Positions 1 through 64,000 of a DNA stretch of 64,000 bases are shown piece by piece. The notes beneath the pieces are model-generated. The model did no database searches. It had not been told where the DNA came from and saw only the letters and a program-made list of their open reading frames with translations. Each line of letters opens with the position of its first letter. Within the stretch, counting starts at the first letter, position 1. The position numbers were made by a program, and so were the translations under genes. This DNA comes from Candidatus Woesearchaeota archaeon. Its GTDB lineage: Archaea > Nanobdellota > Nanobdellia > Pacearchaeales > GW2011-AR1. The stretch covers positions 14,492 through 78,491 of the forward strand of contig CAYQJI010000001.1 in the NCBI GenBank assembly GCA_964417865.1, written 5' to 3'.

Positions 1-156
1 TACTTTTAATTCACAAAATTCTATGTTTAAATTTCTGTTTTTTAATTCAAAAGGAACAAGACAATTTTTCTCTCTATAATCTATTAAAATTTTTGATTTC
101 TCTTCTTTTTTTATTCTTTCATTTGAAAAAATGTCTAAAATCTTTTTTTCTTCCAT
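1..156 (-). CDS. ERCC4/XPF-type nuclease domain protein, N-terminal fragment (runs off window start)
   Basis: Minus-strand ORF starts at 156 (MEEKKILDIF...ILIDYREKNCLVPFELKNRNLNIEFCELK). The I-x-D-x-RE...L motif is typical of ERCC4 nuclease domains. It lies immediately downstream of the Hef-like helicase gene. Confidence 0.4.
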   Translation of the reverse strand, partial: MEEKKILDIFSNERIKKEEKSKILIDYREKNCLVPFELKNRNLNIEFCELKV

Positions 157-186
157 TTTATTAATTATAAGTATTAGTTGTAAAAA

Positions 187-1746
187 TTACAAAAGTGTTT
201 GTTGTTTTTCTTGTGTTTTTTCTTTATTTAACATTTCCTGTTTTATATCATCAATAATTTTATGCATCTTTTTTTCTTTTGCATTTGAAACATAATAAAA
301 AGTTTCGTCTCTTGTACCCTTTGTGATAAGCACAATTATCTTCCCAGGAGATAATCTTGCTGTTCTTCCTCCTCTTTGAATTTTTCTTATAGCAGAAGGA
401 ACAGGTTCATAAAAAACAACTAAACTTACTTCAGGTATATCTAACCCTTCTTCTCCTATTGAGGTAGCGCACAAAACATTTATTTTTCCTTCTGAAAATT
501 CCTCAATAATTCTTCTTTGTTCTTTCTGATTTAGACCTATTTGTTCTCCTAAAGACTCTTTTTTTGTTTGTCCAATAAAAACTTTTGATTTTATTCCTTC
601 TATCTTATTTAATTCCCTTGAAATTATTGCTGCAGTTGTCCTAAACTGTGAAAAAATAATAACCTTAAAATCTTTTTTATTTTTCTCTTCTTTAATCAGA
701 TTAATTAGCTCTTCTATTTTGGGGTGTTCTATCCCTTTGGAAAGTAATTCATTCGCTTTTATATATGCTAAATTAAACTCTTTTCTTTTTATTAAAGAAT
801 TTAAACTTCTTGTATTTTTTTCTGAAGCTTGTTTAAATAAATCTTTCATAAAATCATTAAATGTTTTTAGTGTTTGGGTTTCAATTAGCTCCAAAGCATG
901 TTGCATCCTGATTGCTTGTGAGCAATCTGCAATTGCTAACAAAATAGAATAATCTTTTTTTTCAAAATTTGCCCTTTTCATTAATCTTTTTTGTAATAGT
1001 ATAAGTTCTGTTTTAGAAGAATTATTAAAAATTAATTTTCTTTTCCTTAAATTTTCTAAATAATCATTAAATATCTCTTTTATTAATTCTCTTATCTCCA
1101 TAAATTCTGGAGGAAAATTTACAATTTTTTTTTCAAAAGTCAATTCTTTTAGATAAGGTTTTATTTCTTTACTTTCTCTTGTTTTTAATTCAACATCTTC
1201 TATAAACAAATTTTTACATATCTCTTTTACTTTTGAATAATCACTTCCAGGAGAAGCAGTTAATCCCAAAATTCTAGAATTTTTTGATTGTTTAATATAA
1301 ATCTGAGCAATATAATTATAATCGTAATTCTTTATGCATCTATGAGCCTCATCTTCAATTAACAAACAAACATCTTCTAAAGAATAAAGCTCTTTTTTTA
1401 AATCGTTTGCAATACATTGAGGTGTTGAAAACACAATATCTGAATCCTGCCAAATCTTTTTTCTTTCATTTGATTTAACTTTTCCGGTAAAAAGATTCAT
1501 CTCTGCAAATAACTCAGGAAGGTGTTTTTTAAAAAAAATTAAATGTTGTTCAACTAAAGGTTTTGTTGGTGCTAAAAAAACAACTTTTTGTCCTGGAACC
1601 TTTTTCATCCTTTCAATACAAACCATTAAAGCTATTAGAGTCTTTCCTAAACCTGTGGGTAAAACAACTAAACAATTTTTTTCTATGCATTTCTTTGCAA
1701 TTTCTATTTGATAATCTCTAGGGTTTATATTTTTAAGAAATTCCAT
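187..1746 (-). CDS. hef: Hef/FANCM-like SF2 helicase (helicase part only)
   Basis: Walker A PTGLGKT, DEAH box (IEDEAH), C-terminal helicase motifs (QRGGRTAR). Archaeal Hef-type N-terminus PRDYQ. Confidence 0.65.
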   Translation of the reverse strand: MEFLKNINPRDYQIEIAKKCIEKNCLVVLPTGLGKTLIALMVCIERMKKVPGQKVVFLAPTKPLVEQHLIFFKKHLPELFAEMNLFTGKVKSNERKKIWQDSDIVFSTPQCIANDLKKELYSLEDVCLLIEDEAHRCIKNYDYNYIAQIYIKQSKNSRILGLTASPGSDYSKVKEICKNLFIEDVELKTRESKEIKPYLKELTFEKKIVNFPPEFMEIRELIKEIFNDYLENLRKRKLIFNNSSKTELILLQKRLMKRANFEKKDYSILLAIADCSQAIRMQHALELIETQTLKTFNDFMKDLFKQASEKNTRSLNSLIKRKEFNLAYIKANELLSKGIEHPKIEELINLIKEEKNKKDFKVIIFSQFRTTAAIISRELNKIEGIKSKVFIGQTKKESLGEQIGLNQKEQRRIIEEFSEGKINVLCATSIGEEGLDIPEVSLVVFYEPVPSAIRKIQRGGRTARLSPGKIIVLITKGTRDETFYYVSNAKEKKMHKIIDDIKQEMLNKEKTQEKQQTLL

Positions 1747-1770
1747 TTTAATTTATTCTTTTTATATCTT

Positions 1771-2433
1771 TTATACTATTAAAACACTAAAAAATAATCC
1801 TATCAAAACTATTAATGAAAGAACAGACCACCATAACATCTTTCCATAAAAGATTTTATTACCATCTAATTCTCCTATAGGCAATAGATTAAAAAAACTA
1901 TAATATAAAGCTAACCTAGCTGAAGTTTCAAAACCGAATAAATAAAAGAGCAATGAAATAAACAAATTCATTAAAATTCCTGAAGAAGCAATTATGGCCA
2001 TATGATATTCGCTCATCTCTGAAAAAGAATAAAGTCCATATCTTTTTGCACTCCTATAAACTCGTGGTTTTACGTCGAAAATTAATGAAGCCATCCAAAT
2101 AAAATTCCCAAAAGCAAAAAATAAAAATCTTGATAAAAATGGGATAATTATTCCTAAAGGGAAAGATACTACCTTTTCTTTCCATTTCTTTCTTAATTTT
2201 ATTTTTTTTGTTTCCCAAATTTTTATTTCCAATTCGCTATCTAACAAATAAGCAGAAAATTTTTTTATTAAGACATTTAGAATAATTATTATTGATAAAG
2301 ATAAAAAAATAGTTAAGTACAAATTAAATTCTTTAAAGATATCTTTAAACAAATTTATTGAAAAAGTTAAAATTAAAATAACACTTAAAATAGTTAAAAT
2401 TTCTCTGAAGTTTATCCTCTTTTTATAAACCAT
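1771..2433 (-). CDS. polytopic membrane protein, site-2-protease (M50)-like
   Basis: Multiple hydrophobic helices. NLLPIGELDG matches the S2P NxxPxxxLDG motif, but no clear HExxH. Confidence 0.3.
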   Translation of the reverse strand: MVYKKRINFREILTILSVILILTFSINLFKDIFKEFNLYLTIFLSLSIIIILNVLIKKFSAYLLDSELEIKIWETKKIKLRKKWKEKVVSFPLGIIIPFLSRFLFFAFGNFIWMASLIFDVKPRVYRSAKRYGLYSFSEMSEYHMAIIASSGILMNLFISLLFYLFGFETSARLALYYSFFNLLPIGELDGNKIFYGKMLWWSVLSLIVLIGLFFSVLIV

Positions 2434-2540
2434 TAATTTATTAATCTTATATTTTTTATAAATTTATCTTATTTTATTTTAAATCTATCATTATATTAAA
2501 CAATGGAAAACTATTTAAATAAAATTAATCATTTTTTATT

Positions 2541-2819
2541 ATGAAAATAGAAAAAATAAGCGAAGTTTTAGGAAGCAAAGTTTACACTGATTCTGGAGAT
2601 TTTTTCGGGGAAGTTGAAGAAGCAAATCTTTTAGATAATAAGATTGATAGCTGGAAAATAAGAGTAGGTGGGACAATTGTTTCTGCACTTGGTGGAGCAA
2701 GAGGTGTTATTATACCCCATCAGTTTGTGAGATCTATAGGGGATGTTTTCATTATAAGTAAATCTGCTCTTCCAAATACAAACGACAGTATAGAAGAGAT
2801 TCCAGAAGATTTAGTTTAA
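2541..2819 (+). CDS. PRC-barrel domain protein
   Basis: 92 aa. Sequence pattern (VYTDSGDFFGEVEEANLLDNKIDSWKI...) is typical of archaeal PRC-barrel proteins. Confidence 0.5.
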   Translation: MKIEKISEVLGSKVYTDSGDFFGEVEEANLLDNKIDSWKIRVGGTIVSALGGARGVIIPHQFVRSIGDVFIISKSALPNTNDSIEEIPEDLV

Positions 2820-2837
2820 ACTTGTTTAAATCCTAAA

Positions 2838-3332
2838 ATGGTAGATATTACAAGCTCACTAAAAACATTTTTATCAGATGCAATATTACCCTTATTACTA
2901 GTTTGGGCTCTAATTTTTGCAGTTTTAGAAAAGGTTAAATTTTTTGGAGAGAATAAAAAACAATTAAATGCAATTATTTCTTTAGTAATAGGTTTAATTT
3001 TTTCTTTCTCTGTTTTTCCTAAATTGATTGTTGGGAATCTTATACTTTTTTTAGCTGTTTCACTTGTTGCTTTATTTGTTATTCTCTTATTATGGGGTTT
3101 TATATTTGGAACTGAAAAAGAAGGATTCAAACCTGAAGATTGGATGAAATGGTCTTTAGCAGTTATATTTGGAATAGCCTTCATAGGAGCAATCTTTTGG
3201 GCTACTGGTTGGAATAAAAAATTAGGGGGTTTGATCTCGATAAATTTATCAAATCCTATTTTTTTGAATATCCTTTTTGTAATAATCATTGCAGTTGTTT
3301 TGGCATTATTTATGAGTTCAGGGAAAAAATAA
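2838..3332 (+). CDS. hypothetical integral membrane protein
   Basis: 164 aa, 4-5 hydrophobic helices. Preferred over the overlapping K-rich antisense ORF. Confidence 0.4.
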   Translation: MVDITSSLKTFLSDAILPLLLVWALIFAVLEKVKFFGENKKQLNAIISLVIGLIFSFSVFPKLIVGNLILFLAVSLVALFVILLLWGFIFGTEKEGFKPEDWMKWSLAVIFGIAFIGAIFWATGWNKKLGGLISINLSNPIFLNILFVIIIAVVLALFMSSGKK

Positions 3333-3392
3333 CTTAATATTTAAAATAAATAAATTAGAAACATATTTAAATAAAAATTTATTAAATACTCT

Positions 3393-3959
3393 ATGTTCGA
3401 TAAACTTATATTTTTAGCAAGCTATGGAGCTTTTTCTGGGGGAGGATTTGGTGATTTATTATCTAAATTAGAGGATGCTGGATTTTTTAGTTATATTGTT
3501 CCTTTTTTGCTCTTATTTGCAATTGTTTTTGGTATCTTAACTAAAACAAAAATATTCCAAGAAAATAAAGCTGTTAATGGAATAATCTCTTTTTCTGTTG
3601 CTTTAATGGCTTTACAATTTGATTTTGTTTCTCAATTTTTTTCTCAACTTTTTCCAAGGCTTGGTATCGGATTAGCTGTAATCCTTGTTATATTGATTCT
3701 TATAGGTTTATTCACTGACCCTGGTAATGAAGCGATAAATTGGGTTTTATTCGGGATAGCTGTTGTTATTATAGGAGCAGTTTTATTAAAAACAAGTAAC
3801 GCTCTTGGTTGGTCCTCTATTGGAGATTGGTTTAGCCAAAATTTAGGTATGATTATCGCAGGTGGTGTTATTATTGCTATTATTGCTATTATCATGAATG
3901 CAGATAAACCTAAAAATCCTAAACAGCAACCATTTAGCCCGATTCTTTGGAAACAATAA
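3393..3959 (+). CDS. hypothetical integral membrane protein
   Basis: 188 aa with multiple TM helices. Confidence 0.4.
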   Translation: MFDKLIFLASYGAFSGGGFGDLLSKLEDAGFFSYIVPFLLLFAIVFGILTKTKIFQENKAVNGIISFSVALMALQFDFVSQFFSQLFPRLGIGLAVILVILILIGLFTDPGNEAINWVLFGIAVVIIGAVLLKTSNALGWSSIGDWFSQNLGMIIAGGVIIAIIAIIMNADKPKNPKQQPFSPILWKQ

Positions 3960-4068
3960 TTATTATTTATTATAAAGATTATAAGCAAAATCTCATAGGA
4001 TCTTTTTTAAACTCAATAAAACTTAATTAATTTTAACAATATACAAATAATACTTTTAATTTACCCCT

Positions 4069-5004
4069 TTACCTTTTAGAAACAAATTTTGAAAAAGAAT
4101 CTTGCATTAAATTTATCTCTTTTTTTACACTTTCTAAATTTTGACCATAACTCCCTATCTTTTCTAAAATTGATAATTGTAATTTTTCAATTATATTTTC
4201 TATTTTTCTTAATCTTTCATCAATCATTCCTAATTTTGATTTTAAAATACTTAATTCATTAGAAAAAGAATTATTTTCATTTTGAATCTTTTTAATTTTT
4301 TCTGAGAATATCTGATTAGCAATTTCTATAATATTATCAGTATTCATAATTTGGGTATCATTACTTGTTGTTGATGAAAAATCGTTTTGATATTGGGGGT
4401 AATCTAGAGAGTCGGATTGATAATCTCCATAGCTGTTACTATAATTATATTGTTCTTCTCTAGGGTAAGGTATACTTGAAGGTATTCCTTCATTAGCCTC
4501 CTCTTGAGAATAAACTTGTTGTTCAATATTCTCTGGATAATTTTCATATTCTGGATTTTGGGGATTTGGTGAATAAAACTTTTGATAAGGTGGATAAGGA
4601 GGATATTGTTCTTCTTGAGTGTATTGCTGTTGTTCTTGATTTATTCCTTGAGAAAATGAAGGTTCTTGACTAAAATAATAATCTGGTTTAATATTAAACT
4701 CTTTTTGAGAGATTTCTAAGGGGTTTATATCCTTGGGCTCTTCAATCTCTTTTTTTACTTCTTTTTTTACTTCTTCTTGATTTGGTATTGGTATATTAGG
4801 CTCTTCTGGTTCTTCTCCGTCCATCATAGAAGGTTGTAACTCTTCATCTTCTCCAAACTCGGATATTGCACTTTTTATTTCTGCTTGTTTCATAGCTTCA
4901 TCTATATCTTTTGGAGTTACACCTGATTCAGACAAAATCTTTTTTATTTCTTCATCAGATTTTCCTTCTTTTTTTAGATTTAATACTTGATCTAGATATC
5001 CCAT
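4069..5004 (-). CDS. hypothetical protein, N-terminal helical domain, Q/Y/P-rich low-complexity linker, C-terminal coiled coil
   Basis: Composition and heptad pattern. Architecture is paralogous to 58135..58785. Confidence 0.35.
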   Translation of the reverse strand: MGYLDQVLNLKKEGKSDEEIKKILSESGVTPKDIDEAMKQAEIKSAISEFGEDEELQPSMMDGEEPEEPNIPIPNQEEVKKEVKKEIEEPKDINPLEISQKEFNIKPDYYFSQEPSFSQGINQEQQQYTQEEQYPPYPPYQKFYSPNPQNPEYENYPENIEQQVYSQEEANEGIPSSIPYPREEQYNYSNSYGDYQSDSLDYPQYQNDFSSTTSNDTQIMNTDNIIEIANQIFSEKIKKIQNENNSFSNELSILKSKLGMIDERLRKIENIIEKLQLSILEKIGSYGQNLESVKKEINLMQDSFSKFVSKR

Positions 5005-5005
5005 A

Positions 5006-5398
5006 TTATTTTTTTATATTTAAATTAGGAGAACCCTCTTTTTTAATTTTTTCTTCTTGAAAATATCTTTCCAATTCTTTTTTTGTAACTAATTCTAATG
5101 GATTAAACATTTTTGCATGCCTATAAAGAATTTCTATATCTTCCTTTTTTGCAAATTTTGAAAATTCTGAAGAGATTATTTCTAAAAATTGAGAAATACT
5201 TTTTACCTCTTCTTTTAATTTTTCCAATTCTTTTTTTAAATCCAAAATTCTTAAAGAAGTTGAATCTTTTAATTCTAACAGGTTTTGATTTAAAAGGAAA
5301 ATTTGATCTTTGATAATTCTTTCTTTTTCTTCAATATTCCTTATTTTAGAATTTAATAAAGAAAAATCTTCTTTAATAAATCCAGGGTTGTTTTCCAT
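5006..5398 (-). CDS. hypothetical coiled-coil protein
   Basis: 130 aa, heptad-rich, 1-bp spacing to neighbouring gene (operon). Paralogous to 57750..58133. Confidence 0.35.
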   Translation of the reverse strand: MENNPGFIKEDFSLLNSKIRNIEEKERIIKDQIFLLNQNLLELKDSTSLRILDLKKELEKLKEEVKSISQFLEIISSEFSKFAKKEDIEILYRHAKMFNPLELVTKKELERYFQEEKIKKEGSPNLNIKK

Positions 5399-5478
5399 AG
5401 AATATATATAAAAAATAAGTTTAAATTTGTTTGCTATTTAATACAAAATATTTTAAACTTCTTTATCTATCCTTTTAA

Positions 5479-7821
5479 ATGGTAGAAAAAAAAGAATTGA
5501 AAAAAGAGGATTCTTCAACAAATAACAAGGAAAATAATATAGAAAACCCTTTATCTGCATTATATTCTTATGAAGTGAGGAAAGAAGGGGGAGAGGATAT
5601 TCTTTATATTAATTATCTTGGTTCTCCTTATATTCCAAGCATAGCAGATTATTCAGAAGTAATGAATAAGGTTATAGATATTTTATTAGAGGCTCCTAAT
5701 GTTTCTAGAATAATCTTAAGTCAGCAAAAAAACTATAACTATGATTTTCAAGAGACAAAAGCTTTGATAGAATTATCTCAATTTTATAATTATTTAGTCA
5801 AACAAGAGAAAATCCTTTCTATAAACAAAATTTCTCCTTTAAACACCAATTTGTTTACAGAGAGGTATAATCAGTTATTCAAATTTTTAGTTTTATTAAA
5901 AAAAGATCCTGTTTCTTCTTTTTTTGAATTAAAAAAAATAATTATAGAGAATAAAATAAAATTAGAAAAAACAGATTTATTTTCAAAACAAGATATTGAA
6001 AATTATCTTTTCCTTTTAAATAAAATTTTATCCCTTATGGAAAATTTATACATAATCCAAAAGTTATCCCCTTATTTTGATTCTTATAAAAATGGGGAAA
6101 GAGAAATTTACAATTTAATTTTTAAACCTGATATTATCCCAAATTTTACCTTAACAAGATTAATTTCCGATATTCCAAAAGATGCTGAAATAATTGATCA
6201 ATATACAATAGGGGAAGATGAAGATACTTCTGTTGTGACAATTTTAAAGAATAAACACGAAACAACACTCTTTTATCATTTAATACCCCCTGAAAATTCA
6301 TTAGAAGAAGAACAAATTTTACTTTTAGAACTTGCTAGAGAAGTTTTAATGGAACATCAGCCAAAAGCAGAAGAATTTACAGATGTTTCGAGAATAAGGC
6401 AAGTTTTTTTCAATATTTCAAAAGATTTATTGCAAGATTTATCCCAAGCTAAAAATATAACATTAGATTATTCTATCTTAAACAAATTAGCTTCTATTCT
6501 TGTTAGACAAACAATTGGTTTTGGTTTAATTGAGGTTTTATTACAAGACAAAAAAATACAAGATATAATGCTAAATTCACCAATCCCAAAAACTAACATT
6601 TTTATAAAACATGAAGATTATAACGAGTGTTTAACTAATATTTTGCCAAGTCAATCAGATGTTGATTCTTGGGCTGCTAAGTTTAGGATGATCTCTGGAA
6701 GACCTTTAGATGAGTCAAACCCTATATTAGATACTCAATTAGAAATAGGGAAAATAAGAGCGAGAATTGCTATAATACAAAATCCCTTATCTCCTGATGG
6801 AATAGCTTATGCAATAAGGAAACATAGAGAAGAACCTTGGACATTGCCTTTATTCATACAAAACAAGATGATTAATTCTTTTACTGCTGGATTATTAAGT
6901 TTCTTAATTGATGGTGGAAGAACTGTTTTAATTGCAGGTACAAGAGGATCTGGCAAATCTTCTCTTTTAGGAAGTTTAATGTTAGAGATACTCCCAAAAA
7001 ATAGAATTATTGTTGTTGAAGACTCTTTGGAATTGCCTGTAGAATCTTTAAGAGAATTAGGCTTTAATATTTTAAGAATGAAAGTGAGATCTGCTTTATT
7101 AACAAACACGACAGAAGTTTCTGCTGACGATGGAATAAGAACAAGTTTAAGATTAGGAGATTCTTGTTTAATTGTTGGAGAAGTTAGAAGTGTTGAAGCT
7201 AAAGCTTTGTATGAAGCAATGAGAGTGGGAGCATTAGCAAATGTTGTTGCAGGTACAATTCATGGTGCTTCTCCTTATGCTGTTTTTGATAGGGTTGTGA
7301 ATGATTTAGAAGTTCCTACAACTAGTTTTAAGGCAACTGATATAATTGTTATTTGTAATCCAATAAAAAGTGCAGACGGTTTACATTCTAAAAAGAGAGT
7401 TGTACAGGTTTCAGAAGTTAGAAAACATTGGGTAAATGATCCTGTTTCTGAAAAAGGTTTTGTTAATCTTCTTAATTATAATATTGAAAAAGATGAATTA
7501 GAGATAACTCCTGATTTAATCAACGGAGATAGTGAAATTATAAAGGAGATCGCTTCAAATGTTCATGATTGGGTTGGTGATTGGGATGCTGTTTATGACA
7601 ATATTCTTTTAAGAGCAAAGATAAAGCAAGAATTAGTAGACTCTGCAGAAAGAATAAAAAATAACAAACTTTTAGAAGCTAAATTTAATGTGCTTGCAAA
7701 TCAAGCATTTCATGAAATTTCTGATAAAGTAAGAGAAGAAGAAGGAAAACTCTCTTCAGAAAAAGTTTTTTCATTATGGAAAAAATGGCTTGATAATCAA
7801 ATTTCTTTGAATAATTTCTAA
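5479..7821 (+). CDS. type II/IV secretion-system ATPase (archaeal FlaI/TadA/PilB family) with long N-terminal extension
   Basis: Walker A GTRGSGKSSL, Walker B IIVVED, Asp/His boxes. Followed by a FlaJ-like membrane gene and a pilin cluster. Confidence 0.8.
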   Translation: MVEKKELKKEDSSTNNKENNIENPLSALYSYEVRKEGGEDILYINYLGSPYIPSIADYSEVMNKVIDILLEAPNVSRIILSQQKNYNYDFQETKALIELSQFYNYLVKQEKILSINKISPLNTNLFTERYNQLFKFLVLLKKDPVSSFFELKKIIIENKIKLEKTDLFSKQDIENYLFLLNKILSLMENLYIIQKLSPYFDSYKNGEREIYNLIFKPDIIPNFTLTRLISDIPKDAEIIDQYTIGEDEDTSVVTILKNKHETTLFYHLIPPENSLEEEQILLLELAREVLMEHQPKAEEFTDVSRIRQVFFNISKDLLQDLSQAKNITLDYSILNKLASILVRQTIGFGLIEVLLQDKKIQDIMLNSPIPKTNIFIKHEDYNECLTNILPSQSDVDSWAAKFRMISGRPLDESNPILDTQLEIGKIRARIAIIQNPLSPDGIAYAIRKHREEPWTLPLFIQNKMINSFTAGLLSFLIDGGRTVLIAGTRGSGKSSLLGSLMLEILPKNRIIVVEDSLELPVESLRELGFNILRMKVRSALLTNTTEVSADDGIRTSLRLGDSCLIVGEVRSVEAKALYEAMRVGALANVVAGTIHGASPYAVFDRVVNDLEVPTTSFKATDIIVICNPIKSADGLHSKKRVVQVSEVRKHWVNDPVSEKGFVNLLNYNIEKDELEITPDLINGDSEIIKEIASNVHDWVGDWDAVYDNILLRAKIKQELVDSAERIKNNKLLEAKFNVLANQAFHEISDKVREEEGKLSSEKVFSLWKKWLDNQISLNNF

Positions 7822-7876
7822 TTTTCTAAACATTTATTAATCTTTTTTCTTTTTTATTCTTATATAAAGAGAGATC

Positions 7877-10051
7877 ATGGAAGACAAAAAAATAGATATT
7901 CATGAGATAATTGAGAAACATTCTCAAAGATTACAAAAAGATTTAGACTCTTTTAATAGTATAAAAAAATCTTCTTATAGCAAATCTTATGAATCTTTTA
8001 AAAAAGAAATAAGTCCAGAACCTTCTAATTATGAAAAATGGTGTATTGCTTTAGGTCAAATCATAAAACTAAAAATCTCAAAAAAAGAGGAAGAAGAAAT
8101 TCAAAAAAAATTAGATATAGCTAATTTAGATATAGAACCTTGGCATACTGTTACATTAGCATTTACTTCTTTTCTATTAATCTTTTTTTTAGGATTAATT
8201 TTCTGTTTTGCTCTCTCATATCTAACTGGTAGTGCTTTTCCTGCTGGTCTTTTTATTATGATATGTATTGTTGGAGTTTTTTCTTATCATTTTTTAAGAA
8301 ATTATCCTGATAGAGTTGCTAATAAATGGAGATTAAAAGCTTCTTCACAGATGGTTCCTGCTATTCTATATGTTGTTATCTATATGAGACATACTTCTAA
8401 TTTAGAAAAAGCTATCTCCTTTGCATCAGAACATTTGGAATATCCTTTAAATTTAAATTTTAAAAAAATTTTTTATGATGTTGAAATAGGAAAATTTTCA
8501 ACTATCAAAGAAAGTTTAGATAATTACCTTTCTAGATGGAGAGACTATTCTCCTCAGTTTATTGAATCATTCAATCTCATTGAGAGCAGTTTGTTTGAAC
8601 CTAATGAAGAAAAAAGAATTGACATATTAGAAAAATCTCTACAATTAGTTTTAGATGGCACTTATGATAAAATGTTAAAATTTACTCATGAAGTTAGGAG
8701 TCCATTGACTAATGTTTATATGTTAGGAGTCATTTTACCAACTCTTGCTATTGCTTTATTGCCTATGGCAAATATACTCTTGCAGAACCAGTTGAAAACC
8801 TCTCATGTTTTTGTTTTATTCAATTTAATAGTTCCTTTCCTTGTTTTTTATCTTACTGATAAAATTTTATTTTTGAGACCTGGTGGTCATGGTGAAGTGT
8901 CTTTATTAGAAAAAAATCCCAAATATTATTTATATAAATCCAAAAAACCAATTATTAAAGCTTTTCTTATCTCTTTCCCATTTATTCTTTTAGGGTTAAT
9001 TCCTTTAATTTTTCAATATACTCCTTTGCCTTTATGGCTTAATCTTCAGAGAGATTATACTTTTTCTCAGTTGGGACTTCCTTTTTTTGGAGAAGATACT
9101 TATTTTTTTGGTATAACTGAAGTTGATGGTGTAATTAAAGGGCCTTATGGTATTGGTTCTATGATTTTAAGTATATTTTTTATTTTTGGAGTAGCTTTAT
9201 TTTTTTATATTTCTTTTAAAGGAAAAACTTCTGAATTAAAAAAAGAGAGGGAAAAAACAAAAGAGTTAGAAATTGAATTTAATAATTCTTTATTCCAATT
9301 AGGAAATAAACTTGGAACTGGAACACCCTTGGAGATAGCATTTGGAAAAGTTGCAGAAGACACAAAAGGGTTAAGGACAGAGGATTTTTTCAAAAAAACT
9401 AATTATAATATAACCCAAATGGGAATGAGTGTGGAACAAGCCCTATTTGATAGTAAAAGAGGGGTTTTAATTTATTATCCTTCAAGTTTGGTTTATACAA
9501 GTATGAAAATTCTTGTAGAATCCTCTAAGAAAGGTTCAACAATTGCTGCTTTAAGTTTAGTTAATCTTTCCCAATATGTAAAGAATTTTTATAAGATAAC
9601 TGACAGACTTAAAGATCTGCTTTCAGAAATTATCTCAGATATGAAGAGTAATATGACTTTTTTAGCTCCTATACTCTCTGGAATAATTGTTGGATTATCT
9701 ATGATGATGAGCTCTATTTTAAGTTATATTTCTACTATCAGTAATAATTTTTCAGATGTTTCTTCTTCGCAATTTGGGAATATAGGTTCAATATTAAAAA
9801 TGTTTGAAGGGACAGAAACAATAGCCCCTTATTTCCTGCAAATAATTGTGGGAATTTATCTTATTGAAATAGTTTTTATTTTAACAAAGACTCTGGTTGC
9901 TATAGATTCTGGAGAAGATAAATTAGATCAGATTTATCTAACAGGGATGAATTTAAGGAGAGCAATATTTCTTTATTCTATAATTGCGATAGGCTCTTCT
10001 ATAGCTTTATCATTCTTAAGTTCTTTTGTTCTTTCTGGTTTGATTCAATAA
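7877..10051 (+). CDS. FlaJ/TadC-like pilus assembly platform membrane protein
   Basis: 724 aa polytopic membrane protein immediately downstream of the ATPase. This is the canonical archaeal type-IV pilus gene order. Confidence 0.55.
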   Translation: MEDKKIDIHEIIEKHSQRLQKDLDSFNSIKKSSYSKSYESFKKEISPEPSNYEKWCIALGQIIKLKISKKEEEEIQKKLDIANLDIEPWHTVTLAFTSFLLIFFLGLIFCFALSYLTGSAFPAGLFIMICIVGVFSYHFLRNYPDRVANKWRLKASSQMVPAILYVVIYMRHTSNLEKAISFASEHLEYPLNLNFKKIFYDVEIGKFSTIKESLDNYLSRWRDYSPQFIESFNLIESSLFEPNEEKRIDILEKSLQLVLDGTYDKMLKFTHEVRSPLTNVYMLGVILPTLAIALLPMANILLQNQLKTSHVFVLFNLIVPFLVFYLTDKILFLRPGGHGEVSLLEKNPKYYLYKSKKPIIKAFLISFPFILLGLIPLIFQYTPLPLWLNLQRDYTFSQLGLPFFGEDTYFFGITEVDGVIKGPYGIGSMILSIFFIFGVALFFYISFKGKTSELKKEREKTKELEIEFNNSLFQLGNKLGTGTPLEIAFGKVAEDTKGLRTEDFFKKTNYNITQMGMSVEQALFDSKRGVLIYYPSSLVYTSMKILVESSKKGSTIAALSLVNLSQYVKNFYKITDRLKDLLSEIISDMKSNMTFLAPILSGIIVGLSMMMSSILSYISTISNNFSDVSSSQFGNIGSILKMFEGTETIAPYFLQIIVGIYLIEIVFILTKTLVAIDSGEDKLDQIYLTGMNLRRAIFLYSIIAIGSSIALSFLSSFVLSGLIQ

Positions 10052-10100
10052 CTTTAGATTAATTAAATAAATTTATTAATTGGTTTTTATTTAATTTTTT

Positions 10101-10253
10101 ATGAAAAAAAGAGCAGTAATGTCTGACTTTATAATTTGGATTTTAATTGCGTTATTAATCTTATCTGTATTATTTATCTTTTATTTCATTTCAAATGGAA
10201 AGTTAAATAATCTTTCAGATTCAATTAAATCCTTATTCTCTTTTGGCAAATAA
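10101..10253 (+). CDS. small pilin-like protein (class III signal peptide-like)
   Basis: 50 aa, MKKRA then a hydrophobic stretch (VMSDFIIWILIALLIL). Not in the ORF track (short). Confidence 0.3.
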   Translation: MKKRAVMSDFIIWILIALLILSVLFIFYFISNGKLNNLSDSIKSLFSFGK

Positions 10254-10254
10254 A

Positions 10255-10380
10255 ATGGAAATAACATTTGAGCAAATTGTTAAGATTATTTTAGGCCTTT
10301 TGATAGTTGCTGCTATAGGTTTTGGAATCTATCTATCAAAAAATTATCTCTCCAGTTTTTTTAATAATCTCCCAACTTAA
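10255..10380 (+). CDS. small single-TM protein
   Basis: 41 aa, hydrophobic core IVKIILGLLIVAAIGFGIY, tightly packed after the previous small ORF. Confidence 0.2.
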   Translation: MEITFEQIVKIILGLLIVAAIGFGIYLSKNYLSSFFNNLPT

Positions 10381-10414
10381 AATAATAATTAAATAAAAGT
10401 AAATTTATCTTAAT

Positions 10415-10906
10415 ATGAAATTAAATAAAAACAAGAAAGCAGATTTTTTAATTAAAAATGTTTTAGAAATAGTTCTTGCAGTTATTGGAGTCATGCTTCT
10501 TATTTTTTTAGGTGTTAAATTAATTCCTTTAATTTTTCCTTCATCTGTTGAGAAAGCAGAATCAAGTTTAAACTTGTTATTTGGTCTAATTAATCAGAAC
10601 CTAAATCAAGAGAGTGTCAATGAAGTTAAGGTATTCATTCCAAACCCCAAAGGTTGGTATTTTTTTGGAACTTTAAAAGGTGATTCTTCTTCTCCTATTA
10701 AAGAATGTAGAGAAAATCCTTGCATCTGTATATGTTCCGAAGGATTTATATGTACTGAAAAAGCTAAAGGTGTTTGTTACCCTTTTGATTTTGATGATTA
10801 TACATTATCCTACAATTTGGGTGCATTAGAAATTTCTTCTAATGGTCTTTTCCTTAAAGTTTCTTTTGATAGAACAAATAAAATAATAAATATAGCTAAA
10901 AAATGA
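10415..10906 (+). CDS. pilin-like protein (class III signal peptide), Cys-rich
   Basis: N-terminus KNKKA/DFLIKNVLEIVLAVIGVMLLIF, 10 cysteines (CICICSEGFIC). Confidence 0.5.
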   Translation: MKLNKNKKADFLIKNVLEIVLAVIGVMLLIFLGVKLIPLIFPSSVEKAESSLNLLFGLINQNLNQESVNEVKVFIPNPKGWYFFGTLKGDSSSPIKECRENPCICICSEGFICTEKAKGVCYPFDFDDYTLSYNLGALEISSNGLFLKVSFDRTNKIINIAKK

Positions 10907-11043
10907 ATTTCAATAATTTTATGGATTATTTTTATTGGATAGTGGTTTTTTTATTAGTTTTAGGAGGACTCTATTTTTTATTTAAATATCTAAATATATT
11001 TTAATATAATAAAAGATAAGTTATTTTAATTATAAAATAAAAA

Positions 11044-12126
11044 ATGAAAAGAAATAAATCAAAAATGAAAAAAGGAGAACTTACAACAGAGAACATTGTT
11101 ACTTTAATTGTTTTAATAATCGGATTTATAATTCTTTTGGCCTTTTTAGTTGGCTTTAATTATGAAGAGGAGGTTAATCAAATTGTTTGTAAAACTTCTG
11201 TTTTATTAAAAGCAACTTCTAAACAAATTTCAGGGTTAGAAAAATTATCTACTTCTTTAAATTGTCATACTAAATACCTTTGTATAAGTTCTGATAATAA
11301 ATGTGATAAGGACCTATCAATAAGTAATGTAAAAAAAGTTTCTTCTAGTGATGAAATATTTAAAATTCTGGCTGATGAACTTGGAAATTGTTGGTCTATG
11401 TTTGGGGAAGGCAAATTGGATTATTTTTCCAAATTTAATATAAAAACAGATCTTTATTGTTCTTTATGTTCTTTAATATATTTTGATAAAGATTTAAATG
11501 AAATTAAAGATGAAAATTCTTATTTTGTGAAAGATGAAAATGGGAAAGTTATTGGATTAAATCAAACAAAATTTTACATTTATTTAGCCAAAACAAAAGT
11601 TGGAAAAAGTAATGAAAATTATTTAACTTACCTTTATGGAATTTCTTCATTCTCTCAATTCAATAATTATCTAACAAATGGATTTATTCCAACAGAAAAT
11701 TCAAATATAGAATCACAAAAAAATTTAGAAGTTGAAAAATTGAATAATATTCCTTCTTTAGCTCCTCTAAACTTTTCAAAAAATTATTTTGTTCTATTAG
11801 GCGCTATGGACAATAGTGATCTCCTTAATATTCTTTCTACTTATGGAGGACCTGCCACTGGGTCTTTATTGGGTTTAGCTGCGGGTTTTATTATCTCACC
11901 ACCGTCTGCCATTATGTGGGGAGCACTTTTTGTAGGAGGAGCATTAATAGGACAAGGCGTGCAATCAACAAGTAATTTTTTAATTAATGATTTACTCTTT
12001 TCAAAAAAAAATCAAGAGACAAATAAAGAAGAGAGTAGTTTAGTTTTCTTTGGGCCTAATTTAGTGGAAGCTAATGCGAAATCATTAAGCAACATTAAAT
12101 GTTCTGAAATTAATACTATCGCTTAA
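11044..12126 (+). CDS. pilin-like protein (class III signal peptide), Cys-rich, with C-terminal hydrophobic anchor
   Basis: KMKKG/ELTTENIVTLIVLIIGFIILLAF, NCW motif, C-terminal TM (LLGLAAGFIISPPSAIMWGALFVGGALIG). Confidence 0.5.
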   Translation: MKRNKSKMKKGELTTENIVTLIVLIIGFIILLAFLVGFNYEEEVNQIVCKTSVLLKATSKQISGLEKLSTSLNCHTKYLCISSDNKCDKDLSISNVKKVSSSDEIFKILADELGNCWSMFGEGKLDYFSKFNIKTDLYCSLCSLIYFDKDLNEIKDENSYFVKDENGKVIGLNQTKFYIYLAKTKVGKSNENYLTYLYGISSFSQFNNYLTNGFIPTENSNIESQKNLEVEKLNNIPSLAPLNFSKNYFVLLGAMDNSDLLNILSTYGGPATGSLLGLAAGFIISPPSAIMWGALFVGGALIGQGVQSTSNFLINDLLFSKKNQETNKEESSLVFFGPNLVEANAKSLSNIKCSEINTIA

Positions 12127-12180
12127 TCTTTTTATCATTTATTAGTTAATTTTATAATATTCTTTTTCCATTTATTTAAT

Positions 12181-12642
12181 ATGATAAAAAATAAAAAAGG
12201 TGAAGGGAATGATTTATTTTTGAATAACTTTGTTGATATAATTTTAGATTTTATTTTTTTTGGAGTTCTTATACTCTTTTTATTAAATCAAAATTATAAA
12301 ATTTCTTTTTTAGAATTAAATTATGCTAAGAATATAGCTTTGTTAATAGATAATGCTAAACCTGGAATGACTATTACTTTTGATTTGTCTGATGCAGTAA
12401 AAATTGCTAAATCCAATGGTGTAGATATTAATGATATGATAAAAATTCAAGATAATAAAGTTTTAGTTACTCTTGCAAGGGGTAAATGGAGTTCTTATTC
12501 TTTTTTTAATAATATCAATATAGTTAGTTACTATCCTCTTTATAATACAAATAAAAAGGGTTATACAGGAGAATTTGTCTTTAAGATAGGAGAGTATATT
12601 GAAAATGAAGAGTTAAATCTTGAAAATGAAAAACTAAATTAA
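12181..12642 (+). CDS. pilin-like protein (class III signal peptide-like)
   Basis: KNKKG then hydrophobic helix FVDIILDFIFFGVLILFLL. Confidence 0.4.
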   Translation: MIKNKKGEGNDLFLNNFVDIILDFIFFGVLILFLLNQNYKISFLELNYAKNIALLIDNAKPGMTITFDLSDAVKIAKSNGVDINDMIKIQDNKVLVTLARGKWSSYSFFNNINIVSYYPLYNTNKKGYTGEFVFKIGEYIENEELNLENEKLN

Positions 12643-12654
12643 ATTAAAATAAAG

Positions 12655-13338
12655 ATGAAAATTTTTTTGATTAATAAAAAAAACAAAAGAGGAAATGTTT
12701 TTTCTATGTGGTGGTTTGTAATGGCAGTAATTGTCGCCGCAGTAATTTATATAATGGTTAATATGTTTTTTCAATCTCCCATAGATATTAGAGATATGGA
12801 GGTTAATAGTCTGATAAATCAGGTTGCAGATTGCATTTATTATGCTGGGCAATTTAACAATAATATTAATTTTATTTCTGAAAGTTCTTTAAGGCAAAAG
12901 GATATAAGTTCAGAAAATAAACTTATTAAAAATGAGCCAGAAATAGATAAAGAGTTCTTAATAAAAAATTGTCATTTAAATTTATTTGATGAAAATTATC
13001 CTAAAGAAAATCAGTATTTTATTCAAGTTAATATTTACAAATTGGACACAGCGTCAAATTCATTAAGTTATAAAGATAATCTTTTAGTAAATTATATTGC
13101 AGGAAATGAAATTTTTAAAGATTTTTGTGATTTACAATTACAAAAAAATTTTTATCCTTCATCTAATGTTTTAGAAGAAATTAAATACGAAGATAATATT
13201 TATAAGACTCTTCCATTCTGTAAAAATAAAAAATTTTATGCATTTACAAGGCAAATTATGGGGGATAATTCAAGAAATGAATATATTATAGAAATTATTG
13301 GAGGTATAAAAAAATTAAATGAGAATATTAAAGTATAA
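12655..13338 (+). CDS. pilin-like protein (class III signal peptide)
   Basis: KNKRG/NVFSMWWFVMAVIVAAVIYIMV. Confidence 0.5.
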   Translation: MKIFLINKKNKRGNVFSMWWFVMAVIVAAVIYIMVNMFFQSPIDIRDMEVNSLINQVADCIYYAGQFNNNINFISESSLRQKDISSENKLIKNEPEIDKEFLIKNCHLNLFDENYPKENQYFIQVNIYKLDTASNSLSYKDNLLVNYIAGNEIFKDFCDLQLQKNFYPSSNVLEEIKYEDNIYKTLPFCKNKKFYAFTRQIMGDNSRNEYIIEIIGGIKKLNENIKV

Positions 13339-13612
13339 AAAAGCTCAGATAGGGTATACTCTTAATTGGGGTGCAGCTTTAATATTAATTTTTATTATAT
13401 TATTAATATTTGTAATTGTTTCACTTTTATTTATTAATCATTCAAATTTAGTAAAATTTTTCGAACCAAAGAATACTCTAATAGAGGTTCAAAATCAACA
13501 TTTAATCTCAAAAAGTGAAATTTCTCTATCAGAAGTTACTTCAATGAATACAAAGGATTTTGATTCATATCATTCAAAAATTATAAATTTAATAAAATTA
13601 GAAAATGATTAA
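13319..13612 (+). CDS. small pilin-like protein
   Basis: KKAQIG then ALILIFIILLIFVIVSLLF. Shares the KKAQ(I/L)G leader with the next gene. Confidence 0.45.
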   Translation: MRILKYKKAQIGYTLNWGAALILIFIILLIFVIVSLLFINHSNLVKFFEPKNTLIEVQNQHLISKSEISLSEVTSMNTKDFDSYHSKIINLIKLEND

Positions 13613-14507
13613 AAATAAAAAAGCTCAATTAGGCATAAATATTTTTGTTTTAGGAACACTTATAGTTTGTGTTCTTGCTTTATTCAGTTTTAGCACTAAT
13701 TCTAATAAAGTTAAATTTAATTTTTATGGAATTTCTGCTTTAGAAGAAGAAAATACAAAAATTGAAAATGAACAATATCAACAATACTTAAAACTAAAAG
13801 AGAACATCCAAGAGTTTAAATGTTCTTATCAAGATTTATGCCAATGCCCTAAAGTAGATTCTCCTTATAATAAGTTAATTATCAACAATATGGATATTAA
13901 CGATTTAATAAGTAATGTTGACTGTTCAAATAAAGAACTTCTTAAAAATAATTTATTTAATTTAATGAAATCTATTTCAGATACTAATGCCGAGTATGTT
14001 GCAAGTCAATGTAAATGTAAAGATAATTGTAAAAATTATGCTGGACTTCTTGTTGATGAAGCTTGCAAAGATGATAATAACAAGATAGATCCTTATTTAT
14101 TATTGTCTATAATGATGCAAGAATCTGATTGTGTGGCCTTAGCTATAAATTCAAATAAAGAGAGTAATGGGAAAGTTTCTTCTTCTGACTGTGGTTTAAT
14201 GCAGATAAATACAAAAAGTCAAGAGGATTGTAAGGACCTTATTCAAAATCCAGCCTCTTCTATAAAAAGAGCAGTATCTCTTCTAAAAGATAAATTTGAT
14301 AAAGAATGCATTTTTACAGGGGGTAAATATAAAGATGGAGGCTTTACATGTGATGCTTCTACATTGATAATGCATTCTGATTGTACAAGAAGTGTTAAAT
14401 ATTCTGGTTGGGCTTCTAAAATAAGAGGTTATAATGGTTGGGGTGCAGGAGGTTCACCTTACTATACAGAACTTGTTTTAGAGAGATATTTAGAATTAAA
14501 AGGATAA
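13605..14507 (+). CDS. pilin-like protein fused to family-1 lytic transglycosylase (SLT/goose-lysozyme-like) domain
   Basis: KKAQLG + hydrophobic helix. SLT motifs: catalytic ES motif (SIMMQESDC...DCGLMQIN), NPASSIKRAVSLL, GYNGWGAG. Confidence 0.65.
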   Translation: MIKNKKAQLGINIFVLGTLIVCVLALFSFSTNSNKVKFNFYGISALEEENTKIENEQYQQYLKLKENIQEFKCSYQDLCQCPKVDSPYNKLIINNMDINDLISNVDCSNKELLKNNLFNLMKSISDTNAEYVASQCKCKDNCKNYAGLLVDEACKDDNNKIDPYLLLSIMMQESDCVALAINSNKESNGKVSSSDCGLMQINTKSQEDCKDLIQNPASSIKRAVSLLKDKFDKECIFTGGKYKDGGFTCDASTLIMHSDCTRSVKYSGWASKIRGYNGWGAGGSPYYTELVLERYLELKG

Positions 14508-14678
14508 AAAAATAAAATGACAGTTGAAGAAATTAAATCTTTTGCAAATAATATAAAAGTTGATTATAATTCTGAGTCAAATATATTATTAACAAATAAT
14601 AATCAAAAATAATTCTAAAAACCTTAAATAACTTCAAATTAACAAAAGCTTTTTAAATACTAAAAGATTATAAAAGAT

Positions 14679-15221
14679 ATGAAGTTAGAAAAAAAAATAA
14701 ACAAAAGAGGAGACCAAACACCTTGGATCTTAATCTCTTTGATTTTAGCACTTGCTGTTGGTGTATTTTTTATATATAACTTTTTTAGCTATAATCAATT
14801 ATTTTCTGCTTCAAATATTAATGATATAACTGATCTTTGTGTTAACACATATACAAAACCAGAAGAATTTGTTTCTAAAGGTTTACCTGCTTTTACAATA
14901 GAACAAGCAGGCAAAAAAATTGTTTATTCTAAAGGATTTACTTGTTATTATTTATCTAAACTAAGCACAAATAATCCAGCCTATAGTGCAGTTAGTGGAA
15001 GGAATAATTTAGATGAGATATGGCTCGCATGGGATGATAAAATTAAAATCATGGAGCCTAATAAAGATGAAACTTTCAGAAAAGAGGAGTGTGAGAAAGA
15101 TCCCAAGTTAATTTATGTTTATTCTGCAAAAGAAGAAAAAAATAAGTATACCTTAGAGGTTACAATATGTAACCCTGGGATAGCTCCTGCTCCTGCTGGA
15201 GGACATAATTCAGAAGAATAA
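14679..15221 (+). CDS. pilin-like Cys-rich protein (class III signal peptide)
   Basis: NKRG/DQTPWILISLILALAVGVFFIY, near-identical leader to 45258. Conserved GFTCYYLSKLSTNNP motif. Confidence 0.5.
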   Translation: MKLEKKINKRGDQTPWILISLILALAVGVFFIYNFFSYNQLFSASNINDITDLCVNTYTKPEEFVSKGLPAFTIEQAGKKIVYSKGFTCYYLSKLSTNNPAYSAVSGRNNLDEIWLAWDDKIKIMEPNKDETFRKEECEKDPKLIYVYSAKEEKNKYTLEVTICNPGIAPAPAGGHNSEE

Positions 15222-15358
15222 TTTTTCTCCATTCATTCTTTTTTAATAATCTTTTAAATTTATTATTTTTCTCTTTTATTATCATTAATTCTTTTTCTTA
15301 AATCTCTCTTTTTTTCTCTTATTTTAACAACTTTTTTAAATAACTAATTCTTTTTTAA

Positions 15359-16741
15359 TTGATGAAATCTTTAATGATAAAAGATAAAAGAGGTATGGAT
15401 ACAATGGCCTTTATTCTTGTTGCATTAATTCTTGCAGCAATAGTTCTTATTGCTTTGTCAGGAGGATTACAAATTGTTATAGGAAAATTAAAATCCGCTT
15501 TAGGAGGGCCTTCAAATGTGGATTTAATCAAAGGATTTTGTCAATTATCATGTAATCTCGGATTTACTAATGATTATTGTTATAAACCTAGAACATTAAC
15601 AGATAATTTAGGAAATAAACTTAATGATGTAACTTGCTATTTCCTTTCTAGATATAAGCCGAGTTATGAGATTGATTCTTGTCCTAAGATAACTTGCTCT
15701 GTTGAATTTAATAATAACATAAATTCCAAAGAGCAATTTAATCAATTACAATGCACAAAAAACAAATTATATTTACAATCTTTTATTCAAAATTCTGAAA
15801 AAGAATATACTTTGTTGTCAAAAGAATGTTCAAATTTCCTTGAAAAACCTCTAATAATTTCTAAAGATGAATTGAACCTTGATCCAACTCTTGAAAAATC
15901 TCTTAACAATTATATTTACTATTCTACAAATGCAGAATGGGTTGATAACTTTAATAAAGATTTACTTATCAATGCAATTAATGTTGCAACAGGAAAAAAA
16001 TCAAGCCAATTTTACCAAGATTTAGACCAGACTAATCCAGAAGCTGTAAAATTTTGTTATGAACCTATTAATTCATTAAATGGATTAACTGGATATGCTT
16101 ATTTAAAATCAAATTCAAAACTAATGAATAATGTTATTGATGCTTATCAAATTAATCAAAATGATTTTGAGCGTTGTGGCGTTTATTACTATTTTGTTGA
16201 TAAAACAAATGTAAGGTATGGAGGTCTATTATCTTATTACAAAACTTATAAATCTGCTGAAAATAGAGGGAGAGATTCCGATTCGTTTAAAGAGAATATA
16301 ATAAAACCTTTTGGTTGTATCAATAATGATTATAATAACTATCTCTCTCTTAGATATAATCAAAATGACCCAACAGGAAAGTATATCCAATTTTTAGATG
16401 AAAACAATAATCTTATTACTTTAGATTTTCCGTGTGAACCAGATATCTCAAGTTTTAAAGTAGACGAGGTCTGTAAAGCCTTTTATGATGAATTAGTTCA
16501 GAAATTTTCATTAGATCCTTATTTAGAGAATATTGAAACCTTTGATTTTTGTTCTAAAAAAATTAACCTTCTGGATTCCTCTGGAAATGAGATTTGTTCA
16601 GGATGTACCTGTTTTTATGTGCTTAATAATCTTAAAGAAGAAGATTTAACAAAAAGAGGTTATTTAAATGTCGCTAACAACGGAGTAACCATCTCAAATT
16701 TAGAGATTATAAAGTCTTGTAACCATGAATCTAAAACATAA
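15359..16741 (+). CDS. pilin-like Cys-rich protein (class III signal peptide), 460 aa
   Basis: KDKRG/MDTMAFILVALILAAIVLIAL, VTCYFLSRYKP motif shared with paralogs, more than 20 Cys. Confidence 0.5.
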   Translation: MMKSLMIKDKRGMDTMAFILVALILAAIVLIALSGGLQIVIGKLKSALGGPSNVDLIKGFCQLSCNLGFTNDYCYKPRTLTDNLGNKLNDVTCYFLSRYKPSYEIDSCPKITCSVEFNNNINSKEQFNQLQCTKNKLYLQSFIQNSEKEYTLLSKECSNFLEKPLIISKDELNLDPTLEKSLNNYIYYSTNAEWVDNFNKDLLINAINVATGKKSSQFYQDLDQTNPEAVKFCYEPINSLNGLTGYAYLKSNSKLMNNVIDAYQINQNDFERCGVYYYFVDKTNVRYGGLLSYYKTYKSAENRGRDSDSFKENIIKPFGCINNDYNNYLSLRYNQNDPTGKYIQFLDENNNLITLDFPCEPDISSFKVDEVCKAFYDELVQKFSLDPYLENIETFDFCSKKINLLDSSGNEICSGCTCFYVLNNLKEEDLTKRGYLNVANNGVTISNLEIIKSCNHESKT

Positions 16742-16743
16742 AA

Positions 16744-16857
16744 ATGTCAGATTACGGATTTCCTGAAAAAAGAAACAAAAGAAAAGAAAAAAGAAAAGAA
16801 AAAAAGAAACACCCTTATAAGCAGGGTGGAGCTCAAAGAACTTTTGAAATAAAATAA
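16744..16857 (+). CDS. small highly basic peptide (37 aa), unknown
   Basis: MSDYGFPEKRNKRKEKRKEKKKHPYKQGGAQRTFEIK. Intergenic position, not in ORF track. Confidence 0.15.
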   Translation: MSDYGFPEKRNKRKEKRKEKKKHPYKQGGAQRTFEIK

Positions 16858-16903
16858 AAGATAAAATAAATTATTTTATAAACTTATTTTTCTTTTTTTT
16901 AAA

Positions 16904-17758
16904 ATGTATGAAATAATATTTTTATTAATCTTAAGTTTTTGTTATCTTATATTTGCAGTTATTCAAGATTTTAAATCAAGAGAGATTGCAGATTGGCTTA
17001 ATTATTCTTTGATAATCTTTGCTTTAGGTTTTAGGTTTTTTTATTCTTTGTTCAATGAAAATAATTTTAATTTTTTTATCCAAGGATTTATTGGATTTCT
17101 TATTTTTTTAGGATTAGCTAACCTGTTTTATTATTCAAGACTTTTTGCAGGAGGAGATGCAAAACTTATGATGGCTTTAGGAGCAATTTTGCCATTAGAT
17201 TATTCTTTTAGTTCAAATCTCCTTTTATTCCTTAATTTTTTATTTTATTTTTTTATAGCTTCTTTAATTTATGTTTTAATTTCAAGCGTTTTTCTTACAT
17301 TAAAAAATTTTAAATCCTTTAAGATTAAATTTATTAAAGAAGTTAAATTTCAAAAAAGATTGATTATATTATCTTGGTTATTCTTTTTCTTATCAACAAT
17401 TTTAAACTTCGTCTTTTTATCTAAATTCAATTTCGTTTTTTTAGGATTTTTTATTTTAGTTTTAACTTATTCTTATATTTATTCAAAATCTTTAGATGAG
17501 TGTTGTATGATTAAAGAAGTTTTAACTAAAAATTTAACAGAAGGAGACTGGCTTTATAAGGATGTGAGATTAAAAAAAGAAACTATCAAATCTAAATGGG
17601 AGGGTTTAACAAAAGAAGAAATAAGAAAAATAAGATTAGAACTAAAAAAAGTAAAGATAAGACAAGGAATTCCTTTTTCCCCTACTTTTTTATTAGGCTT
17701 TTTGCTTTTTGTGATATCTTATTTTTTTAAAATTAATTTATGGAATCCTCTTTGGTAA
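16904..17758 (+). CDS. prepilin/preflagellin peptidase (A24 family, PibD/FlaK-like)
   Basis: Polytopic membrane protein with the catalytic A24 motif LFAGGDAKLMMALGA and an N-terminal Asp (IQDFKS). Confidence 0.7.
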   Translation: MYEIIFLLILSFCYLIFAVIQDFKSREIADWLNYSLIIFALGFRFFYSLFNENNFNFFIQGFIGFLIFLGLANLFYYSRLFAGGDAKLMMALGAILPLDYSFSSNLLLFLNFLFYFFIASLIYVLISSVFLTLKNFKSFKIKFIKEVKFQKRLIILSWLFFFLSTILNFVFLSKFNFVFLGFFILVLTYSYIYSKSLDECCMIKEVLTKNLTEGDWLYKDVRLKKETIKSKWEGLTKEEIRKIRLELKKVKIRQGIPFSPTFLLGFLLFVISYFFKINLWNPLW

Positions 17759-18346
17759 CCAGATGTTCTCTTCTTTAATTTCTTCTTCGTTTTCTTCTTT
17801 TGATTCTTCTTTATCAGAATCTTTTTTATCCTCTTTTAGAATTTTTTCTTTTATCTTTTCAAGCTCTTCAATACTCTTTTTTTCTTTTTTTAATTCTTTA
17901 TCTTTATAGATTGGAATTAAATTTATTAATTCATGATTAAAAATGGATTGTTTTTCAACTTTCACTTCTAAGGGCATTAAATTTTTTTCTATTTTTTCTT
18001 TTATTTTTTGAGCTAATAAAAGAGTGGATTCTTTCACTTTACCATGAGATTTTGGAATTATAAAAGAATTCCCTTCTGAGAGGGGATTTATATCCAAAAC
18101 GCCTAAATTTTCTTCATCTTCCTCTAAAATGCAAGAAGGTATTTTTTTTGAACTTATTAAGCAAAAAATACACTCATTATCTTCAAATAAAATATTATTT
18201 TTTTCTAAAAAACTAGCCAATTCTTCTTTATCCATAGAATCTAATCTACTTAAAGAACTTAATTTTTTATCTTCTGGAAAATTACTATTTATATAAGAGA
18301 TTAGTTTTTCTTTTATTTCTTTAAATTCTTCTTCTGAAATTTCCAT
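17738..18346 (-). CDS. HIT-like protein with KE-rich C-terminal tail
   Basis: CIFCLI...IIPKSHG resembles the HIT fold N-terminus; weak. Confidence 0.3.
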   Translation of the reverse strand: MEISEEEFKEIKEKLISYINSNFPEDKKLSSLSRLDSMDKEELASFLEKNNILFEDNECIFCLISSKKIPSCILEEDEENLGVLDINPLSEGNSFIIPKSHGKVKESTLLLAQKIKEKIEKNLMPLEVKVEKQSIFNHELINLIPIYKDKELKKEKKSIEELEKIKEKILKEDKKDSDKEESKEENEEEIKEENIWLPKRIP

Positions 18347-18364
18347 TTATCAATTATTTTTTAT

Positions 18365-18640
18365 TTAAGAACCAAAAGCTCTTCTCATATCTATAACCTG
18401 TATTGAGCTTACTCCTTCTAGTTCTCTTATCTTTTCTTCAAGTTTCTCTAATTCTACCTCTTCAGACCAGGCAAAAAAAGCAATTATCGCTTTTAATCCA
18501 AAAGCAATAGGTTCTTCTTCAAAATTGCAATTTTTTCCACCAAGACTTTCTACTAACTCTTTTGTTTTTTCTTTTATAGTTTCTAAATCTGTTTCAGGCG
18601 AATTGGGTAAAATCTTTATTTTTACTGCTGCGATTCCCAT
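18365..18640 (-). CDS. ef1b: translation elongation factor aEF-1 beta
   Basis: 91 aa, MGIAAVKIKILP...AFGLKAI...IQVIDMRRAF, typical aEF-1beta. Confidence 0.8.
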   Translation of the reverse strand: MGIAAVKIKILPNSPETDLETIKEKTKELVESLGGKNCNFEEEPIAFGLKAIIAFFAWSEEVELEKLEEKIRELEGVSSIQVIDMRRAFGS

Positions 18641-18690
18641 AAATTCTTTAGATTTTTTTGATTTATAAGTCTTCTGTTATCCTTTATTTA

Positions 18691-18721
18691 TTGCTGAGCT
18701 GTTAAGTTAAAGTCACTTATT
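18691..18721 (-). promoter_or_regulatory. conserved about 30-bp upstream motif, copy 1, 5' of ef1b
   Basis: AATAAGTGACTTTAACTTAACAGCTCAGC on the gene strand. Matches copies at 21655..21682 and 31911..31940. Confidence 0.4.
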
Positions 18722-18763
18722 CTGGACTTCTAAAATTATGAAACAAAACATTTAAATAGTATT

Positions 18764-18779
18764 ATGAATATATATTCAT
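18764..18779. promoter_or_regulatory. perfect 16-bp palindrome ATGAATATATATTCAT, putative operator between TATA and the DUF5320 gene
   Basis: Seen directly. Preceded by tttaaatag (TATA-like). Second copy at 19112. Confidence 0.5.
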
Positions 18780-18810
18780 AACTAAATAAACACAATTTGG
18801 AGGAAACAAA

Positions 18811-19059
18811 ATGCCAAGACAAGACGGAACAGGACCAAATGGGCAAGGGGCTATGACTGGAAGAGGTTTAGGACCTTGTGGAGGAGGTATGCGTAGAGGA
18901 TTTGGCAGAGGAATGGGTTGGAGATTCTGGGGAAGATCCCAATACAGCAAGCCCGTTAATCTGACCAAAACAGAAGAAAAGAAAATCCTTGAAGCAGAAC
19001 TTAAAGAAATTGATTTGGAAAAGCAAGAAATAGAAGAAAGGCTTAAAGAAATTAAATAA
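18811..19059 (+). CDS. DUF5320-like small protein (MPRxDGTGPxG Gly/Arg-rich N-terminus, coiled-coil C-terminus)
   Basis: MPRQDGTGPNGQGAMTGRGLGPCGGG. SD-like GGAGG 10 nt upstream. Confidence 0.45.
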   Translation: MPRQDGTGPNGQGAMTGRGLGPCGGGMRRGFGRGMGWRFWGRSQYSKPVNLTKTEEKKILEAELKEIDLEKQEIEERLKEIK

Positions 19060-19111
19060 GCCTTCTTCTTGTCTTTTTCTTTTTTTATTTTAGTAAAATT
19101 TAAATAGAAAT

Positions 19112-19127
19112 ATGAATAAATATTCAT
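19112..19127. promoter_or_regulatory. near-palindrome ATGAATAAATATTCAT overlapping the start of the DUF134 gene
   Basis: Half-sites ATGAATA/TATTCAT identical to 18764. The same tttaaatag box lies 8 nt upstream. Confidence 0.5.
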
Positions 19128-19128
19128 T

Positions 19129-19419
19129 ATGGTAAGACCAAGATTATGCAGGAGAGTTAGGTTTAATCCAGATGTTACTTATTTTAAACCAAGAGGAATC
19201 CCTTTAAGTGAATTGGAAGAAGTAGTTTTACTTGTAGATGAATATGAAGCAGTTAGATTAAAAGATTTAGAAGGATTAAAACAAGAAGAATGTGCTAAAA
19301 AAATGAATATTTCTCAGCCAACATTTCATAGGTTAGTTTTATCAGCAAGAAAAAAAATATGTGATGCAATAGTTAATGGAAAGGCAATAAAAATAGGAGG
19401 GGGAAATTATAAAATATGA
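19129..19419 (+). CDS. DUF134/UPF0251-family HTH DNA-binding protein (sigma-70 region-4-like)
   Basis: RVRFNPDVTYFKPRGIP...AKKMNISQPTFHRLV. Confidence 0.55.
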   Translation: MVRPRLCRRVRFNPDVTYFKPRGIPLSELEEVVLLVDEYEAVRLKDLEGLKQEECAKKMNISQPTFHRLVLSARKKICDAIVNGKAIKIGGGNYKI

Positions 19420-19444
19420 ACAATTAAAACTTTTATTTTTTGGA

Positions 19445-20527
19445 TTGTTATTAATCTTAATAACTGCTAATTTTGTGAGTGCCCAAAATTCAACTTGTAT
19501 TTATTTTTTTTATGGAGATGGTTGCCAACATTGTGCTAAAGTTGAGTCATTTATAAACAACCTAGAATTATATTCCCAATCTTCTCTTGATATTCATAGA
19601 TTTGAAATTTATAACAATCGTTCAAATATGCTTTTATTGAATCAATATTTTGATGTTTATAATATATCTAATTCCGAAAGAGGAATACCTGCCGTTTTAA
19701 TTGGCGAAAGTTATCTTATAGGAGATAGCCCAATCTCGGAGAATCTTATTGAATTAATAGGACAGAATCATGGAGCAGAATGCCCTGATTTTCAAACAAC
19801 AAATGGGGAAGGCAAGACAGGAAATACTTCCCCCATGGAAAAATTAAATTCATTATCCATCTTAACCGTTGTGGGAGCAGCACTGGTAGATTCAATAAAT
19901 CCATGTGCTATTGCCGTTTTGTTAATTTTAATGAGTGCTTTGTTAGTTGCAGGAGATAAAAAGAAAGCAATTAAAGCAGGTTTTGCTTTTACTATTTCAA
20001 TCTATATCGCTTATTTTTTGTTTGGATTGGGATTATTTTCAGCGATTCAAGTTTCAGGTCTTTCTTATTGGTTCTATAAAATAATTGGAGTTTTGGCAAT
20101 AGTAATAGGATTAGCAAATATCAAAGATTTCTTTTGTTATGGTGGCGGAGGTTTTGTTATGGAAATCCCAAGAGGCTGGAGACCCAAATTAAAAGAAATG
20201 TTAGGGAAAGTTACAACCCCTTTAGGAGCGTTTTTAATGGGTTTTGTAGTTTGCTTATTTGAGTTGCCTTGCACAGGCGGACCTTATATTGTTATCTTGG
20301 GGTTATTAGCAGATAGAATGACTATGTGGGCTTCAATTCCTCTTTTGTTATTGTATAATTTAGTATTTGTATTGCCCTTAATTATAATTACTCTGTTAAT
20401 TTATTTTGGCTTTGCTAATGTAGAAAAAGCAACAAAATGGAAGGACAATAATTTAAGAATTTTACACTTAATTGCAGGAGTAGTTATGTTGGCTTTGGGA
20501 ATCTTGATTACTTTTGGATTTGTTTAG
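19445..20527 (+). CDS. thiol:disulfide oxidoreductase fusion: extracytoplasmic thioredoxin-like domain + CcdA/DsbD transmembrane domain
   Basis: Signal/TM then CxxC (DGCQHCAK). Membrane domain has the two conserved Cys in INPCAIAVLL and ELPCTGGPY. Confidence 0.65.
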   Translation: MLLILITANFVSAQNSTCIYFFYGDGCQHCAKVESFINNLELYSQSSLDIHRFEIYNNRSNMLLLNQYFDVYNISNSERGIPAVLIGESYLIGDSPISENLIELIGQNHGAECPDFQTTNGEGKTGNTSPMEKLNSLSILTVVGAALVDSINPCAIAVLLILMSALLVAGDKKKAIKAGFAFTISIYIAYFLFGLGLFSAIQVSGLSYWFYKIIGVLAIVIGLANIKDFFCYGGGGFVMEIPRGWRPKLKEMLGKVTTPLGAFLMGFVVCLFELPCTGGPYIVILGLLADRMTMWASIPLLLLYNLVFVLPLIIITLLIYFGFANVEKATKWKDNNLRILHLIAGVVMLALGILITFGFV

Positions 20528-20531
20528 TAAT

Positions 20532-21404
20532 TTATGCACTTGCTAATTTAATTAAACCAAGCCACCTATTTTCTCCCAAGTTTAAATCTTGCCCTGCTAA
20601 TTCACAAGGAACACTATTTGTTGAACAATGTTTCTCTATAAAATTATGTTGAATTGTTAATCCAACCATGATGATTGGAGCAGACCAGAGAGCTTTTAAT
20701 CCTCTAAAATCATGCACTCTATCCTTAATTTTCATAAACACCGTTTCAATTTTATAGTTATGTACCTTTGTTCTTCGTACATTTTGTATTTTATGTTCCA
20801 CTACTAAACCTCCAAGCTTATTAGAATAGAATAGTTTTTTAAAAGCACGAGGGTAAAATTGTGCAGAATCTGTTTGTATAAACTTTGGCTTCCCCTTACC
20901 TACTGCTTTATTTATAAAAATTTTGGCTTCTTGGATTGTTGTTTGAGTAGAATAATGCACTCCTGTAATTAATCTAGTATTCCAGTCTACACAAGCCCAG
21001 AAATTATCTTTATGCCCCAATCTATTAATTTCGGTTTCATCTGCATAGAAAGAATCTCCAAGGTTATATCCTAATTTTTCTACAAAATTATGTACTTTCA
21101 AACTATATTTTCGCACCCAATCTAAAATAGAATTATGAGATACTTTGGTTTTGAAATGTCTATTTAATTGATTTCTCATTTTTCTACTTGAAAGATTAGA
21201 TAAATACATATCTATAGATAAGGTAATTGTCTCAGATGAGAATCGCATTCTATAAAACCCTTCATCATTTGTAAAAAATTTGTGACAAGATTTACAATAA
21301 TATTTTTGTATTTTCCCTCGGTGTTCTGTTTTTCTAAATCCTTTCTTTAGAAAACTTGTACTTGAACAATGTTTGCACTTTATCATACCTATATTCAGGT
21401 ACAT
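20532..21404 (-). CDS. IS6-family DDE transposase with N-terminal zinc finger (true start probably Met at 21386: MIKCKHC)
   Basis: CKHCSS...YYCKSCHKFF zinc finger. FYADETEI...WACVDWNTRLITG matches the IS6 DDE core. The first ATG lies inside the promoter repeat. Confidence 0.7.
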   Translation of the reverse strand: MYLNIGMIKCKHCSSTSFLKKGFRKTEHRGKIQKYYCKSCHKFFTNDEGFYRMRFSSETITLSIDMYLSNLSSRKMRNQLNRHFKTKVSHNSILDWVRKYSLKVHNFVEKLGYNLGDSFYADETEINRLGHKDNFWACVDWNTRLITGVHYSTQTTIQEAKIFINKAVGKGKPKFIQTDSAQFYPRAFKKLFYSNKLGGLVVEHKIQNVRRTKVHNYKIETVFMKIKDRVHDFRGLKALWSAPIIMVGLTIQHNFIEKHCSTNSVPCELAGQDLNLGENRWLGLIKLASA

Positions 21405-21437
21405 GAAGTATATAAACCTTTCGGTACATGAAAGAAT
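21393..21437 (-). repeat. about 45-bp TATA-containing direct repeat, copy A, upstream of transposase
   Basis: attcaggtacatgaagtatataaacctttcggtacatgaaagaa. About 80% identical to copy B at 21601..21645. Confidence 0.6.
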
Positions 21438-21595
21438 TATGCTTCTTCTAAAATTATTTTTCCTTTTTCAACTCTTGCTTTTAACTCTTTACCAAGGAGT
21501 TTTGAATCCTTAACTACCTCTTTTGGTAAAGTGGTGATATATCTTGTGTATTCTGTACTCCCCACTTTTTTATCTAAAACCTCTCGTATCTTCAT
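21437..21595 (-). CDS. small AbrB/MazE-like (swapped-hairpin) protein, 52 aa
   Basis: MKIREVLDKKVGSTEYTRYITTLPKEVVKDSKLLGKELKARVEKGKIILEEA. Flanked by the two promoter repeats; not in ORF track. Confidence 0.35.
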   Translation of the reverse strand: MKIREVLDKKVGSTEYTRYITTLPKEVVKDSKLLGKELKARVEKGKIILEEA

Positions 21596-21600
21596 GATTT

Positions 21601-21645
21601 AATTCAGGAACATGAAGTATATAAAGTTGTCTGTACCTGAAAGAA
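21601..21645 (-). repeat. about 45-bp TATA-containing direct repeat, copy B, upstream of small AbrB-like ORF
   Basis: aattcaggaacatgaagtatataaagttgtctgtacctgaaagaa. Confidence 0.6.
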
Positions 21646-21654
21646 ATTTATCTA

Positions 21655-21682
21655 AATTAGGTGTCGCTAACTTAACAGCTCA
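21655..21682 (+). promoter_or_regulatory. conserved upstream motif, copy 2, 5' of RPA-like gene
   Basis: AATTAGGTGTCGCTAACTTAACAGCTCA. Confidence 0.4.
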
Positions 21683-21706
21683 TTTATTGCAAATCCTTAA
21701 AAACCT

Positions 21707-22675
21707 ATGTTTATTTTTTTAATAATGCCTATGACAAATTATGAGAGAATTGTTGAAAAAATATCTAAACTTTCTAATACTGAAAAAACAGAAGTTGAAA
21801 GATTAATTGAAGCTAAAAGAGCAAGACTTTCAGGATTAATAAGCAAAGAGGGTGCTGCTCAAATAGTTGCTGCAGAATTAGGAATAAATTTTGATAATCA
21901 AAAATTAAAGATTGAGGAATTACTTCCTGGGATGAAAAAAGTAAATGTTGTTGGAAAAATAATAAACTTATACCCAATAAGGACATTTAAGACAAAAAAA
22001 GGGGATGAAGGAAAAGTTGCAAATCTTGTGATCGCAGATGAGACTTCTAATATTAAAACAGTATTATGGGATACTAAAGATATTTCATTAATAGAATCAG
22101 GAGAATTAACAGAAGGAAAAACTATTGAGATTATAAATGGGAGCATGAGAGATAATGAGATCCATTTAAGCAGTTTTTCAGAAATTAAACTTTTAGAAAT
22201 TGATATTGAAAATGTTAAAACAGAAAAAAATTTTAAAATTGAAAAAATTGAAAATATAAAGAAAGGCGAAAGTATTAAAATAAGAGCTTTTATTACTCAG
22301 TCTTTTGATGTTAAATTCTTTTATATTTGTCCTAATTGTGGGAAAAAAGTTGTTAAAGAAGGAAATTCTTTTATGTGCAATGAACATGGTAATGTCCCTG
22401 TTGAAAGAAGAGCTTTAATAAGTTTGGTTTTAGATGATGGAACAGGAACAATAAGAGCAGTGGCATTTCAAGAAAATCTCGAAAAATTAGGATTAAACAT
22501 AGAAAATGAATCTAACTTGATAAATCAAAGACAAGAATTATTAGGAAAAGAGTTTATCTTTTCTGGTTCAATAAAAGAGAACAAATTGTTTAATAATCTT
22601 GAAATGAATATAGAAAACATAGAAGAAGTTAATCTTGATAACTTGATATCAGAGTTAGAAAAAAATGAAAACTAA
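21707..22675 (+). CDS. RPA/SSB-like single-stranded DNA-binding protein (OB folds + C4 zinc ribbon)
   Basis: N-terminal RPA-like helical domain, OB-fold segments, CPNCGKKV...CNEHG zinc ribbon. Real start possibly at MPMTNYE. Confidence 0.55.
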   Translation: MFIFLIMPMTNYERIVEKISKLSNTEKTEVERLIEAKRARLSGLISKEGAAQIVAAELGINFDNQKLKIEELLPGMKKVNVVGKIINLYPIRTFKTKKGDEGKVANLVIADETSNIKTVLWDTKDISLIESGELTEGKTIEIINGSMRDNEIHLSSFSEIKLLEIDIENVKTEKNFKIEKIENIKKGESIKIRAFITQSFDVKFFYICPNCGKKVVKEGNSFMCNEHGNVPVERRALISLVLDDGTGTIRAVAFQENLEKLGLNIENESNLINQRQELLGKEFIFSGSIKENKLFNNLEMNIENIEEVNLDNLISELEKNEN

Positions 22676-22702
22676 TTTATAGATCTGTTTTTTTGTTTAT
22701 GG

Positions 22703-23164
22703 ATGTTATTAAAAACTCATATTGTATTTAATTTGTTTTTATTTATACTCTTTTATAACTTTAATACTTCTTTTCTTAGTTTTTTGTCTTTTACCTTTTT
22801 TCTTTTAGGAACTTTTATCCCTGATGTTGATTCAAGGCTATCTAAAATTGGAAAAAAGAAAGTTTTTAGGATTTTGCAATTTTTTGTAAAACATAGAGGT
22901 TTTATGCATAGTTTGTTCTTTATTGTACTTTCATTTTTTATTCTTTCTTTTTTACCTCTTTCTTTAAGAATTTATCTCTGTTTTGGATTATTTTTACACT
23001 TATTTTTAGATTCTTTAACAATTAATGGTGTTTATCCTTTTTATCCTATAAAATTCAAGATTAAGGGGTTTATAAAAACAGGAAAAATTTTTGAAAAAAT
23101 AATTTTTATTAGTTTTATCTTTTTAGATCTTTCTTTATTTTTGTTTAAATTAGTTGTTTTTTAA
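22703..23164 (+). CDS. membrane-bound metal-dependent hydrolase-like (DUF457/YdjM-like)
   Basis: IPDVDSR...HRGFMHS motifs, hydrophobic. Confidence 0.3.
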   Translation: MLLKTHIVFNLFLFILFYNFNTSFLSFLSFTFFLLGTFIPDVDSRLSKIGKKKVFRILQFFVKHRGFMHSLFFIVLSFFILSFLPLSLRIYLCFGLFLHLFLDSLTINGVYPFYPIKFKIKGFIKTGKIFEKIIFISFIFLDLSLFLFKLVVF

Positions 23165-23217
23165 GATATATCTAAAAAAGGAATAATCTTTATAAATGAA
23201 TATTAATTACATTTTTT

Positions 23218-24246
23218 ATGAGTCCTAAAAAAGTTTCAGATGAAGAAGATGAAGATGATTTAGAAAATCTTAAATCAACTTATGATCCTAAAAGTGGAAA
23301 AGAGCCACAATTAACAGACCTTCCTGGAATTGGGCCCGCTGTTGCTGCAAAATTAGAAGCAGCAGGAATTTATGACTTAATGTCTTTAGCAGTTATGGGC
23401 CCTAGTGAATTAGCAGAAATAGCAGGTGTTGGACCAGGTGTTGCTAGAAAAGCTATTCAAGCTTCAAGAAAACTTCTTAATCTTGGTTTTGTTGATGGGA
23501 TAGAATTTGCAGAAAAGAGGGCTAATATTTGTTATATTACAACAGGAAGTAAAGAACTTGATGCTCTCTTAGGGGGGAAAGGGGTTCAAGGTAGAGCAGT
23601 TACAGAAGCATTTGGAGCTTTTGGCAGTGGAAAAACTCAACTTGGATCTATGCTCGCTGTAAATGTTCAATTGCCTATAGAAAAAGGCGGAGCTAATGGT
23701 AAATGTGTATTTATTGATACAGAAGGAACTTTTAGGCCTGCAAGAATAAGGCAGATTGCAGAAGGGATCGGTGCTGACCCTGAAAAAGTTTTAAAAAATA
23801 TATTTGTTGCAAGAGCCTTTAATTCTGACCATCAAATTTTACTCTTAGATAAAGTTACAGAAATGATTAAGAATGGAGAACCTATAAAACTTGTTATTAT
23901 AGATTCTTTAACAGCTCATTTTAGAGCAGAATTTTCAGGAAGAGGTCAATTAGCAGATAGACAACAAAAACTTAATAGATATTTGCACAATCTAATGAAA
24001 TTAGCAGAACAACATAATCTTGCAGTATATGTTACAAATCAGGTAATGTCTAATCCTGCGCAAATGTTTGGAGATCCAACAGTTGCTATTGGTGGAAACA
24101 TTGTTGGGCATGCTTCAACTTACAGAATTTATTTAAGAAGAGGTAAAAAGGATTCAAGAGTTGCAAAATTGATTGATAGTCCTGATCTTCCTGATACAGA
24201 AGCTGTGTTCTTTGTTACAGAGAAAGGAATTGTAGACGAAGCATAA
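23218..24246 (+). CDS. radA: DNA repair and recombination protein RadA
   Basis: HhH ([17 protein letters not shown]), Walker [11 protein letters not shown], Walker B LVIIDS, full-length 342 aa. Confidence 0.9.
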
Positions 24247-24254
24247 AATTAATT

Positions 24255-24704
24255 TTATTCAACAATTTCATTTTTATCAAACCATAATTCTATTTCTCTT
24301 TTTGCATTTTCTGGAGAATCAGAAGCATGAACAACTGTTTCATGGCAATTTGTTTTTGTATTAATTTTCCCATATTTTCCTCTGATTGTCCAAGGTTCAC
24401 ATTCGTCTGGGTTTGTTTTTCCTATAGCTTCTCTTACTTTTTTAACTGCATCTTCTCCCTCATACACAATTGCTATAACTTTCTCATGATTGTGCAATTC
24501 TCCTGTAAGATGCTTTATTAAATCTTCATAAAAAGGTTTTCCTTTATGTTCAGCATAATGCATTTCTGCCAACTCTCTTTTAACATTAGACAATTTTAAA
24601 GCAATCATCTTTAAATTTAAAGCATACAAATCTGTTATAATATTCCCTGCAAGACGTTTTGCCATTGCATCTGGTTTTATTAAAACTAAAGTTCTTTCTT
24701 CCAT
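24255..24704 (-). CDS. ndk: nucleoside diphosphate kinase
   Basis: ERTLVLIKPDA, active-site NxxHASDS. Confidence 0.8.
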   Translation of the reverse strand: MEERTLVLIKPDAMAKRLAGNIITDLYALNLKMIALKLSNVKRELAEMHYAEHKGKPFYEDLIKHLTGELHNHEKVIAIVYEGEDAVKKVREAIGKTNPDECEPWTIRGKYGKINTKTNCHETVVHASDSPENAKREIELWFDKNEIVE

Positions 24705-24795
24705 ATCTCCTAATAAAAAAGGAGGTTTAAAAAGATTTTTATTCTATCTGTAATCCTCTAACAAACTTTATTAATTCAGGATATTCTTTTAATCT

Positions 24796-26022
24796 ATGTT
24801 AATTGATTTTAATAAAGTTACAATTGCGGATTTACATATTCATTCTAAATTTTCAAGAGCATGCAGTTCTAATATAACTTTAGAAAATCTTGCTAAATGG
24901 GCTAAGATTAAAGGGCTTAATCTGTTAGGAACAGGAGATTTTACTCATCCTGTTTGGATTAAAGAGATTAAAGATAAACTTAAAGAAAAAAATGGGTTGT
25001 ATTATTATGAAGATTTTCCTTTTGTGATAACAGGGGAAGTTTGTTTAACTTATACTCAAATTAAAGGAAGAAGAGTTCATCTTGTTATTCTTGTTCCTAA
25101 TTTAGAAATTGCAGAAAAAATAAATTCTTATTTGGATACAAAAGGAAGAAGAGATTATGATGGAAGGCCAATATTTAAAATAAGTTGTGAAGAATTTTCA
25201 AGAGAACTAAGAAAAATTTCTGAGGAAATAGAGATAATACCTGCACATATTTGGACACCTTGGTTTGGTATTTTTGGGAGTGAAAGCGGTTTTGATTCTT
25301 TAAAAGAAGCGTTTGGAAATGAGTTTGAAAATATACATGCTATTGAAACAGGAATGTCTTCTGACCCTGAAATGAATTGGAGAATAAAAGAATTAGAAAG
25401 CAAATCAATTGTTAGTTTTTCAGATGCGCATAGTTTTTGGCCATTTAGATTAGGAAGAGAAGCGACTATATTCAATAAAATTAATTCTTACCAAGATTTA
25501 ATCAGACAAATTAAGGAAAATTCTTTTGTTTCTACAATTGAAACAGATCCTGCTTATGGAAAATATCATTGGGATGGGCATAGATTATGTCGTTTTTCTT
25601 GTTCTCCAGAAGAATCTAAAAAATTGAATAATATCTGCCCAATCTGTAAAAAACCTCTAATAATTGGTGTTGAGAATCGAGTAGAAACCCTTGCAAGTTT
25701 TCCAAAAGGATTTAAATCTAAAAATTCTAAACCTTTTTTTAAACTTTTACCTTTGCACGAGATAATATCTCTTGAATCTGGAAGCACATTAGAAAGCAAG
25801 AAAACTTGGCAAACCTATAATGATTTAATTTCTTTTTTTAATAATGAATTTAATATTTTATTTAATATTTCAAAAGAAGATTTTTTAAATAAAAAAGTTA
25901 GCAATAAACTTATTTTATTAATATTAAAAAATAGGGAAGGAAAAATAAAAGTTAAACCAGGTTATGACGGAGAATATGGTGTTGCATTAGTTGAGGAAAA
26001 ACAATCTTTATTATCTTTTTAA
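24796..26022 (+). CDS. endonuclease Q-like (PHP domain + zinc finger)
   Basis: ADLHIHSKFS...LLGTGDFTHP, RRVHLVIL, PAHIWTPW, SDAHS, RLGRE, GKYHWDGHRLCRFSC...CPICK. Matches my recollection of Pyrococcus EndoQ. Confidence 0.6.
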   Translation: MLIDFNKVTIADLHIHSKFSRACSSNITLENLAKWAKIKGLNLLGTGDFTHPVWIKEIKDKLKEKNGLYYYEDFPFVITGEVCLTYTQIKGRRVHLVILVPNLEIAEKINSYLDTKGRRDYDGRPIFKISCEEFSRELRKISEEIEIIPAHIWTPWFGIFGSESGFDSLKEAFGNEFENIHAIETGMSSDPEMNWRIKELESKSIVSFSDAHSFWPFRLGREATIFNKINSYQDLIRQIKENSFVSTIETDPAYGKYHWDGHRLCRFSCSPEESKKLNNICPICKKPLIIGVENRVETLASFPKGFKSKNSKPFFKLLPLHEIISLESGSTLESKKTWQTYNDLISFFNNEFNILFNISKEDFLNKKVSNKLILLILKNREGKIKVKPGYDGEYGVALVEEKQSLLSF

Positions 26023-26035
26023 AATATTATTAAAA

Positions 26036-26737
26036 CTATTTGACTGAAAATTCTAATCCTTCTTTTTTTGCACTTTTTTCAATCTCTTCTATATAATTAT
26101 TTAATTTTTTTTCAGCTTCTTTCGGATTTTCAGCTTCTAGATTTAAACTATACCTACCTGCTGCAATATACTTTATCTCTATATCCTTAAAAGACAAAAT
26201 TTTTTTTATTAATTCTACTCCATTAGGCTTATTACTAAACAAAACAATCTCTTTTTTTATAATCTTTTTTTTCTTTTTATTATTTTTAATAATTTGTAAT
26301 ATTTTAGATAATTCTTCTTCTGTAAAATATTCTTTTCCTTTTTCTTCATTGTTTTTTATTTCTTCAATAAAATCTAATATTCCTTCTTCTTTGTTTATTC
26401 TTTCAAAAAAATTTTGAAATTTTTCTCCTAAAACCGCCTTTATGATATTAAAATAACTTTTTTTTAATTCTTCTTTTTCAAAAATTTCCTTTTTTTCTTT
26501 TTGAGTTACTCTTCTAAGAGACAACTCAATTGTTCCTGAATCTGAAATTCTTAAAACTTTGCAGACAACCTTTTTTTTAGGGACAACATATTCTCTTAAA
26601 TTTCTTATTCTTCCTGGTGCTACTTCACTTAAGATTATACTTCCTTCTGTTTTATCATCTAATTTTACAAATACAACTGTTCCCACAATTCTATCAACTA
26701 TTCCTATCACTAAATCTCCTGGTTCTAAATTTTCCAT
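26036..26737 (-). CDS. translation initiation factor aIF-2 alpha subunit-like (S1 domain)
   Basis: N-terminal S1/OB (GDLVIGIVDRIVGTVVFVKL...CKVLRISDSGTIELSLRRV) and aIF2alpha-like C-terminal domain. 233 aa, short. Confidence 0.5.
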   Translation of the reverse strand: MENLEPGDLVIGIVDRIVGTVVFVKLDDKTEGSIILSEVAPGRIRNLREYVVPKKKVVCKVLRISDSGTIELSLRRVTQKEKKEIFEKEELKKSYFNIIKAVLGEKFQNFFERINKEEGILDFIEEIKNNEEKGKEYFTEEELSKILQIIKNNKKKKKIIKKEIVLFSNKPNGVELIKKILSFKDIEIKYIAAGRYSLNLEAENPKEAEKKLNNYIEEIEKSAKKEGLEFSVK

Positions 26738-26768
26738 TAAACACTAAAAGAAATTCATATTTTAAAGT

Positions 26769-28106
26769 TTACTTATTTAATTTTATAGTCTCTACTTCTA
26801 AATTTTCTTTTAATAGTCCTATAAATTCTTTTTCATTCTCTTTTTTTATTGTCCCCCCTGCTGCTGATTCATGGCCTCCTGATTCTCCACCAATTTTTTT
26901 TATTACCTCTGATAACAAGACTCTTAAGTTCTTTTTGCTTTTTCCAGTACATCTTGAAGAAATTTTTATCTTATCTTCATAATAAGCCATTGTGGTTATT
27001 ATTGTTCCCTCTTCATATATCTCTGAATTAGATAAAATACTCGCTACTGTTCCGATTATTGTATCTTTTATTTTTTCTTTTGCATTTATTATAACAAAAC
27101 CTTCGCCTTGAACTTTTTCTGTTTCAGATATATAATTTAATGCTGAAACAATATGTTGTCTATATTTTGCATGAATTAATTCTGCTTTCTTTTTTGCATT
27201 AGGTATTTCCATACAAAATTGTATTGCGGTATCAACTTCTTCTAATCTTGAACAGGCATTTATCATTGCACTTATCTCTCTTGCATCTTCTAATTTATTA
27301 TAAAATTTAATTAAAAAAATGTCTCCTAAAATTTCTTTATTTTTAAATCTTGGATTCCTTAACATTATTGAAGTTACTAATCTGGACATTTCTTCGTCAC
27401 TTAAATCTATTAACCCTTTATATTTCCCATTTATAGGAGAGATTCTTGATTCTCTTAATAATTCTTTTACGCCTTCACTATTCCCTGTAACTCCTGGAAT
27501 AAAAGGATTTGAAGAATATTCTAAGGCAATATTTATAGGTCGTGTAGAAGGATAAATTAAGATTCCTCTTTTTCTTTTTATTTCTCCATCATTTAAAATG
27601 GAATGATTCAATTTATCAATCCTTTTTTCCATAGAATCCCCAATCATACCTAAAATAGCAAGTTTTGCAAATTCTTTACTATCTTTTATTAAATTTTTAC
27701 AAAATAGATAAGTTAAGCTTGAACTACTCAATTCTTCATCTGAAGAAAGATGAGGATTTATTATATGAAAACTTTCTGATTCTTCCATTTTTGGGATTTC
27801 ATGATGGTCGATAATAAAAATTTCTTGATTTCTTTTTGCAAATTCTTCTAAAAAACTAGAGCCTAAATCTAAAATTAATAGAACTTTGTCTTTTGGAAAA
27901 TTTAAAACATCTTCTTTCTCAAGTCTTGGAAAAATCTTTAAAGAAAATCTTTTATCAAGTTGTTTTAAGGTTTTTATCATTATTACTGCTGAAGTAATTC
28001 CATCAGTATCAAAATGACTTATTACAAAAACCTCTTGATCTTTAATTTTTTCTAAAAATTCCTTGCTTATTTTTTCAATATTTTCTTCTAAATAGAAATT
28101 TGCCAT
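26769..28106 (-). CDS. DHH/DHHA1 phosphoesterase (RecJ/GAN-like nuclease)
   Basis: HFDTDGITS (motif I), IIDHHEI (DHH), GGHESAAGG (DHHA1). Confidence 0.6.
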   Translation of the reverse strand: MANFYLEENIEKISKEFLEKIKDQEVFVISHFDTDGITSAVIMIKTLKQLDKRFSLKIFPRLEKEDVLNFPKDKVLLILDLGSSFLEEFAKRNQEIFIIDHHEIPKMEESESFHIINPHLSSDEELSSSSLTYLFCKNLIKDSKEFAKLAILGMIGDSMEKRIDKLNHSILNDGEIKRKRGILIYPSTRPINIALEYSSNPFIPGVTGNSEGVKELLRESRISPINGKYKGLIDLSDEEMSRLVTSIMLRNPRFKNKEILGDIFLIKFYNKLEDAREISAMINACSRLEEVDTAIQFCMEIPNAKKKAELIHAKYRQHIVSALNYISETEKVQGEGFVIINAKEKIKDTIIGTVASILSNSEIYEEGTIITTMAYYEDKIKISSRCTGKSKKNLRVLLSEVIKKIGGESGGHESAAGGTIKKENEKEFIGLLKENLEVETIKLNK

Positions 28107-28134
28107 AATCCCAATAAAATTGATTAATGTAAAA

Positions 28135-28503
28135 CTAAGATAGATTCAAATGATTTTTCAATTTTCTTAATCTGGCTATCAAATGATCTTTTGCTCTTAA
28201 TGATTTTTTATCACCTTTATTTTTTTTACAATGAATTTCTAATTTTTCTAATTTTTCTTCTAAATTTTTTTTGTCAGGGTTTATATATTTATTTCCTAAA
28301 ATTTTTGATATTTTAAGATTAAATTCTTTACTATGATACCCTTCTTTTCTTAATTTTTCTCCTATTTTTTCTGCAGTTAATCCTTTTTCGGCCAATTCTA
28401 AAACTTTCTTTTTAAATTCTTCAGGAGTTTTTTTATTCTCTTTAACTTTTTTTTTTTTTGTTGTTTTTTCTTCCTTTTTTTCTTCTGCCATTTTATTAAA
28501 CAT
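28135..28503 (-). CDS. ribosomal protein uS15 (S15P/S13e)-like
   Basis: LELAEKGLTAEKIGEKLRKEGY and C-terminal KDHLIARLRKL resemble archaeal S15. Confidence 0.45.
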   Translation of the reverse strand: MFNKMAEEKKEEKTTKKKKVKENKKTPEEFKKKVLELAEKGLTAEKIGEKLRKEGYHSKEFNLKISKILGNKYINPDKKNLEEKLEKLEIHCKKNKGDKKSLRAKDHLIARLRKLKNHLNLS

Positions 28504-28618
28504 TAATCTACTCTTTTAAATCTTACTATATTAATAAATCGCTTTAAAAAATATCAAAACTCTTATAAATTTAATATTTTTATAATCTTTGTAATAAATG
28601 TAAAATAAAAATAAATAT

Positions 28619-28691
28619 AGCCCTGTAGTACAGCGGTCAAGTATATAGCCCTTTGGAGGCTGTGACCCAGGTTCGAATCCTGGCAGGGCTA
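28619..28691 (+). tRNA. tRNA-Gln (UUG)
   Basis: Cloverleaf: acceptor AGCCCUG/CAGGGCU, anticodon loop CUUUGGA, T-loop UUCGAAU, A73. Confidence 0.85.
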
Positions 28692-28703
28692 TTTATAACT
28701 AAA

Positions 28704-29330
28704 TCACCCACCTTTATACCTTCCACGCTTCTCTAAAATCTTAAGCCTTTGAAGAATTTTATCAAAGTCCTTACTTTCTTTTTTATAACCTTCAAGAAAC
28801 TCTTCAAAAAACATTTTATAATTAGAAGAATGTTTTGTTTCTAAAGCTTGTTTAAGCAAATGTAAATCAACTGCTTTGTCCTCTATTTTTTGACTTATAA
28901 AACCTAAACCAAAATCTATTATATAAGTCTTATTCTCTTTTCCGTTAAAAATAAAATTGCTTGTTGTTAAATCTCCATGAATTATATTAGTATTATGAAG
29001 TTTTGCAATTTGATTCCCTATCTCTCTCATAATCTCTTTTTGTTTTTTCATCTCAAAATTTTCTAAACTTTCAGAAATCTTTTTTCCATCTATGTAAGGA
29101 ATCATAATTTTGTAATCTTCATTATTCTCTATTGGAGTTGGGCTATTAATTATTTCAGAAGCTTTTTTTAGGATTTTCTTTTCTGCTTTAGTTCTTTGTT
29201 TCCTAATTTTATGGTCTATCTCTTCTATCCTATAACCCTTTTTTATTCTTTCCTTAATAATTAAATTTTTATCTTTGTCTAAAAAAATTTTTGCTTCTGC
29301 TCCTTGCTGTATTAACTCTTTTTTTGGCAT
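28704..29330 (-). CDS. bud32: Bud32/Kae1-associated serine/threonine kinase (standalone)
   Basis: AEAKIFLDK...HGDLTTSNFIF...IIDFGLGF RIO/Bud32 motifs, 208 aa. Confidence 0.7.
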   Translation of the reverse strand: MPKKELIQQGAEAKIFLDKDKNLIIKERIKKGYRIEEIDHKIRKQRTKAEKKILKKASEIINSPTPIENNEDYKIMIPYIDGKKISESLENFEMKKQKEIMREIGNQIAKLHNTNIIHGDLTTSNFIFNGKENKTYIIDFGLGFISQKIEDKAVDLHLLKQALETKHSSNYKMFFEEFLEGYKKESKDFDKILQRLKILEKRGRYKGG

Positions 29331-29331
29331 T

Positions 29332-30702
29332 TTAGAATTTTAATTTTTTTCCAAACTTTTTTGCAAATTTCATCATTTGTTTTTGACTCATCATTCCAGA
29401 AAAATTATTAGAATTAACCCCCGATTTTATAACCTCATTTAAAAGTTTGTATTGCTTTAATAAAGATCTAACTTCACTTGTTGTTGTGCCTGAACCTTTT
29501 GCTATTCTTTGTAACCTGGAATTTTGTTTTTCTATTATTTCTGGATTATCTTTTTCTTCTTCTGTCATAGACTTAATTATATGTTCCCATCCCTTTATTT
29601 TTTCTTGCTGATTTTCGATTAAATCATTAGATATTTTTTTGTTTATATCTGAAAATCCTGGAATTAAAGATTTAATTTTAGATAGTCCTCCTATTTCATT
29701 CATAGACTTAACTTGTTCTACAACGTCTTCTAATCTTAATTTTCCCTCTTCTATACTTTTTTGAATCTTTTTTTGTTTTTGTTCGTCTGTTATCAAATTT
29801 ATTTTTTGAATTAAAGAATTTAAATCTCCTAATCCTAAAAGTCTTGAAAGAAAAGAAGAAGGGTTAAATTCTTCTATATCATTTATTTTTTCACCATTCG
29901 TTATAAAGTAAATTGGAGATTTTGTTTCTGCACAAGCTGTCAAAGCTCCTCCTGCTTTTGCTGTTGAATCCATTCTTGTTACTATGACTCCAGAAATATT
30001 AACTGCTTCTTTAAATTGTTTTGATTGATTTTTTGCAGCTTGCCCGATATCTGCAGGAATTACAAGAATAGATTCTGTTGGTTTTGCTTCTTTTTCTATA
30101 TCTTTTATTTCTTTGATTAAATCTTCATCTAATGTATGTCTTCCAGCCGTGTCTATTAAAACCAAATTATAATCTCTTAATTTCTTTTCATACTCTTTTA
30201 ATATTTTTACAGGATTTTTTTCTTTTGTATCAATAAAATAGTTTAATTTGTTTTTTTCAGCTAATTGTTTCAATTGTTCTGAAGCTGCTGGTCTATAAAC
30301 ATCTAAACCTACTAAAGCAACCTTAAATCCTCTTTTTGCATAATAATTTCCTAATTTTGCGATTGTTGTTGTTTTTCCACTTCCATATAAACCTAAGAGA
30401 ATTATTACATTCCTCTTTGAATTTAATTTTAATGGAGAATATTCTCCTAAAATAGAAGTTAATTCATCATGTAATAATTTGATAAGATGTTCTTTTTTTT
30501 CAATTCCTTTGATTCTTTCATCTAACCCCTCTTTTCTTATTTTTTCGCTTAATTCTTTAACCAATAAAATATTTACATCAGCTTCTATTAATGCTCTTTG
30601 TAATTCTCTTACTATTTCATCTAATTCTTCTTTATCTAAGAATATTGCATTAGCAATTTTATCTGTTGCTTTTTTTATAGCATTTCCTAATTTTTCTAAC
30701 AT
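29332..30702 (-). CDS. srp54: signal recognition particle protein Srp54
   Basis: N, G (GLYGSGKTTT, DTAGR) and M domains. Confidence 0.9.
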   Translation of the reverse strand: MLEKLGNAIKKATDKIANAIFLDKEELDEIVRELQRALIEADVNILLVKELSEKIRKEGLDERIKGIEKKEHLIKLLHDELTSILGEYSPLKLNSKRNVIILLGLYGSGKTTTIAKLGNYYAKRGFKVALVGLDVYRPAASEQLKQLAEKNKLNYFIDTKEKNPVKILKEYEKKLRDYNLVLIDTAGRHTLDEDLIKEIKDIEKEAKPTESILVIPADIGQAAKNQSKQFKEAVNISGVIVTRMDSTAKAGGALTACAETKSPIYFITNGEKINDIEEFNPSSFLSRLLGLGDLNSLIQKINLITDEQKQKKIQKSIEEGKLRLEDVVEQVKSMNEIGGLSKIKSLIPGFSDINKKISNDLIENQQEKIKGWEHIIKSMTEEEKDNPEIIEKQNSRLQRIAKGSGTTTSEVRSLLKQYKLLNEVIKSGVNSNNFSGMMSQKQMMKFAKKFGKKLKF

Positions 30703-30743
30703 CTTCTTAAAAGTATTTTAAAGGTTATTAAATTTTGGGTATT

Positions 30744-31871
30744 TCAATTTTTGTAATCTTTTTCAAATTTTTCCTTAAATTCTTTAAATTTATTCTTTTT
30801 TATTTGTTTTTTTGCTTTTTCTATCAATTTGGTTAAGAAATAAACATTATGATACATTGCTAATCTTTGGCCTAAGGGTTCTTCATTTATAAGTTGATAC
30901 CTTAAAAAAGCTTTAGTATAATTTTTACAAACAAAGCAATCACATTCTTTATCAAGAGGAGTATAATCAAATTTATATTTTTCATTTAAAATTTTAATTT
31001 TTCCATTCCAAGTAAATAATGTCCCTCTTCTAGCACTTTGTGTAGGCATTCTTGAATCAAATATATCAACCCCTAATTCTATCCCTTTAAGAATTTCTAT
31101 TGGTGTACCTATACCCATAAGATAAACTGGTTTTTCTTTTGGCAAAATTTCTTTTACTACTTTCACTGCATTAAACTCTTCTTCAATTGTTTCGCCTAAA
31201 CCAAACCCACCTATTGAATAACCATCAAAATCTAATTTCATTAAAGTTTTTGTTTGATCTTCTCTTAAATCTTTATAGATACCGCCTTGGATTATCCCAA
31301 ATAATAATTGTCTCTTATTTTTTGGAATTTCTTTTTGTAATTCTTCATGATGTATTTTACATCTCTTTGCCCATGCTTTTGTTTTTTCTCCGGCTTCTTC
31401 AATTTGTTTTTTTGTATGGTTATACAGGGGCATAGAGTCTAAGGACATAGCAACATCACTTCCAATATCTAATTGAATTTCTATATCTTTTTCAGGAGTT
31501 ATAAAAATTTTTTCTCCATTTATTGGATTTCTAAATAAAACTCCTTTGTCTGAAGAGGATAAATAAATGTTTTTAGAATACATTTGAAAACCCCCACAAT
31601 CAGTAAAGTTTAACCCTTTCCAATTCATGAATTTTTTTATTCCTCCTGCTTTCTTTATTATTTCAGAACCTTGCCTTAAATATAAAATAAAAGCATTGGA
31701 AATTGTTGTTTGAACACCCATCTTATGAAGTTCTTCTACAGTTATACCCTTTGTGGCTGCTCTTGTTGCAACAGGCATAAAAAAAGGAGTTTCAGCTGTT
31801 CCACTTTTAGTTTTTAATTTTCCTATACGTGCCTTTGTCTTTTTATCTTCGTAAATTATCTTAAAAGTCAT
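30744..31871 (-). CDS. tgt: tRNA-guanine transglycosylase, catalytic domain only (no C-terminal PUA domain)
   Basis: GGFQ, MGIGTP, LGVDIFD, zinc site CDCFVC. 375 aa. Confidence 0.8.
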   Translation of the reverse strand: MTFKIIYEDKKTKARIGKLKTKSGTAETPFFMPVATRAATKGITVEELHKMGVQTTISNAFILYLRQGSEIIKKAGGIKKFMNWKGLNFTDCGGFQMYSKNIYLSSSDKGVLFRNPINGEKIFITPEKDIEIQLDIGSDVAMSLDSMPLYNHTKKQIEEAGEKTKAWAKRCKIHHEELQKEIPKNKRQLLFGIIQGGIYKDLREDQTKTLMKLDFDGYSIGGFGLGETIEEEFNAVKVVKEILPKEKPVYLMGIGTPIEILKGIELGVDIFDSRMPTQSARRGTLFTWNGKIKILNEKYKFDYTPLDKECDCFVCKNYTKAFLRYQLINEEPLGQRLAMYHNVYFLTKLIEKAKKQIKKNKFKEFKEKFEKDYKN

Positions 31872-31910
31872 GAAAATAGGATTAATTCAAGGTATTTAAA
31901 ATTTGAGAAT

Positions 31911-31940
31911 TTGTGAGCTGTAAAGTTAGCGACACTTATT
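31911..31940 (-). promoter_or_regulatory. conserved upstream motif, copy 3, 5' of tgt
   Basis: AATAAGTGTCGCTAACTTTACAGCTCACAA on the gene strand. Confidence 0.4.
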
Positions 31941-32052
31941 TTGGTGCAAAAGATAAATCAGCCCAGACCAATTTAAAAACTTCTGGTTCTTAATTCTTCT
32001 ATAACGATTATGAAAACCTTTGCTGAACTCAAAATTTCTTTAAGAAATTTTG

Positions 32053-32252
32053 CCACGCCTTGCAGGCTCTCGCTTACGCTCGGGACGCCTAACAGTGATT
32101 AAGAGGGAAAATCTTCGGCTCAGATTTTCCCCAAATTTTTGCTTCGCAAAAACTTCTCTTAATCGCATACGTTATAAGCAATTCAGAATTTGGTAGTTAC
32201 CGGCCACTCACCATTAATTTGAAAGGATCACAAAACTGAAAAATCCTTTTCT
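32053..32252. ncRNA. GC-enriched structured non-coding region (unidentified structured RNA; SRP RNA or other candidate)
   Basis: A 440-bp non-coding gap with locally about 50% GC. Contains an 11-bp helix GUGAUUAAGAG/CUCUUAAUCGC enclosing two perfect hairpins (GGAAAAUCU-UCGGCUC-AGAUUUUCC, UUUUUGC-UUC-GCAAAAA) and a 3' 7-bp hairpin (32222-32249) followed by a U-run. No 5S rRNA, RNase P RNA or tRNA motifs match. Confidence 0.3.
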
Positions 32253-32313
32253 TAACCCTTACATTAGGTAAATTTTTATTTATAGCTCAAGAATTTGTTT
32301 TAAATTTATTTTT

Positions 32314-33453
32314 TTATAAACCTAATTTTTCAATAAACTTTTTTTTATCAAAGGGTTCTATATCTTTATACTCTTGACCTGTCCCTAAGTATAAGATAGG
32401 TTTTTTTGTGATATAACCAAGAGAAAGAGCTGTACCACCTTTCTCGTCAATGTCTGCCTTTGTTAGCACAATTCCATCAATCCCTATTGTTTCATCAAAA
32501 CTTTTTATTTGTTCAACAGAATCATTTCCGGTTATACTTTCACCAACAAATATTTTTTTATCTGGTTTACATACATTTACTATTTTTTCCATCTCTCTTA
32601 ATAGATTTTTTTGAGTGTGCATTCTTCCTGCTGTATCTATTAAAACGCAATCAATATTATTCTTTTCTGCATATTTTATTGCATCAAAACCTACTGCAGC
32701 AGGATCTGCACCATACTCATGACTTATCATTTTTATATTTAGTCTTTCAGCATGTTTTTCTAATTGTTCAATTGATGCTGCTCGAAATGTATCTCCTGCA
32801 GCTATCACGCAAGAAATTTTATTCTCTTTTAAATAATTAGTGATTTTTCCAATTGTTGTTGTTTTTCCACTCCCATTTATACCACAGAATAAAACGACAT
32901 AAGGTCTTTTTTCTTTATTTTTTATCTCTTTTAAGAGGTCTTGTCCTTGAATTAAAATTTCTTCTATTATCTCTTTTAAAGAGTTTTTAATTTCCTTTTC
33001 AATCTCTTTAATTGTTATCTCTTTATTGGATATTTTATCTTCAAGCTCTTTAAGTATTTTATCTACAACTTCTAAAGCTACATTATTCTCTAAAAGAATA
33101 AATTCTAATTCTTCTTTATATTTTTCAAACTCTTTTTCAGAGATTTTTACTTTTCTATTAACTAATCCTATCTTTTCAAAAAAACCTTTTTTCTTAGAAT
33201 TTTCTTCTTTAATCTCTTCTTGACTACTTTCTTTAATCCCTTTTTCAATTTCTTCTTGCTTTGTTTGTCCCTCTTTTTCTAATGTTTTTTCCTTATTTTT
33301 TATTTTTTGTTCTTTTTTCTTAAATTTCTCTTTCTTATCTTTCTCATTTTCCTTAATTATTTTATTCTCTTCTTGAAATTCTTCAGATTTCTCTTTATCT
33401 TTTGCAAAACTTTTTGCCCAATTTCCTAGTTTTTCCTTTAAAAATTTGAACAT
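32314..33453 (-). CDS. ftsY: signal recognition particle receptor FtsY (KE-rich N-terminal region)
   Basis: GINGSGKTTT, DTAGR, TKADID motifs. Confidence 0.9.
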   Translation of the reverse strand: MFKFLKEKLGNWAKSFAKDKEKSEEFQEENKIIKENEKDKKEKFKKKEQKIKNKEKTLEKEGQTKQEEIEKGIKESSQEEIKEENSKKKGFFEKIGLVNRKVKISEKEFEKYKEELEFILLENNVALEVVDKILKELEDKISNKEITIKEIEKEIKNSLKEIIEEILIQGQDLLKEIKNKEKRPYVVLFCGINGSGKTTTIGKITNYLKENKISCVIAAGDTFRAASIEQLEKHAERLNIKMISHEYGADPAAVGFDAIKYAEKNNIDCVLIDTAGRMHTQKNLLREMEKIVNVCKPDKKIFVGESITGNDSVEQIKSFDETIGIDGIVLTKADIDEKGGTALSLGYITKKPILYLGTGQEYKDIEPFDKKKFIEKLGL

Positions 33454-33545
33454 TTCAATTATCTATAACTTGTTAGTCTTTTATTCTTTTCTAATATTTT
33501 TATAGTTCTTGAGGGAATATAAATTTTTATAAAGAATTAAGTTCT

Positions 33546-34811
33546 TTGATTTTTATGAAAGGTATACTTATAATCTTAGATGGTGCTGCAGATTTACCTA
33601 ATGAAAAGTTAAACAATAAAACTCCTTTAGAAATAGCTAAAACTCCTAATCTGAATTTCCTTGCTTCAAGAAGTGAATTGGGATATATGTACTCTGTAAG
33701 ACCAGGATTTATACCGGAGTCAGATGAAGCTATTGTTTCTATATTTGGAAATGACTTAATCTCAAGTACTAGGGGTCAATTGGAAGCCAGAGGCTTGGGC
33801 TTTAAACCAATGAGGGGGGATTTAGTCTTAAGGGCTAATTTTGCAACAATCGACTCAATTGAATCAGGAAATATTATAGATAGAAGAGCAGGAAGAACTT
33901 TATCAACTTCTGAAGCAGAAATTTTAGAAAAAGCAATAAATAAACAAGTTAAACTTCCTTGTAATTTTATATTTAAGATAAGTGTTGGGCATAGAGCTAG
34001 TCTGATTTTTAAAGGAGGCTTTTCTGATAATATCTCTGGAAATGATACAAGTATTTATTCTCAGGGTAAAACTTTTTCATCTGACAAAATATCAAGATGT
34101 AAACCTCTTGATGATGAAGAGAATTCTCAGTACTCTGCAAATGTTGTTAATGAATTTTTAGAAAAAGCTTATAATGTTTTAAAAGATCACCCTATCAATC
34201 TTGAAAGAATAAGAAAAGGGCTTTTGCCTGCTAATTTCATTCTTGTGAGGGGTGCAGGAATAGAACCCCCAAAATTAAAATTTTATAGGAAATGGGTTTC
34301 AGCAGCGTATATGCCTCTTGAAATAGGTTTTTCAAAAGTTTCAGGAATGAAAACTTATAATTTTAAATATCCTGAACTAAAAGGTATTGATGTTTATGCT
34401 AACCTTTATGAAGGTTTAAGAAAAGCTTGTAAATTTTCTAATTGGATATTGAAAAAAAATCTGAGAAAAGCAGATTTTCTTTATATTCACATTAAAGAAA
34501 CAGATATACCTGGGCATGACAATAAACCTTTTGAAAAAATTCAGATGATAGAACTTATTGATAAAATGCTTTTTTCTTATATAAACAGAATAGTATTTCC
34601 AAATCATATTAAAGTTTTAGTTACTTGTGACCATTCTACACCATGCAAAAATAAAGCGCATTCTGCTGATCCTGTTCCTGTCTTATTTTACAAAGGGGAT
34701 TATTCTGAAATAAAAGAAAAAAGATTTAATGAAAAAGATTCAAAAAAAGGAGAATTGGGAAGAATAGAAACAGGAAAAGAATTATTTCAAAAAACTAATT
34801 TTTTAAAATAG
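33546..34811 (+). CDS. apgM: 2,3-bisphosphoglycerate-independent phosphoglycerate mutase, archaeal type
   Basis: ILDGAADLP, ETDIPGHD, VTCDHSTP motifs. Confidence 0.75.
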   Translation: MIFMKGILIILDGAADLPNEKLNNKTPLEIAKTPNLNFLASRSELGYMYSVRPGFIPESDEAIVSIFGNDLISSTRGQLEARGLGFKPMRGDLVLRANFATIDSIESGNIIDRRAGRTLSTSEAEILEKAINKQVKLPCNFIFKISVGHRASLIFKGGFSDNISGNDTSIYSQGKTFSSDKISRCKPLDDEENSQYSANVVNEFLEKAYNVLKDHPINLERIRKGLLPANFILVRGAGIEPPKLKFYRKWVSAAYMPLEIGFSKVSGMKTYNFKYPELKGIDVYANLYEGLRKACKFSNWILKKNLRKADFLYIHIKETDIPGHDNKPFEKIQMIELIDKMLFSYINRIVFPNHIKVLVTCDHSTPCKNKAHSADPVPVLFYKGDYSEIKEKRFNEKDSKKGELGRIETGKELFQKTNFLK

Positions 34812-34859
34812 TAAAATAATAATAGTAACTATTAAAAATTACTAATTCTTCCTTACTTT

Positions 34860-35408
34860 ATGATTACTTATAATGAAATTTATGAAGCCTCAAAAAAGGA
34901 AAGATATTCTGAACAATTGCAGCCTCTTCCAAAAAACTTTGTTAATGAAGTTGCTTCTTATTTAAAAGAAAAAGAGAATTATTTAGAGAGGGAAGAGTCT
35001 CTTTCAGATAGCTCTATCAAAACAAAAAAACAATTAGAAAATGCTATAACTTTATTTAAAGAATTAATTTTGAGAAGAAAGAAAAAAATTCTTAATCTTG
35101 TTTTAATCGCTTCTGAAACAGGGATATCTAAACAAGATTTTGAAAATATGCTAAATTTTGAAAAAAATTTATTTGATGAATTAATGAAATCTTTAGAAGA
35201 ATCTGATAAATATATTAATGATCTATTGAATGGAAGTTCTTCTGACCCAAAAAATAAATTAATTCTCTTTAAAGATAATGTCGGAGAATTTATGGGGCTT
35301 GAAGGAGAAAAAATGGGACCTTATGAAAAAGGGCAGATAGCTAATCTCCCAAAAGAGATTGCCAAAATTCTTATAGATGACAATAAAGCAGAAGAAATTG
35401 AAGAGTAA
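34860..35408 (+). CDS. GINS subunit Gins51-like (putative)
   Basis: N-terminus YEASKKERYSEQLQPLPKNFVNEVASYL resembles the archaeal Gins51 LxPLPxDFY signature. Helical. Confidence 0.4.
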   Translation: MITYNEIYEASKKERYSEQLQPLPKNFVNEVASYLKEKENYLEREESLSDSSIKTKKQLENAITLFKELILRRKKKILNLVLIASETGISKQDFENMLNFEKNLFDELMKSLEESDKYINDLLNGSSSDPKNKLILFKDNVGEFMGLEGEKMGPYEKGQIANLPKEIAKILIDDNKAEEIEE

Positions 35409-35478
35409 AGCCTGTAGAGGGATTTGAACCCCCGACCCTCTGCTTACAAGGCAGATGCTCTGCCACTGAGCTATACAG
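35407..35478 (-). tRNA. tRNA-Thr (UGU)
   Basis: Acceptor GCCUGUA/UACAGGC, D GCUC/GAGC, anticodon loop CUUGUAA, T-loop UUCAAAU, U73. Confidence 0.85.
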
Positions 35479-35515
35479 GCATAATATTCTTTAGAAAAGT
35501 TAGTTCTTTAAAAAT

Positions 35516-36052
35516 TTAATCTTTATTTTTCATTTCTAAAATTCTTATATCACAGAAAGATAATGGGTAAATTTTCTTTAATTTTTGACTTAAATTTCTT
35601 TGAATTTGTCCCTTTAATAAATCTTCAAATAAACTTTCAGAATTCTTATCTTTAACATAACTCAATAATTCTTCTTTACATTTGTTTCTTAAACTTTTCC
35701 TTATATTCCTTGAAACTTTTCTTCTTGTGACTAAAAAGGGTTTGATAATAACCTCGTTGTCTTTTGTTTTTGCTACAAATGAATCCTCAACATAGTTTGT
35801 TCCTTTTTTAACAACTCTCCTTATAAAATAAGGTAATATAATCATTTTTTTAGGATAAGAAACAAGTTTTCCATCTTTCAATTTAACTTTTAAAGTTAAT
35901 AATAATCCTTTTCCTCTCATCATTCTTGTTAAATCATATTTTATGTATCTATTCTCTAATTCTTTTTGATCATAAGCATATAATTCTGTTTTTTTGTTGA
36001 TGATCGGAATTTCAACTTCAAAAAATTTCTTTTTCTTTTTTTCTTGTGCCAT
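35516..36052 (-). CDS. rps3ae: ribosomal protein S3Ae (eS1)
   Basis: KKKKFFEVEIPII... pattern and size (178 aa) fit eS1. Confidence 0.55.
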   Translation of the reverse strand: MAQEKKKKKFFEVEIPIINKKTELYAYDQKELENRYIKYDLTRMMRGKGLLLTLKVKLKDGKLVSYPKKMIILPYFIRRVVKKGTNYVEDSFVAKTKDNEVIIKPFLVTRRKVSRNIRKSLRNKCKEELLSYVKDKNSESLFEDLLKGQIQRNLSQKLKKIYPLSFCDIRILEMKNKD

Positions 36053-36053
36053 T

Positions 36054-36365
36054 TTATTCTTGAATTACTTTACTTGTTCTGTGTCCTTTTTTTTGATATT
36101 TAGATTTTCCACAGACTGTACAAGTATACATAATATTTCTTTTTTTATTTGTTTTTGTTTTTCTTTTGAATTTTGAAACAGCAGGTTTTGAACCCCATTT
36201 ACCCTTATTTCCTATACCTCTACCTAAACCCCTTAGTTTAGCTCTGCTGATGCTACCTCTAGTGAGAGTTCCTCTTTTTGCTCCTGTTGATATTACTTTA
36301 ATCTTTTGCTCAGTTTTCTTTTTACAGTAAGGGCAATATCTTTTTGTTGTTTTTGGTATTTTCAT
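36054..36365 (-). CDS. rpl44e: ribosomal protein L44e (eL42)
   Basis: YCPYCKKKTEQK...GKWGSKP...YTCTVCGK zinc ribbon, 103 aa. Confidence 0.8.
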   Translation of the reverse strand: MKIPKTTKRYCPYCKKKTEQKIKVISTGAKRGTLTRGSISRAKLRGLGRGIGNKGKWGSKPAVSKFKRKTKTNKKRNIMYTCTVCGKSKYQKKGHRTSKVIQE

Positions 36366-36401
36366 AAAGATGAAAAAAGAAAAAGCTTTTTAAATATTAC
36401 T

Positions 36402-36719
36402 CTATCTGCTTAAATTTAAGAATTTCATATTTAAGCTTTTATTTTTGCTTAAATTTTGAAAAATTGTGAGATTTGAAGAATTTAATTTTGGAAATAAACT
36501 TTGTAAAATTTCAGGAATTATAGGTTTATTTGTTATTAGTCTTACAAAAACCCACATTACAAAAAGGACTAAAATAATTAGTAATATCTGTTTTAATTTT
36601 AATTTTTTCTTTTGGTTTTCATAAAAATCATAACCGCACTTTATACAATATCTATTCTTTATATCATTTGGGGTGCCACATCTAGGACAGTATTTAATAT
36701 TTTTATCCACCTTTTTCAT
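36402..36719 (-). CDS. zinc-ribbon (CPRCG...CIKCG) single-pass membrane protein
   Basis: N-terminal C4 ribbon followed by one TM helix. Confidence 0.4.
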   Translation of the reverse strand: MKKVDKNIKYCPRCGTPNDIKNRYCIKCGYDFYENQKKKLKLKQILLIILVLFVMWVFVRLITNKPIIPEILQSLFPKLNSSNLTIFQNLSKNKSLNMKFLNLSR

Positions 36720-36779
36720 AACTCTTATTACCTCTTTTTATTTATAAATTAATCTAAATTATTAAATTAAATCTTGTAA

Positions 36780-36850
36780 TGGCCTCACCAAGGATCGAAC
36801 TTGGGCATTGTCCACGTCAAGGACATAGTCTACCATTAGCTTATGAGGCC
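36780..36850 (-). tRNA. tRNA-Val (GAC)
   Basis: Acceptor GGCCUCA/UGAGGCC, anticodon loop UUGACGU, T-loop UUCGAUC, A73. One C12-A23 mismatch in the D stem. Confidence 0.75.
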
Positions 36851-36950
36851 TTTCTTTATTTTAAAGTAATATTTTATTTAAATTTTCTTATTTCTTTTTT
36901 GAAATTTATTAAATTCTAATAAGATTTATATATCTCTTTCTCGTTATTTC

Positions 36951-38840
36951 TTGATGATGTTTAAAGAGGGAAAAATTCATTTTTATTCAAGTAAAAAATT
37001 TTTTAAAAAAGGCCAATTAACAATCTTTATTATAGTTGCTTTATTAATTGTTTCTGGGGTTATTGTTTTCTTTTTATTTAGAAATAACATTATAAAAGAG
37101 AGTGTTCCTATAACAATTCAACCTGTTTATAACACTTTTGATTCTTGTATCCAGGATATTGGGAAAAAGGGGATATATCTATTAGAATCTCAAGGGGGTT
37201 ATATTTATCTTCCAGAATATCAAAAAGGTTCTTATAATTTCCCTTCTTCATCTTATCTAAACTTTATGGGCAATAATATCCCTTTTTGGGATTATTTTTC
37301 TTCTACTTCATTAGAAAAAAAGCAAATTCCTTCTAAAACCGATATGGAGGATCAATTAAAAAGGTTTATAGAATCCAATGTAAAAAATTGTGATTTTTCT
37401 ACAAATTATGCTCAAGGATTTGAGATTACACTTAAAGATTTTAGTGTTTCTCCTAAAATTTTAGATAATAAAATAACAATTGATTCTTCATTTAATATGA
37501 ATATTAGCTTAAATAACGAATCTTTTTCTATTAATCATTATAAAACAGATTTAACTTCTAATTTAGGAGTGTTATATGAAGATGCTCTAAAAGTTTATAG
37601 TCAAGAAGAGGAAACTCTTTTATTAGAGAATTATACGATTGATGTTTTAAGGCTTTATGCTCCTGTTGATGGTTTTGAGATATCATGCTCTCCAAAGGTT
37701 TGGAATATCAATAAAATCTATTATGATTTAAAAAACTCTCTTGAGCCAAATATACAATCAATAACCTCAGAAAAAAATAAAAATCCTAAACCTGAAAATA
37801 ATAAATACTTCTATAGAGATTTTAAAACACAAGGAAGTGTTAAATTTTTAACTTTTATGGATTGGCCAATGTTTTTAGAAGTTAACCCTTCTCAAGGAGA
37901 TTTACTCATTGCTAATCCTGTTGGAAATACCCCTGAACTAAGTATTTTAGGTTTTTGTTTTATTCCTTACCACTTTGTTTATTCTTTAAATTACCCTGTA
38001 CTTGTTCAAATTTCAAAGAATGATGAAACATTTCAATTCCCTCTTGTTGTCTATATAGATAAAAACAAACCAAAATCTGCTTTAACAAAAAAAACAGATT
38101 CTTCCTCTATTGATATTTGTTCTAACAAAGTTACCCCTATAACCCTAAATGTTCATGATACTTCAAATAATTTAATTCCTTTTAGTGTTAATTTTGAATG
38201 TATAAATGAGGATTGTTATATTGGAAATTCTTCTACAGGTAATTCTACATTTTTATTCCCAGAATGTGTGAATGGTGTTGTAAAAATAAATTCAAATAAT
38301 TTTCTTGAATCAAAAGTAGTATTAGACAATACTCTCCAAGAATCAGAACTAAATATCTATTTAACAAAAACTTATCCTATCGGTGTTCAAATTAATTTAG
38401 ATAACATGCCTTCTAATGAAGAAGCTTTAATCTCTTTTAATTTTAATGATTATTCAAAAACCCTTTTTTACCCTAAAGAAAAAATAATAAACCTTTCTGA
38501 AGGTGTTTATAATATTTCAGTAAAAGTTTATAAAAATTCTTCTTTAACTATCCCAGAAACAGAGACAGAGATATGTGTGCCTATAAAATCAGGAATAAAA
38601 GGTTTATTAGGAATATCTGAAAATAGTTGTTCAAAGATTAAAATTCCTAGTCAAATTATGTCCAATGTTCCTGTTGGGGGAGGGATAATCCGAGATTATG
38701 AGATTTCAGAATCACAATTAAAAAATTCAAGAATTATACAATTAAATGTTCAATCTTTAAAAACTCCAACTGACTTTTTAAGTATACAAAAAAATGTTTT
38801 GTTAACAGATGAAAATGAAATAGAGGTAAATTTAATATGA
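36951..38840 (+). CDS. pilin-like large extracellular protein (class III signal peptide KKGQ/LTIFIIVALLIV), 629 aa
   Basis: N-terminal positively charged stretch then hydrophobic helix. Overlaps the next gene by 4 bp (ATGA). Confidence 0.45.
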   Translation: MMMFKEGKIHFYSSKKFFKKGQLTIFIIVALLIVSGVIVFFLFRNNIIKESVPITIQPVYNTFDSCIQDIGKKGIYLLESQGGYIYLPEYQKGSYNFPSSSYLNFMGNNIPFWDYFSSTSLEKKQIPSKTDMEDQLKRFIESNVKNCDFSTNYAQGFEITLKDFSVSPKILDNKITIDSSFNMNISLNNESFSINHYKTDLTSNLGVLYEDALKVYSQEEETLLLENYTIDVLRLYAPVDGFEISCSPKVWNINKIYYDLKNSLEPNIQSITSEKNKNPKPENNKYFYRDFKTQGSVKFLTFMDWPMFLEVNPSQGDLLIANPVGNTPELSILGFCFIPYHFVYSLNYPVLVQISKNDETFQFPLVVYIDKNKPKSALTKKTDSSSIDICSNKVTPITLNVHDTSNNLIPFSVNFECINEDCYIGNSSTGNSTFLFPECVNGVVKINSNNFLESKVVLDNTLQESELNIYLTKTYPIGVQINLDNMPSNEEALISFNFNDYSKTLFYPKEKIINLSEGVYNISVKVYKNSSLTIPETETEICVPIKSGIKGLLGISENSCSKIKIPSQIMSNVPVGGGIIRDYEISESQLKNSRIIQLNVQSLKTPTDFLSIQKNVLLTDENEIEVNLI

Positions 38841-41800
38841 TAAAAAAAATAAACTATCTATTTTTGGTATTTTTCATTATTTTATTTTCTAATTTAGTCT
38901 TTTCAGCAACAATTTCAGATTTTTTTAAAACTCAAACAAAAGATAATTTGAACACAGAAAACTCTCCAATTTATCAATGTAATCAAGGAGAAGATTTTAT
39001 CGCATTTATTTCTCCTTTACAATGCTCCCCAGAAATTGTTAGAGATGATTTGCTTGAAGAAAATGATGTGCCGATTTATTGTAAAATTAATCTTTATAAA
39101 ATTAATCCTTTCGTTGATGTTTCTGGAATAAAAAGTGTATCTTTCTTAGGGAATCATTCTAAAGAAATAAGCAGTGTTTCTTATTACCCTGCATATTCTG
39201 CTTTAACAGGAGTTCAATCTAATTTAAAAAATCCAGGTTATATAAAAATTCTATTAAAAAAAGAACCAAATACCTCTAAGATTCCTGATTTTGTAGAGGG
39301 AAATCTTAGCGCAAAAATCTCTTATACCCTAAAAGATGAGGTGGGAATTCATGATTATTCTATTAATTTAAAAGAAATCTCCAACGATTATGAATGGGAT
39401 AATGTAAAGAATAAATATAGTTTTTGGAATAATAAGGGATATATAAGATTAGCAAATTTAGAAAACAATAAAGCAACTCTCTGGGTTTATGATTCAAAAG
39501 ATAGAAAAATATCCTCTTTGACTTTATCTAAAGGAGAAAATTCTAAAATAATATACTCTAATGATTTTGGATGCACTGGTTTACAAGTTAAACTACAAGA
39601 TTTAGAAAACCCTGAAACTAAAGCTCAAATTTCTATTAACTCTAATATTGTAGATTTAAAACAAAACGATAAGTTTCTTGATAACAAGTGTTCTATAATC
39701 TCTATTGATAAATACTCTGAAGTTGTTAAAATAAGATGCAACGAAGATAATGGTATAAAAGATTATTCTTTATTTAATTCTTATAAAGTTAATCTTTCTA
39801 TTGATGGAACAGAATACATCAAAGATATTGGAGATTTCCTTTTTTCAGCTGATAATAAGGATATTTATCTTGTTGGGATTAGTTCTGTATTATTAGATAA
39901 TAGCCCTCAAAATATTGTTTGGATTGGGGAGATACCTAAAGAAATTTCCAATTCTGCACAAAGTCTAAACAGTTATCAAATAACTGGTTTTTCTTCATTA
40001 ATCAGCCAAATAATCTCAGCTAATAATATTAAAAATGAAAATTCTTTCTCTTTAGAGAGTCTAACAAAAAGTTTTGGTGCTTTTTTATATGAAAGCTTTT
40101 TTTACAAGATAGGTTCTGGTCAACAAATTCATTTTTTAAAACAAAGAAAAGATTACACTATTTCAGGAAAAAAAATTGTATTTAATGGATTTGATACCCC
40201 CAAAGATGAAGAGCTTTTAGGAGAAATTAAAAATAATTATGAATTAGCAAAAGAAAATTACGAATCTGTAATAAAGGACTTTTCTTCTGAATCTCTTATT
40301 ACTAATAAAAATGAAAATGTTTATACAGGAGAAAGAGCCTTGTATCAAGAAATTATCTTATCTTATAATGTAAATCAAAAATTTACTGCATCCCAATTAT
40401 GCGAGAAGTTTTTCTCTAATTACCCTAATTCATTGTATATTCCTGAATTAAAAGAAAAATATTGTAATGAACTAAAATTATCTTCTTCTACAAATAGCGC
40501 ATTTGTTTCAATAAATCAAAACTTGTATAAAATCTCTTTAAATTATATTTCTGAACCTTCTTTTGAAGAGTATGGTGCAAGTTTCTTTGTAAATGATGGT
40601 TCTAATAGAGCTTCTTTTTCATTAAACAGAAATGGAATTTATGATTTAAACTCTTATAAAATTCCTTTATCAATAAGATTAAGTTCAATAGATAGTGACC
40701 CAAAGGGAAATTATGTTAATATTCAGATTAGTTCTTCAGATGAAAACCTTAAAAAACAGATTAGTCAAACAACTTACAAAATTTATAAGAATGATCAATT
40801 AAAAATAGGAAATTATTTTATTGTTGTTTCTAATATTAATTTAAAAAAAGAGGCTTTTGTTTCATTGGTTCCTTCAATTAGTTCTTCTTCGTCACAAGCA
40901 AATTTCAGTTTTAAGATAGGAATTGAAAAAAGGGCAATTAAATTAACTCCTGAACAAACTAAATCTCTTATAAAAAATGTAAATGAAAAAATTTCTCTAT
41001 TATCAGATATTTCTAATGGCTTAGAATCAGTTATTGAACCTTTAAAAGGAGCATGTTATCTTTCTACTGCAACTCTTTTAATAAAAAATTTCATTTCAGG
41101 TTCAACAAGCCAAGGTATGGCTAGACTTCTTGTTATGAAGGGTGTTGAAGGAAATTCTGGATGGTATACTAAATGTGAAAAAGAGATGAAAGAAAATCCT
41201 TCTAAATTTAGTTCATTAAATAGTTGTCTTTCTAATCATTCTTCAGAGATAGAAGAAGATGTTCAAAAGACCTCTAGTGTTATAGATAAGCTTAATAAAG
41301 AAATAAAAGACGAACAATCTCAAGATTCTTATCAATTATCAACAAAATCATCTCTGGGAATTCTAACAACTACAATAGACAAAGGAAAATTGAAAGATAA
41401 TTTCTTATTAAACAAAGATAAACTAAACAGAATTATTAATAATACAAGAGAAATAACTGATAATACAAAAGAAAATCTTAACAAATTATTAGAAAATCAA
41501 GAAGGTTTAAAAAAATCAATGAGCTTTGAACAAGCAAGAGATTTGAATTTATATTTAATGATTTTGAGTGAAACAGGTATTTCTGATAATTTAAAAGAAA
41601 TAGCAAATACAAAATTAGAATCTTTGATTAATGAAGTTTCTTTAACATCTGTATCTAATGAGCAAATTTTAAGTTTATCCTCTTATCTTGGAATTGATTA
41701 TAAAAAAATTGGAATTTTAAGTTCTGATTCTAAAGGAAATATCCCCTACTTAGGATTAGTATTAAAAGATTTAAGCAAATTGGATAGTAAGTTTTCATTA

Positions 41801-44800
41801 AATGAATTTTCTAATTCTCCTGTTTATTTATTTGAATATCTCAACAAAGAAAATAATAAAGATACCCTTTTCTACCTACTATTATTGGAAAAAAAGGGTA
41901 ATCTTTATACCCCTAAGAATAATAAAATTTTTAAAATAGATAAGACAAATAATGGGTTCAATGTTGTTGATACAGAGAGCTCACCTTTCCCTTTTAATAA
42001 CATTCAATTTATAAGTTCAAGTTTCTCCAATAAATATCAAAATCCTGAATTAAAATATTATGATTCTAGTAATTCTGATAAATTACCTTCAGTTGTTCCT
42101 ATTGATACAGCAAATGGATGGTATGCTGGAATAGAACCTCTTGTTTATGGAAATAAAGATGCGATTTTAGATTCTGGAAGAATTAATATTTTTTATTTAT
42201 GTAATGTTGGAATAGATGGAAAAGAAGAATTTTCTCTTAGGAACTCTCAATCAACTGATGATCTCTGTCAAATGATTGATTTGGGAATTTCTGAAAGTTA
42301 TAAATACATTATGGGTTTGTCAGAAACAGAATCAGTAAGATTAACTACAAAAGCAATTAGTGCAATACAACAAGCACAAAAAGCATCTAACCAAGCAGAG
42401 GGTTCTAGCGTTAAAATACTAGATCAAGTATTTAAAGTAGGAAAATCCCAAGTAGATACCAATTCATTTAGATGTGAAGACTTTATGCCTCATCAAGATT
42501 GTTTAACAATATTTAATCTTTGTGACCCTGTAATATGTCCTTCAAGTAGATGTGATTTTGGAGGAAAATATAAAGTGGATAATGTTGTGCAATCTGGAAT
42601 TTTAGGTAGTATAATGCTTTGTTTACCTAACGCTAAAGAAGGAATTCTCTTCCCTATTTGTTTAACCGGAATTAAAGCAGGAGTTGATTCATTAAATTCT
42701 GTATTAAAATCTTATAGTGATTGTTTAAATATAAGCTTACAAAATGGACAAACAGTAGGTGTTTGTGATGAAATTAATAGTTTTTATATATGTGACTTTG
42801 TTTGGAGACAAGTTTCTCCTATCTTGAACTTAGGAATTCCTACAATAGTTGAATCTTTATTAAACAAAGGGAGAGGTGGTGGAGAATATATTAATGTTCA
42901 AGCTTCATGGGAACTTACTAAATCTGCTGCAGATTATTTTGTTAATTCTTATGGGCAAAATTCTAAAAAAGCTTTTCTTTTGAGAAGTTCTGAAAATATT
43001 GGAGGAGAAGTTTGTAAACTTTATACTTCTTTTACTACTCAAGATCTTTCTGGTGTTGTAAAAAGTTTATTAAAATCAGATTCTCCTGCACAATTCACAG
43101 GAAGATTTGATGAAATACCTTTAACAACAGTCACAGAACATCCAACATCCCATTATAAAGTATATTATCATATTTATGCAGGAACAGATAGTGGTGCAAA
43201 TTATAAAGTTTATCTTAGAAACAAAGAAACTTATTATCAAGATACTTCAACAGCATTAGTTGTTGATAGTGGTTATGTGCCTAATGGAAATTACTATTCT
43301 CAAACTAAAGATATAATTGGGAATTCAGGATATAATGAGCTGTGTATATCAGTTAATAATCAAGAAGTATGTGGTTTTAAAGAAGCTTCTACTTCTATGA
43401 CAATTAATCTTTTGTCTGATGAATATGTTAAATCTATTTCTACAAAAAATGATATAAAAACAGAGGCACAATGTGCAGGAGGAATAAATCAAGGAATAGT
43501 AAGAATCTGTTCTTCTAAAAGTCCTGGAGAAGGTATTGATGCTTATTATAATACTGAAAATGCTAGATGGAAACAAGTAGGGGTTTGTGGTAATGAAAAT
43601 ATGAAATGTTGGCTTGATACAAATAGTGTTAAAGATGCTATTGTGTCTAAGAGTGTTGAAGAATCAACTGTTCAATCTTTAGAAGATTCTTATAAATCCC
43701 TTATTAATACTGAAGGAGAATTAACTGAAGATCAATTGAATGAATTTTTTGAAGAATTAAGTCAAGAAAAAGATATTAATTCAAAAATAAATAGAATTTC
43801 AAACATCTTAGACAAGGTTTATAATAGCAAATATAAAGCAAATTTAATAATATTAAGAGGAGATCTTTATAATGAGCTTTTAATTTCATTAATAAGATCT
43901 AATCAAAATATTGGTAACATTAATTTAAAAACAAAAGATAGTTCAATTTCTCAAACCGATTTAAATTCTCAAAATTCAAATTCTCCTTCTTTAACTCCAA
44001 CAGAGGTGGATTCTTCTGAAGATTATAGATCTCCTGTTTTTTCCTTAAATGCTTTAATTGTTAGTGGCGAAGAGAAAGTTAATAACTCTTTATCTTTTTT
44101 TAAGGATAAATCTAGTTCATCTTTTTCTAATGCAAAAGAAGCTGTTTTAGAAATTTATGAAGATGAAAAAGTTTCACCTTACTGTTATTATACTGAACCA
44201 GATAAGAAAAATTATAAAAATATTAATAATGAATTTCAAAAATCTTTTTCTGTATATACATCAGATGCTAAAACAGCGCTTTTTTATGTTGATAAAGAAA
44301 ATTGTCTTTTAAACCCAGACGATATTAATGTTCTTTCAGATCAAAATAAGAAATTAAACTTATTACAAAAAGGAGATATAATTTCTTATGTTAAAGATGG
44401 TTCTTCTTCAAATAGTGTCATTTTTATAGAATGGATTAATCAAAAGAACTATATTGCAAAAGTATTGGATTGGAATGGTGGGAATATATTAACAGGAAGA
44501 AAATATCAAGAAATTGAAGTTAATCTTTCTGATAATTCTCATCCTGTTTATATGATAATAAAACCTATTCCAAAAGATGACTTTTCAAATCTACCTCCTG
44601 TTGATTCTTTAAGAGATTATTTTAAAAACGAAATTTATGCAATAAAACTTTCAAGTGAAGGTGAAGGACCTATTACCTCTTTTGATATAACATATACAGA
44701 AGCTAGTTCTTTATCTTCCGCTAGAAGTGAGTTAATAAATAAAATATCTTCTTGGATTGGAAAACAAGCTCCTAGTGATGTAACAAACTGTTGGAAAGCT

Positions 44801-45217
44801 GTACAAAAAATATATTCTTCTGCAGGATTTAATTATGAATGTATTTATTCTGATCCAGTAGGAAAAACTTATGAAAAAGTTACTAAACTTGTTACAGGAA
44901 CAACAAACAAAGATATTCTTCAAGTAAATCCTACTAGATGTTGCAAGAATAATAAATGTGATGAAGAACAAAAGTTAAATCTCTTAAATCCTGGAGATAT
45001 AATCTCTTATGTATATAATGAAAAAATAGGGCATAATGCCATTTTTATAGAGTGGTTTGATAAAGAAAAGGGAATAGCTAAATTATTTGATTGGAATGAT
45101 GTTAGGGATAACACCCATTATTACAGGTATTATAAATTGGTTACATTGAAAGATGATTCTCATCCTGTTTATATGATTTGGAAACCTGTTAAATCTTGGT
45201 CTTCTTCTTCAACTTAA
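38837..45217 (+). CDS. giant secreted Cys-rich surface protein (2126 aa) with two C-terminal papain/NlpC-P60-like modules
   Basis: Sec signal peptide. Cys clusters. C-terminal repeats with TNCWKAVQKIY...GDIISYV...GHNAIFIEW...DWN (Cys/His/Asn-Asp order). The first repeat lacks the Cys and His. Confidence 0.6.
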   Translation: MIKKINYLFLVFFIILFSNLVFSATISDFFKTQTKDNLNTENSPIYQCNQGEDFIAFISPLQCSPEIVRDDLLEENDVPIYCKINLYKINPFVDVSGIKSVSFLGNHSKEISSVSYYPAYSALTGVQSNLKNPGYIKILLKKEPNTSKIPDFVEGNLSAKISYTLKDEVGIHDYSINLKEISNDYEWDNVKNKYSFWNNKGYIRLANLENNKATLWVYDSKDRKISSLTLSKGENSKIIYSNDFGCTGLQVKLQDLENPETKAQISINSNIVDLKQNDKFLDNKCSIISIDKYSEVVKIRCNEDNGIKDYSLFNSYKVNLSIDGTEYIKDIGDFLFSADNKDIYLVGISSVLLDNSPQNIVWIGEIPKEISNSAQSLNSYQITGFSSLISQIISANNIKNENSFSLESLTKSFGAFLYESFFYKIGSGQQIHFLKQRKDYTISGKKIVFNGFDTPKDEELLGEIKNNYELAKENYESVIKDFSSESLITNKNENVYTGERALYQEIILSYNVNQKFTASQLCEKFFSNYPNSLYIPELKEKYCNELKLSSSTNSAFVSINQNLYKISLNYISEPSFEEYGASFFVNDGSNRASFSLNRNGIYDLNSYKIPLSIRLSSIDSDPKGNYVNIQISSSDENLKKQISQTTYKIYKNDQLKIGNYFIVVSNINLKKEAFVSLVPSISSSSSQANFSFKIGIEKRAIKLTPEQTKSLIKNVNEKISLLSDISNGLESVIEPLKGACYLSTATLLIKNFISGSTSQGMARLLVMKGVEGNSGWYTKCEKEMKENPSKFSSLNSCLSNHSSEIEEDVQKTSSVIDKLNKEIKDEQSQDSYQLSTKSSLGILTTTIDKGKLKDNFLLNKDKLNRIINNTREITDNTKENLNKLLENQEGLKKSMSFEQARDLNLYLMILSETGISDNLKEIANTKLESLINEVSLTSVSNEQILSLSSYLGIDYKKIGILSSDSKGNIPYLGLVLKDLSKLDSKFSLNEFSNSPVYLFEYLNKENNKDTLFYLLLLEKKGNLYTPKNNKIFKIDKTNNGFNVVDTESSPFPFNNIQFISSSFSNKYQNPELKYYDSSNSDKLPSVVPIDTANGWYAGIEPLVYGNKDAILDSGRINIFYLCNVGIDGKEEFSLRNSQSTDDLCQMIDLGISESYKYIMGLSETESVRLTTKAISAIQQAQKASNQAEGSSVKILDQVFKVGKSQVDTNSFRCEDFMPHQDCLTIFNLCDPVICPSSRCDFGGKYKVDNVVQSGILGSIMLCLPNAKEGILFPICLTGIKAGVDSLNSVLKSYSDCLNISLQNGQTVGVCDEINSFYICDFVWRQVSPILNLGIPTIVESLLNKGRGGGEYINVQASWELTKSAADYFVNSYGQNSKKAFLLRSSENIGGEVCKLYTSFTTQDLSGVVKSLLKSDSPAQFTGRFDEIPLTTVTEHPTSHYKVYYHIYAGTDSGANYKVYLRNKETYYQDTSTALVVDSGYVPNGNYYSQTKDIIGNSGYNELCISVNNQEVCGFKEASTSMTINLLSDEYVKSISTKNDIKTEAQCAGGINQGIVRICSSKSPGEGIDAYYNTENARWKQVGVCGNENMKCWLDTNSVKDAIVSKSVEESTVQSLEDSYKSLINTEGELTEDQLNEFFEELSQEKDINSKINRISNILDKVYNSKYKANLIILRGDLYNELLISLIRSNQNIGNINLKTKDSSISQTDLNSQNSNSPSLTPTEVDSSEDYRSPVFSLNALIVSGEEKVNNSLSFFKDKSSSSFSNAKEAVLEIYEDEKVSPYCYYTEPDKKNYKNINNEFQKSFSVYTSDAKTALFYVDKENCLLNPDDINVLSDQNKKLNLLQKGDIISYVKDGSSSNSVIFIEWINQKNYIAKVLDWNGGNILTGRKYQEIEVNLSDNSHPVYMIIKPIPKDDFSNLPPVDSLRDYFKNEIYAIKLSSEGEGPITSFDITYTEASSLSSARSELINKISSWIGKQAPSDVTNCWKAVQKIYSSAGFNYECIYSDPVGKTYEKVTKLVTGTTNKDILQVNPTRCCKNNKCDEEQKLNLLNPGDIISYVYNEKIGHNAIFIEWFDKEKGIAKLFDWNDVRDNTHYYRYYKLVTLKDDSHPVYMIWKPVKSWSSSST

Positions 45218-45257
45218 TCATGAATAATCTTTTAAACTCTTTTTTATTTCTTTTTAT

Positions 45258-46280
45258 ATGATGGGGTTTTTTATAAATAGAAGAGGTGAACAATCTTCTT
45301 GGATTTTGATCTCTTTAATCTTAGCTTTAATTGTTGGAGGATTTTTTACTTATAGATATTTTGAAACAAATGGAACTTTTTTAGAGAACATTCAAGGCGT
45401 ATGGGATGTAAAATCTTCTTGTCAGAATTATTGTTATTCTATGCAAACAGACAATTACTGTCATTCTACATTTAATTTAAAATATGAATTTAATAATAAA
45501 AAAATTCTTTTAAAAGATATCACCTGTAATTTTTTATCAAGTATAAATAAAAATAATCCGTTGAATATAGAAAAATGTAATTTTATACAATGTAATGATC
45601 TAATTTTAGAGAATAATCAAAATGAACATAAAAGACAAGAAATTTGTTATGACAATGTAAACATAAATAGAGTTTATTCTTTAAATAATAACTCTCTCCC
45701 GCAAACTTTAGAATCAACTAACTGTTTAGGAGACAAAAATTTAGAATGTTCTTCAAAACCAAATTTTGAAGGAATAAAAACTTCAATAAACTCTTTGAAT
45801 GATGAAGCAAGAAAAAATGTTTTTAATACATTAGCTTTATGTGTTAATTCTAAATCTGTTGGTGATGATTGTTGGCAAGCAGTTAATGCTATTTATAAAA
45901 AGTCAAATGTTGTTTTTTCTTGTGTTTATTCTGATTTTCCTGGAAAAAAATATGTAGTTAGTTCAACTAAAACTTCTTTAAACCTTCCTTTTCTTGTAGC
46001 TTCTGATAAAGATTCTTGTTTGAAATATGGATTAAATGAAAATGAAAAATTAGATTTATTAAAAACAGGGGATATAATCTCTTACATTTGGGATAAAAGC
46101 ACAGGGCATAATGCAATATTTATAGAGTGGGTTGATAAAAATGGAAAAATTGCAAAACTTTTTGATTGGAATGGTCAAAATAAAAATTATAGATATTATG
46201 AGGAAAATCTTTCTGATCTTAAACATCCTGTTTATATGATTTGGATGCCTAAACAAAAATTTTCTAGTTCTTCTGCATAA
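45258..46280 (+). CDS. pilin-signal protein fused to papain/NlpC-P60-like putative peptidase domain
   Basis: RRG/EQSSWILISLILALIVGGFF leader, paralogous to 14679. ITCNFLSS motif. DDCWQAVNAIY...GDIISYIWDKSTGHNAIFIEWVD...DWNG. Confidence 0.55.
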   Translation: MMGFFINRRGEQSSWILISLILALIVGGFFTYRYFETNGTFLENIQGVWDVKSSCQNYCYSMQTDNYCHSTFNLKYEFNNKKILLKDITCNFLSSINKNNPLNIEKCNFIQCNDLILENNQNEHKRQEICYDNVNINRVYSLNNNSLPQTLESTNCLGDKNLECSSKPNFEGIKTSINSLNDEARKNVFNTLALCVNSKSVGDDCWQAVNAIYKKSNVVFSCVYSDFPGKKYVVSSTKTSLNLPFLVASDKDSCLKYGLNENEKLDLLKTGDIISYIWDKSTGHNAIFIEWVDKNGKIAKLFDWNGQNKNYRYYEENLSDLKHPVYMIWMPKQKFSSSSA

Positions 46281-46299
46281 TTTTTTTCTAATATCTTAA

Positions 46300-46383
46300 T
46301 GCGGGTGAAAGGATTTGAACCTTTGCAGGCACTAAGCCACGAGAGCCTTAATCTCGCCCATTTGACCACTCTGGCACACCCGC
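46300..46383 (-). tRNA. tRNA-Leu, anticodon reads AAG (unusual), long variable arm
   Basis: Acceptor GCGGGUG/CACCCGC, anticodon stem CGAGA/UCUCG with loop UUAAGGC, variable stem-loop GGCUUAGUGCC, T-loop UUCAAAU, A73. Confidence 0.75.
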
Positions 46384-46419
46384 ATAATCTATAATTATAT
46401 TAAAGAAATGTTTTAATAT

Positions 46420-47334
46420 TTATTCTTTTGGTTCTTTATCTTTTAGCTTATCTTGCAAATTTAACCTTTCAATCAATTCTTTATACCTATTCCTAATTGT
46501 GACTTCTGTTATTCCTGCTATATCTGCAACCTCTCTTTGTGTTTTCTTTTCATCATTCATTAAAGCTGCCACATATAATGCTGCTGCAGCAATTCCTGCA
46601 GGCCCTCTTCCTGATGTTAATTCTATTTTTTCTGCATTTTTTAAAACATTTAAAGCATCATTTTGAGTTTTAGGAGACAACTTTAACACAGAAGAAAATC
46701 TTGAGATATAATCTTTTGGAGAGCTTTGTTTTACTTTTATTTGTAATTTTCTTATTATGAATCTGTATGTTCTTCCTATCTCTTTTCTTTCTACATCAGA
46801 AGCTGTTGCCATTTCATCTAATGTTCTAGGGATGTTATAACTTCTACATGCTGCATATAAACAGGCCGCTATTACTGATTCCATACTTCTGCCTCTAACC
46901 ATCCCTCTTTGTAAGACAAAATTATAAATTCTTGCAGCTTCATCTCTCACAACATTAGGAAGATTTAAATAAGAAGCTATAACCCTTAATTCTGCCATAG
47001 CTAATCTTAAATTTCTTTCAATAGAAGTTGAAACTCTCTCTTGCCATTTCTTTAATCTTAAAAATTTCCTTGTTTGTCCAGGATCTAATTTGTAAATATC
47101 AGAAATCTCTCCAACATTAGTTGTTAATCCTTTATCGAATTTTTGCATACTTATAGGAGCACCACCTCTTCCCTTTTTTTCGTCTTTGTCAAATTTTCCT
47201 TGAAGGTCTGTTCCTTCATCAGTCATCTTTTCTTCTATAACAAGACCACAATCATTACATATAATTTCCCCTAAATGGGCATCATAGGTTAAATTAACAC
47301 TTCCGCATTCAGGGCATCTTTTAACAAAATCCAT
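46420..47334 (-). CDS. tfb: transcription initiation factor TFB
   Basis: Zn ribbon CPECGS...CNDCG, B-reader, two cyclin repeats. Confidence 0.9.
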   Translation of the reverse strand: MDFVKRCPECGSVNLTYDAHLGEIICNDCGLVIEEKMTDEGTDLQGKFDKDEKKGRGGAPISMQKFDKGLTTNVGEISDIYKLDPGQTRKFLRLKKWQERVSTSIERNLRLAMAELRVIASYLNLPNVVRDEAARIYNFVLQRGMVRGRSMESVIAACLYAACRSYNIPRTLDEMATASDVERKEIGRTYRFIIRKLQIKVKQSSPKDYISRFSSVLKLSPKTQNDALNVLKNAEKIELTSGRGPAGIAAAALYVAALMNDEKKTQREVADIAGITEVTIRNRYKELIERLNLQDKLKDKEPKE

Positions 47335-47449
47335 TTTTTACTCCTTCAGTAAGATTTATAAACCTTTTCCTTTTTTAAACCTTTCTATTTTTATATCTAT
47401 GCGTAAGAAGTAAAAATTTAGAATAAATCTTTTGTTAACCTAAACTTTT

Positions 47450-47812
47450 TTATTCTTTTACTAATATCCCATTAATTATACCTGTTTGAGAAGGCCTGTT
47501 TGTTACTTTTACTTTTCCTAATTCTGTTAAAAGAATTGTTCCTTTTGTAATAATATTTTGTCTTGCTAAGAATTTATTAGAAGGCGTTTCTATAACATTC
47601 TTTATTTCAACCTTTTTTGATTTTCCTTTTTCTTGAACATTCACATATTTACCTGAATACATCATTACTTTTAAATTTCCACCATTAACTTTTTTTACTT
47701 TTCTTTTTTCTTCACCTAACTTTACTTTTCTTTTTTGTCCGACTTTTTCTCTTAATTTTTTCTTTCTTGCTTTTATGTATTTTCCGCCTGTGATTTTTCT
47801 TCCTTTCTTCAT
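47450..47812 (-). CDS. rps8e: ribosomal protein S8e
   Basis: ITGGKYIKARKKK...NIITKGTILLTELGKVKVTNRPSQTGIINGILV. Confidence 0.85.
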   Translation of the reverse strand: MKKGRKITGGKYIKARKKKLREKVGQKRKVKLGEEKRKVKKVNGGNLKVMMYSGKYVNVQEKGKSKKVEIKNVIETPSNKFLARQNIITKGTILLTELGKVKVTNRPSQTGIINGILVKE

Positions 47813-47913
47813 AATATGAGTTTTGATTTTTTGTTTAAATATCTTTCTGTTTCTTTATTTTTTTAAAGATAAAATTGCGAAACTTTTATAAATGGAAATC
47901 ATTAACTTAAAAT

Positions 47914-48159
47914 ATGGTTAGTAGTATTGACAGACCTTTGGACTTATTGAATCTTTCAAAAGGCCAAGAAGTTTTGGTTTATCTTAAGGGAGATAAGCAA
48001 TTTGTTGGTACCCTTTTAGCCTTTGATATACATATCAATTTGGTTATTGATAATGTCAAAGAGATACAGAATGGTGAAATCAAGAGAAATCTTGGTTTAA
48101 CTTTTTTAAGAGGGGATACTATAATTTGTATTTCTCCAGCATCAACTGCTCTTAAATGA
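47914..48159 (+). CDS. Sm-like (LSm) archaeal protein
   Basis: Sm1/Sm2 motifs (VLVYLKGDKQFVGTLLAFDIHINLVI...RGDTII). Confidence 0.8.
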   Translation: MVSSIDRPLDLLNLSKGQEVLVYLKGDKQFVGTLLAFDIHINLVIDNVKEIQNGEIKRNLGLTFLRGDTIICISPASTALK

Positions 48160-48269
48160 TAAATTAATTCTTCTTGTTAAAAATAAATAATATCATTCGT
48201 ATTTGTAAATTTATTTTTGTAAAAATTTAAAACAAGAAGTTATATAAATTATTTCTTATTTCAAAATAA

Positions 48270-49163
48270 ATGATAAAAATAATTTTTCTTGGAACTTCTA
48301 GTCAAATTCCAACAAAGAATAGAAACCATACCTCTATACTTGTAGAAACAAACCACGATTCTTTTTTAATTGATTGTGGGGAAGGAACACAAAGACAACT
48401 AAAAAAAATAAATTTTAATGCAAATAGAATCTCTAAAATATTGATAACTCATTGGCATGGGGATCATACTTTAGGATTAGTGGGATTATTAGAAACCTTA
48501 AACTTTAATGAAAGAAAAAAAGATTTGATTATTTATGGCCCAAAAGGAATAAAAGATTTCATTTTATCTTTTTTAAAAACTTTTTATTTTAAACCTGAAT
48601 TTAATTTAAAAATAGAAGAAGTTAAAGGCAAATTTTTTGAAAATGAAGAATATTTTTTAAGTGCAGAAACTATGGTTCATTCTGTCCTTTGTAATTCTTA
48701 TTTTATACAAGAAAAAGATCAATTTAAAATTGATAAAACAAAAATAAAAAACCTCCCATTCAAAGAAGAGCTTTTGAAAAATTTTAAAGAAGGCAAAAAT
48801 ATTAAATTCCAAAATAAAATATATTCATATAAAGATTATACCTCATTAGAAAAAGGAAAAAAAATATCTTTTATTTTAGATACTTTTTTTAATAAAAAAA
48901 TCATCCCTTTCGTTAAAAACAGTGATATCTTAATCTGTGAATCTACTTTTGATAATTCTTTGAAAGAAAAAGCAAAAGATTATTTACATTTAACTATAGA
49001 TGATGCTTTAAATATTGCAAAGAAATCAAAATCAAAAAAATTATATTTAACACATATCAGTCAGAGGTATGAAAAAGATTTTGAGATTTTAGAGAATTAT
49101 GCTAAAAAAAATTTTAAAGAAACTTTTTTAGCTAAAGATTTTGATGAAATTTTATTAAAATAA
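48270..49163 (+). CDS. rnz: ribonuclease Z (tRNA 3' endonuclease), short form
   Basis: Metallo-beta-lactamase HxHxDH (ITHWHGDH), 297 aa. Confidence 0.75.
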   Translation: MIKIIFLGTSSQIPTKNRNHTSILVETNHDSFLIDCGEGTQRQLKKINFNANRISKILITHWHGDHTLGLVGLLETLNFNERKKDLIIYGPKGIKDFILSFLKTFYFKPEFNLKIEEVKGKFFENEEYFLSAETMVHSVLCNSYFIQEKDQFKIDKTKIKNLPFKEELLKNFKEGKNIKFQNKIYSYKDYTSLEKGKKISFILDTFFNKKIIPFVKNSDILICESTFDNSLKEKAKDYLHLTIDDALNIAKKSKSKKLYLTHISQRYEKDFEILENYAKKNFKETFLAKDFDEILLK

Positions 49164-49254
49164 AATAATCCTTCTTAAATTAATAATAAAATTAAGAATA
49201 AATAAAAAACAAAAATAGAAAGATTTTAAAGATAATTTCCTCTTGTTTTTATAT

Positions 49255-49329
49255 GCCTCGGTAGCTCAGCCTGGATAGAGCATTAGCCTTCTAAGCTAAG
49301 GGTCGCAGGTTCAAATCCTGTCCGGGGCG
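49255..49329 (+). tRNA. tRNA-Arg (UCU)
   Basis: Acceptor GCCUCGG/CCGGGGC, anticodon loop CUUCUAA, T-loop UUCAAAU, G73. Confidence 0.85.
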
Positions 49330-49336
49330 TTTTATT

Positions 49337-50218
49337 ATGGATAAAAAAAGAAATAACAATCTGAAATTCCCCTTAAAAGGAAAATATATAGCCCTTGTTG
49401 CTCCGAGTTTTATTGTTGATTTTCCTTATCCTAAAATATTATTTCAATTGAAAGAACTCGGTTTTGATAAAGCTGTTGAATTAACATTTGGAGCAAAACT
49501 TGTTAATAGAGAGTATTATAAGGAGATTAAAAATTCAAAAAAATTGATGATTTCAAGTGTTTGTGCAGGTATTGTTGAAACAATAAAAAATTCTTTTCCT
49601 GAATATAAAAATAATCTTTTACTTGTAGATAGTCCAATGATAGCAACTGCTAAAATCTGTAAAAAAATATACCCTTATCATAAAAGAGTTTTTATTTCTC
49701 CTTGTAATTTTAAAAAATTAGAAGCTGAAAGAACAGGGCTTATTGATTATGTTATTAACTATAAAGAGTTAAAAAATCTTATTTTTGAATATTATTCTAA
49801 ACATACAAAAAGTAAAAAAAATAAATTCTATAAAAAGGAGATATTCTTTGACAAATTTTATAATGATTATACTAAAATATATCCCATACCTGGAGGATTA
49901 TCTAAAACATTAAAAGTAAAAAAACTTTTACAAAAAAATGAAATAAAAGAAATTGATGGGATAAAAAAAATTATTAAATTCCTTAAAAATCCTAATCCAA
50001 AAATAAAATTTTTAGATATAACTTTTTGTAAAGGCGGGTGTATTGGTGGTCCATTTATTAATTCCAAAATTCCAATATCTTTTAGAAAAAGAAAAGTTTT
50101 AAAATATTTAAGAAAAGCAGATAAAGAAAAAATTCCTGAAAATAGAAAAGGGATATTTAAAAAAGCAGAAGGTTTATCATTTAAATCAAATTACTCAATT
50201 AATATTTATAACCCCTAA
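49337..50218 (+). CDS. [FeFe]-hydrogenase H-cluster-domain-like protein (Fe_hyd_lg_C family; minimal, Nar1/HydA-like)
   Basis: GFDKAVELTFGAKL. L1-like SSVCAGI...YPE...SPMIATAKI, L2-like ISPCNFKKLEA (MPCxxKxxEA), L3-like FCKGGCIGGP (MACPGGCxxGG). Confidence 0.5.
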   Translation: MDKKRNNNLKFPLKGKYIALVAPSFIVDFPYPKILFQLKELGFDKAVELTFGAKLVNREYYKEIKNSKKLMISSVCAGIVETIKNSFPEYKNNLLLVDSPMIATAKICKKIYPYHKRVFISPCNFKKLEAERTGLIDYVINYKELKNLIFEYYSKHTKSKKNKFYKKEIFFDKFYNDYTKIYPIPGGLSKTLKVKKLLQKNEIKEIDGIKKIIKFLKNPNPKIKFLDITFCKGGCIGGPFINSKIPISFRKRKVLKYLRKADKEKIPENRKGIFKKAEGLSFKSNYSINIYNP

Positions 50219-50323
50219 TTTTTTATCCTATAATCTCTTTGAGATTTTTGAATTTTATCCCCTTGTTTTTTGTTTCATTTTTTATCAATAATTTTATATA
50301 TACTCTTAATTTAATTCCTTTAT

Positions 50324-50395
50324 GCGGAGGTGGCACAACGGCACTGCGTTCGCCTGCAGAGCGAATTTGTGTGGGTTCGACTCCCACCCTCCGCT
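50324..50395 (+). tRNA. tRNA-Cys (GCA)
   Basis: Acceptor GCGGAGG/CCUCCGC, anticodon loop CUGCAGA, T-loop UUCGACU, U73. Confidence 0.85.
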
Positions 50396-50403
50396 TGAGT
50401 GTT

Positions 50404-52059
50404 ATGGCATTTATTATAACAAAGACAATAAATGGTAAAAAATACTATTATCTAAATAAAAGTGAGAGAGTGGGAGATAAGATCAAAACAAAATATCTTG
50501 CTTACCTTGGAAAAAATAAAGAACAAGCAGAATTAAAAGCTAAAATCTTCTTCCAAAAAATAGAAGAATTAAAAAACAAAGAAGATAATCATAAAAGTAT
50601 GGATTCAGAGAAAAAAATATCTATTGAAGAACTTTCAAACTTTTGTAAATCTAAAGGGTTTGTTTTTAAAAGTTCTGAAATCTATGGTGGAATTTCTGGT
50701 TTTTGGGATTTCGGTCCACTCGGTGTAGAGTTATTTAACAATATAAAACAAAATTGGTGGAATTTTTTTGTAAAACAAAAAGAAAATATTGTGGGTTTGG
50801 ATGCAAGTATTATCTCTCATCCTCAAACTTGGAAAGCTTCTGGTCATTTGACTAATTTTAATGATATAGCAGTTATATGTAAAAAATGTAAAAAATCAAC
50901 TAAAATAGACAAATCTGAAATTGGAAAAGTTAAATGTTCATGTGGTGGAGAGTATGAAGTTTTAGGTGAATTTAATTTAATGTTTAAAACAAAGATAGGA
51001 GCTTTAAATGCAGAAGAAGCTTATCTTAGAGGAGAAACTGCTCAAGGAATGTTTTTAGATTTTAAACTTATTCAACAAACGTCAAGAATGCAATTGCCTT
51101 TTGGTATAGCTCAGATAGGAACTTGTTTTAGAAATGAAATTGCTCCAAGAGACTTTTTATTTAGAAGTAGAGAATTTCATATAGGAGAATTTGAATTCTT
51201 TATAAACCCTGAAGAAAAAAAATGTGATTTATTAGATAATCCTCATTTAAATACAGAATTTAATTTTCTTGATGAAGAAACTCAAAAAGAAGGAAAAACA
51301 AATTTAAAAAAAGTTAAAATAAAAAACCTTTTAGAAGAGGGGAAATTAGAAGAATGGCATGCTTATTGGTTAGCTGAACAAATAATATGGTTAAACTCTT
51401 TAGGTCTTTATGAAATAAAGGTAAGAGAACATACAAAAGAAGAATTAAGTCATTATAGCTCTGCAACATTTGATATAGATTATGAATACCCGTTTGGATC
51501 AAAAGAATTGGGAGGAATTGCAAATAGGGGACAATACGATTTAACAAATCATCAAAAAGAGAGTAAACAAAATTTAGAAATCTTTGATGAGAAATATAAA
51601 AATAAAGTTATTCCTAAGGTCATAGAACCTACCTTTGGAATGGAAAGGATTTTTCTTGCAATTTTAACTAAGGCTTATACTTATGACAAAAAAAGAGAGA
51701 ATGTTATCTTAAAAATTCCTCCTTTTTTATCCCCTATAAAAGCGGCTATATTCCCTATTGTAAAAAAAGAAGAATTTGAAAATTTGAGTAGGGAGATTTT
51801 TAATGATCTAAAAAAAGAATGGTTTGTTAGTTATGATGTTTCTGGAAGCATTGGTAGAAGATATTCCAGAAATGATGAAATTGGAACACCTTATTGTATT
51901 ACTGTTGATGGGGATTCTATAAAAAATAAAGATGTTACTATAAGAGATAGGGACACTACTAAACAGATTAGGGTTAAGATTAAAGATTTAAAAGATACAT
52001 TAAAAAAACTTATTAATCAGGAGATTGATTTTGAGAAAGTAGGTAAATTAGTAGATTAA
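50404..52059 (+). CDS. glyS: glycyl-tRNA synthetase, archaeal/eukaryotic type, with about 90-aa N-terminal extension
   Basis: FVFKSSEIYGGISGFWDFGPLG, class II motifs. Start moved to Met-56 of the tracked ORF because the first 55 codons overlap tRNA-Cys. Confidence 0.85.
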   Translation: MAFIITKTINGKKYYYLNKSERVGDKIKTKYLAYLGKNKEQAELKAKIFFQKIEELKNKEDNHKSMDSEKKISIEELSNFCKSKGFVFKSSEIYGGISGFWDFGPLGVELFNNIKQNWWNFFVKQKENIVGLDASIISHPQTWKASGHLTNFNDIAVICKKCKKSTKIDKSEIGKVKCSCGGEYEVLGEFNLMFKTKIGALNAEEAYLRGETAQGMFLDFKLIQQTSRMQLPFGIAQIGTCFRNEIAPRDFLFRSREFHIGEFEFFINPEEKKCDLLDNPHLNTEFNFLDEETQKEGKTNLKKVKIKNLLEEGKLEEWHAYWLAEQIIWLNSLGLYEIKVREHTKEELSHYSSATFDIDYEYPFGSKELGGIANRGQYDLTNHQKESKQNLEIFDEKYKNKVIPKVIEPTFGMERIFLAILTKAYTYDKKRENVILKIPPFLSPIKAAIFPIVKKEEFENLSREIFNDLKKEWFVSYDVSGSIGRRYSRNDEIGTPYCITVDGDSIKNKDVTIRDRDTTKQIRVKIKDLKDTLKKLINQEIDFEKVGKLVD

Positions 52060-52078
52060 GATAAAATAATCAATATTT

Positions 52079-52960
52079 TTATTTATTTTTTATTAGTTTT
52101 TTTATATTTTCAAAATCTTTTTTTATTAATTCGCAAACTTTATTTAAATAAATATCTTCTTTTGCATAATCTTTGTCTAAAACAATATAGGCGCAATATT
52201 CAGCATATGCTTCACAATTATTTGAAAGTTCTCCTGAATTCCCAAAATATGCTCTTTGAGAAGGAAATCCTTCTGGTCTTTTTTCTTCCCATTTATGATT
52301 TTGATAACCTAAAGGGGCACAATATTTTTTAATTTCTTTCATTAAATCTGAAAAATAAGAAACAAATGAATCTTTTTTATAAGAATATCCATTCTTTAAA
52401 TCGTTTATATAACCTAACTTTATTGATAATGCATGGGCAATTTCATGAGATAAAATCCATTTGAAGTCATGTATTTTTCCTTCTTCTCCTTTTGGAATTT
52501 TATTATTCATTTTTTCCCATTCATAAGTTTTATCAATTATCTTTTTTGAGAGGATTTTTATTTTTCCATTTTTTAAATCAGTTAGGGCATTAAAACTATA
52601 ATCTAATTGTTCTATAGGAGAATATTCACTTTTTAAGTCTAAAACCTTTTCAGAATCTTTTTTGTTTTCAACTTTTTCAATCTCTAAATTAAACTTGGAA
52701 ATATCTCCAATATAATTTTCATATTTATCTAAAACATATTCTATGTCTTTTTTTTCTTCTTCATCATAATTGCCTATTAATTTTACTTTTTCAATCAATT
52801 TTTTAGTTTTAAAGTTATCTTGATAACTTACAATTTTTTCTAATCCTCTTACATAATCTAAGTTTTGTGGATTCTTTTTGTTTATAAAGTCTAGACTAGT
52901 AGAATTAGATAAGGCAAATCCTAACATTGCTAAAGCTATCAAATTTCTTAATTTTTTCAT
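52079..52960 (-). CDS. secreted putative zinc metalloprotease (HExxH)
   Basis: Signal peptide MKKLRNLIALAMLGFALS, motif ILSHEIAHAL. Confidence 0.4.
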   Translation of the reverse strand: MKKLRNLIALAMLGFALSNSTSLDFINKKNPQNLDYVRGLEKIVSYQDNFKTKKLIEKVKLIGNYDEEEKKDIEYVLDKYENYIGDISKFNLEIEKVENKKDSEKVLDLKSEYSPIEQLDYSFNALTDLKNGKIKILSKKIIDKTYEWEKMNNKIPKGEEGKIHDFKWILSHEIAHALSIKLGYINDLKNGYSYKKDSFVSYFSDLMKEIKKYCAPLGYQNHKWEEKRPEGFPSQRAYFGNSGELSNNCEAYAEYCAYIVLDKDYAKEDIYLNKVCELIKKDFENIKKLIKNK

Positions 52961-53026
52961 AAAATATTAAAAAAACTGTTATTTATAAAACTATCCTTTT
53001 GTTACTACCAACAAGTAAAAATAATA

Positions 53027-53116
53027 TGGCTCTGAGGAGGATTTAACTCCCGACCTCTGCCTTTCTCAATATTAATCATTCATGAGAGCAGCGCTCTAAC
53101 ACTGAGCTACAGAGCC
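53027..53116 (-). tRNA. tRNA-Met/Ile2 (CAU) with about 18-nt intron 3' of the anticodon (elongator type)
   Basis: Acceptor GGCUCUG/CAGAGCC, D GCUC/GAGC, anticodon stem CUGCU with loop CUCAUG. Intron AAUGAUUAAUAUUGAGAA. 3' stem GGCAG, T-stem GGGAG/CUCCU, A73. Confidence 0.7.
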
Positions 53117-53167
53117 ATTTACATTTGTAAAAATCTTTAGTTTAAAATCTTTTTTATCTTAGAAATC

Positions 53168-53368
53168 TTAATTGTTTTTTTCTTGATTTTTTAAATCTTG
53201 TTTTTTCATTCTTGTCATAAGACCTGCAAGTTGATTTCTTAACTTTTTTGTCAAATTTAATCCTTCTAATATTTTCTTATTTTTTTCAAATTCCACGCTT
53301 AATTCAACTTTATTTTTTTTCAACTCTTGAGAAATTCTCCTTAATGACTTTGATTTTGTTTTTCCCAT
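53168..53368 (-). CDS. rps17e: ribosomal protein S17e
   Basis: MGKTKSKSLRRISQELKK...EFEKNKKILE...LRNQLAGLMTRM matches the eS17 pattern. Confidence 0.8.
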   Translation of the reverse strand: MGKTKSKSLRRISQELKKNKVELSVEFEKNKKILEGLNLTKKLRNQLAGLMTRMKKQDLKNQEKNN

Positions 53369-53406
53369 ATTTCTTTTTTGTATTCCCCTTATTTAAAGGT
53401 TTCTTT

Positions 53407-54336
53407 TTATTCTATCCTTCCTATCTTTTCTACTTTTTTTATAGAATAAATTAATTCTTGAGTTTTTTTTGTTAACTCTCCAAAAAAATAAACTTCATAA
53501 TTTCCTTCTTTTATCCCTATCTTTTCTGCTTTTTTATTGATCTCAATTAGCTCTTTTTCACTAATCTTTTTTGAATTTAAGAAAATAGCTATAAATTCTT
53601 TATTATCCTTCTTCAATTTTAAAAAAGCTTCGTCAGTTTTGAAATTTATTATGTCTAAAAGTTCAATCTCTTCTTTTTTTAAGAATTCTTTTATTTTATC
53701 AAAAAAATTTTCATTTTTCTTATTATCTTTATTTTCATTTTTCTTTACTCTGCTTACTTTTTTTTGCTTTAATTTCTTTTTTTCTTGCTTTTCTTCATCT
53801 TTATTAATTATTGAATAATCTTTATCTTCTTGCCTTTCTTCTTCTTGTAAGCTTTTTGTAAGTTCTGGTTGTTCTTTTATTGTTTTTTCCTCTAACTGTT
53901 CTTTTACTTGTTCTTTTTTTTGATTAAATTCAGATTCATCTATAAGGAAATATCTCCAAACAATAAATTCATCATGCTTAAAAGGATAAGCAAAATCCTT
54001 TATCTGCCTTAATGCTACTCTTATTGCAGGTTCTTGTTCTGAGTCAATTAAAAATTTATTTTCTTTTAATCTGAGAAAAGCTTCTTTTTCTTTACCTTTT
54101 AAATATGAAGAAAAATTCTCTAATAAAGGCTCTTGTCCACTAACAAAATATAATGGAGAACTGCCTATCCTCATATTGCTCATCTTTATTTCTTTTTCTG
54201 ATAACAATTCGGATAAAAAAGCAGAAGTAAATAATAAACTTAAATGTATTTCATTAGAAATTTTTACAGGTAGAAGTGGTCCTCTTTCTTTAATTATTGA
54301 AACAATTTTCTCTTTTATTTTTAAAGCATCATCCAT
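53407..54336 (-). CDS. hypothetical protein with N-terminal winged-helix-like domain and KE-rich linker
   Basis: Composition only. Confidence 0.3.
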   Translation of the reverse strand: MDDALKIKEKIVSIIKERGPLLPVKISNEIHLSLLFTSAFLSELLSEKEIKMSNMRIGSSPLYFVSGQEPLLENFSSYLKGKEKEAFLRLKENKFLIDSEQEPAIRVALRQIKDFAYPFKHDEFIVWRYFLIDESEFNQKKEQVKEQLEEKTIKEQPELTKSLQEEERQEDKDYSIINKDEEKQEKKKLKQKKVSRVKKNENKDNKKNENFFDKIKEFLKKEEIELLDIINFKTDEAFLKLKKDNKEFIAIFLNSKKISEKELIEINKKAEKIGIKEGNYEVYFFGELTKKTQELIYSIKKVEKIGRIE

Positions 54337-54374
54337 TTATCTCAAAACTTACCTCTATTAATAAAATTTTTTGT

Positions 54375-54893
54375 TTAAGGTTTAATCCACCTTATCTCAT
54401 AATAGCTGATGTCTCCTTCTTCATCTATAATTGCAAGAAGAAGATTTTTCTTTATTGAATGTGCTACCCTACTTTTAGCTGTTAGTTCAATTAGTTTTAA
54501 ACTATCTGTTTCATGATCAACAAATACAAGCCATTTTGCATGAGTTTCATTTATTTTAAATCCTTTCTCATAAACTCTAAAATCAGCCCCAAATTTTAAT
54601 CCTGTTTTTAAAATATACCCCTTATCTCTTAAATCCTTAAAAACAGAGTATTTTAAATTAAATCTTTTATCAATTTTTAAAAATTTTTTAATTAATTCTT
54701 CTCTCTTTAATTTTAATTTTTTAGAGTATACTTCTATCTTATCCTTATCCATTAAATAAATTGTTTCAAAAGAGGAATATCTTATCTTTTTTTCTATCGC
54801 TTCACCAAAATTGCTTTTTTCTAATAAAGAATAAGCTTCTGATTGATTTGTTATTAAAATATCTCCTTCCAAATAAACTTTTATTTTTTCCAT
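54375..54893 (-). CDS. endA: tRNA-splicing endonuclease (homotetrameric alpha4 type)
   Basis: GLKFGADFRVY, catalytic H (ETHAKWL), KSRVAHSIKKNLLLAI motifs. 172 aa. Confidence 0.85.
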   Translation of the reverse strand: MEKIKVYLEGDILITNQSEAYSLLEKSNFGEAIEKKIRYSSFETIYLMDKDKIEVYSKKLKLKREELIKKFLKIDKRFNLKYSVFKDLRDKGYILKTGLKFGADFRVYEKGFKINETHAKWLVFVDHETDSLKLIELTAKSRVAHSIKKNLLLAIIDEEGDISYYEIRWIKP

Positions 54894-54964
54894 ACTTATT
54901 CTAATTAATAAGAATATTTAAACTTAATAGTTAATTTTTTATAATCTTCTTTTCTTTTTTTATA

Positions 54965-55996
54965 ATGGATGAAAAACAAACAAAACATTTCTTAATTGCT
55001 TCTTGCTTTCTTTTATTTGTATTTATCCTCCTTTTTTTTATAATCTTTTTTTTAAAAAGTAATAAATGTAATGATGGTACTTTAAACAATAAATGTTCAG
55101 AAATTCAACCTTATTTTTGTGATAATGGAAAAATAGTTGAAAAAGCTTCTATTTGTGGATGCTTAAAAGATTATTATGGGCTAAGTTATAACATAAAAGG
55201 GGATAAATGTGCATTTTCTTCTTCTAATCCTAAGATTATATCTTTAAACTATATTCTAAGAGGAAAAAAAGGTAATATTCAATTTGAGGCGTATCCCGAA
55301 ATTCTTAACCTTTCTCTAAATTATAAATACCCTTCTGAATCTAGTTCTGACTCTTCAAATTTTAAATTACAAATAATCAATAATCCAATACAAAGAGAAG
55401 CTTTACTTCCTTTAATAATGAAAATTCAAAATCTTACCCCTAATAAATATGATCAAGCAAGAATAGCAATAAGTTTGGTTCAAAATATCCCTTATAAAGA
55501 ATCTAATAAATCTGTTTTTGTTGCAGGTTCTTTAGTGGGATATAGAAGAATCCCTTATGAAGTTCTTTATGAAAATCAAGGAGTTTGTGGAGAAAAATCA
55601 TTGTTATTATCTTTTTTACTTAAGGAATTGGGATTCAGTTCTTCAATATTTTATTTTTCAAAAGAAAATCATGAAGCAGTAGGCATAAGTTGTCCGAAAG
55701 ATATGGGTTTTTATAATACAAATCTTTGTTTTATTGAAACAACAGGGCCTTCAATAATTACAGACAGTGAAAATGATTACCTTTTAGGTATAAAGCTCTC
55801 TTCAAATCCGCAAATTATTCCAATCTCTGAAGGAATTTCTTTTGAAAAAAATTTATATGAATTTAAAGATGCTAGATTATTCATAAAACTAAGAGATAAG
55901 TTAAAAAAATCTTCTTCACTTAATATTTTTAATTCTTTAATTTTGAAAAATCTTATTAAAAAGTATGGAATACCAAATATTTATCTTTCTATTTAA
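54965..55996 (+). CDS. secreted Cys-rich protein with transglutaminase-like cysteine-protease core
   Basis: N-terminal TM/signal. Core motif QGVCGEKSLLLSFLLKELGF...ENHEAVGI (Cys...His) typical of the transglutaminase-like superfamily. Confidence 0.45.
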   Translation: MDEKQTKHFLIASCFLLFVFILLFFIIFFLKSNKCNDGTLNNKCSEIQPYFCDNGKIVEKASICGCLKDYYGLSYNIKGDKCAFSSSNPKIISLNYILRGKKGNIQFEAYPEILNLSLNYKYPSESSSDSSNFKLQIINNPIQREALLPLIMKIQNLTPNKYDQARIAISLVQNIPYKESNKSVFVAGSLVGYRRIPYEVLYENQGVCGEKSLLLSFLLKELGFSSSIFYFSKENHEAVGISCPKDMGFYNTNLCFIETTGPSIITDSENDYLLGIKLSSNPQIIPISEGISFEKNLYEFKDARLFIKLRDKLKKSSSLNIFNSLILKNLIKKYGIPNIYLSI

Positions 55997-56010
55997 ATTA
56001 GGAAATTATC

Positions 56011-57711
56011 CTAAGTTATGATTGCTTTAATTCTTCTTACCCCTGCTGAAGAAGATTCTTCTTTAATGATTTTAAATTTACCTTTAATATCTCCTAATCT
56101 TTTAACATGAGGGCCAGCACAAATCTCCTTAGAAAAATTTCCTATTGTGTAAACCGAAACTCTTTCACCATATTTATCTTCGAAATTACCTCTCGCACCC
56201 TCTTTTCTTGCATCATTTAAACTCATTTCTTTTCTTGTTACTTCTAAATCTCTCTCTATTTGGTTATTTACCAATAATTCAACTTCTTTTAATTCTTCAT
56301 CTGTTAGTTTTCTATCAAAATTAAAATCGAGTCTTAATCTTTCAGGAGTTATGTTACTTCCTTTTTGAATTATAGAATTATCATTTAAAACTTTTCTTAA
56401 TGCTTCTAATAATAAATGAGAACAGGTATGTAATCTAGTTGTTTTTTCAGAATTATCAGCTAGTCCTGATTTAAATTTTCCTTGTGTTGAAGTTCTTGAA
56501 AGTTCTTTGTGAATATTGCATTCTTCTTCAAATTTTTCTTTAGAAAAAATTATCCTTCTTTTTTTACACTCCTCCTCTATTAATTCTATAGGGAAACCAT
56601 AACTTTGATATAATAAAAAAGAATCTTTACAATCTATCTCTTTTTTATTTTCTGTTAATTTTTTAAACAGATTCATTCCTTTTTCTAAAGTTTTTAAAAA
56701 TTTTTCTTCTTCTTTTTTTATTTCGTAAATTATTTTTTCTTTATTTTTTGAGATAATTTCATATTCAGGATAAATTTGAGAAACTCCTTCAACTAATTCA
56801 GATAATGAAAAATTATTCCCTAACTCTCTTGAGTATTTTACTGCTCTTCTTATTAGCCTTCTTAAAATGTAACCTTGTTCTTTATTTCCAGGAGTTATTC
56901 CATCAGCGATTATAAATGAAGCCGCTTTAATATGATCTGCTATAATCCTCATGGTTCTTGTATCTTTCTCATTTTTTCCATAACTCTTTCCCGATTTTTT
57001 TTCTATTAATAATATAATTGGTTGGAAACATTCTGTGAGATAATCATCTTTTAAATTGTTTACTATTGAAATAACTCTTTCAACACCCATGCCTGTATCT
57101 ACATTTTTTTGTGTTAAGGGTATATACTTCCCATTTTCATTTTTGTTATACTGCATGAAAACATTATTCCAAATTTCTACTTCGTTAATAAAAATCTCTG
57201 TGTCTGGGCCACATGGGCCTGTTTTTCCTGCAGGGCCCCACCAATTGTTCTCTTTTGGCAAGAATTTTATATTTTTTATGTTTAAACTTTTCCATACATT
57301 CGCAGATTCCTCATCTTTATCGCAGTCTTTATCTCCTTTAAAACAAGTTACAGAAATTTTTTCCGGGGGTATTTTCAATTCTTTTGTTAAAAATTCAAAA
57401 CTAAAGTTTATGGATTCTTTTTTGAAATAATCTCCTAAACTCCAATTCCCAAGCATTTCAAAGAAAGTATGGTGAAAAGAATCGCCGACCTCTTCAATAT
57501 CCCCTGTTCTTATACATCTTTGAACATTACAGAGTCTTTTTCCAAGAGGGTGTGGTTGACCAAGAAGATAAGGAACTAATGGGTGCATACCTGCTGTAGT
57601 AAATAACACTGTTGGGTCATTTTCAGGAATTAGACTAGAATTTTTTATTTCTTTATGCCCTTTTGAAATAAAAAATTGAATATATTTCTTTATTAATTCT
57701 TCCCTTCTCAT
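56011..57711 (-). CDS. alaS: alanyl-tRNA synthetase, catalytic + editing domains only (no C-Ala domain), bacterial-like N-terminus
   Basis: FFISKGH...SLIPENDPTVLFTTAGM...HHTFFEMLGNWSLGDYFK. Editing motifs HTCSHLL...CAGPHV. 566 aa. Confidence 0.85.
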   Translation of the reverse strand: MRREELIKKYIQFFISKGHKEIKNSSLIPENDPTVLFTTAGMHPLVPYLLGQPHPLGKRLCNVQRCIRTGDIEEVGDSFHHTFFEMLGNWSLGDYFKKESINFSFEFLTKELKIPPEKISVTCFKGDKDCDKDEESANVWKSLNIKNIKFLPKENNWWGPAGKTGPCGPDTEIFINEVEIWNNVFMQYNKNENGKYIPLTQKNVDTGMGVERVISIVNNLKDDYLTECFQPIILLIEKKSGKSYGKNEKDTRTMRIIADHIKAASFIIADGITPGNKEQGYILRRLIRRAVKYSRELGNNFSLSELVEGVSQIYPEYEIISKNKEKIIYEIKKEEEKFLKTLEKGMNLFKKLTENKKEIDCKDSFLLYQSYGFPIELIEEECKKRRIIFSKEKFEEECNIHKELSRTSTQGKFKSGLADNSEKTTRLHTCSHLLLEALRKVLNDNSIIQKGSNITPERLRLDFNFDRKLTDEELKEVELLVNNQIERDLEVTRKEMSLNDARKEGARGNFEDKYGERVSVYTIGNFSKEICAGPHVKRLGDIKGKFKIIKEESSSAGVRRIKAIIT

Positions 57712-57749
57712 AAAATAATAAGAATAAAATATTTTAAAAATGTTTATCT

Positions 57750-58133
57750 TTAATCTCTTAACATATTTAATTTTTCTTCTAAATTATTTAGCTTATTTTG
57801 AATTTCTCTTAATTGTATATCCAATCCTTTATTATAAGAAATCTTTTCTTCTTTAATTTGTTCTTCTATTCTTATTTTTCTCTTTCTTTGAATATCTTTT
57901 GGTATTTTAAATTCTGGGAGATAATTTGAAATTTTTTCTAAATCTTTTTTAATTTGATTTATACTTTTTTGTAATTTTTCTTTTATTTCCAAATCTTTTA
58001 ATCTTAAAATATGATATTTTCTCCTTATTTGATTCATCTTTAAGAATAACAATTCTAAAGTTAAAATTTCTTTTTTAGCAATCAATGCATTTTTATAATC
58101 AATCTTAAGATATAAGGGATCTTCTTTTCCCAT
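57750..58133 (-). CDS. hypothetical coiled-coil protein
   Basis: 127 aa, heptad-rich, 1-bp gap to upstream gene. Confidence 0.35.
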   Translation of the reverse strand: MGKEDPLYLKIDYKNALIAKKEILTLELLFLKMNQIRRKYHILRLKDLEIKEKLQKSINQIKKDLEKISNYLPEFKIPKDIQRKRKIRIEEQIKEEKISYNKGLDIQLREIQNKLNNLEEKLNMLRD

Positions 58134-58134
58134 C

Positions 58135-58785
58135 TTAAACTCCAGAAAACATATCTTTATCTATTAAATCTAGTCTCTCTTTAATCTCTTTAATCTCTTG
58201 TTCAAAATTTTGAACTTCTTCATCTTCTTGTTCCTTAATCTCTTTTAAATCTAAGGTCATTTTTTCTATTTCTAATATCTGCTTTTTTATGTTTTCAAAA
58301 TTTTGTGCACTCTCTTCGAACTTGTCAATTCTTATGAATAATGGCTCTTTCTTCTCTTCTCTTTCAATCATAAGAGAGCTTGCCTTCATTCTTTCTTTAG
58401 AAGGAATTTCTTTAGTAAATCTTTTTTTATTCTCTGAAGAGATTTCAAATGGGCTAGGCCTTCTTTGATCTTCATCAAGTTCTTCTGCTTCTTGTTCATC
58501 TTCATCCTCTTTTTCCCCAGAAATAGCATCTTTTAGACTATATTGTGAAAATTTTTCTCCAGTTTTTCCTTTTGGGAAACTTGGCAATTCTGAAATTTCC
58601 TCATTTTCCTCTTTATTCTCCTCAAGGTTTTGTTCTGGTCTATCAGGTCTAGGAGGTAATTCAGGTAAACTTGGTATTGCCTCTTTAACCTCTTTTTTAT
58701 CTTCTTCAGGAATCTCTGGAAGTTTTGGTAATTCAGGTAAACTTGGTATTGCCTCTTTAACCTCTTTTTTCTTAAATAATCCCAT
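58135..58785 (-). CDS. hypothetical protein with tandem 24-aa repeat (KEVKEAIPSLPELP...) and C-terminal coiled coil
   Basis: 72-bp tandem DNA repeat. Acidic low-complexity region. Confidence 0.35.
   Translation of the reverse strand: MGLFKKKEVKEAIPSLPELPKLPEIPEEDKKEVKEAIPSLPELPPRPDRPEQNLEENKEENEEISELPSFPKGKTGEKFSQYSLKDAISGEKEDEDEQEAEELDEDQRRPSPFEISSENKKRFTKEIPSKERMKASSLMIEREEKKEPLFIRIDKFEESAQNFENIKKQILEIEKMTLDLKEIKEQEDEEVQNFEQEIKEIKERLDLIDKDMFSGV
58655..58770. repeat. two copies of a 72-bp tandem repeat inside CDS 58135..58785
   Basis: ggtaattcaggtaaacttggtattgcctctttaacctctttttt occurs at 58655-58698 and 58727-58770. Confidence 0.7.
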
Positions 58786-58905
58786 TTTATTATTATTTTT
58801 TAATGTATATATTAAAAGGAATATTAGTTTAAAAATCTTTTTTTTTAGCTTTTTCTTTTTATTATAAACCGAAAGATATTTATTCTAATATTTTTTAATC
58901 TTTTT

Positions 58906-59643
58906 ATGGTCAACGATTTTTTAAAAGAGGCATTCATCTCAATTGCAGGAAAATCTTCTGAAAAATTAGTAGATTTATTAGATGAAAAAAAATACATAAA
59001 CGAATTTTTGATTGCAAAAAAATTAGACATAACAGTAAACCAGACTAGAAATCTTTTATACAAAATTTCAGAATATGGCTTAGTCTCTTCCATAAGAAAA
59101 AAAGATAAAAGAAAAGGATGGTATACTTACTTTTGGAAACTTGAAAAATTAAAATCTTTAGAATTTTTAAAAAATAATCTTCTAAATAAAATAGACCAAT
59201 TAAATCATCAAATAAAAAGTAGAGAAACAAAAGTATTTTATATATGCCCAAATTGCAAAATAGAATTTAATGAAGAAAAAGCTTTGATTAATAATTTTAC
59301 TTGTAATGAATGTGGAAATGTTTTATCATTAAAAGATACGTCTAATGATATTAAAGATTATAATAAAGAACTTACAAAGGTCAAAAATGAACTTTCATTT
59401 ATTGAAGAAAAATTTAAAACTGAGAAAGAAAAAATTGAAAAACAAAAATTAAAAGAATCAATAAAAGAAAAAAATAAAAAAGAACTTTTAAAGAAAAAAT
59501 TGAAAAATGAAAAAAAACAAAATAAAAAAGTTTCTAAAATGATTACAAAAAAAAATAAACTTCTTGCTATAAAAAAGATTAAATCTTCTAACAAAAATAA
59601 GAAAATAACCAAAAAAATTAAAGTGAAAAAATCTAAAAAATAA
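58906..59643 (+). CDS. tfe: transcription factor E alpha (TFE/TFIIE-alpha homolog) with K-rich tail
   Basis: Winged helix followed by Zn ribbon CPNC...CNECG. Confidence 0.7.
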   Translation: MVNDFLKEAFISIAGKSSEKLVDLLDEKKYINEFLIAKKLDITVNQTRNLLYKISEYGLVSSIRKKDKRKGWYTYFWKLEKLKSLEFLKNNLLNKIDQLNHQIKSRETKVFYICPNCKIEFNEEKALINNFTCNECGNVLSLKDTSNDIKDYNKELTKVKNELSFIEEKFKTEKEKIEKQKLKESIKEKNKKELLKKKLKNEKKQNKKVSKMITKKNKLLAIKKIKSSNKNKKITKKIKVKKSKK

Positions 59644-59647
59644 AATT

Positions 59648-60292
59648 ATGTTAAATATTAAAAATTTTTTTAGATTAAATTCCTTATACAAATTAATAAT
59701 TTTAAATATAATATTTTTTATTGTTTCTTTTATTCTGATTCTTATAAAAATTGAAACAAAAGATTATTTAGCTCTTAATCCTTCTAATATTTTTCACAAA
59801 TATTATTTTTGGACTTTAATCACAAGCATGTTTATGCATAGTAATCTTTTTCACCTTCTTCTCAATATGCTTTCTTTATTCTTTGTTGGGAACATTTTAA
59901 TTAAAATTTTAGGTGAAAAAAGATTTGTTTCTCTTTATTTACTTTCAGGTATTTTTTCTGGAGTCTTTTTTATATTGAGCAGTCTTATTTTCCCAAGTGA
60001 ATTTAATGTGTATGCTGTTGGTGCTTCTGGAGCAATTTTTGGCTTAATTGGTGTTTTAATATGTTTAACTCCCGATCTCCCAGTTTATATAATGTTTGTG
60101 CCTGTTCCTATAAAAATGAAATATGCTGCTCCATTAATGCTTATAATTTTATGGGTTATCTCTTTATTGGGGAATATTCCTATAGGGAATGCTGCACATC
60201 TTGGAGGTCTTTTATACGGTTTAGGTTATGGTTTATATTTAACAAAAAAATTCAAGAAAAAATCCTTATTCATAAAAAATTATTTTAGATAA
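59648..60292 (+). CDS. rhomboid-family intramembrane serine protease
   Basis: 6 TM, catalytic GASGAIFG and AHLGG. Confidence 0.75.
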   Translation: MLNIKNFFRLNSLYKLIILNIIFFIVSFILILIKIETKDYLALNPSNIFHKYYFWTLITSMFMHSNLFHLLLNMLSLFFVGNILIKILGEKRFVSLYLLSGIFSGVFFILSSLIFPSEFNVYAVGASGAIFGLIGVLICLTPDLPVYIMFVPVPIKMKYAAPLMLIILWVISLLGNIPIGNAAHLGGLLYGLGYGLYLTKKFKKKSLFIKNYFR

Positions 60293-60368
60293 ATTTCCTT
60301 GTGTAATAAAAGTAAAATAAACAAAACTGCAAAAATAAAATATATTTAAAAATTTTAACAAGCAAAAA

Positions 60369-61028
60369 ATGAAAAAATTAAGAGAAGAACAAAAAACAAT
60401 TCAAGAAAAAATGAAAAAAAATAATTTTAAATCTTTTAATAAACTCAGTCTATCCAAATCTTATTTTATTAGAGAATTAAATAATTCTATTAAATTTATT
60501 AGAGAATCAAAAAAATTTATTTATGTTATCTCTTTGATATTTTTTGCATCTTTTTTGATAGGTCTTTTAATAAGATTTCCCTTAAGTATACAAGAACAAT
60601 TAATAAACCTCATAAAAAAAATAGTTGAACAGACCAAAGGGGTTTCAACTATAGAATTAATTTTTTTTATTATTTTTAATAATCTTAAAAGTACATTTTT
60701 GGGAATTTTATTTGGAGTTCTCTTTGGAATTCTTCCTATTCTTATTGCAGTTTTAAATGGGATACTCTTAGGATTTGTTTCCTATTTATCTATCAACAAA
60801 GAAGGCTTATTCAGCTTATGGAAAATTTTTCCTCATGGTATTTTTGAAATACCTGCAATTTTTATCTCTTTAGGTTTGGGTTTAAGATTAGGTATATCCC
60901 TCTTAAAAAAAGATAAAGATATCAAAAAGATTTTTATTAATTCTTTTAAGACCTATTTTTTTATTATTCTTTTTTTAATTATTATTGCTGGAATAATTGA
61001 AGGAATACTAATCTCTGTTCTTAAATAA
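60369..61028 (+). CDS. SpoIIM/DUF95-like membrane protein
   Basis: Hydrophobicity and the IFPHGIFEIPAIFIS motif. Confidence 0.3.
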   Translation: MKKLREEQKTIQEKMKKNNFKSFNKLSLSKSYFIRELNNSIKFIRESKKFIYVISLIFFASFLIGLLIRFPLSIQEQLINLIKKIVEQTKGVSTIELIFFIIFNNLKSTFLGILFGVLFGILPILIAVLNGILLGFVSYLSINKEGLFSLWKIFPHGIFEIPAIFISLGLGLRLGISLLKKDKDIKKIFINSFKTYFFIILFLIIIAGIIEGILISVLK

Positions 61029-61172
61029 ATTAATTCTTAATTATTAATCATCAAAAACTTTAAAAATGAAAACAATTAACTAAAGATGTGAAAAACGACT
61101 ATACTATTTTAACATTAGCGATTCCTATTCAATAAAGATAGTCTTAACTTTATTTCACATAATTCTTTTAAA

Positions 61173-62108
61173 ATGAAAAAAGTCAAAGATTTTTTATGGC
61201 ATAAAAATTTGAGTGTTGAAGAACTCGTGGATAGTTTTAACTCTTTAGGATTTCAAGCAGTTGAGCTTGCAGAAGCAGCAAAAATTATTCTCAGCATGAA
61301 AAAAAATAATGCTAAAATATTCTTAACTTTTACATCAAATATGGTTAGTTCAGGACTAAGAGGTTTTTTTGCACAATTATGTAAGCTAAAAATTCCTAAC
61401 ATTTTAGTCACAACTTCTGGTTCAATAGAAGAAGATATAATAAAATCTTTTGGCGGAGAATTTGAAATTTCTAACTTTAATGTGGATGATAATATTCTAT
61501 ATGAAAGAGGAGAAAATAGGATTGGTAATCTGATTATTCATACAACAGAGTATATGAAATTTGAAGATGAGATTGTTAAAATATTATCCCAAATTTATGA
61601 AAAAAAACAAAGATTATCTTCTTCTGAATTAATTTATAAAATTGGTTTAATTTTAAAAGATGAAAACTCTATATTGTATCAAGCAGCAAAAAATAAGATT
61701 CCTATTTATTGTCCTGGAATAGTTGATTCTTCTTTCGGATTCCAATTGTATATGTTTCAACAAAAACATAAAGATTTCATTATCGATACAATAAAAGATA
61801 TGGAAAGAATCACTACGGACTTAAGTTTTGATGAAAAAAAAGGACTTATCTCTTTAGGAGGGAGTATCTCGAAACATTATGCAATTTTTGCAGCTTTATT
61901 ATCTGGTGGTTTTGATTATGCTGTTTATATGACAACTTCTCATGCTTCTTCTGGTTCTATGTCAGGAGCAACTACTCAAGAAGCAAAATCTTGGGGAAAA
62001 ATTAAAGATGATGCTCAAGCTTCTACAGTTATAGGAGATGTTTCTATAACTTTCCCTTTGGTTATGACAAGTGTTTTAGAAAAGATGGAAAAAGAAAACC
62101 TTTTATAA
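61173..62108 (+). CDS. dys: deoxyhypusine synthase
   Basis: GFQA..L..AA.I, FLTFTSNMVSSGLR, conserved C-terminal region. Confidence 0.8.
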   Translation: MKKVKDFLWHKNLSVEELVDSFNSLGFQAVELAEAAKIILSMKKNNAKIFLTFTSNMVSSGLRGFFAQLCKLKIPNILVTTSGSIEEDIIKSFGGEFEISNFNVDDNILYERGENRIGNLIIHTTEYMKFEDEIVKILSQIYEKKQRLSSSELIYKIGLILKDENSILYQAAKNKIPIYCPGIVDSSFGFQLYMFQQKHKDFIIDTIKDMERITTDLSFDEKKGLISLGGSISKHYAIFAALLSGGFDYAVYMTTSHASSGSMSGATTQEAKSWGKIKDDAQASTVIGDVSITFPLVMTSVLEKMEKENLL

Positions 62109-62119
62109 TATTAATTAAA

Positions 62120-63175
62120 ATGGAACAAGCAAAATTTATTTTATCAAAAAAAATTTTAAGAGAACAAATAAAAATTTTAGAAGATTTAAAATTTAAAATT
62201 TCTTATTCCTATAAAACAAATAAAACTGTAGGGAAAGTTATACAAAGCCTTAAAGAATTTGATAATATTGATTTTTCTATTCATGCAGAACGAGAAATTA
62301 AAGATATTAATGATAAAAATAGAATTTGGTTTTTTCTTCAGGCCCAATCAAAAAAGAAAATAGAACACTTTCTCAAAAAAGGAATAAAAAAATATGTTGT
62401 TGATAATGAAATAGATTTGTATAATCTATTAGAAGCTGTAAAGAATAAAAAATATAAAATTGAACTTTTATTAAGAATGAAATTTGAAGAACATAGAATT
62501 GGAACAGGGAAATATTTTGTATATGGGTTTTCTAGTAATAAAATTTTAGAAATTATTAAAAAAATAATCAAGAATGAGTATATAAAAAAATTAGGAATCC
62601 ATATCCATAGGAAATCTCAAAATCTTACAGAATGGGAAATTTTAGAAGAAATAAAAGATTCATTACCCGAAGAAATTTTAAAAGAGATAAAAATGATTAA
62701 TCTTGGAGGGGGTTTACCTTCCAAATATATAAGTATGAATAAAAATGTATTTGGGTATATTTTTTCAAAGCTTAAAGAAATAAAAGAATGGCTTGATAAA
62801 AAAGGAATAGATACAATTATTGAACCAGGTAGATTCATAGCTGCTCCTTGTATAAAACTTGAGACAAGCATAATTCAGATACAAGATAATAATATAATTA
62901 TAAACACTAGTTTGTATAACTGTGCTTTGGATAACTTATTGACAGGAACAAAAATGCTTGTTGAACAGGAATTAAAAGAAGAGGAAGATGGAAAAATTTT
63001 TTTAATTAAAGGAAATTCTCCGACTAGAGATGATATTTTTAGATATAGAGTTAAACTGAAAAAAAATATAAAAGTTGGGGATAAAATTACTTTTTTAAAT
63101 GCAGGGGCTTATAATTATACCACTGATTTTTTTGGATATAAAAAATTAAAAACTGAAATAAAAGAGGATTTTTAA
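62120..63175 (+). CDS. PLP-dependent group IV decarboxylase (Orn/Arg/DAP decarboxylase fold), short
   Basis: SYSYKTN (PLP-Lys region) and NLGGGLPSKY (Gly-rich loop). Adjacent to dys. Confidence 0.5.
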   Translation: MEQAKFILSKKILREQIKILEDLKFKISYSYKTNKTVGKVIQSLKEFDNIDFSIHAEREIKDINDKNRIWFFLQAQSKKKIEHFLKKGIKKYVVDNEIDLYNLLEAVKNKKYKIELLLRMKFEEHRIGTGKYFVYGFSSNKILEIIKKIIKNEYIKKLGIHIHRKSQNLTEWEILEEIKDSLPEEILKEIKMINLGGGLPSKYISMNKNVFGYIFSKLKEIKEWLDKKGIDTIIEPGRFIAAPCIKLETSIIQIQDNNIIINTSLYNCALDNLLTGTKMLVEQELKEEEDGKIFLIKGNSPTRDDIFRYRVKLKKNIKVGDKITFLNAGAYNYTTDFFGYKKLKTEIKEDF

Positions 63176-63198
63176 ATTATGACAATCTCCTTTCTACA

Positions 63199-64000
63199 TG
63201 TTATCTAAAGAAGAATTAAAGAAAATTAAAGAACATTTATTAAAAGCACAAAATCCTATATTTTTCTTTGATAATGATCCTGACGGTTTATGCTCTTTTT
63301 TAATTTTGCAAAGATACATAAATAAGGGAGTAGGAATACCTATAAGATCTTTTCCTGAGATGAATGTAGATTATTTTAGAAGAATACAAGAATTTAAATC
63401 TGACTGTATTTTTATCTTGGATAAACCCCTAGTTTCTAAATCTTTTTTTGAAGAAGTAAAAAAAATAAATCTTCCTGTTGTTTGGATTGATCATCATAAA
63501 ATGGATAATCTTTTTGTTCCAGAAGGCATAGATTATTTTAACCCCTGTTTAAATAAAGAAAAAACTAATGAACCAACAACTTACCTTTGTTATAAAGCAA
63601 CTGAAAAAAAAGAAGATTTATGGATTGCTCTAATTGGTTGTATTTCTGACAGATTTACTCCTGATTTTTATGAAGAATTCATAAGACAATATCCAGATTT
63701 ATCATTTAATTCAAAAGATGCCTTTAAAATTTTTTATAATTCTCCTATAGGAACCATATCAAACCTTATATCTTATGGTTTAAAAGATAGCACAACTAAT
63801 GTAAACAAAATGTTAAAATTCTTAATTTCTGTAAAATCCCCTTATGAAATATTAGAAGAATCCAATAAGAATATTGAAATGCACTTAAAATTCAAACAAA
63901 TCTCAAAGAAAATAAACAAACTCGTTGAAAAAGCTATATCTTTAAATGATCAGAATAAAATTCTTTTTTTTCAATATGGAGGGGATATAAGTATAAGTTC
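63199..64000 (+). CDS. DHH-family phosphoesterase (second copy), truncated by window end
   Basis: FFFDNDPDGLCS (motif I), WIDHHK (DHH motif). ORF continues past 64000. Confidence 0.5.

Follow-up and report, generated by a model that had tools for sequence, protein, structure and literature searches.

To our knowledge, no member of the Woesearchaeota or Pacearchaeota has been cultured together with its host, and whether these hosts are bacterial or archaeal is debated. The published clue to their identity is that certain large proteins have an SLT domain: extracellular proteins of more than 2000 aa from Pace- and Woesearchaeota, described in 2021 as fam00969 (PMC8204110) and in 2022 as the "large lytic murein transglycosylase" of Vigneron et al. 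(PMC9723730), have been proposed to attach to bacterial walls and break them down. Both papers mention the SLT domain only; an SLT-less core, a partner protein, synteny, other enzymatic heads, and pilin fusions are unmentioned there. Archaeal peptidoglycan hydrolases kill bacteria in experiments (PMC12352652). Among the enzymes with which the locus described below can be compared are the NlpC/P60 (PF00877, MEROPS C40) and CHAP hydrolases, such as E. coli MepS/Spr, B. subtilis LytE and CwlO, C. difficile Acd24020, the cell-wall hydrolases of Tn916-type conjugative elements, and phage CHAP lysins. Because the NlpC/P60 superfamily also includes acyltransferases, phospholipases, and non-peptidoglycan amidases, the fold does not fix the substrate. 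Archaeal surface proteins with class III signals include pilins and the sugar-binding proteins of Sulfolobus. These proteins have been reviewed (PMC6098224). Polymorphic toxins (Rhs, CdiA, MafB-type) combine a long conserved N-terminal body with interchangeable C-terminal effectors; archaeal examples are given by Makarova et al. 2019, as cited in PMC12352652.

The locus analysed here lies in a 64,000-nucleotide stretch of DNA (the window) that is low in GC and derives from a Woesearchaeota-like archaeon. It consists of the genes for p1, a 2126-aa protein that we call the giant, and p3 (Table 1). The preliminary description of three co-directional genes that overlap or abut is borne out: the giant overlaps p1 by 4 nt (ATGA), and p3 begins 40 nt past the stop codon of the giant. 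A TATA-like box, TTTATATAT, is the probable promoter of the p1-giant operon, whose leader would be short or absent; translation of p1 most likely starts at the ATG at 36954, downstream of this box, rather than at 36951. Adjoining genes for TFIIB, GINS51, S3Ae, S8e, and LSM rule out a bacterial source of the window, and since the organism is an archaeon, pilin signals encoded here are archaeal class III signals. Origin from a phage or mobile element was likewise rejected, there being no PHROG matches and the locus being fixed among housekeeping genes.

Table 1. Features of the p1-giant-p3 locus and of the type IV pilus locus, in window coordinates; a slash marks the putative prepilin-peptidase site.
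Feature	Position	Strand	Description or basis
TATA-like box TTTATATAT	36925-36933	+	Upstream of p1; read directly from the sequence
p1-giant-p3 locus	36954-46280	+	Three co-directional genes: p1, giant, p3
p1	36954-38840	+	ORF; ~628 aa (629 aa counted from 36951), class III signal and large globular domain
p1 class III signal KKG/QLTIFIIVALLIVSGVIVFFLF	37005-37082	+	Putative prepilin-peptidase site after Gly, then hydrophobic helix
Giant secreted protein	38837-45217	+	ORF, 2126 aa; Sec signal, ~1700-aa core, two NlpC/P60-like modules
Sec-type signal peptide MIKKINYLFLVFFIILFSNLVFS	38837-38905	+	Sole hydrophobic segment at TM threshold
Giant conserved core, residues ~24-1700	38906-43936	+	phmmer alignment to homologues, conservation profile
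Most conserved part of core, residues 1200-1600	42434-43636	+	Cys-rich, 17 Cys
Module copy 1, giant residues 1723-1917	44003-44587	+	hmmsearch domain; degenerate, Cys replaced by Ala1766 and His by Asn1859, DWN kept
Module copy 2, giant residues 1944-2126	44666-45214	+	Intact Cys/His/Asp; predicted NlpC/P60-like cysteine hydrolase
Predicted triad of copy 2	Cys1985 44789-44791; His2066 45032-45034; Asp2085 45089-45091	+	Alignment
p3	45258-46280	+	ORF, 340 aa; pilin-like protein fused to hydrolase module
p3 pilin-like part, residues 1-156	45258-45725	+	Class III-like signal RRG/EQSSWILISLILALIVGGFF, Cys-rich globular domain
p3 hydrolase module, residues 162-340	45741-46277	+	BLASTP, hmmsearch
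p3 predicted catalytic residues	Cys205 45870-45872; His284 46107-46109; Asp303 46164-46166	+	Module alignment
Archaeal type IV pilus locus (context)	5479-17758	+	Pfam matches, N-termini
T2SSE ATPase	5479-7821	+	Pfam; pilus locus
Class III-signal SLT protein	13605-14507	+	Pfam, N-terminus; pilus locus
Pilin-like ORF	14679-15221	+	N-terminus; pilus locus
Pilin-like ORF	15359-16741	+	N-terminus; pilus locus
Prepilin peptidase (Peptidase_A24)	16904-17758	+	Pfam; pilus locus

The first protein, p1, has more than 533 homologues (41-45% identity over 97% of its length), found exclusively in Woese-, Pace-, and Nanoarchaeota; neither p1 nor its homologues matched a Pfam family. The helix of its class III signal is its strongest hydrophobic segment and would serve as a single N-terminal anchor. 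The signal can also be read as KKG/QLTIFIIVALLIVSG, again a basic leader followed by a hydrophobic helix, and the motif [KR]G/Q[VL]TIFII is repeated at the N-termini of 120 p1 homologues. The Pfam Class_IIIsignal model matches neither p1 nor p3 at E ≤ 1, and signal cleavage is putative. Both p1 and p3 resemble archaeal class III proteins in that a short, basic leader ends in [KR]G and is followed by Q/E/D and a hydrophobic helix of ~20 residues; they differ from them in that the globular part of p1 is very large (~580 aa) and that of p3 is enzymatic, and their incorporation into a filament is putative. In all eight loci compared (the window, L001, L002, and L004-L008), the gene immediately 5' of the giant is p1-like. 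The 4-nt overlap recurs in six of the seven other loci, with a 2-nt gap in its place in L008, and the S3Ae/L44e and TFIIB/S8e/LSM neighbourhood can be seen around all eight except on the short contig L008.

The N-termini of nearly all orthologues of the giant are equivalent to its Sec signal, and no other segment of the giant is hydrophobic enough to reach the threshold for a membrane anchor. Such a protein could in principle be released: the giant and p3 might be shed as diffusible lytic enzymes that kill competitors, or that liberate nutrients at a distance, and might have no place in a contact or pilus apparatus, with the class III signals used for export or anchoring only, an idea that fits both the anchorless giant and the documented killing activity of archaeal peptidoglycan hydrolases (PMC12352652). 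We regard it as quite improbable. In almost all of the genomes examined, translation of the giant is strictly coupled to that of a partner with a membrane or pilin anchor, a conserved core of 1700 aa is hard to square with a simple secreted lysin, and p3 retains the entire pilin-like domain of its paralogue in the pilus locus.

The core connects the giant to the published proteins. Its 76 homologues (1.4-3.6 kaa), most of which cover ~77-80% of the query, occur exclusively in DPANN; PF01464, the SLT domain, is annotated in 14 of them, and the giant shares its ~1700-aa core and its chromosomal locus with SLT-bearing proteins of 1.9-3.6 kaa. The giant thus appears to belong to the published family of large SLT-domain proteins, its identity with fam00969 being drawn from the description of that family rather than from its sequences. 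Pfam finds no SLT domain in the giant of the window, whose tail is made up of two NlpC/P60-like modules. The core itself matched nothing in Pfam, PHROG, or, by sequence, the PDB, and its hydrophobic helical stretch at residues 1208-1415 gave no confident AlphaFold model. Identity among homologues is 32-38% over the whole core and 41-61% in residues 1200-1600.

Beyond the core, the homologues diverge in kind. Their tails carry SLT, Glucosaminidase, Amidase_3, M23, DUF1615, or the NlpC/P60-like module; at least 38 of the 76 have the module and/or a Pfam peptidoglycan-degrading domain there, several have more than one, and in P0028 and P0033 SLT and the module are combined within one tail. P0023 extends merely 21 aa past the core and has almost no tail. 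The core is vertically inherited, and the C-terminal tail is swapped at an orthologous locus. SLT, glucosaminidase, Amidase_3, and M23 enzymes are murein-specific, and their presence in orthologous giants at the position taken here by the module strengthens the reading of the module as a cell-wall enzyme. Because some orthologues have almost no tail, the core would function independently of a hydrolase. These tail-less forms would suit a purely structural role, in which p1 and the core build the archaeon's own surface layer or envelope scaffold, a membrane-anchored stalk with a large canopy, while the hydrolase tails are accessory and have little to do with host contact. So would the lineage-wide, vertically inherited pairing of p1 and giant among housekeeping genes, and the combination of a singly anchored p1 with a Sec-exported, anchorless giant. 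We nevertheless consider a scaffold unlikely: at the identities given above, the core is more conserved than is usual for a surface-layer protein, it is rich in Cys, and the archaeal envelope offers no substrate for the module and peptidoglycan-degrading domains found in at least half of the orthologues.

With its long conserved body and interchangeable C-terminal effectors, the giant resembles a polymorphic toxin. The gene that follows it in the loci compared is p3, TFIIB, or an unrelated small ORF, and no conserved immunity-like partner or array of orphan cassettes lies beside it there; an immunity gene would not be needed, because the producer has no murein. The giant further differs from polymorphic toxins in having a non-mobile locus, fixed among housekeeping genes, and wall hydrolases as effectors where those toxins have nucleases or deaminases.

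The preliminary description had recognized homologous modules of about 110 aa at the ends of the giant and p3. The homology is clear, p3 169-339 matching giant 1948-2125 with 41% identity (BLASTP, E 6e-37) and giant 1727-1918 with 32% (E 2e-25), but the true unit is larger, about 180 aa, and comprises an N-terminal helix, a Cys helix, an insert of ~45 aa, and a beta-sheet. The order of motifs described, CW...IY, then GDIISY...GHNAIFIEW, then DWN, was seen again, as was the inactivation of the first of the two copies in the giant, with both replacements evident in the alignment. The catalytic residues missing from copy 1 are likewise absent at this position in orthologues P0006 and P0007; by sequence, copy 1 is probably a noncatalytic binding or structural domain. 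Across 113 module copies the Cys and the His are each conserved in 109 and the Asp in 93, with six more having His at the third position; in the copies checked, those missing the Cys also miss the His and vice versa.

In the structural model of the module, C46 opens helix 46-56, H127 opens strand 126-136, and D146 and N148 lie on strand 141-151, so that an N-terminal helix packs on an antiparallel beta-sheet, as in papain-like alpha+beta folds, and a Cys at a helix start, a His on a strand, and a third polar residue on the next strand follow one another in the nonpermuted order of the NlpC/P60 superfamily. Hhalign places GDIISY..GHNAIFIE of the module on GDLVLF..RHVGIYIG of E. coli MepS, and hence the His motif on the catalytic His motif. 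A Cys-His pair is suggested by these secondary-structure positions and alignments rather than by measured geometry. Foldseek E-values are only ~0.06, and the best structural matches are all murein endopeptidases or amidases. We find that the module is a very divergent branch of the NlpC/P60 superfamily and a predicted cysteine hydrolase, in keeping with the papain-like, NlpC/P60, or CHAP-type Cys-His hydrolase first proposed. This reading withstands the refutation set out in the preliminary description, namely a non-enzymatic binding fold or a conserved Cys and His that do not coincide with a catalytic dyad. The identity of the module to solved NlpC/P60 and CHAP enzymes is just 12-19%; it is set apart by an additional helix at the N-terminus and by the ~45-aa insert that separates Cys helix and sheet, and it occurs in archaea without murein. 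In MepS, ~12 residues separate the two His; in the module, 19 residues separate the His from the third residue, which belongs to a conserved DWN (Asp in 82% of copies).

That no named family matches the module by sequence was also correctly anticipated. None of p1, the giant, and p3 had a significant match in Pfam, NCBIfam, or PHROG; neither the giant nor p3 reaches the NLPC_P60 (PF00877) gathering threshold, the best E-value among 22 module copies being 0.14 (0.0069 for Amidase_6), and CHAP (PF05257) is absent from the Pfam matches of all 22, CHAP structures being fold neighbours only. Searches of PDB sequences with p3 and with profiles of the module, the giant, and p1 returned chance matches only, such as gasdermin-B and plastocyanin. 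Matches of the three proteins to TcfC, Phospholip_A2_4, and tRNA-splicing endonuclease were weak and were set aside as noise. Of the suggestion that the module may be novel, the subfamily, which had no name, survives; its superfamily is a known one, and the family of the giant had already been published. Our literature search turned up no account of an NlpC/P60-like module in DPANN, nor of pilins fused to hydrolases there.

The nearest non-archaeal sequence relatives of the module are compact, uncharacterised Gram-negative lipoproteins (alignment A6, GSCWDYI[DN]...GDW[IL]Y[FY]IN[HY]SY..EHSGIF..WVD...LSYPG), which the module profile matches with E 1e-24 to 1e-8. The CW(D) helix, the GD...H...F..W(V)D strand, and the ending are common to both; the ~45-aa insert is absent from the lipoproteins, which have SY.G in place of DWN. 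These proteins bear lipoprotein signals and are often tandem duplicates. Not all of them clear the 23-bit gathering score of Pfam NLPC_P60; P0146 (29.8 bits) and P0157 (24.7 bits) do. A profile search of genome contigs using the compact bacterial relatives placed them in Bacteriovoracaceae/Bdellovibrionota, Campylobacterota, sulfur-oxidising Gammaproteobacteria, and Bacteroidota. Such relatives, which include lipoproteins of predatory Bacteriovoracaceae, argue against a different substrate. Conceivably, the module could cleave pseudomurein peptides of a methanogen partner, attack a target membrane as a phospholipase or acyltransferase, or have the giant itself as its substrate; we think this improbable, given also that the best structural matches are all murein-directed, the tails in which the module sits beside SLT, and its interchange with murein-specific enzymes in orthologues.

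The second protein that carries the module points toward the pilus. The signal of p3, also read as RRG/EQSSWILISLILALIVGG, has the class III leader form and is nearly identical to that of ORF 14679 of the pilus locus; p3 6-156 is paralogous to this ORF (14679-15221; 34% identity, BLASTP E 2e-19) and more weakly matches the N-terminus of ORF 15359-16741 (E 3e-6). Only four homologues of p3 were found, all in close Woesearchaeota relatives; among the loci compared for it (all but L004 and L006), p3 follows the giant in L007 and L008 and is missing from L001, L002, and L005. A prepilin peptidase and an assembly ATPase are both encoded in the window. The pilus association put forward in the preliminary description is supported in part, by the paralogy of p3, by the class III motif of p1, and by this machinery; the giant for its own export has a Sec signal.

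We posit, with a probability of about 0.6, that the locus encodes a surface-displayed device that degrades bacterial cell walls, the local version of an apparatus kept across Woesearchaeota, Pacearchaeota, and Nanoarchaeota. The giant, translationally coupled to p1 and exported via Sec without an anchor of its own, would be held at the cell surface or on the pilus by p1 through its prepilin-like signal. The vertically inherited core would present the tail as an exchangeable enzymatic head, here a putative, very divergent NlpC/P60-type hydrolase with the triad Cys1985-His2066-Asp2085, preceded by the dead copy 1 as a probable binding or spacer domain, while in p3 this enzyme would be borne by a pilin-like protein paralogous to one of the type IV pilus locus. 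The archaeon itself has no murein, which makes bacterial peptidoglycan the plausible target; most likely, the enzymes would cut peptide stems or the MurNAc-L-Ala amide in the wall of bacteria to which the archaeon attaches or on which it preys, and we know of no bacterial host for this lineage. A bolder version, possible but doubtful, makes the p1-giant pair the defining host-attack organ of the Woese- and Pacearchaeota radiation: once the head has opened the murein of a bacterial host, the invariant, disulfide-rich, hydrophobic helical heart of the core (~1208-1415) might enter the membrane of the host, or fuse with it, and so create a nutrient conduit. If so, cross-domain parasitism of bacteria would be the norm in one of the largest archaeal clades, and its machinery would be identified.

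The p1-giant locus extends the earlier clue to the host. SLT proteins become one form of a two-gene unit that is universal and syntenic. At least five kinds of murein-degrading enzymes take turns as the head of this unit; one such head is an NlpC/P60-like subfamily without a name in current profile libraries, and this predicted enzyme also occurs fused to a type IV pilin-like protein. Expressible targets for probing parasitism on bacterial hosts are the 180-aa module, p1, and the Cys-rich core. The module profile also annotates ~390 cluster-representative proteins now labelled hypothetical. Among the small module matches, cluster names are uninformative, and many of these proteins are fragments of giants.

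The locus carries a divergent, unnamed NlpC/P60-like head on an already known family of DPANN giant proteins, plus a pilin fusion. The preliminary description of three genes, two of which carry a repeated module with an inactivated first copy in the giant, is confirmed: the 2126-aa secreted giant starts (ATG) within a 4-nt overlap with the stop of p1, the gene for its pilin-like partner, and the pilin-module fusion gene p3 follows the giant stop after 40 nt. BLASTP aligned p3 to the giant C terminus (41% identity, 179 residues, E 6e-37) and to the segment preceding that C-terminal copy (32%, 257 alignment columns including gaps, E 2e-25). The homologous unit spans ~180 aa instead of the ~110 aa first proposed, comprising giant residues 1723-1917 (copy 1) and 1944-2126 (copy 2) and p3 residues 162-340. 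Copy 2 has C1985, H2066 and a DWN motif (D2085/N2087), and p3 has C205, H284 and D303/N305; copy 1 has Ala1766 at the Cys position and Asn1859 at the His position while retaining DWN. Among 113 full-length copies, Cys and His are each present in 109 and the DWN Asp in 93, with His replacing Asp in six more. In every degenerate copy individually inspected (giant copy 1, its counterparts in the homologues P0006 and P0007, and P0038) Cys and His were lost jointly, as a catalytic dyad predicts. Right after the module both proteins finish in a short Ser-rich end (SWSSSST in the giant, KFSSSSA in p3), and their close orthologues end alike.

As anticipated, no named family matched: Pfam, NCBIfam and PHROGs recognized none of p1, the giant and p3, and PDB sequence searches, run with single sequences as well as profiles, gave no match. 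An AlphaFold model from an alignment of 22 module copies, gathered among giant and p3 homologues, is confident (pLDDT 87.8, pTM 0.86) and places the near-invariant Cys at the N terminus of a helix (46-56), the His at the start of a strand (126-136), and Asp and Asn on the following strand. When this alignment was compared with E. coli MepS by hhalign, GDIISY..GHNAIFIE fell on the catalytic His motif of that enzyme, GDLVLF..RHVGIYIG. A profile search run exhaustively over 1.84 billion representatives returned 388 proteins at E <= 1e-3, the weaker tier being compact bacterial lipoproteins with a common CW(D) helix and GD...H...F..W(V)D strand; two compact bacterial relatives passed the NLPC_P60 Pfam gathering score. 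The modelled fold, the MepS alignment, Cys/His conservation and these NLPC_P60 bridges support the early reading of a Cys-His hydrolase, and we conclude that the module is a branch of the NlpC/P60 (papain-like) hydrolase superfamily, highly divergent and so far without a name. It is distinguished by an extra helix at the N terminus, an insert of ~45 aa and a lengthened hairpin between His and Asp. The suggested novelty thus holds for the branch, but not for the superfamily or the giant-protein family.

MAGs from several groups of bacteria encode compact relatives: Bacteriovoracaceae, Bacteriovorax, Halobacteriovorax and other Bdellovibrionota; Sulfurovum, Arcobacteraceae and Nitratifractor; Chromatiales, Thiotrichales and Achromatium; and Bacteroidota and others. 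Judged from sequence, this spread would fit a module of bacterial origin. The lipoproteins, common in predatory Bacteriovoracaceae/Bdellovibrionota, Campylobacterota, sulfur-oxidizing Gammaproteobacteria and Bacteroidota, share the signature GSCWDYI[DN]...GDWIYFINHSY..EHSGIF..WVD...LSYPG; Pfam and NCBIfam leave most members unnamed, and a few narrowly pass NLPC_P60. The family (P0146, P0157, P0164, P0171, P0173; contigs L012-L091) is uncharacterized and often tandemly duplicated.

Homologues of the giant number 76 (1.4-3.6 kaa) and come exclusively from bins of Nanoarchaeota, Woesearchaeota or Pacearchaeota; they conserve its first ~1700 residues, followed by tails of 1-1840 aa whose content varies between proteins. 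This core places the giant inside the published family of large SLT proteins (Castelle et al.; Vigneron et al. 2022, PMC9723730), although it has no SLT domain itself; Vigneron et al. 2022 (PMC9723730) described "large lytic murein transglycosylases" in Woesearchaeota. Heads are swapped among murein hydrolases on the core: tails contain SLT (14 proteins), Glucosaminidase, Amidase_3, Peptidase_M23 and DUF1615 domains, and the module is present in 23 of the 76, together with SLT in P0028 and P0033. In addition to SLT, DUF1615, M23 and Amidase_3 domains recognized by Pfam, the tails of P0041, P0046 and P0079 hold C...GD(V/I)L...H...H stretches resembling canonical NlpC/P60 motifs, with no Pfam match at E<=0.01. 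Conservation in the giant is highest across residues 1200-1600 (41-61% identity to the reference, 17 Cys), with many invariant Cys and the motifs CDPVICPSSRCDxGG and GGGEY; the helical stretch 1208-1415 is the worst modelled by AlphaFold (pLDDT 25-45), even with 37 aligned sequences. The sole hydrophobic segment at the TM threshold is an N-terminal Sec-type signal.

We compared the locus in seven other genomes; their giants share 32-83% identity with that of the window and end in the module, SLT, glucosaminidase or SLT plus M23. A p1 orthologue of 610-681 aa directly precedes the giant in all seven, with a 4-nt stop/start overlap in six and a 2-nt gap in L008; S3Ae/L44e and TFIIB/S8e/LSM (usually RNase Z too) surround the pair in 6/7, locally rearranged, L008 being a short contig on which the S3Ae side alone is visible. 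Because of this shared neighbourhood and the coupling to p1, the giants are orthologues with swapped heads rather than mobile cassettes. The giant family thereby acquires a new context, as a two-gene unit that is kept in synteny and whose murein-hydrolase heads are exchangeable. Homologues of p1 number more than 533 (41-45% identity over 97% of its length) and lack a Pfam domain; the motif [KR]G-Q-[VL]-T-I-F-I-I, which recurs among inspected p1 N termini, is by its sequence a predicted class III (prepilin-type) signal whose +1 residue is Gln. In three distant genomes a ~70-aa ORF occupies a conserved position just upstream of p1 (L001 7918-8136, L002 7879-8085, L005 5850-6065); it is absent in the window, its place being taken by tRNA-Val. 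One bin, GCA_030154545.1 (L007, L009), contains a contig identical to the window locus and another with an 83%-identical orthologous locus, and is therefore a mix of two related strains. The orthologue (L007) has a frame shift at 11928-11948 between module copies 1 and 2, the called protein being 1976 aa and copy 2 intact in another frame (78% identical); either the assembly is wrong here or the frameshift arose very recently.

The window (G+C ~26%) has archaeal flanking genes (phosphoglycerate mutase, GINS51, ribosomal S3Ae and L44e, TFIIB, S8e, an LSM protein, RNase Z), tRNA genes abut the locus, and its proteins have exact or near-exact database copies in metagenome bins of Woesearchaeota. 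The "pilin" signals accordingly belong to the archaeal class III type. The window also encodes a complete-looking archaeal type IV pilus system, including ATPase and prepilin peptidase. Residues 6-156 of p3 match nearly the whole of a 180-aa ORF from that system (34% identity, E 2e-19), with almost identical signals, which makes p3 a pilin-like paralogue with a hydrolase module added. Besides an exact database copy, only three p3 orthologues are known, all from close relatives; p3 comes after the giant in L007 and L008 and not in L001, L002 or L005.

Features of the hydrolase and pilus loci and their surroundings (window positions)
Feature	Position	Orientation	Remarks
Type IV pilus system	5479-17758		several small class III-signal ORFs within
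T2SSE ATPase	5479-7821		pilus locus
724-aa ORF	7877-10051		pilus locus; no Pfam match; possibly membrane platform
SLT protein	13605-14507		pilus locus; class III signal
180-aa ORF	14679-15221		pilus locus; p3 homologue
Peptidase_A24 prepilin peptidase	16904-17758		pilus locus
Membrane protein	19445-20527		DsbD_TM / SfLAP-like domain
Transposase ORF	20532-21404	minus	IS240-type DDE
tRNA-Val	36780-36850	minus	
TATA-like TTTATATAT	36925-36933		21 nt 5' of p1 ATG at 36954
p1	36951/36954-38840	co-directional with giant and p3	ORF, about 628 aa
giant	38837-45217	co-directional with p1 and p3	ORF, 2126 aa
giant residues 1200-1600	42434-43636		
giant Ser-rich end	45196-45214		
p3	45258-46280	co-directional with p1 and giant	ORF, 340 aa
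p3 Ser-rich end	46260-46277		
tRNA match	53027-53116	minus	90 nt

We posit that p1 would be processed and then anchored in the membrane or a pilus-like fibre, where it could hold the Sec-exported giant, and that the giant tail, p3 and the SLT-pilin may cut the peptidoglycan of bacteria touching the archaeon, with dead copy 1 plausibly serving as a binding or spacer domain. Murein is the proposed target because the producer is an archaeon, because alternative heads at the same tail position are murein-specific, and because the best structural neighbours of the module are murein endopeptidases and amidases.

The transposase ORF separates the pilus locus from the RPA/RadA genes. Since the window encodes many Cys-rich exported proteins, the membrane protein whose domain resembles DsbD_TM / SfLAP may have a part in handling their disulfides. 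The tRNA match at 53027-53116 (Rfam, 54.5 bits), at which ARAGORN made no call, may be a tRNA that has a long arm or contains an intron.

Follow-up and report, generated by a model that had tools for sequence, protein, structure and literature searches.

A probable group E ultraminimal [FeFe] hydrogenase gene set among tRNA and housekeeping genes of a DPANN archaeon

A 293-residue protein consisting of the H-domain

Within a 64-kb stretch of archaeal DNA (64,000 nucleotides; the window), an open reading frame directly behind a tRNA gene raises the question of what a hydrogenase-like protein is doing among genes of translation and transcription. A first-pass annotation, made by eye from the sequence, had compared its product with the H-cluster domain of [FeFe] hydrogenases and had left two readings side by side, a Nar1/NARF-like Fe-S protein or a stripped-down hydrogenase. 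We asked which of these the gene encodes, to which hydrogenase group it would belong, and what role its surroundings suggest. The gene and the tRNA gene in front of it are as follows:

49337..50218, + strand: hydA, probable group E ultraminimal [FeFe] hydrogenase; open reading frame from ATG to TAA, 293 aa, H-domain only
49254..49330, + strand: tRNA-Arg(TCT), found by ARAGORN; ends 6 nt before the hydA ATG

The 293-aa protein matches the Pfam model PF02906 (Fe_hyd_lg_C) with E=1.1e-36; its 127 bits, where the cut-off is 22.1, are far beyond chance, and residues 17-239 correspond to profile positions 3-245 of 245, covering the full profile. The first-pass annotation had staked its reading on such a match and on at least three aligned ligand cysteines; there are the match and, as described below, four. 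No second domain besides PF02906 was found in the protein by the Pfam search. It has only five cysteines, the first at residue 76, with none upstream of that residue or past residue 235, and this low total excludes accessory clusters and an F-cluster domain, bearing out the earlier description of an H-domain that lacks the N-terminal F-cluster domains. A C-terminal tail of ~55 residues follows the L3 motif. The best NCBIfam match is to the C-terminal half of TIGR04105, a model of the monomeric group B type (124.9 bits), with the group A models at ~50 bits (50.2 bits for TIGR02512); because the hydA protein is without N-terminal domains, the full-length cut-offs are reached by none of the models.

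An AF2 model built with 30 relatives as input has a pLDDT of 76.8 and a pTM of 0.80; confidence is moderate overall and poor around residues 160-183, with pLDDT below 50 at 176-183. All 50 of the listed Foldseek matches of this model in the PDB are HydA chains, the catalytic subunits of [FeFe] hydrogenases, with query-normalized TM-scores of 0.59-0.67, identities of 16-24%, and E values down to 8e-12. Among known enzymes, Clostridium pasteurianum CpI (group A, M3 type) has the same H-domain fold (query-normalized TM-score ~0.65, 21-24% identity), and we used it as the reference for individual residues.

H-cluster ligands and active-site positions across the family

More than 1000 clusters at 90% identity match the hydA protein at E<=1e-5; the best 120 of these are all 275-314 aa long with PF02906 only, and the named members among those 120 are Woese-, Pace- or Nanoarchaeota. 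With this many matches, and with group E of DPANN archaea described in 2024, the remark in the first-pass annotation that such proteins are unusual in archaea is outdated. An HMMER search, exhaustive over 1.84 billion representatives, gave 33 clusters at 50% identity with E<=1e-30; its listing runs through short proteins to ~35-40% identity and then passes to proteins of 550-750 aa, in which the H-domain begins near residue 70-80. This layout of the nearest non-minimal relatives suggests groups C/D. In GTDB species-representative genomes, 174 matching stretches encode a relative of hydA, and all 80 of the loci that were fetched contain an open reading frame of 260-310 aa. An orthologue with 87% identity lies in the same gene order in a Woesearchaeota genome. 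Conservation is reported below for a set of 81 sequences spanning 50-100% identity.

The sequence blocks quoted in the first-pass annotation are all present in the translation, with GFDKAVELTFGA at residues 42-53, the L1 block ISSVCAGI at residues 72-79, the L2 block ISPCNFKKLEA at residues 120-130, and the L3 block FCKGGCIGGP inside residues 225-239. The motifs and active-site segments are:

49400..49408, + strand: A22-P23-S24, candidate for lining the [2Fe] subsite, judged by its motif and by coverage of the Pfam profile
49550..49573, + strand: L1 motif ISSVCAGI, holding C76 and V75
49631..49639, + strand: S99-P100-M101, aligned with CpI S323-P324-Q325, by the [2Fe] subsite
49694..49726, + strand: L2 motif ISPCNFKKLEA, holding C123, K126, and S121
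49847..49900, + strand: motif FDKFYNDYTKIYP, followed by GGL, holding Y182 and L188
50009..50053, + strand: L3 motif FLDITFCKGGCIGGP, holding C231, C235, T229, and D227

A residue-by-residue phmmer alignment with CpI, from which the CpI numbers were counted, gives these equivalences:

C76 with CpI C300, cluster ligand ([4Fe-4S]H)
C123 with CpI C355, cluster ligand
C231 with CpI C499, cluster ligand (domain 2 of the alignment)
C235 with CpI C503, cluster ligand and bridge to [2Fe] (domain 2 of the alignment)
V75 with CpI C299, position of the proton-relay Cys
K126 with CpI K358, lining the [2Fe] pocket
S99-P100 with CpI S323-P324, lining the [2Fe] pocket
S121 with CpI M353, second sphere
T229 with CpI M497, second sphere
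D227 with CpI E495, acidic residue near the cluster
L95 with CpI S319, proton pathway
E63 with CpI R286, proton pathway

All four H-cluster cysteines align with those of CpI and the proton-transfer cysteine is absent, its place in L1 being taken by Val; the single cysteine where hydrogenases have a CC doublet had been read correctly from the sequence. In the same phmmer alignment CpI E279 and E282 fall opposite a gap in the hydA protein, and a family profile aligned with CpI 410-425 pairs Y182 with F417 and L188 with V423. The query has thus kept the four cluster cysteines, K358, and S323-P324 of CpI, with Tyr for F417, whereas the four accessory clusters and the C299/E279/S319/E282/R286 relay of CpI are missing or replaced. 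The triplet A22-P23-S24 is the probable counterpart of CpI A230-P231-S232 at the [2Fe] subsite, an equivalence taken from the motif and the profile coverage, since the residue-level profile alignment begins at CpI 245; P23 and S24 are invariant in the alignment of the closest relatives.

The four ligand cysteines, K126, S99-P100, E129, and D227 are invariant in all 81 sequences. At the C299 position the family has Val (42 sequences), Pro (15), Thr (14), or Ala (10) and never Cys, and none of the more distant short homologues has a Cys there. Position 121 is Ser, Ala, or Thr, position 229 is Leu, Thr, or Asn, and position 188 is Leu in 80 of the 81. The residue after the L1 cysteine is usually Pro; the query is one of five sequences in the set with Ala.

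With the relay cysteine missing, two other proton routes were considered and rejected. The position of the group D relay Glu, E252 of the TamHydS pair E252/E289, would be that of L188 if E252 is equated with CpI V423, a mapping drawn from a T/S-G-G-V/E pattern rather than from the TamHydS sequence; with Leu at this position the group D relay was set aside. Solely the E289 equivalent is acidic, as D227 in 81 of 81 sequences, and on this alignment no other known relay position is occupied by a conserved acidic residue. C108, the fifth cysteine, was weighed for two roles, relaying protons in place of the missing cysteine or serving as an additional ligand. All 30 of the closest sequences have it; both roles were rejected because it is kept in just 75 of 81 in the wider set and is Met, Leu, Val, or Ile in distant short homologues, and it resembles a buried hydrophobic position.

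Placement among the [FeFe] hydrogenases

Group E, the 'ultraminimal' [FeFe] hydrogenases, was defined by Greening et al. (Cell 2024, PMC11216029) for monomeric enzymes consisting only of the H-domain, with a mean of 286 residues, encoded by DPANN archaea (Nanoarchaeota, Micrarchaeota, and Iainarchaeota); they keep the ligand cysteines and differ in their proton-transfer residues, and the sensory group C is their sister group. The group E enzyme of 'Ca. Forterrea multitransposorum' (Fm) contained 4.2 Fe per protein and, with synthetic [2Fe]adt, gave H-cluster FTIR bands and evolved H2 with a bias to proton reduction, and the group E enzyme of CABMGN01 (CABMGN01 sp902385635) was modeled in the same study (PMC11216029).

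We regard it as likely that the hydA product is a monomeric, single-domain group E ultraminimal [FeFe] hydrogenase of a Woesearchaeota/Nanoarchaeota-type DPANN archaeon. Over residues 4-283 it is 54% identical (E=6e-96) to the CABMGN01 gene (locus L043, contig CABMGN010000008.1), and the two loci have the order RNase Z / tRNA-Arg / hydA / tRNA-Cys in common; on this identity and shared gene order the protein is filed in group E. The CABMGN01 gene is the group E reference throughout, the assayed Fm enzyme lying outside both this comparison and the 80 loci. A rough neighbor-joining tree places the query in a 17-protein clade whose members, L043 among them, are no longer than 320 aa. Among the HMMER-listed relatives, FDxFYNDYTKIYP occurs in most of the closer short proteins and in none of the long ones, and the full FDKFYNDYTKIYP motif is confined to proteins of <=352 aa.

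Further attributes of group E are present as well. The protein is of the expected length at 293 aa, has all four ligand cysteines (as do 81 of 81 relatives), and carries proton-transfer residues unlike those of group A (V75, L95, and E63). The archaeal housekeeping genes of the ~26% GC window fit a DPANN host, and the neighbors of hydA (RNase Z, tRNA-Arg, tRNA-Cys, and GlyRS) fit a monomeric enzyme working without HydB/HydC; a NuoE/NuoF-like gene is absent from the Pfam listings of the window and from the 20 neighbor clusters seen most often across the 80 loci, six of them with Pfam annotation. From the Fm and CABMGN01 enzymes, which likewise have a single [4Fe-4S] cluster plus a [2Fe] site, no partner subunits, and a DPANN host, the query protein shows no difference of kind; relative to the usual group E protein it has Ala for Pro after the L1 cysteine and extends a few residues further at its C-terminus.

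HydA1 of Chlamydomonas reinhardtii also consists of the H-domain only, without F-clusters, and accepts electrons directly from ferredoxin. It differs from the query in its TSCCP motif, its full proton pathway, its dependence on HydEFG, and its ~160 additional residues, and phmmer finds only a weak match between the two (E ~0.01). The L1 motif TSCCP with its relay Cys, typical of group A, is ISSVCAGI in the query. At 457 residues this group A enzyme was formerly the smallest characterized [FeFe] hydrogenase (PMC11216029).

Two of the rival readings turn on this placement. A Nar1/NARF orthologue, that is, a eukaryotic-type cytosolic Fe-S assembly factor, would share with the query an H-domain-like fold, four C-terminal-type cluster cysteines, and an L1 without the CC doublet. 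Proteins of this family differ, however, in being eukaryotic, in having an N-terminal 4-Cys cluster domain, and in lacking a di-iron subsite, which the group E enzyme, unlike Nar1/NARF, binds in vitro. The query has no N-terminal ferredoxin-like 4-Cys motif, its H-domain beginning at residue 17; its genomic context is archaeal and its close relatives are all from DPANN genomes and of the same length, which does not fit membership in the eukaryotic CIA machinery; and the HMM scores favor group B-type over group A-type models (TIGR04105 at 124.9 versus TIGR02512 at 50.2 bits). Nar1 is generally placed in group A. With affinities to groups B/C, no N-terminal Cys motif, and an archaeal host, we reject this reading, to which we attach next to no probability; of the two possibilities in the first-pass annotation, the hydrogenase stands and Nar1/NARF falls.

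A role in sensing or taking up H2, akin to that of the group C/D HydS proteins and in place of fermentative H2 production, also strikes us as very unlikely, although several likenesses speak for it. Groups C/D, to which TmHydS and TamHydS belong, appear to hold the closest non-minimal relatives. Both enzymes are without the C299 cysteine, having Ala there, and TamHydS has Ser in place of M353 (PMC10407848, PMC11803613). Both M353 and M497 are replaced in groups C/D and in the query alike, position 75 being V/P/T/A across the query's family, and the changes C299 to V, M353 to S (as S191 of TamHydS), and M497 to T resemble those in slow, putatively sensory groups C/D. The nearest non-minimal relatives of 550-750 aa, with an H-domain from residue 70-80, have a group C/D-like layout, and group E is sister to group C (PMC11216029). 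On the other side, groups C/D have N-terminal F-clusters and C-terminal cluster/PAS domains in proteins of 550-750 aa, an H2-oxidation bias or a need for overpotential, and, in group D, a Glu relay. The query has neither the N-terminal 2[4Fe-4S] nor the C-terminal cluster/PAS arrangement of HydS: it carries no PAS, extra-cluster, or signaling domain and ends ~55 residues past L3. No regulatory partner genes lie nearby, Fm is biased to H+ reduction, unlike TmHydS, and the inferred position of the group D relay Glu (E252) is L188 in the query and Leu in 80 of 81 sequences.

Gene context, maturation, and proposed role

The gene order at this locus is TFB, S8e, LSm, RNase Z, tRNA-Arg(TCT), hydA, tRNA-Cys(GCA), GlyRS, an unknown gene, S17e, tRNA-splicing endonuclease, AlaRS, and TFE; in the Pfam listing, which covers most of the window, the rest consists of housekeeping and pilus-like genes. 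The genes of this ~26% GC window include TFB, TFE, LSm, S8e, S17e, EndA, RadA, aIF2-alpha, and GINS. A TATA-like TTTTAAAG lies ~26 nt upstream of the tRNA-Arg gene, which probably provides hydA with its promoter and a 5' processing site; tRNA-Arg(TCT) is upstream of hydA in 22 of the 80 related loci. The window holds no redox partners, the neighbors being translation and transcription genes: tblastn found no 2-oxoacid:ferredoxin oxidoreductase (OFOR) in it, and its six frames contain no ferredoxin CxxCxxCxxxC motif.

Across the 80 loci the hydA family has two contexts, which are mutually exclusive. About 35 loci resemble the present one in having the RNase Z / tRNA block. Another ~34 have OFOR alpha (POR + POR_N) and beta (TPP_enzyme_C + PFO_beta_C) genes upstream; OFOR lies within four genes of hydA in 29 of the 80, adjoining it in 17, and is nearly always on the same strand. 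OFOR genes adjoining hydA were also noted in PMC11216029. At one locus (L037) a 60-aa 2[4Fe-4S] ferredoxin is encoded directly 3' of hydA. In about half of the lineages, then, hydA is embedded in a housekeeping block flanked by tRNA genes, away from redox genes. At two loci (L065 and L070) a TIGR04084 SPASM protein adjoins hydA, an arrangement that is not conserved.

The first-pass annotation had seen no maturase genes in the window, and closer searches agree for HydE and HydG: no real open reading frame in the six frames of the 64-kb window has a radical-SAM CxxxCxxC motif, and the Pfam listing of a further 10 kb of the contig gives housekeeping genes (GatDE, AspRS, and Fic among them) and no radical-SAM family. 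By motif and Pfam, neither HydE nor HydG was found in the window or the additional 10 kb. The flanks of the 80 related loci contain eight open reading frames of at least 250 aa with a radical-SAM motif; these were rejected as HydE or HydG, no match being obtained for any of them. Of the three maturases, these searches cover HydE and HydG, in the window, the 10 kb, and the flanks. A full HydEFG set was reported for five of 130 hydrogenase-encoding archaeal genomes, and an alternative maturation route was proposed (PMC11216029), so the failure to find HydE and HydG here agrees with what was already known of the family. H2 producers without HydEFG are reported in Giardia, Entamoeba, and 'Ca. P. 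syntrophicum', and the published Fm activity was obtained with a synthetic cofactor (PMC11216029). That neither HydE nor HydG turned up, and that Fm was active with a synthetic cofactor, count against the hydrogenase reading, as do the active-site substitutions resembling those of groups C/D and the window's lack of redox partners. We speculate, with low confidence, that either the subsite is made by an undiscovered non-HydEFG route, or the protein of the tRNA-flanked lineage carries the [4Fe-4S] cluster only and has a non-hydrogenase function.

The failure to find HydE and HydG and the housekeeping context keep in play the rival that the protein is, in vivo, a small [4Fe-4S]-only Fe-S redox or trafficking protein, Nar1-like in its working without being an orthologue, with any hydrogenase activity latent. 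HydE and HydG were not found near the 80 loci or in the window, the full maturase set is present in just 5 of 130 archaeal genomes (PMC11216029), ~35 of the 80 loci, including this one, have hydA amid RNase Z, LSm, S8e, TFB, and tRNAs instead of redox genes, and no member of the family has the proton-relay Cys. We nevertheless judge this reading improbable. The di-iron pocket residues K126, S99-P100, and Y182 are invariant in 81 sequences down to 50% identity, and a protein with the [4Fe-4S] cluster alone would have no evident use for them; Fm incorporates [2Fe]adt into a well-defined environment and shows turnover (PMC11216029); the link to OFOR in ~34 of 80 loci fits ferredoxin reoxidation; and H2 producers lacking HydEFG, such as Giardia, Entamoeba, and 'Ca. 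P. syntrophicum', are already on record.

For the preferred reading, a group E hydrogenase, we propose the following scheme. The fold, the ligands, the pocket residues, the gene context, and the family membership are shown for the hydA protein. C76, C123, C231, and C235 would hold the [4Fe-4S] part of the H-cluster, with C235 bridging to the di-iron subsite, and K126, S99-P100, Y182, and probably P23-S24 would line the di-iron pocket. By analogy with Fm, we infer that the protein binds an H-cluster and evolves H2. Reduced ferredoxin, itself reduced by 2-oxoacid:ferredoxin oxidoreductase, would donate electrons directly to the surface-exposed [4Fe-4S]H, and protons would be reduced to H2 as a means of disposing of fermentative reductant. 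Because the canonical relay (CpI C299, E279, S319, E282, and R286) is absent and the inferred group D Glu position is Leu, protons would have to arrive by some other route, probably by direct solvent or water access to the exposed active site.

The query is one more ordinary representative of a family that a 2024 paper described, and because the family, its activity, and its absent maturases were all part of that publication, it brings nothing new in principle. What the present comparison adds is that the relay position is never Cys across the family, that the two gene contexts of hydA exclude each other, and that the flanking tRNAs are conserved. The archaeon probably uses the smallest known type of hydrogenase to get rid of fermentative reductant in the form of H2, which is relevant to the reconstruction of metabolism in a genome-reduced DPANN archaeon and to the supply of H2 to its neighbors.

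Gene contexts of the group E hydrogenases

Group E hydA, the gene for the H-domain-only, ultraminimal [FeFe] hydrogenase, lies in two syntenic contexts among the 80 related loci fetched from species-representative genomes, and these are mutually exclusive. About 34 of the 80 have genes for the alpha and beta subunits of a 2-oxoacid:ferredoxin oxidoreductase (OFOR) upstream of hydA, and about 35 have the RNase Z gene and tRNA genes around it; in none of the 80 do the OFOR and RNase Z/tRNA contexts occur together within 10 kb. A gene for an EamA-family transporter is the downstream neighbor in 18 of the 80. Three loci (L037, L065, and L070) have other genes directly downstream of hydA:

L065, 6277-7416, - strand, TIGR04084-family radical SAM/SPASM gene, convergent with hydA
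L070, 10843-11976, - strand, TIGR04084-family radical SAM/SPASM gene, convergent with hydA
L037, 10834-11016, - strand, gene for a 60-aa 2[4Fe-4S] ferredoxin

Found in two loci and one locus, respectively, neither the TIGR04084 gene nor the ferredoxin gene is conserved family-wide across the 80, and none of the eight long open reading frames with a radical SAM motif in the flanks of these loci codes for the maturases HydE or HydG.

tRNA genes flanking hydA and a predicted co-transcript

In the window, hydA is closely bracketed by two tRNA genes:

49254-49330, tRNA-Arg(TCT), ending 6 nt ahead of the hydA ATG
50324-50395, tRNA-Cys(GCA), ending 8 nt ahead of the GlyRS ATG

Flanking by tRNA-Arg, tRNA-Cys, or both recurs in 28 of the 80 related loci, including that of CABMGN01, the genome with the reference group E enzyme. 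Across these 80 loci tRNA-Arg is seen near hydA in both orientations: 12 copies are on the + strand, most of them 2-23 nt away from the start codon, and ten are on the - strand, most of them ~52 nt away. In the window, tRNA-Arg lies close to the ATG, a TATA-like box precedes the tRNA by ~26 nt, and the gene for RNase Z comes shortly before the tRNA-Arg/hydA pair. This arrangement suggests that the tRNA and hydA mRNA are made as one co-transcript, which is processed to a near-leaderless hydA mRNA.

The listed GlyRS reading frame (50239-52059; 606 aa, TTG start) overlaps tRNA-Cys, as does the 603-aa version annotated in one public record; another record of identical sequence starts GlyRS at the ATG at 50404 (551 aa), which is most likely the true start.

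Other genes in the window

A 2126-aa open reading frame (38837-45217, + strand) has no Pfam family on record, nor does the 628-aa frame before it. At a guess, the 2126-aa product may be a giant surface protein; such proteins are common among DPANN archaea. A same-strand run at 5479-16741 (+) resembles a gene cluster of the pilus or secretion type: its first reading frame encodes a T2SSE-type secretion/pilus ATPase (780 aa), an SLT lytic transglycosylase domain is also encoded in it, and most of its remaining reading frames lack a Pfam match.

A motif conserved in the close family

One segment of the hydA protein recurs among its relatives:

49847-49885, + strand, FDKFYNDYTKIYP, residues 171-183

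The motif is nearly invariant across the close family. Of the more distant relatives, the closer short proteins mostly share it, and none of those listed that exceed 352 aa has it in full. AlphaFold2 pLDDT is <50 at these residues. Candidate roles are a lid over the di-iron site or docking of an electron donor.
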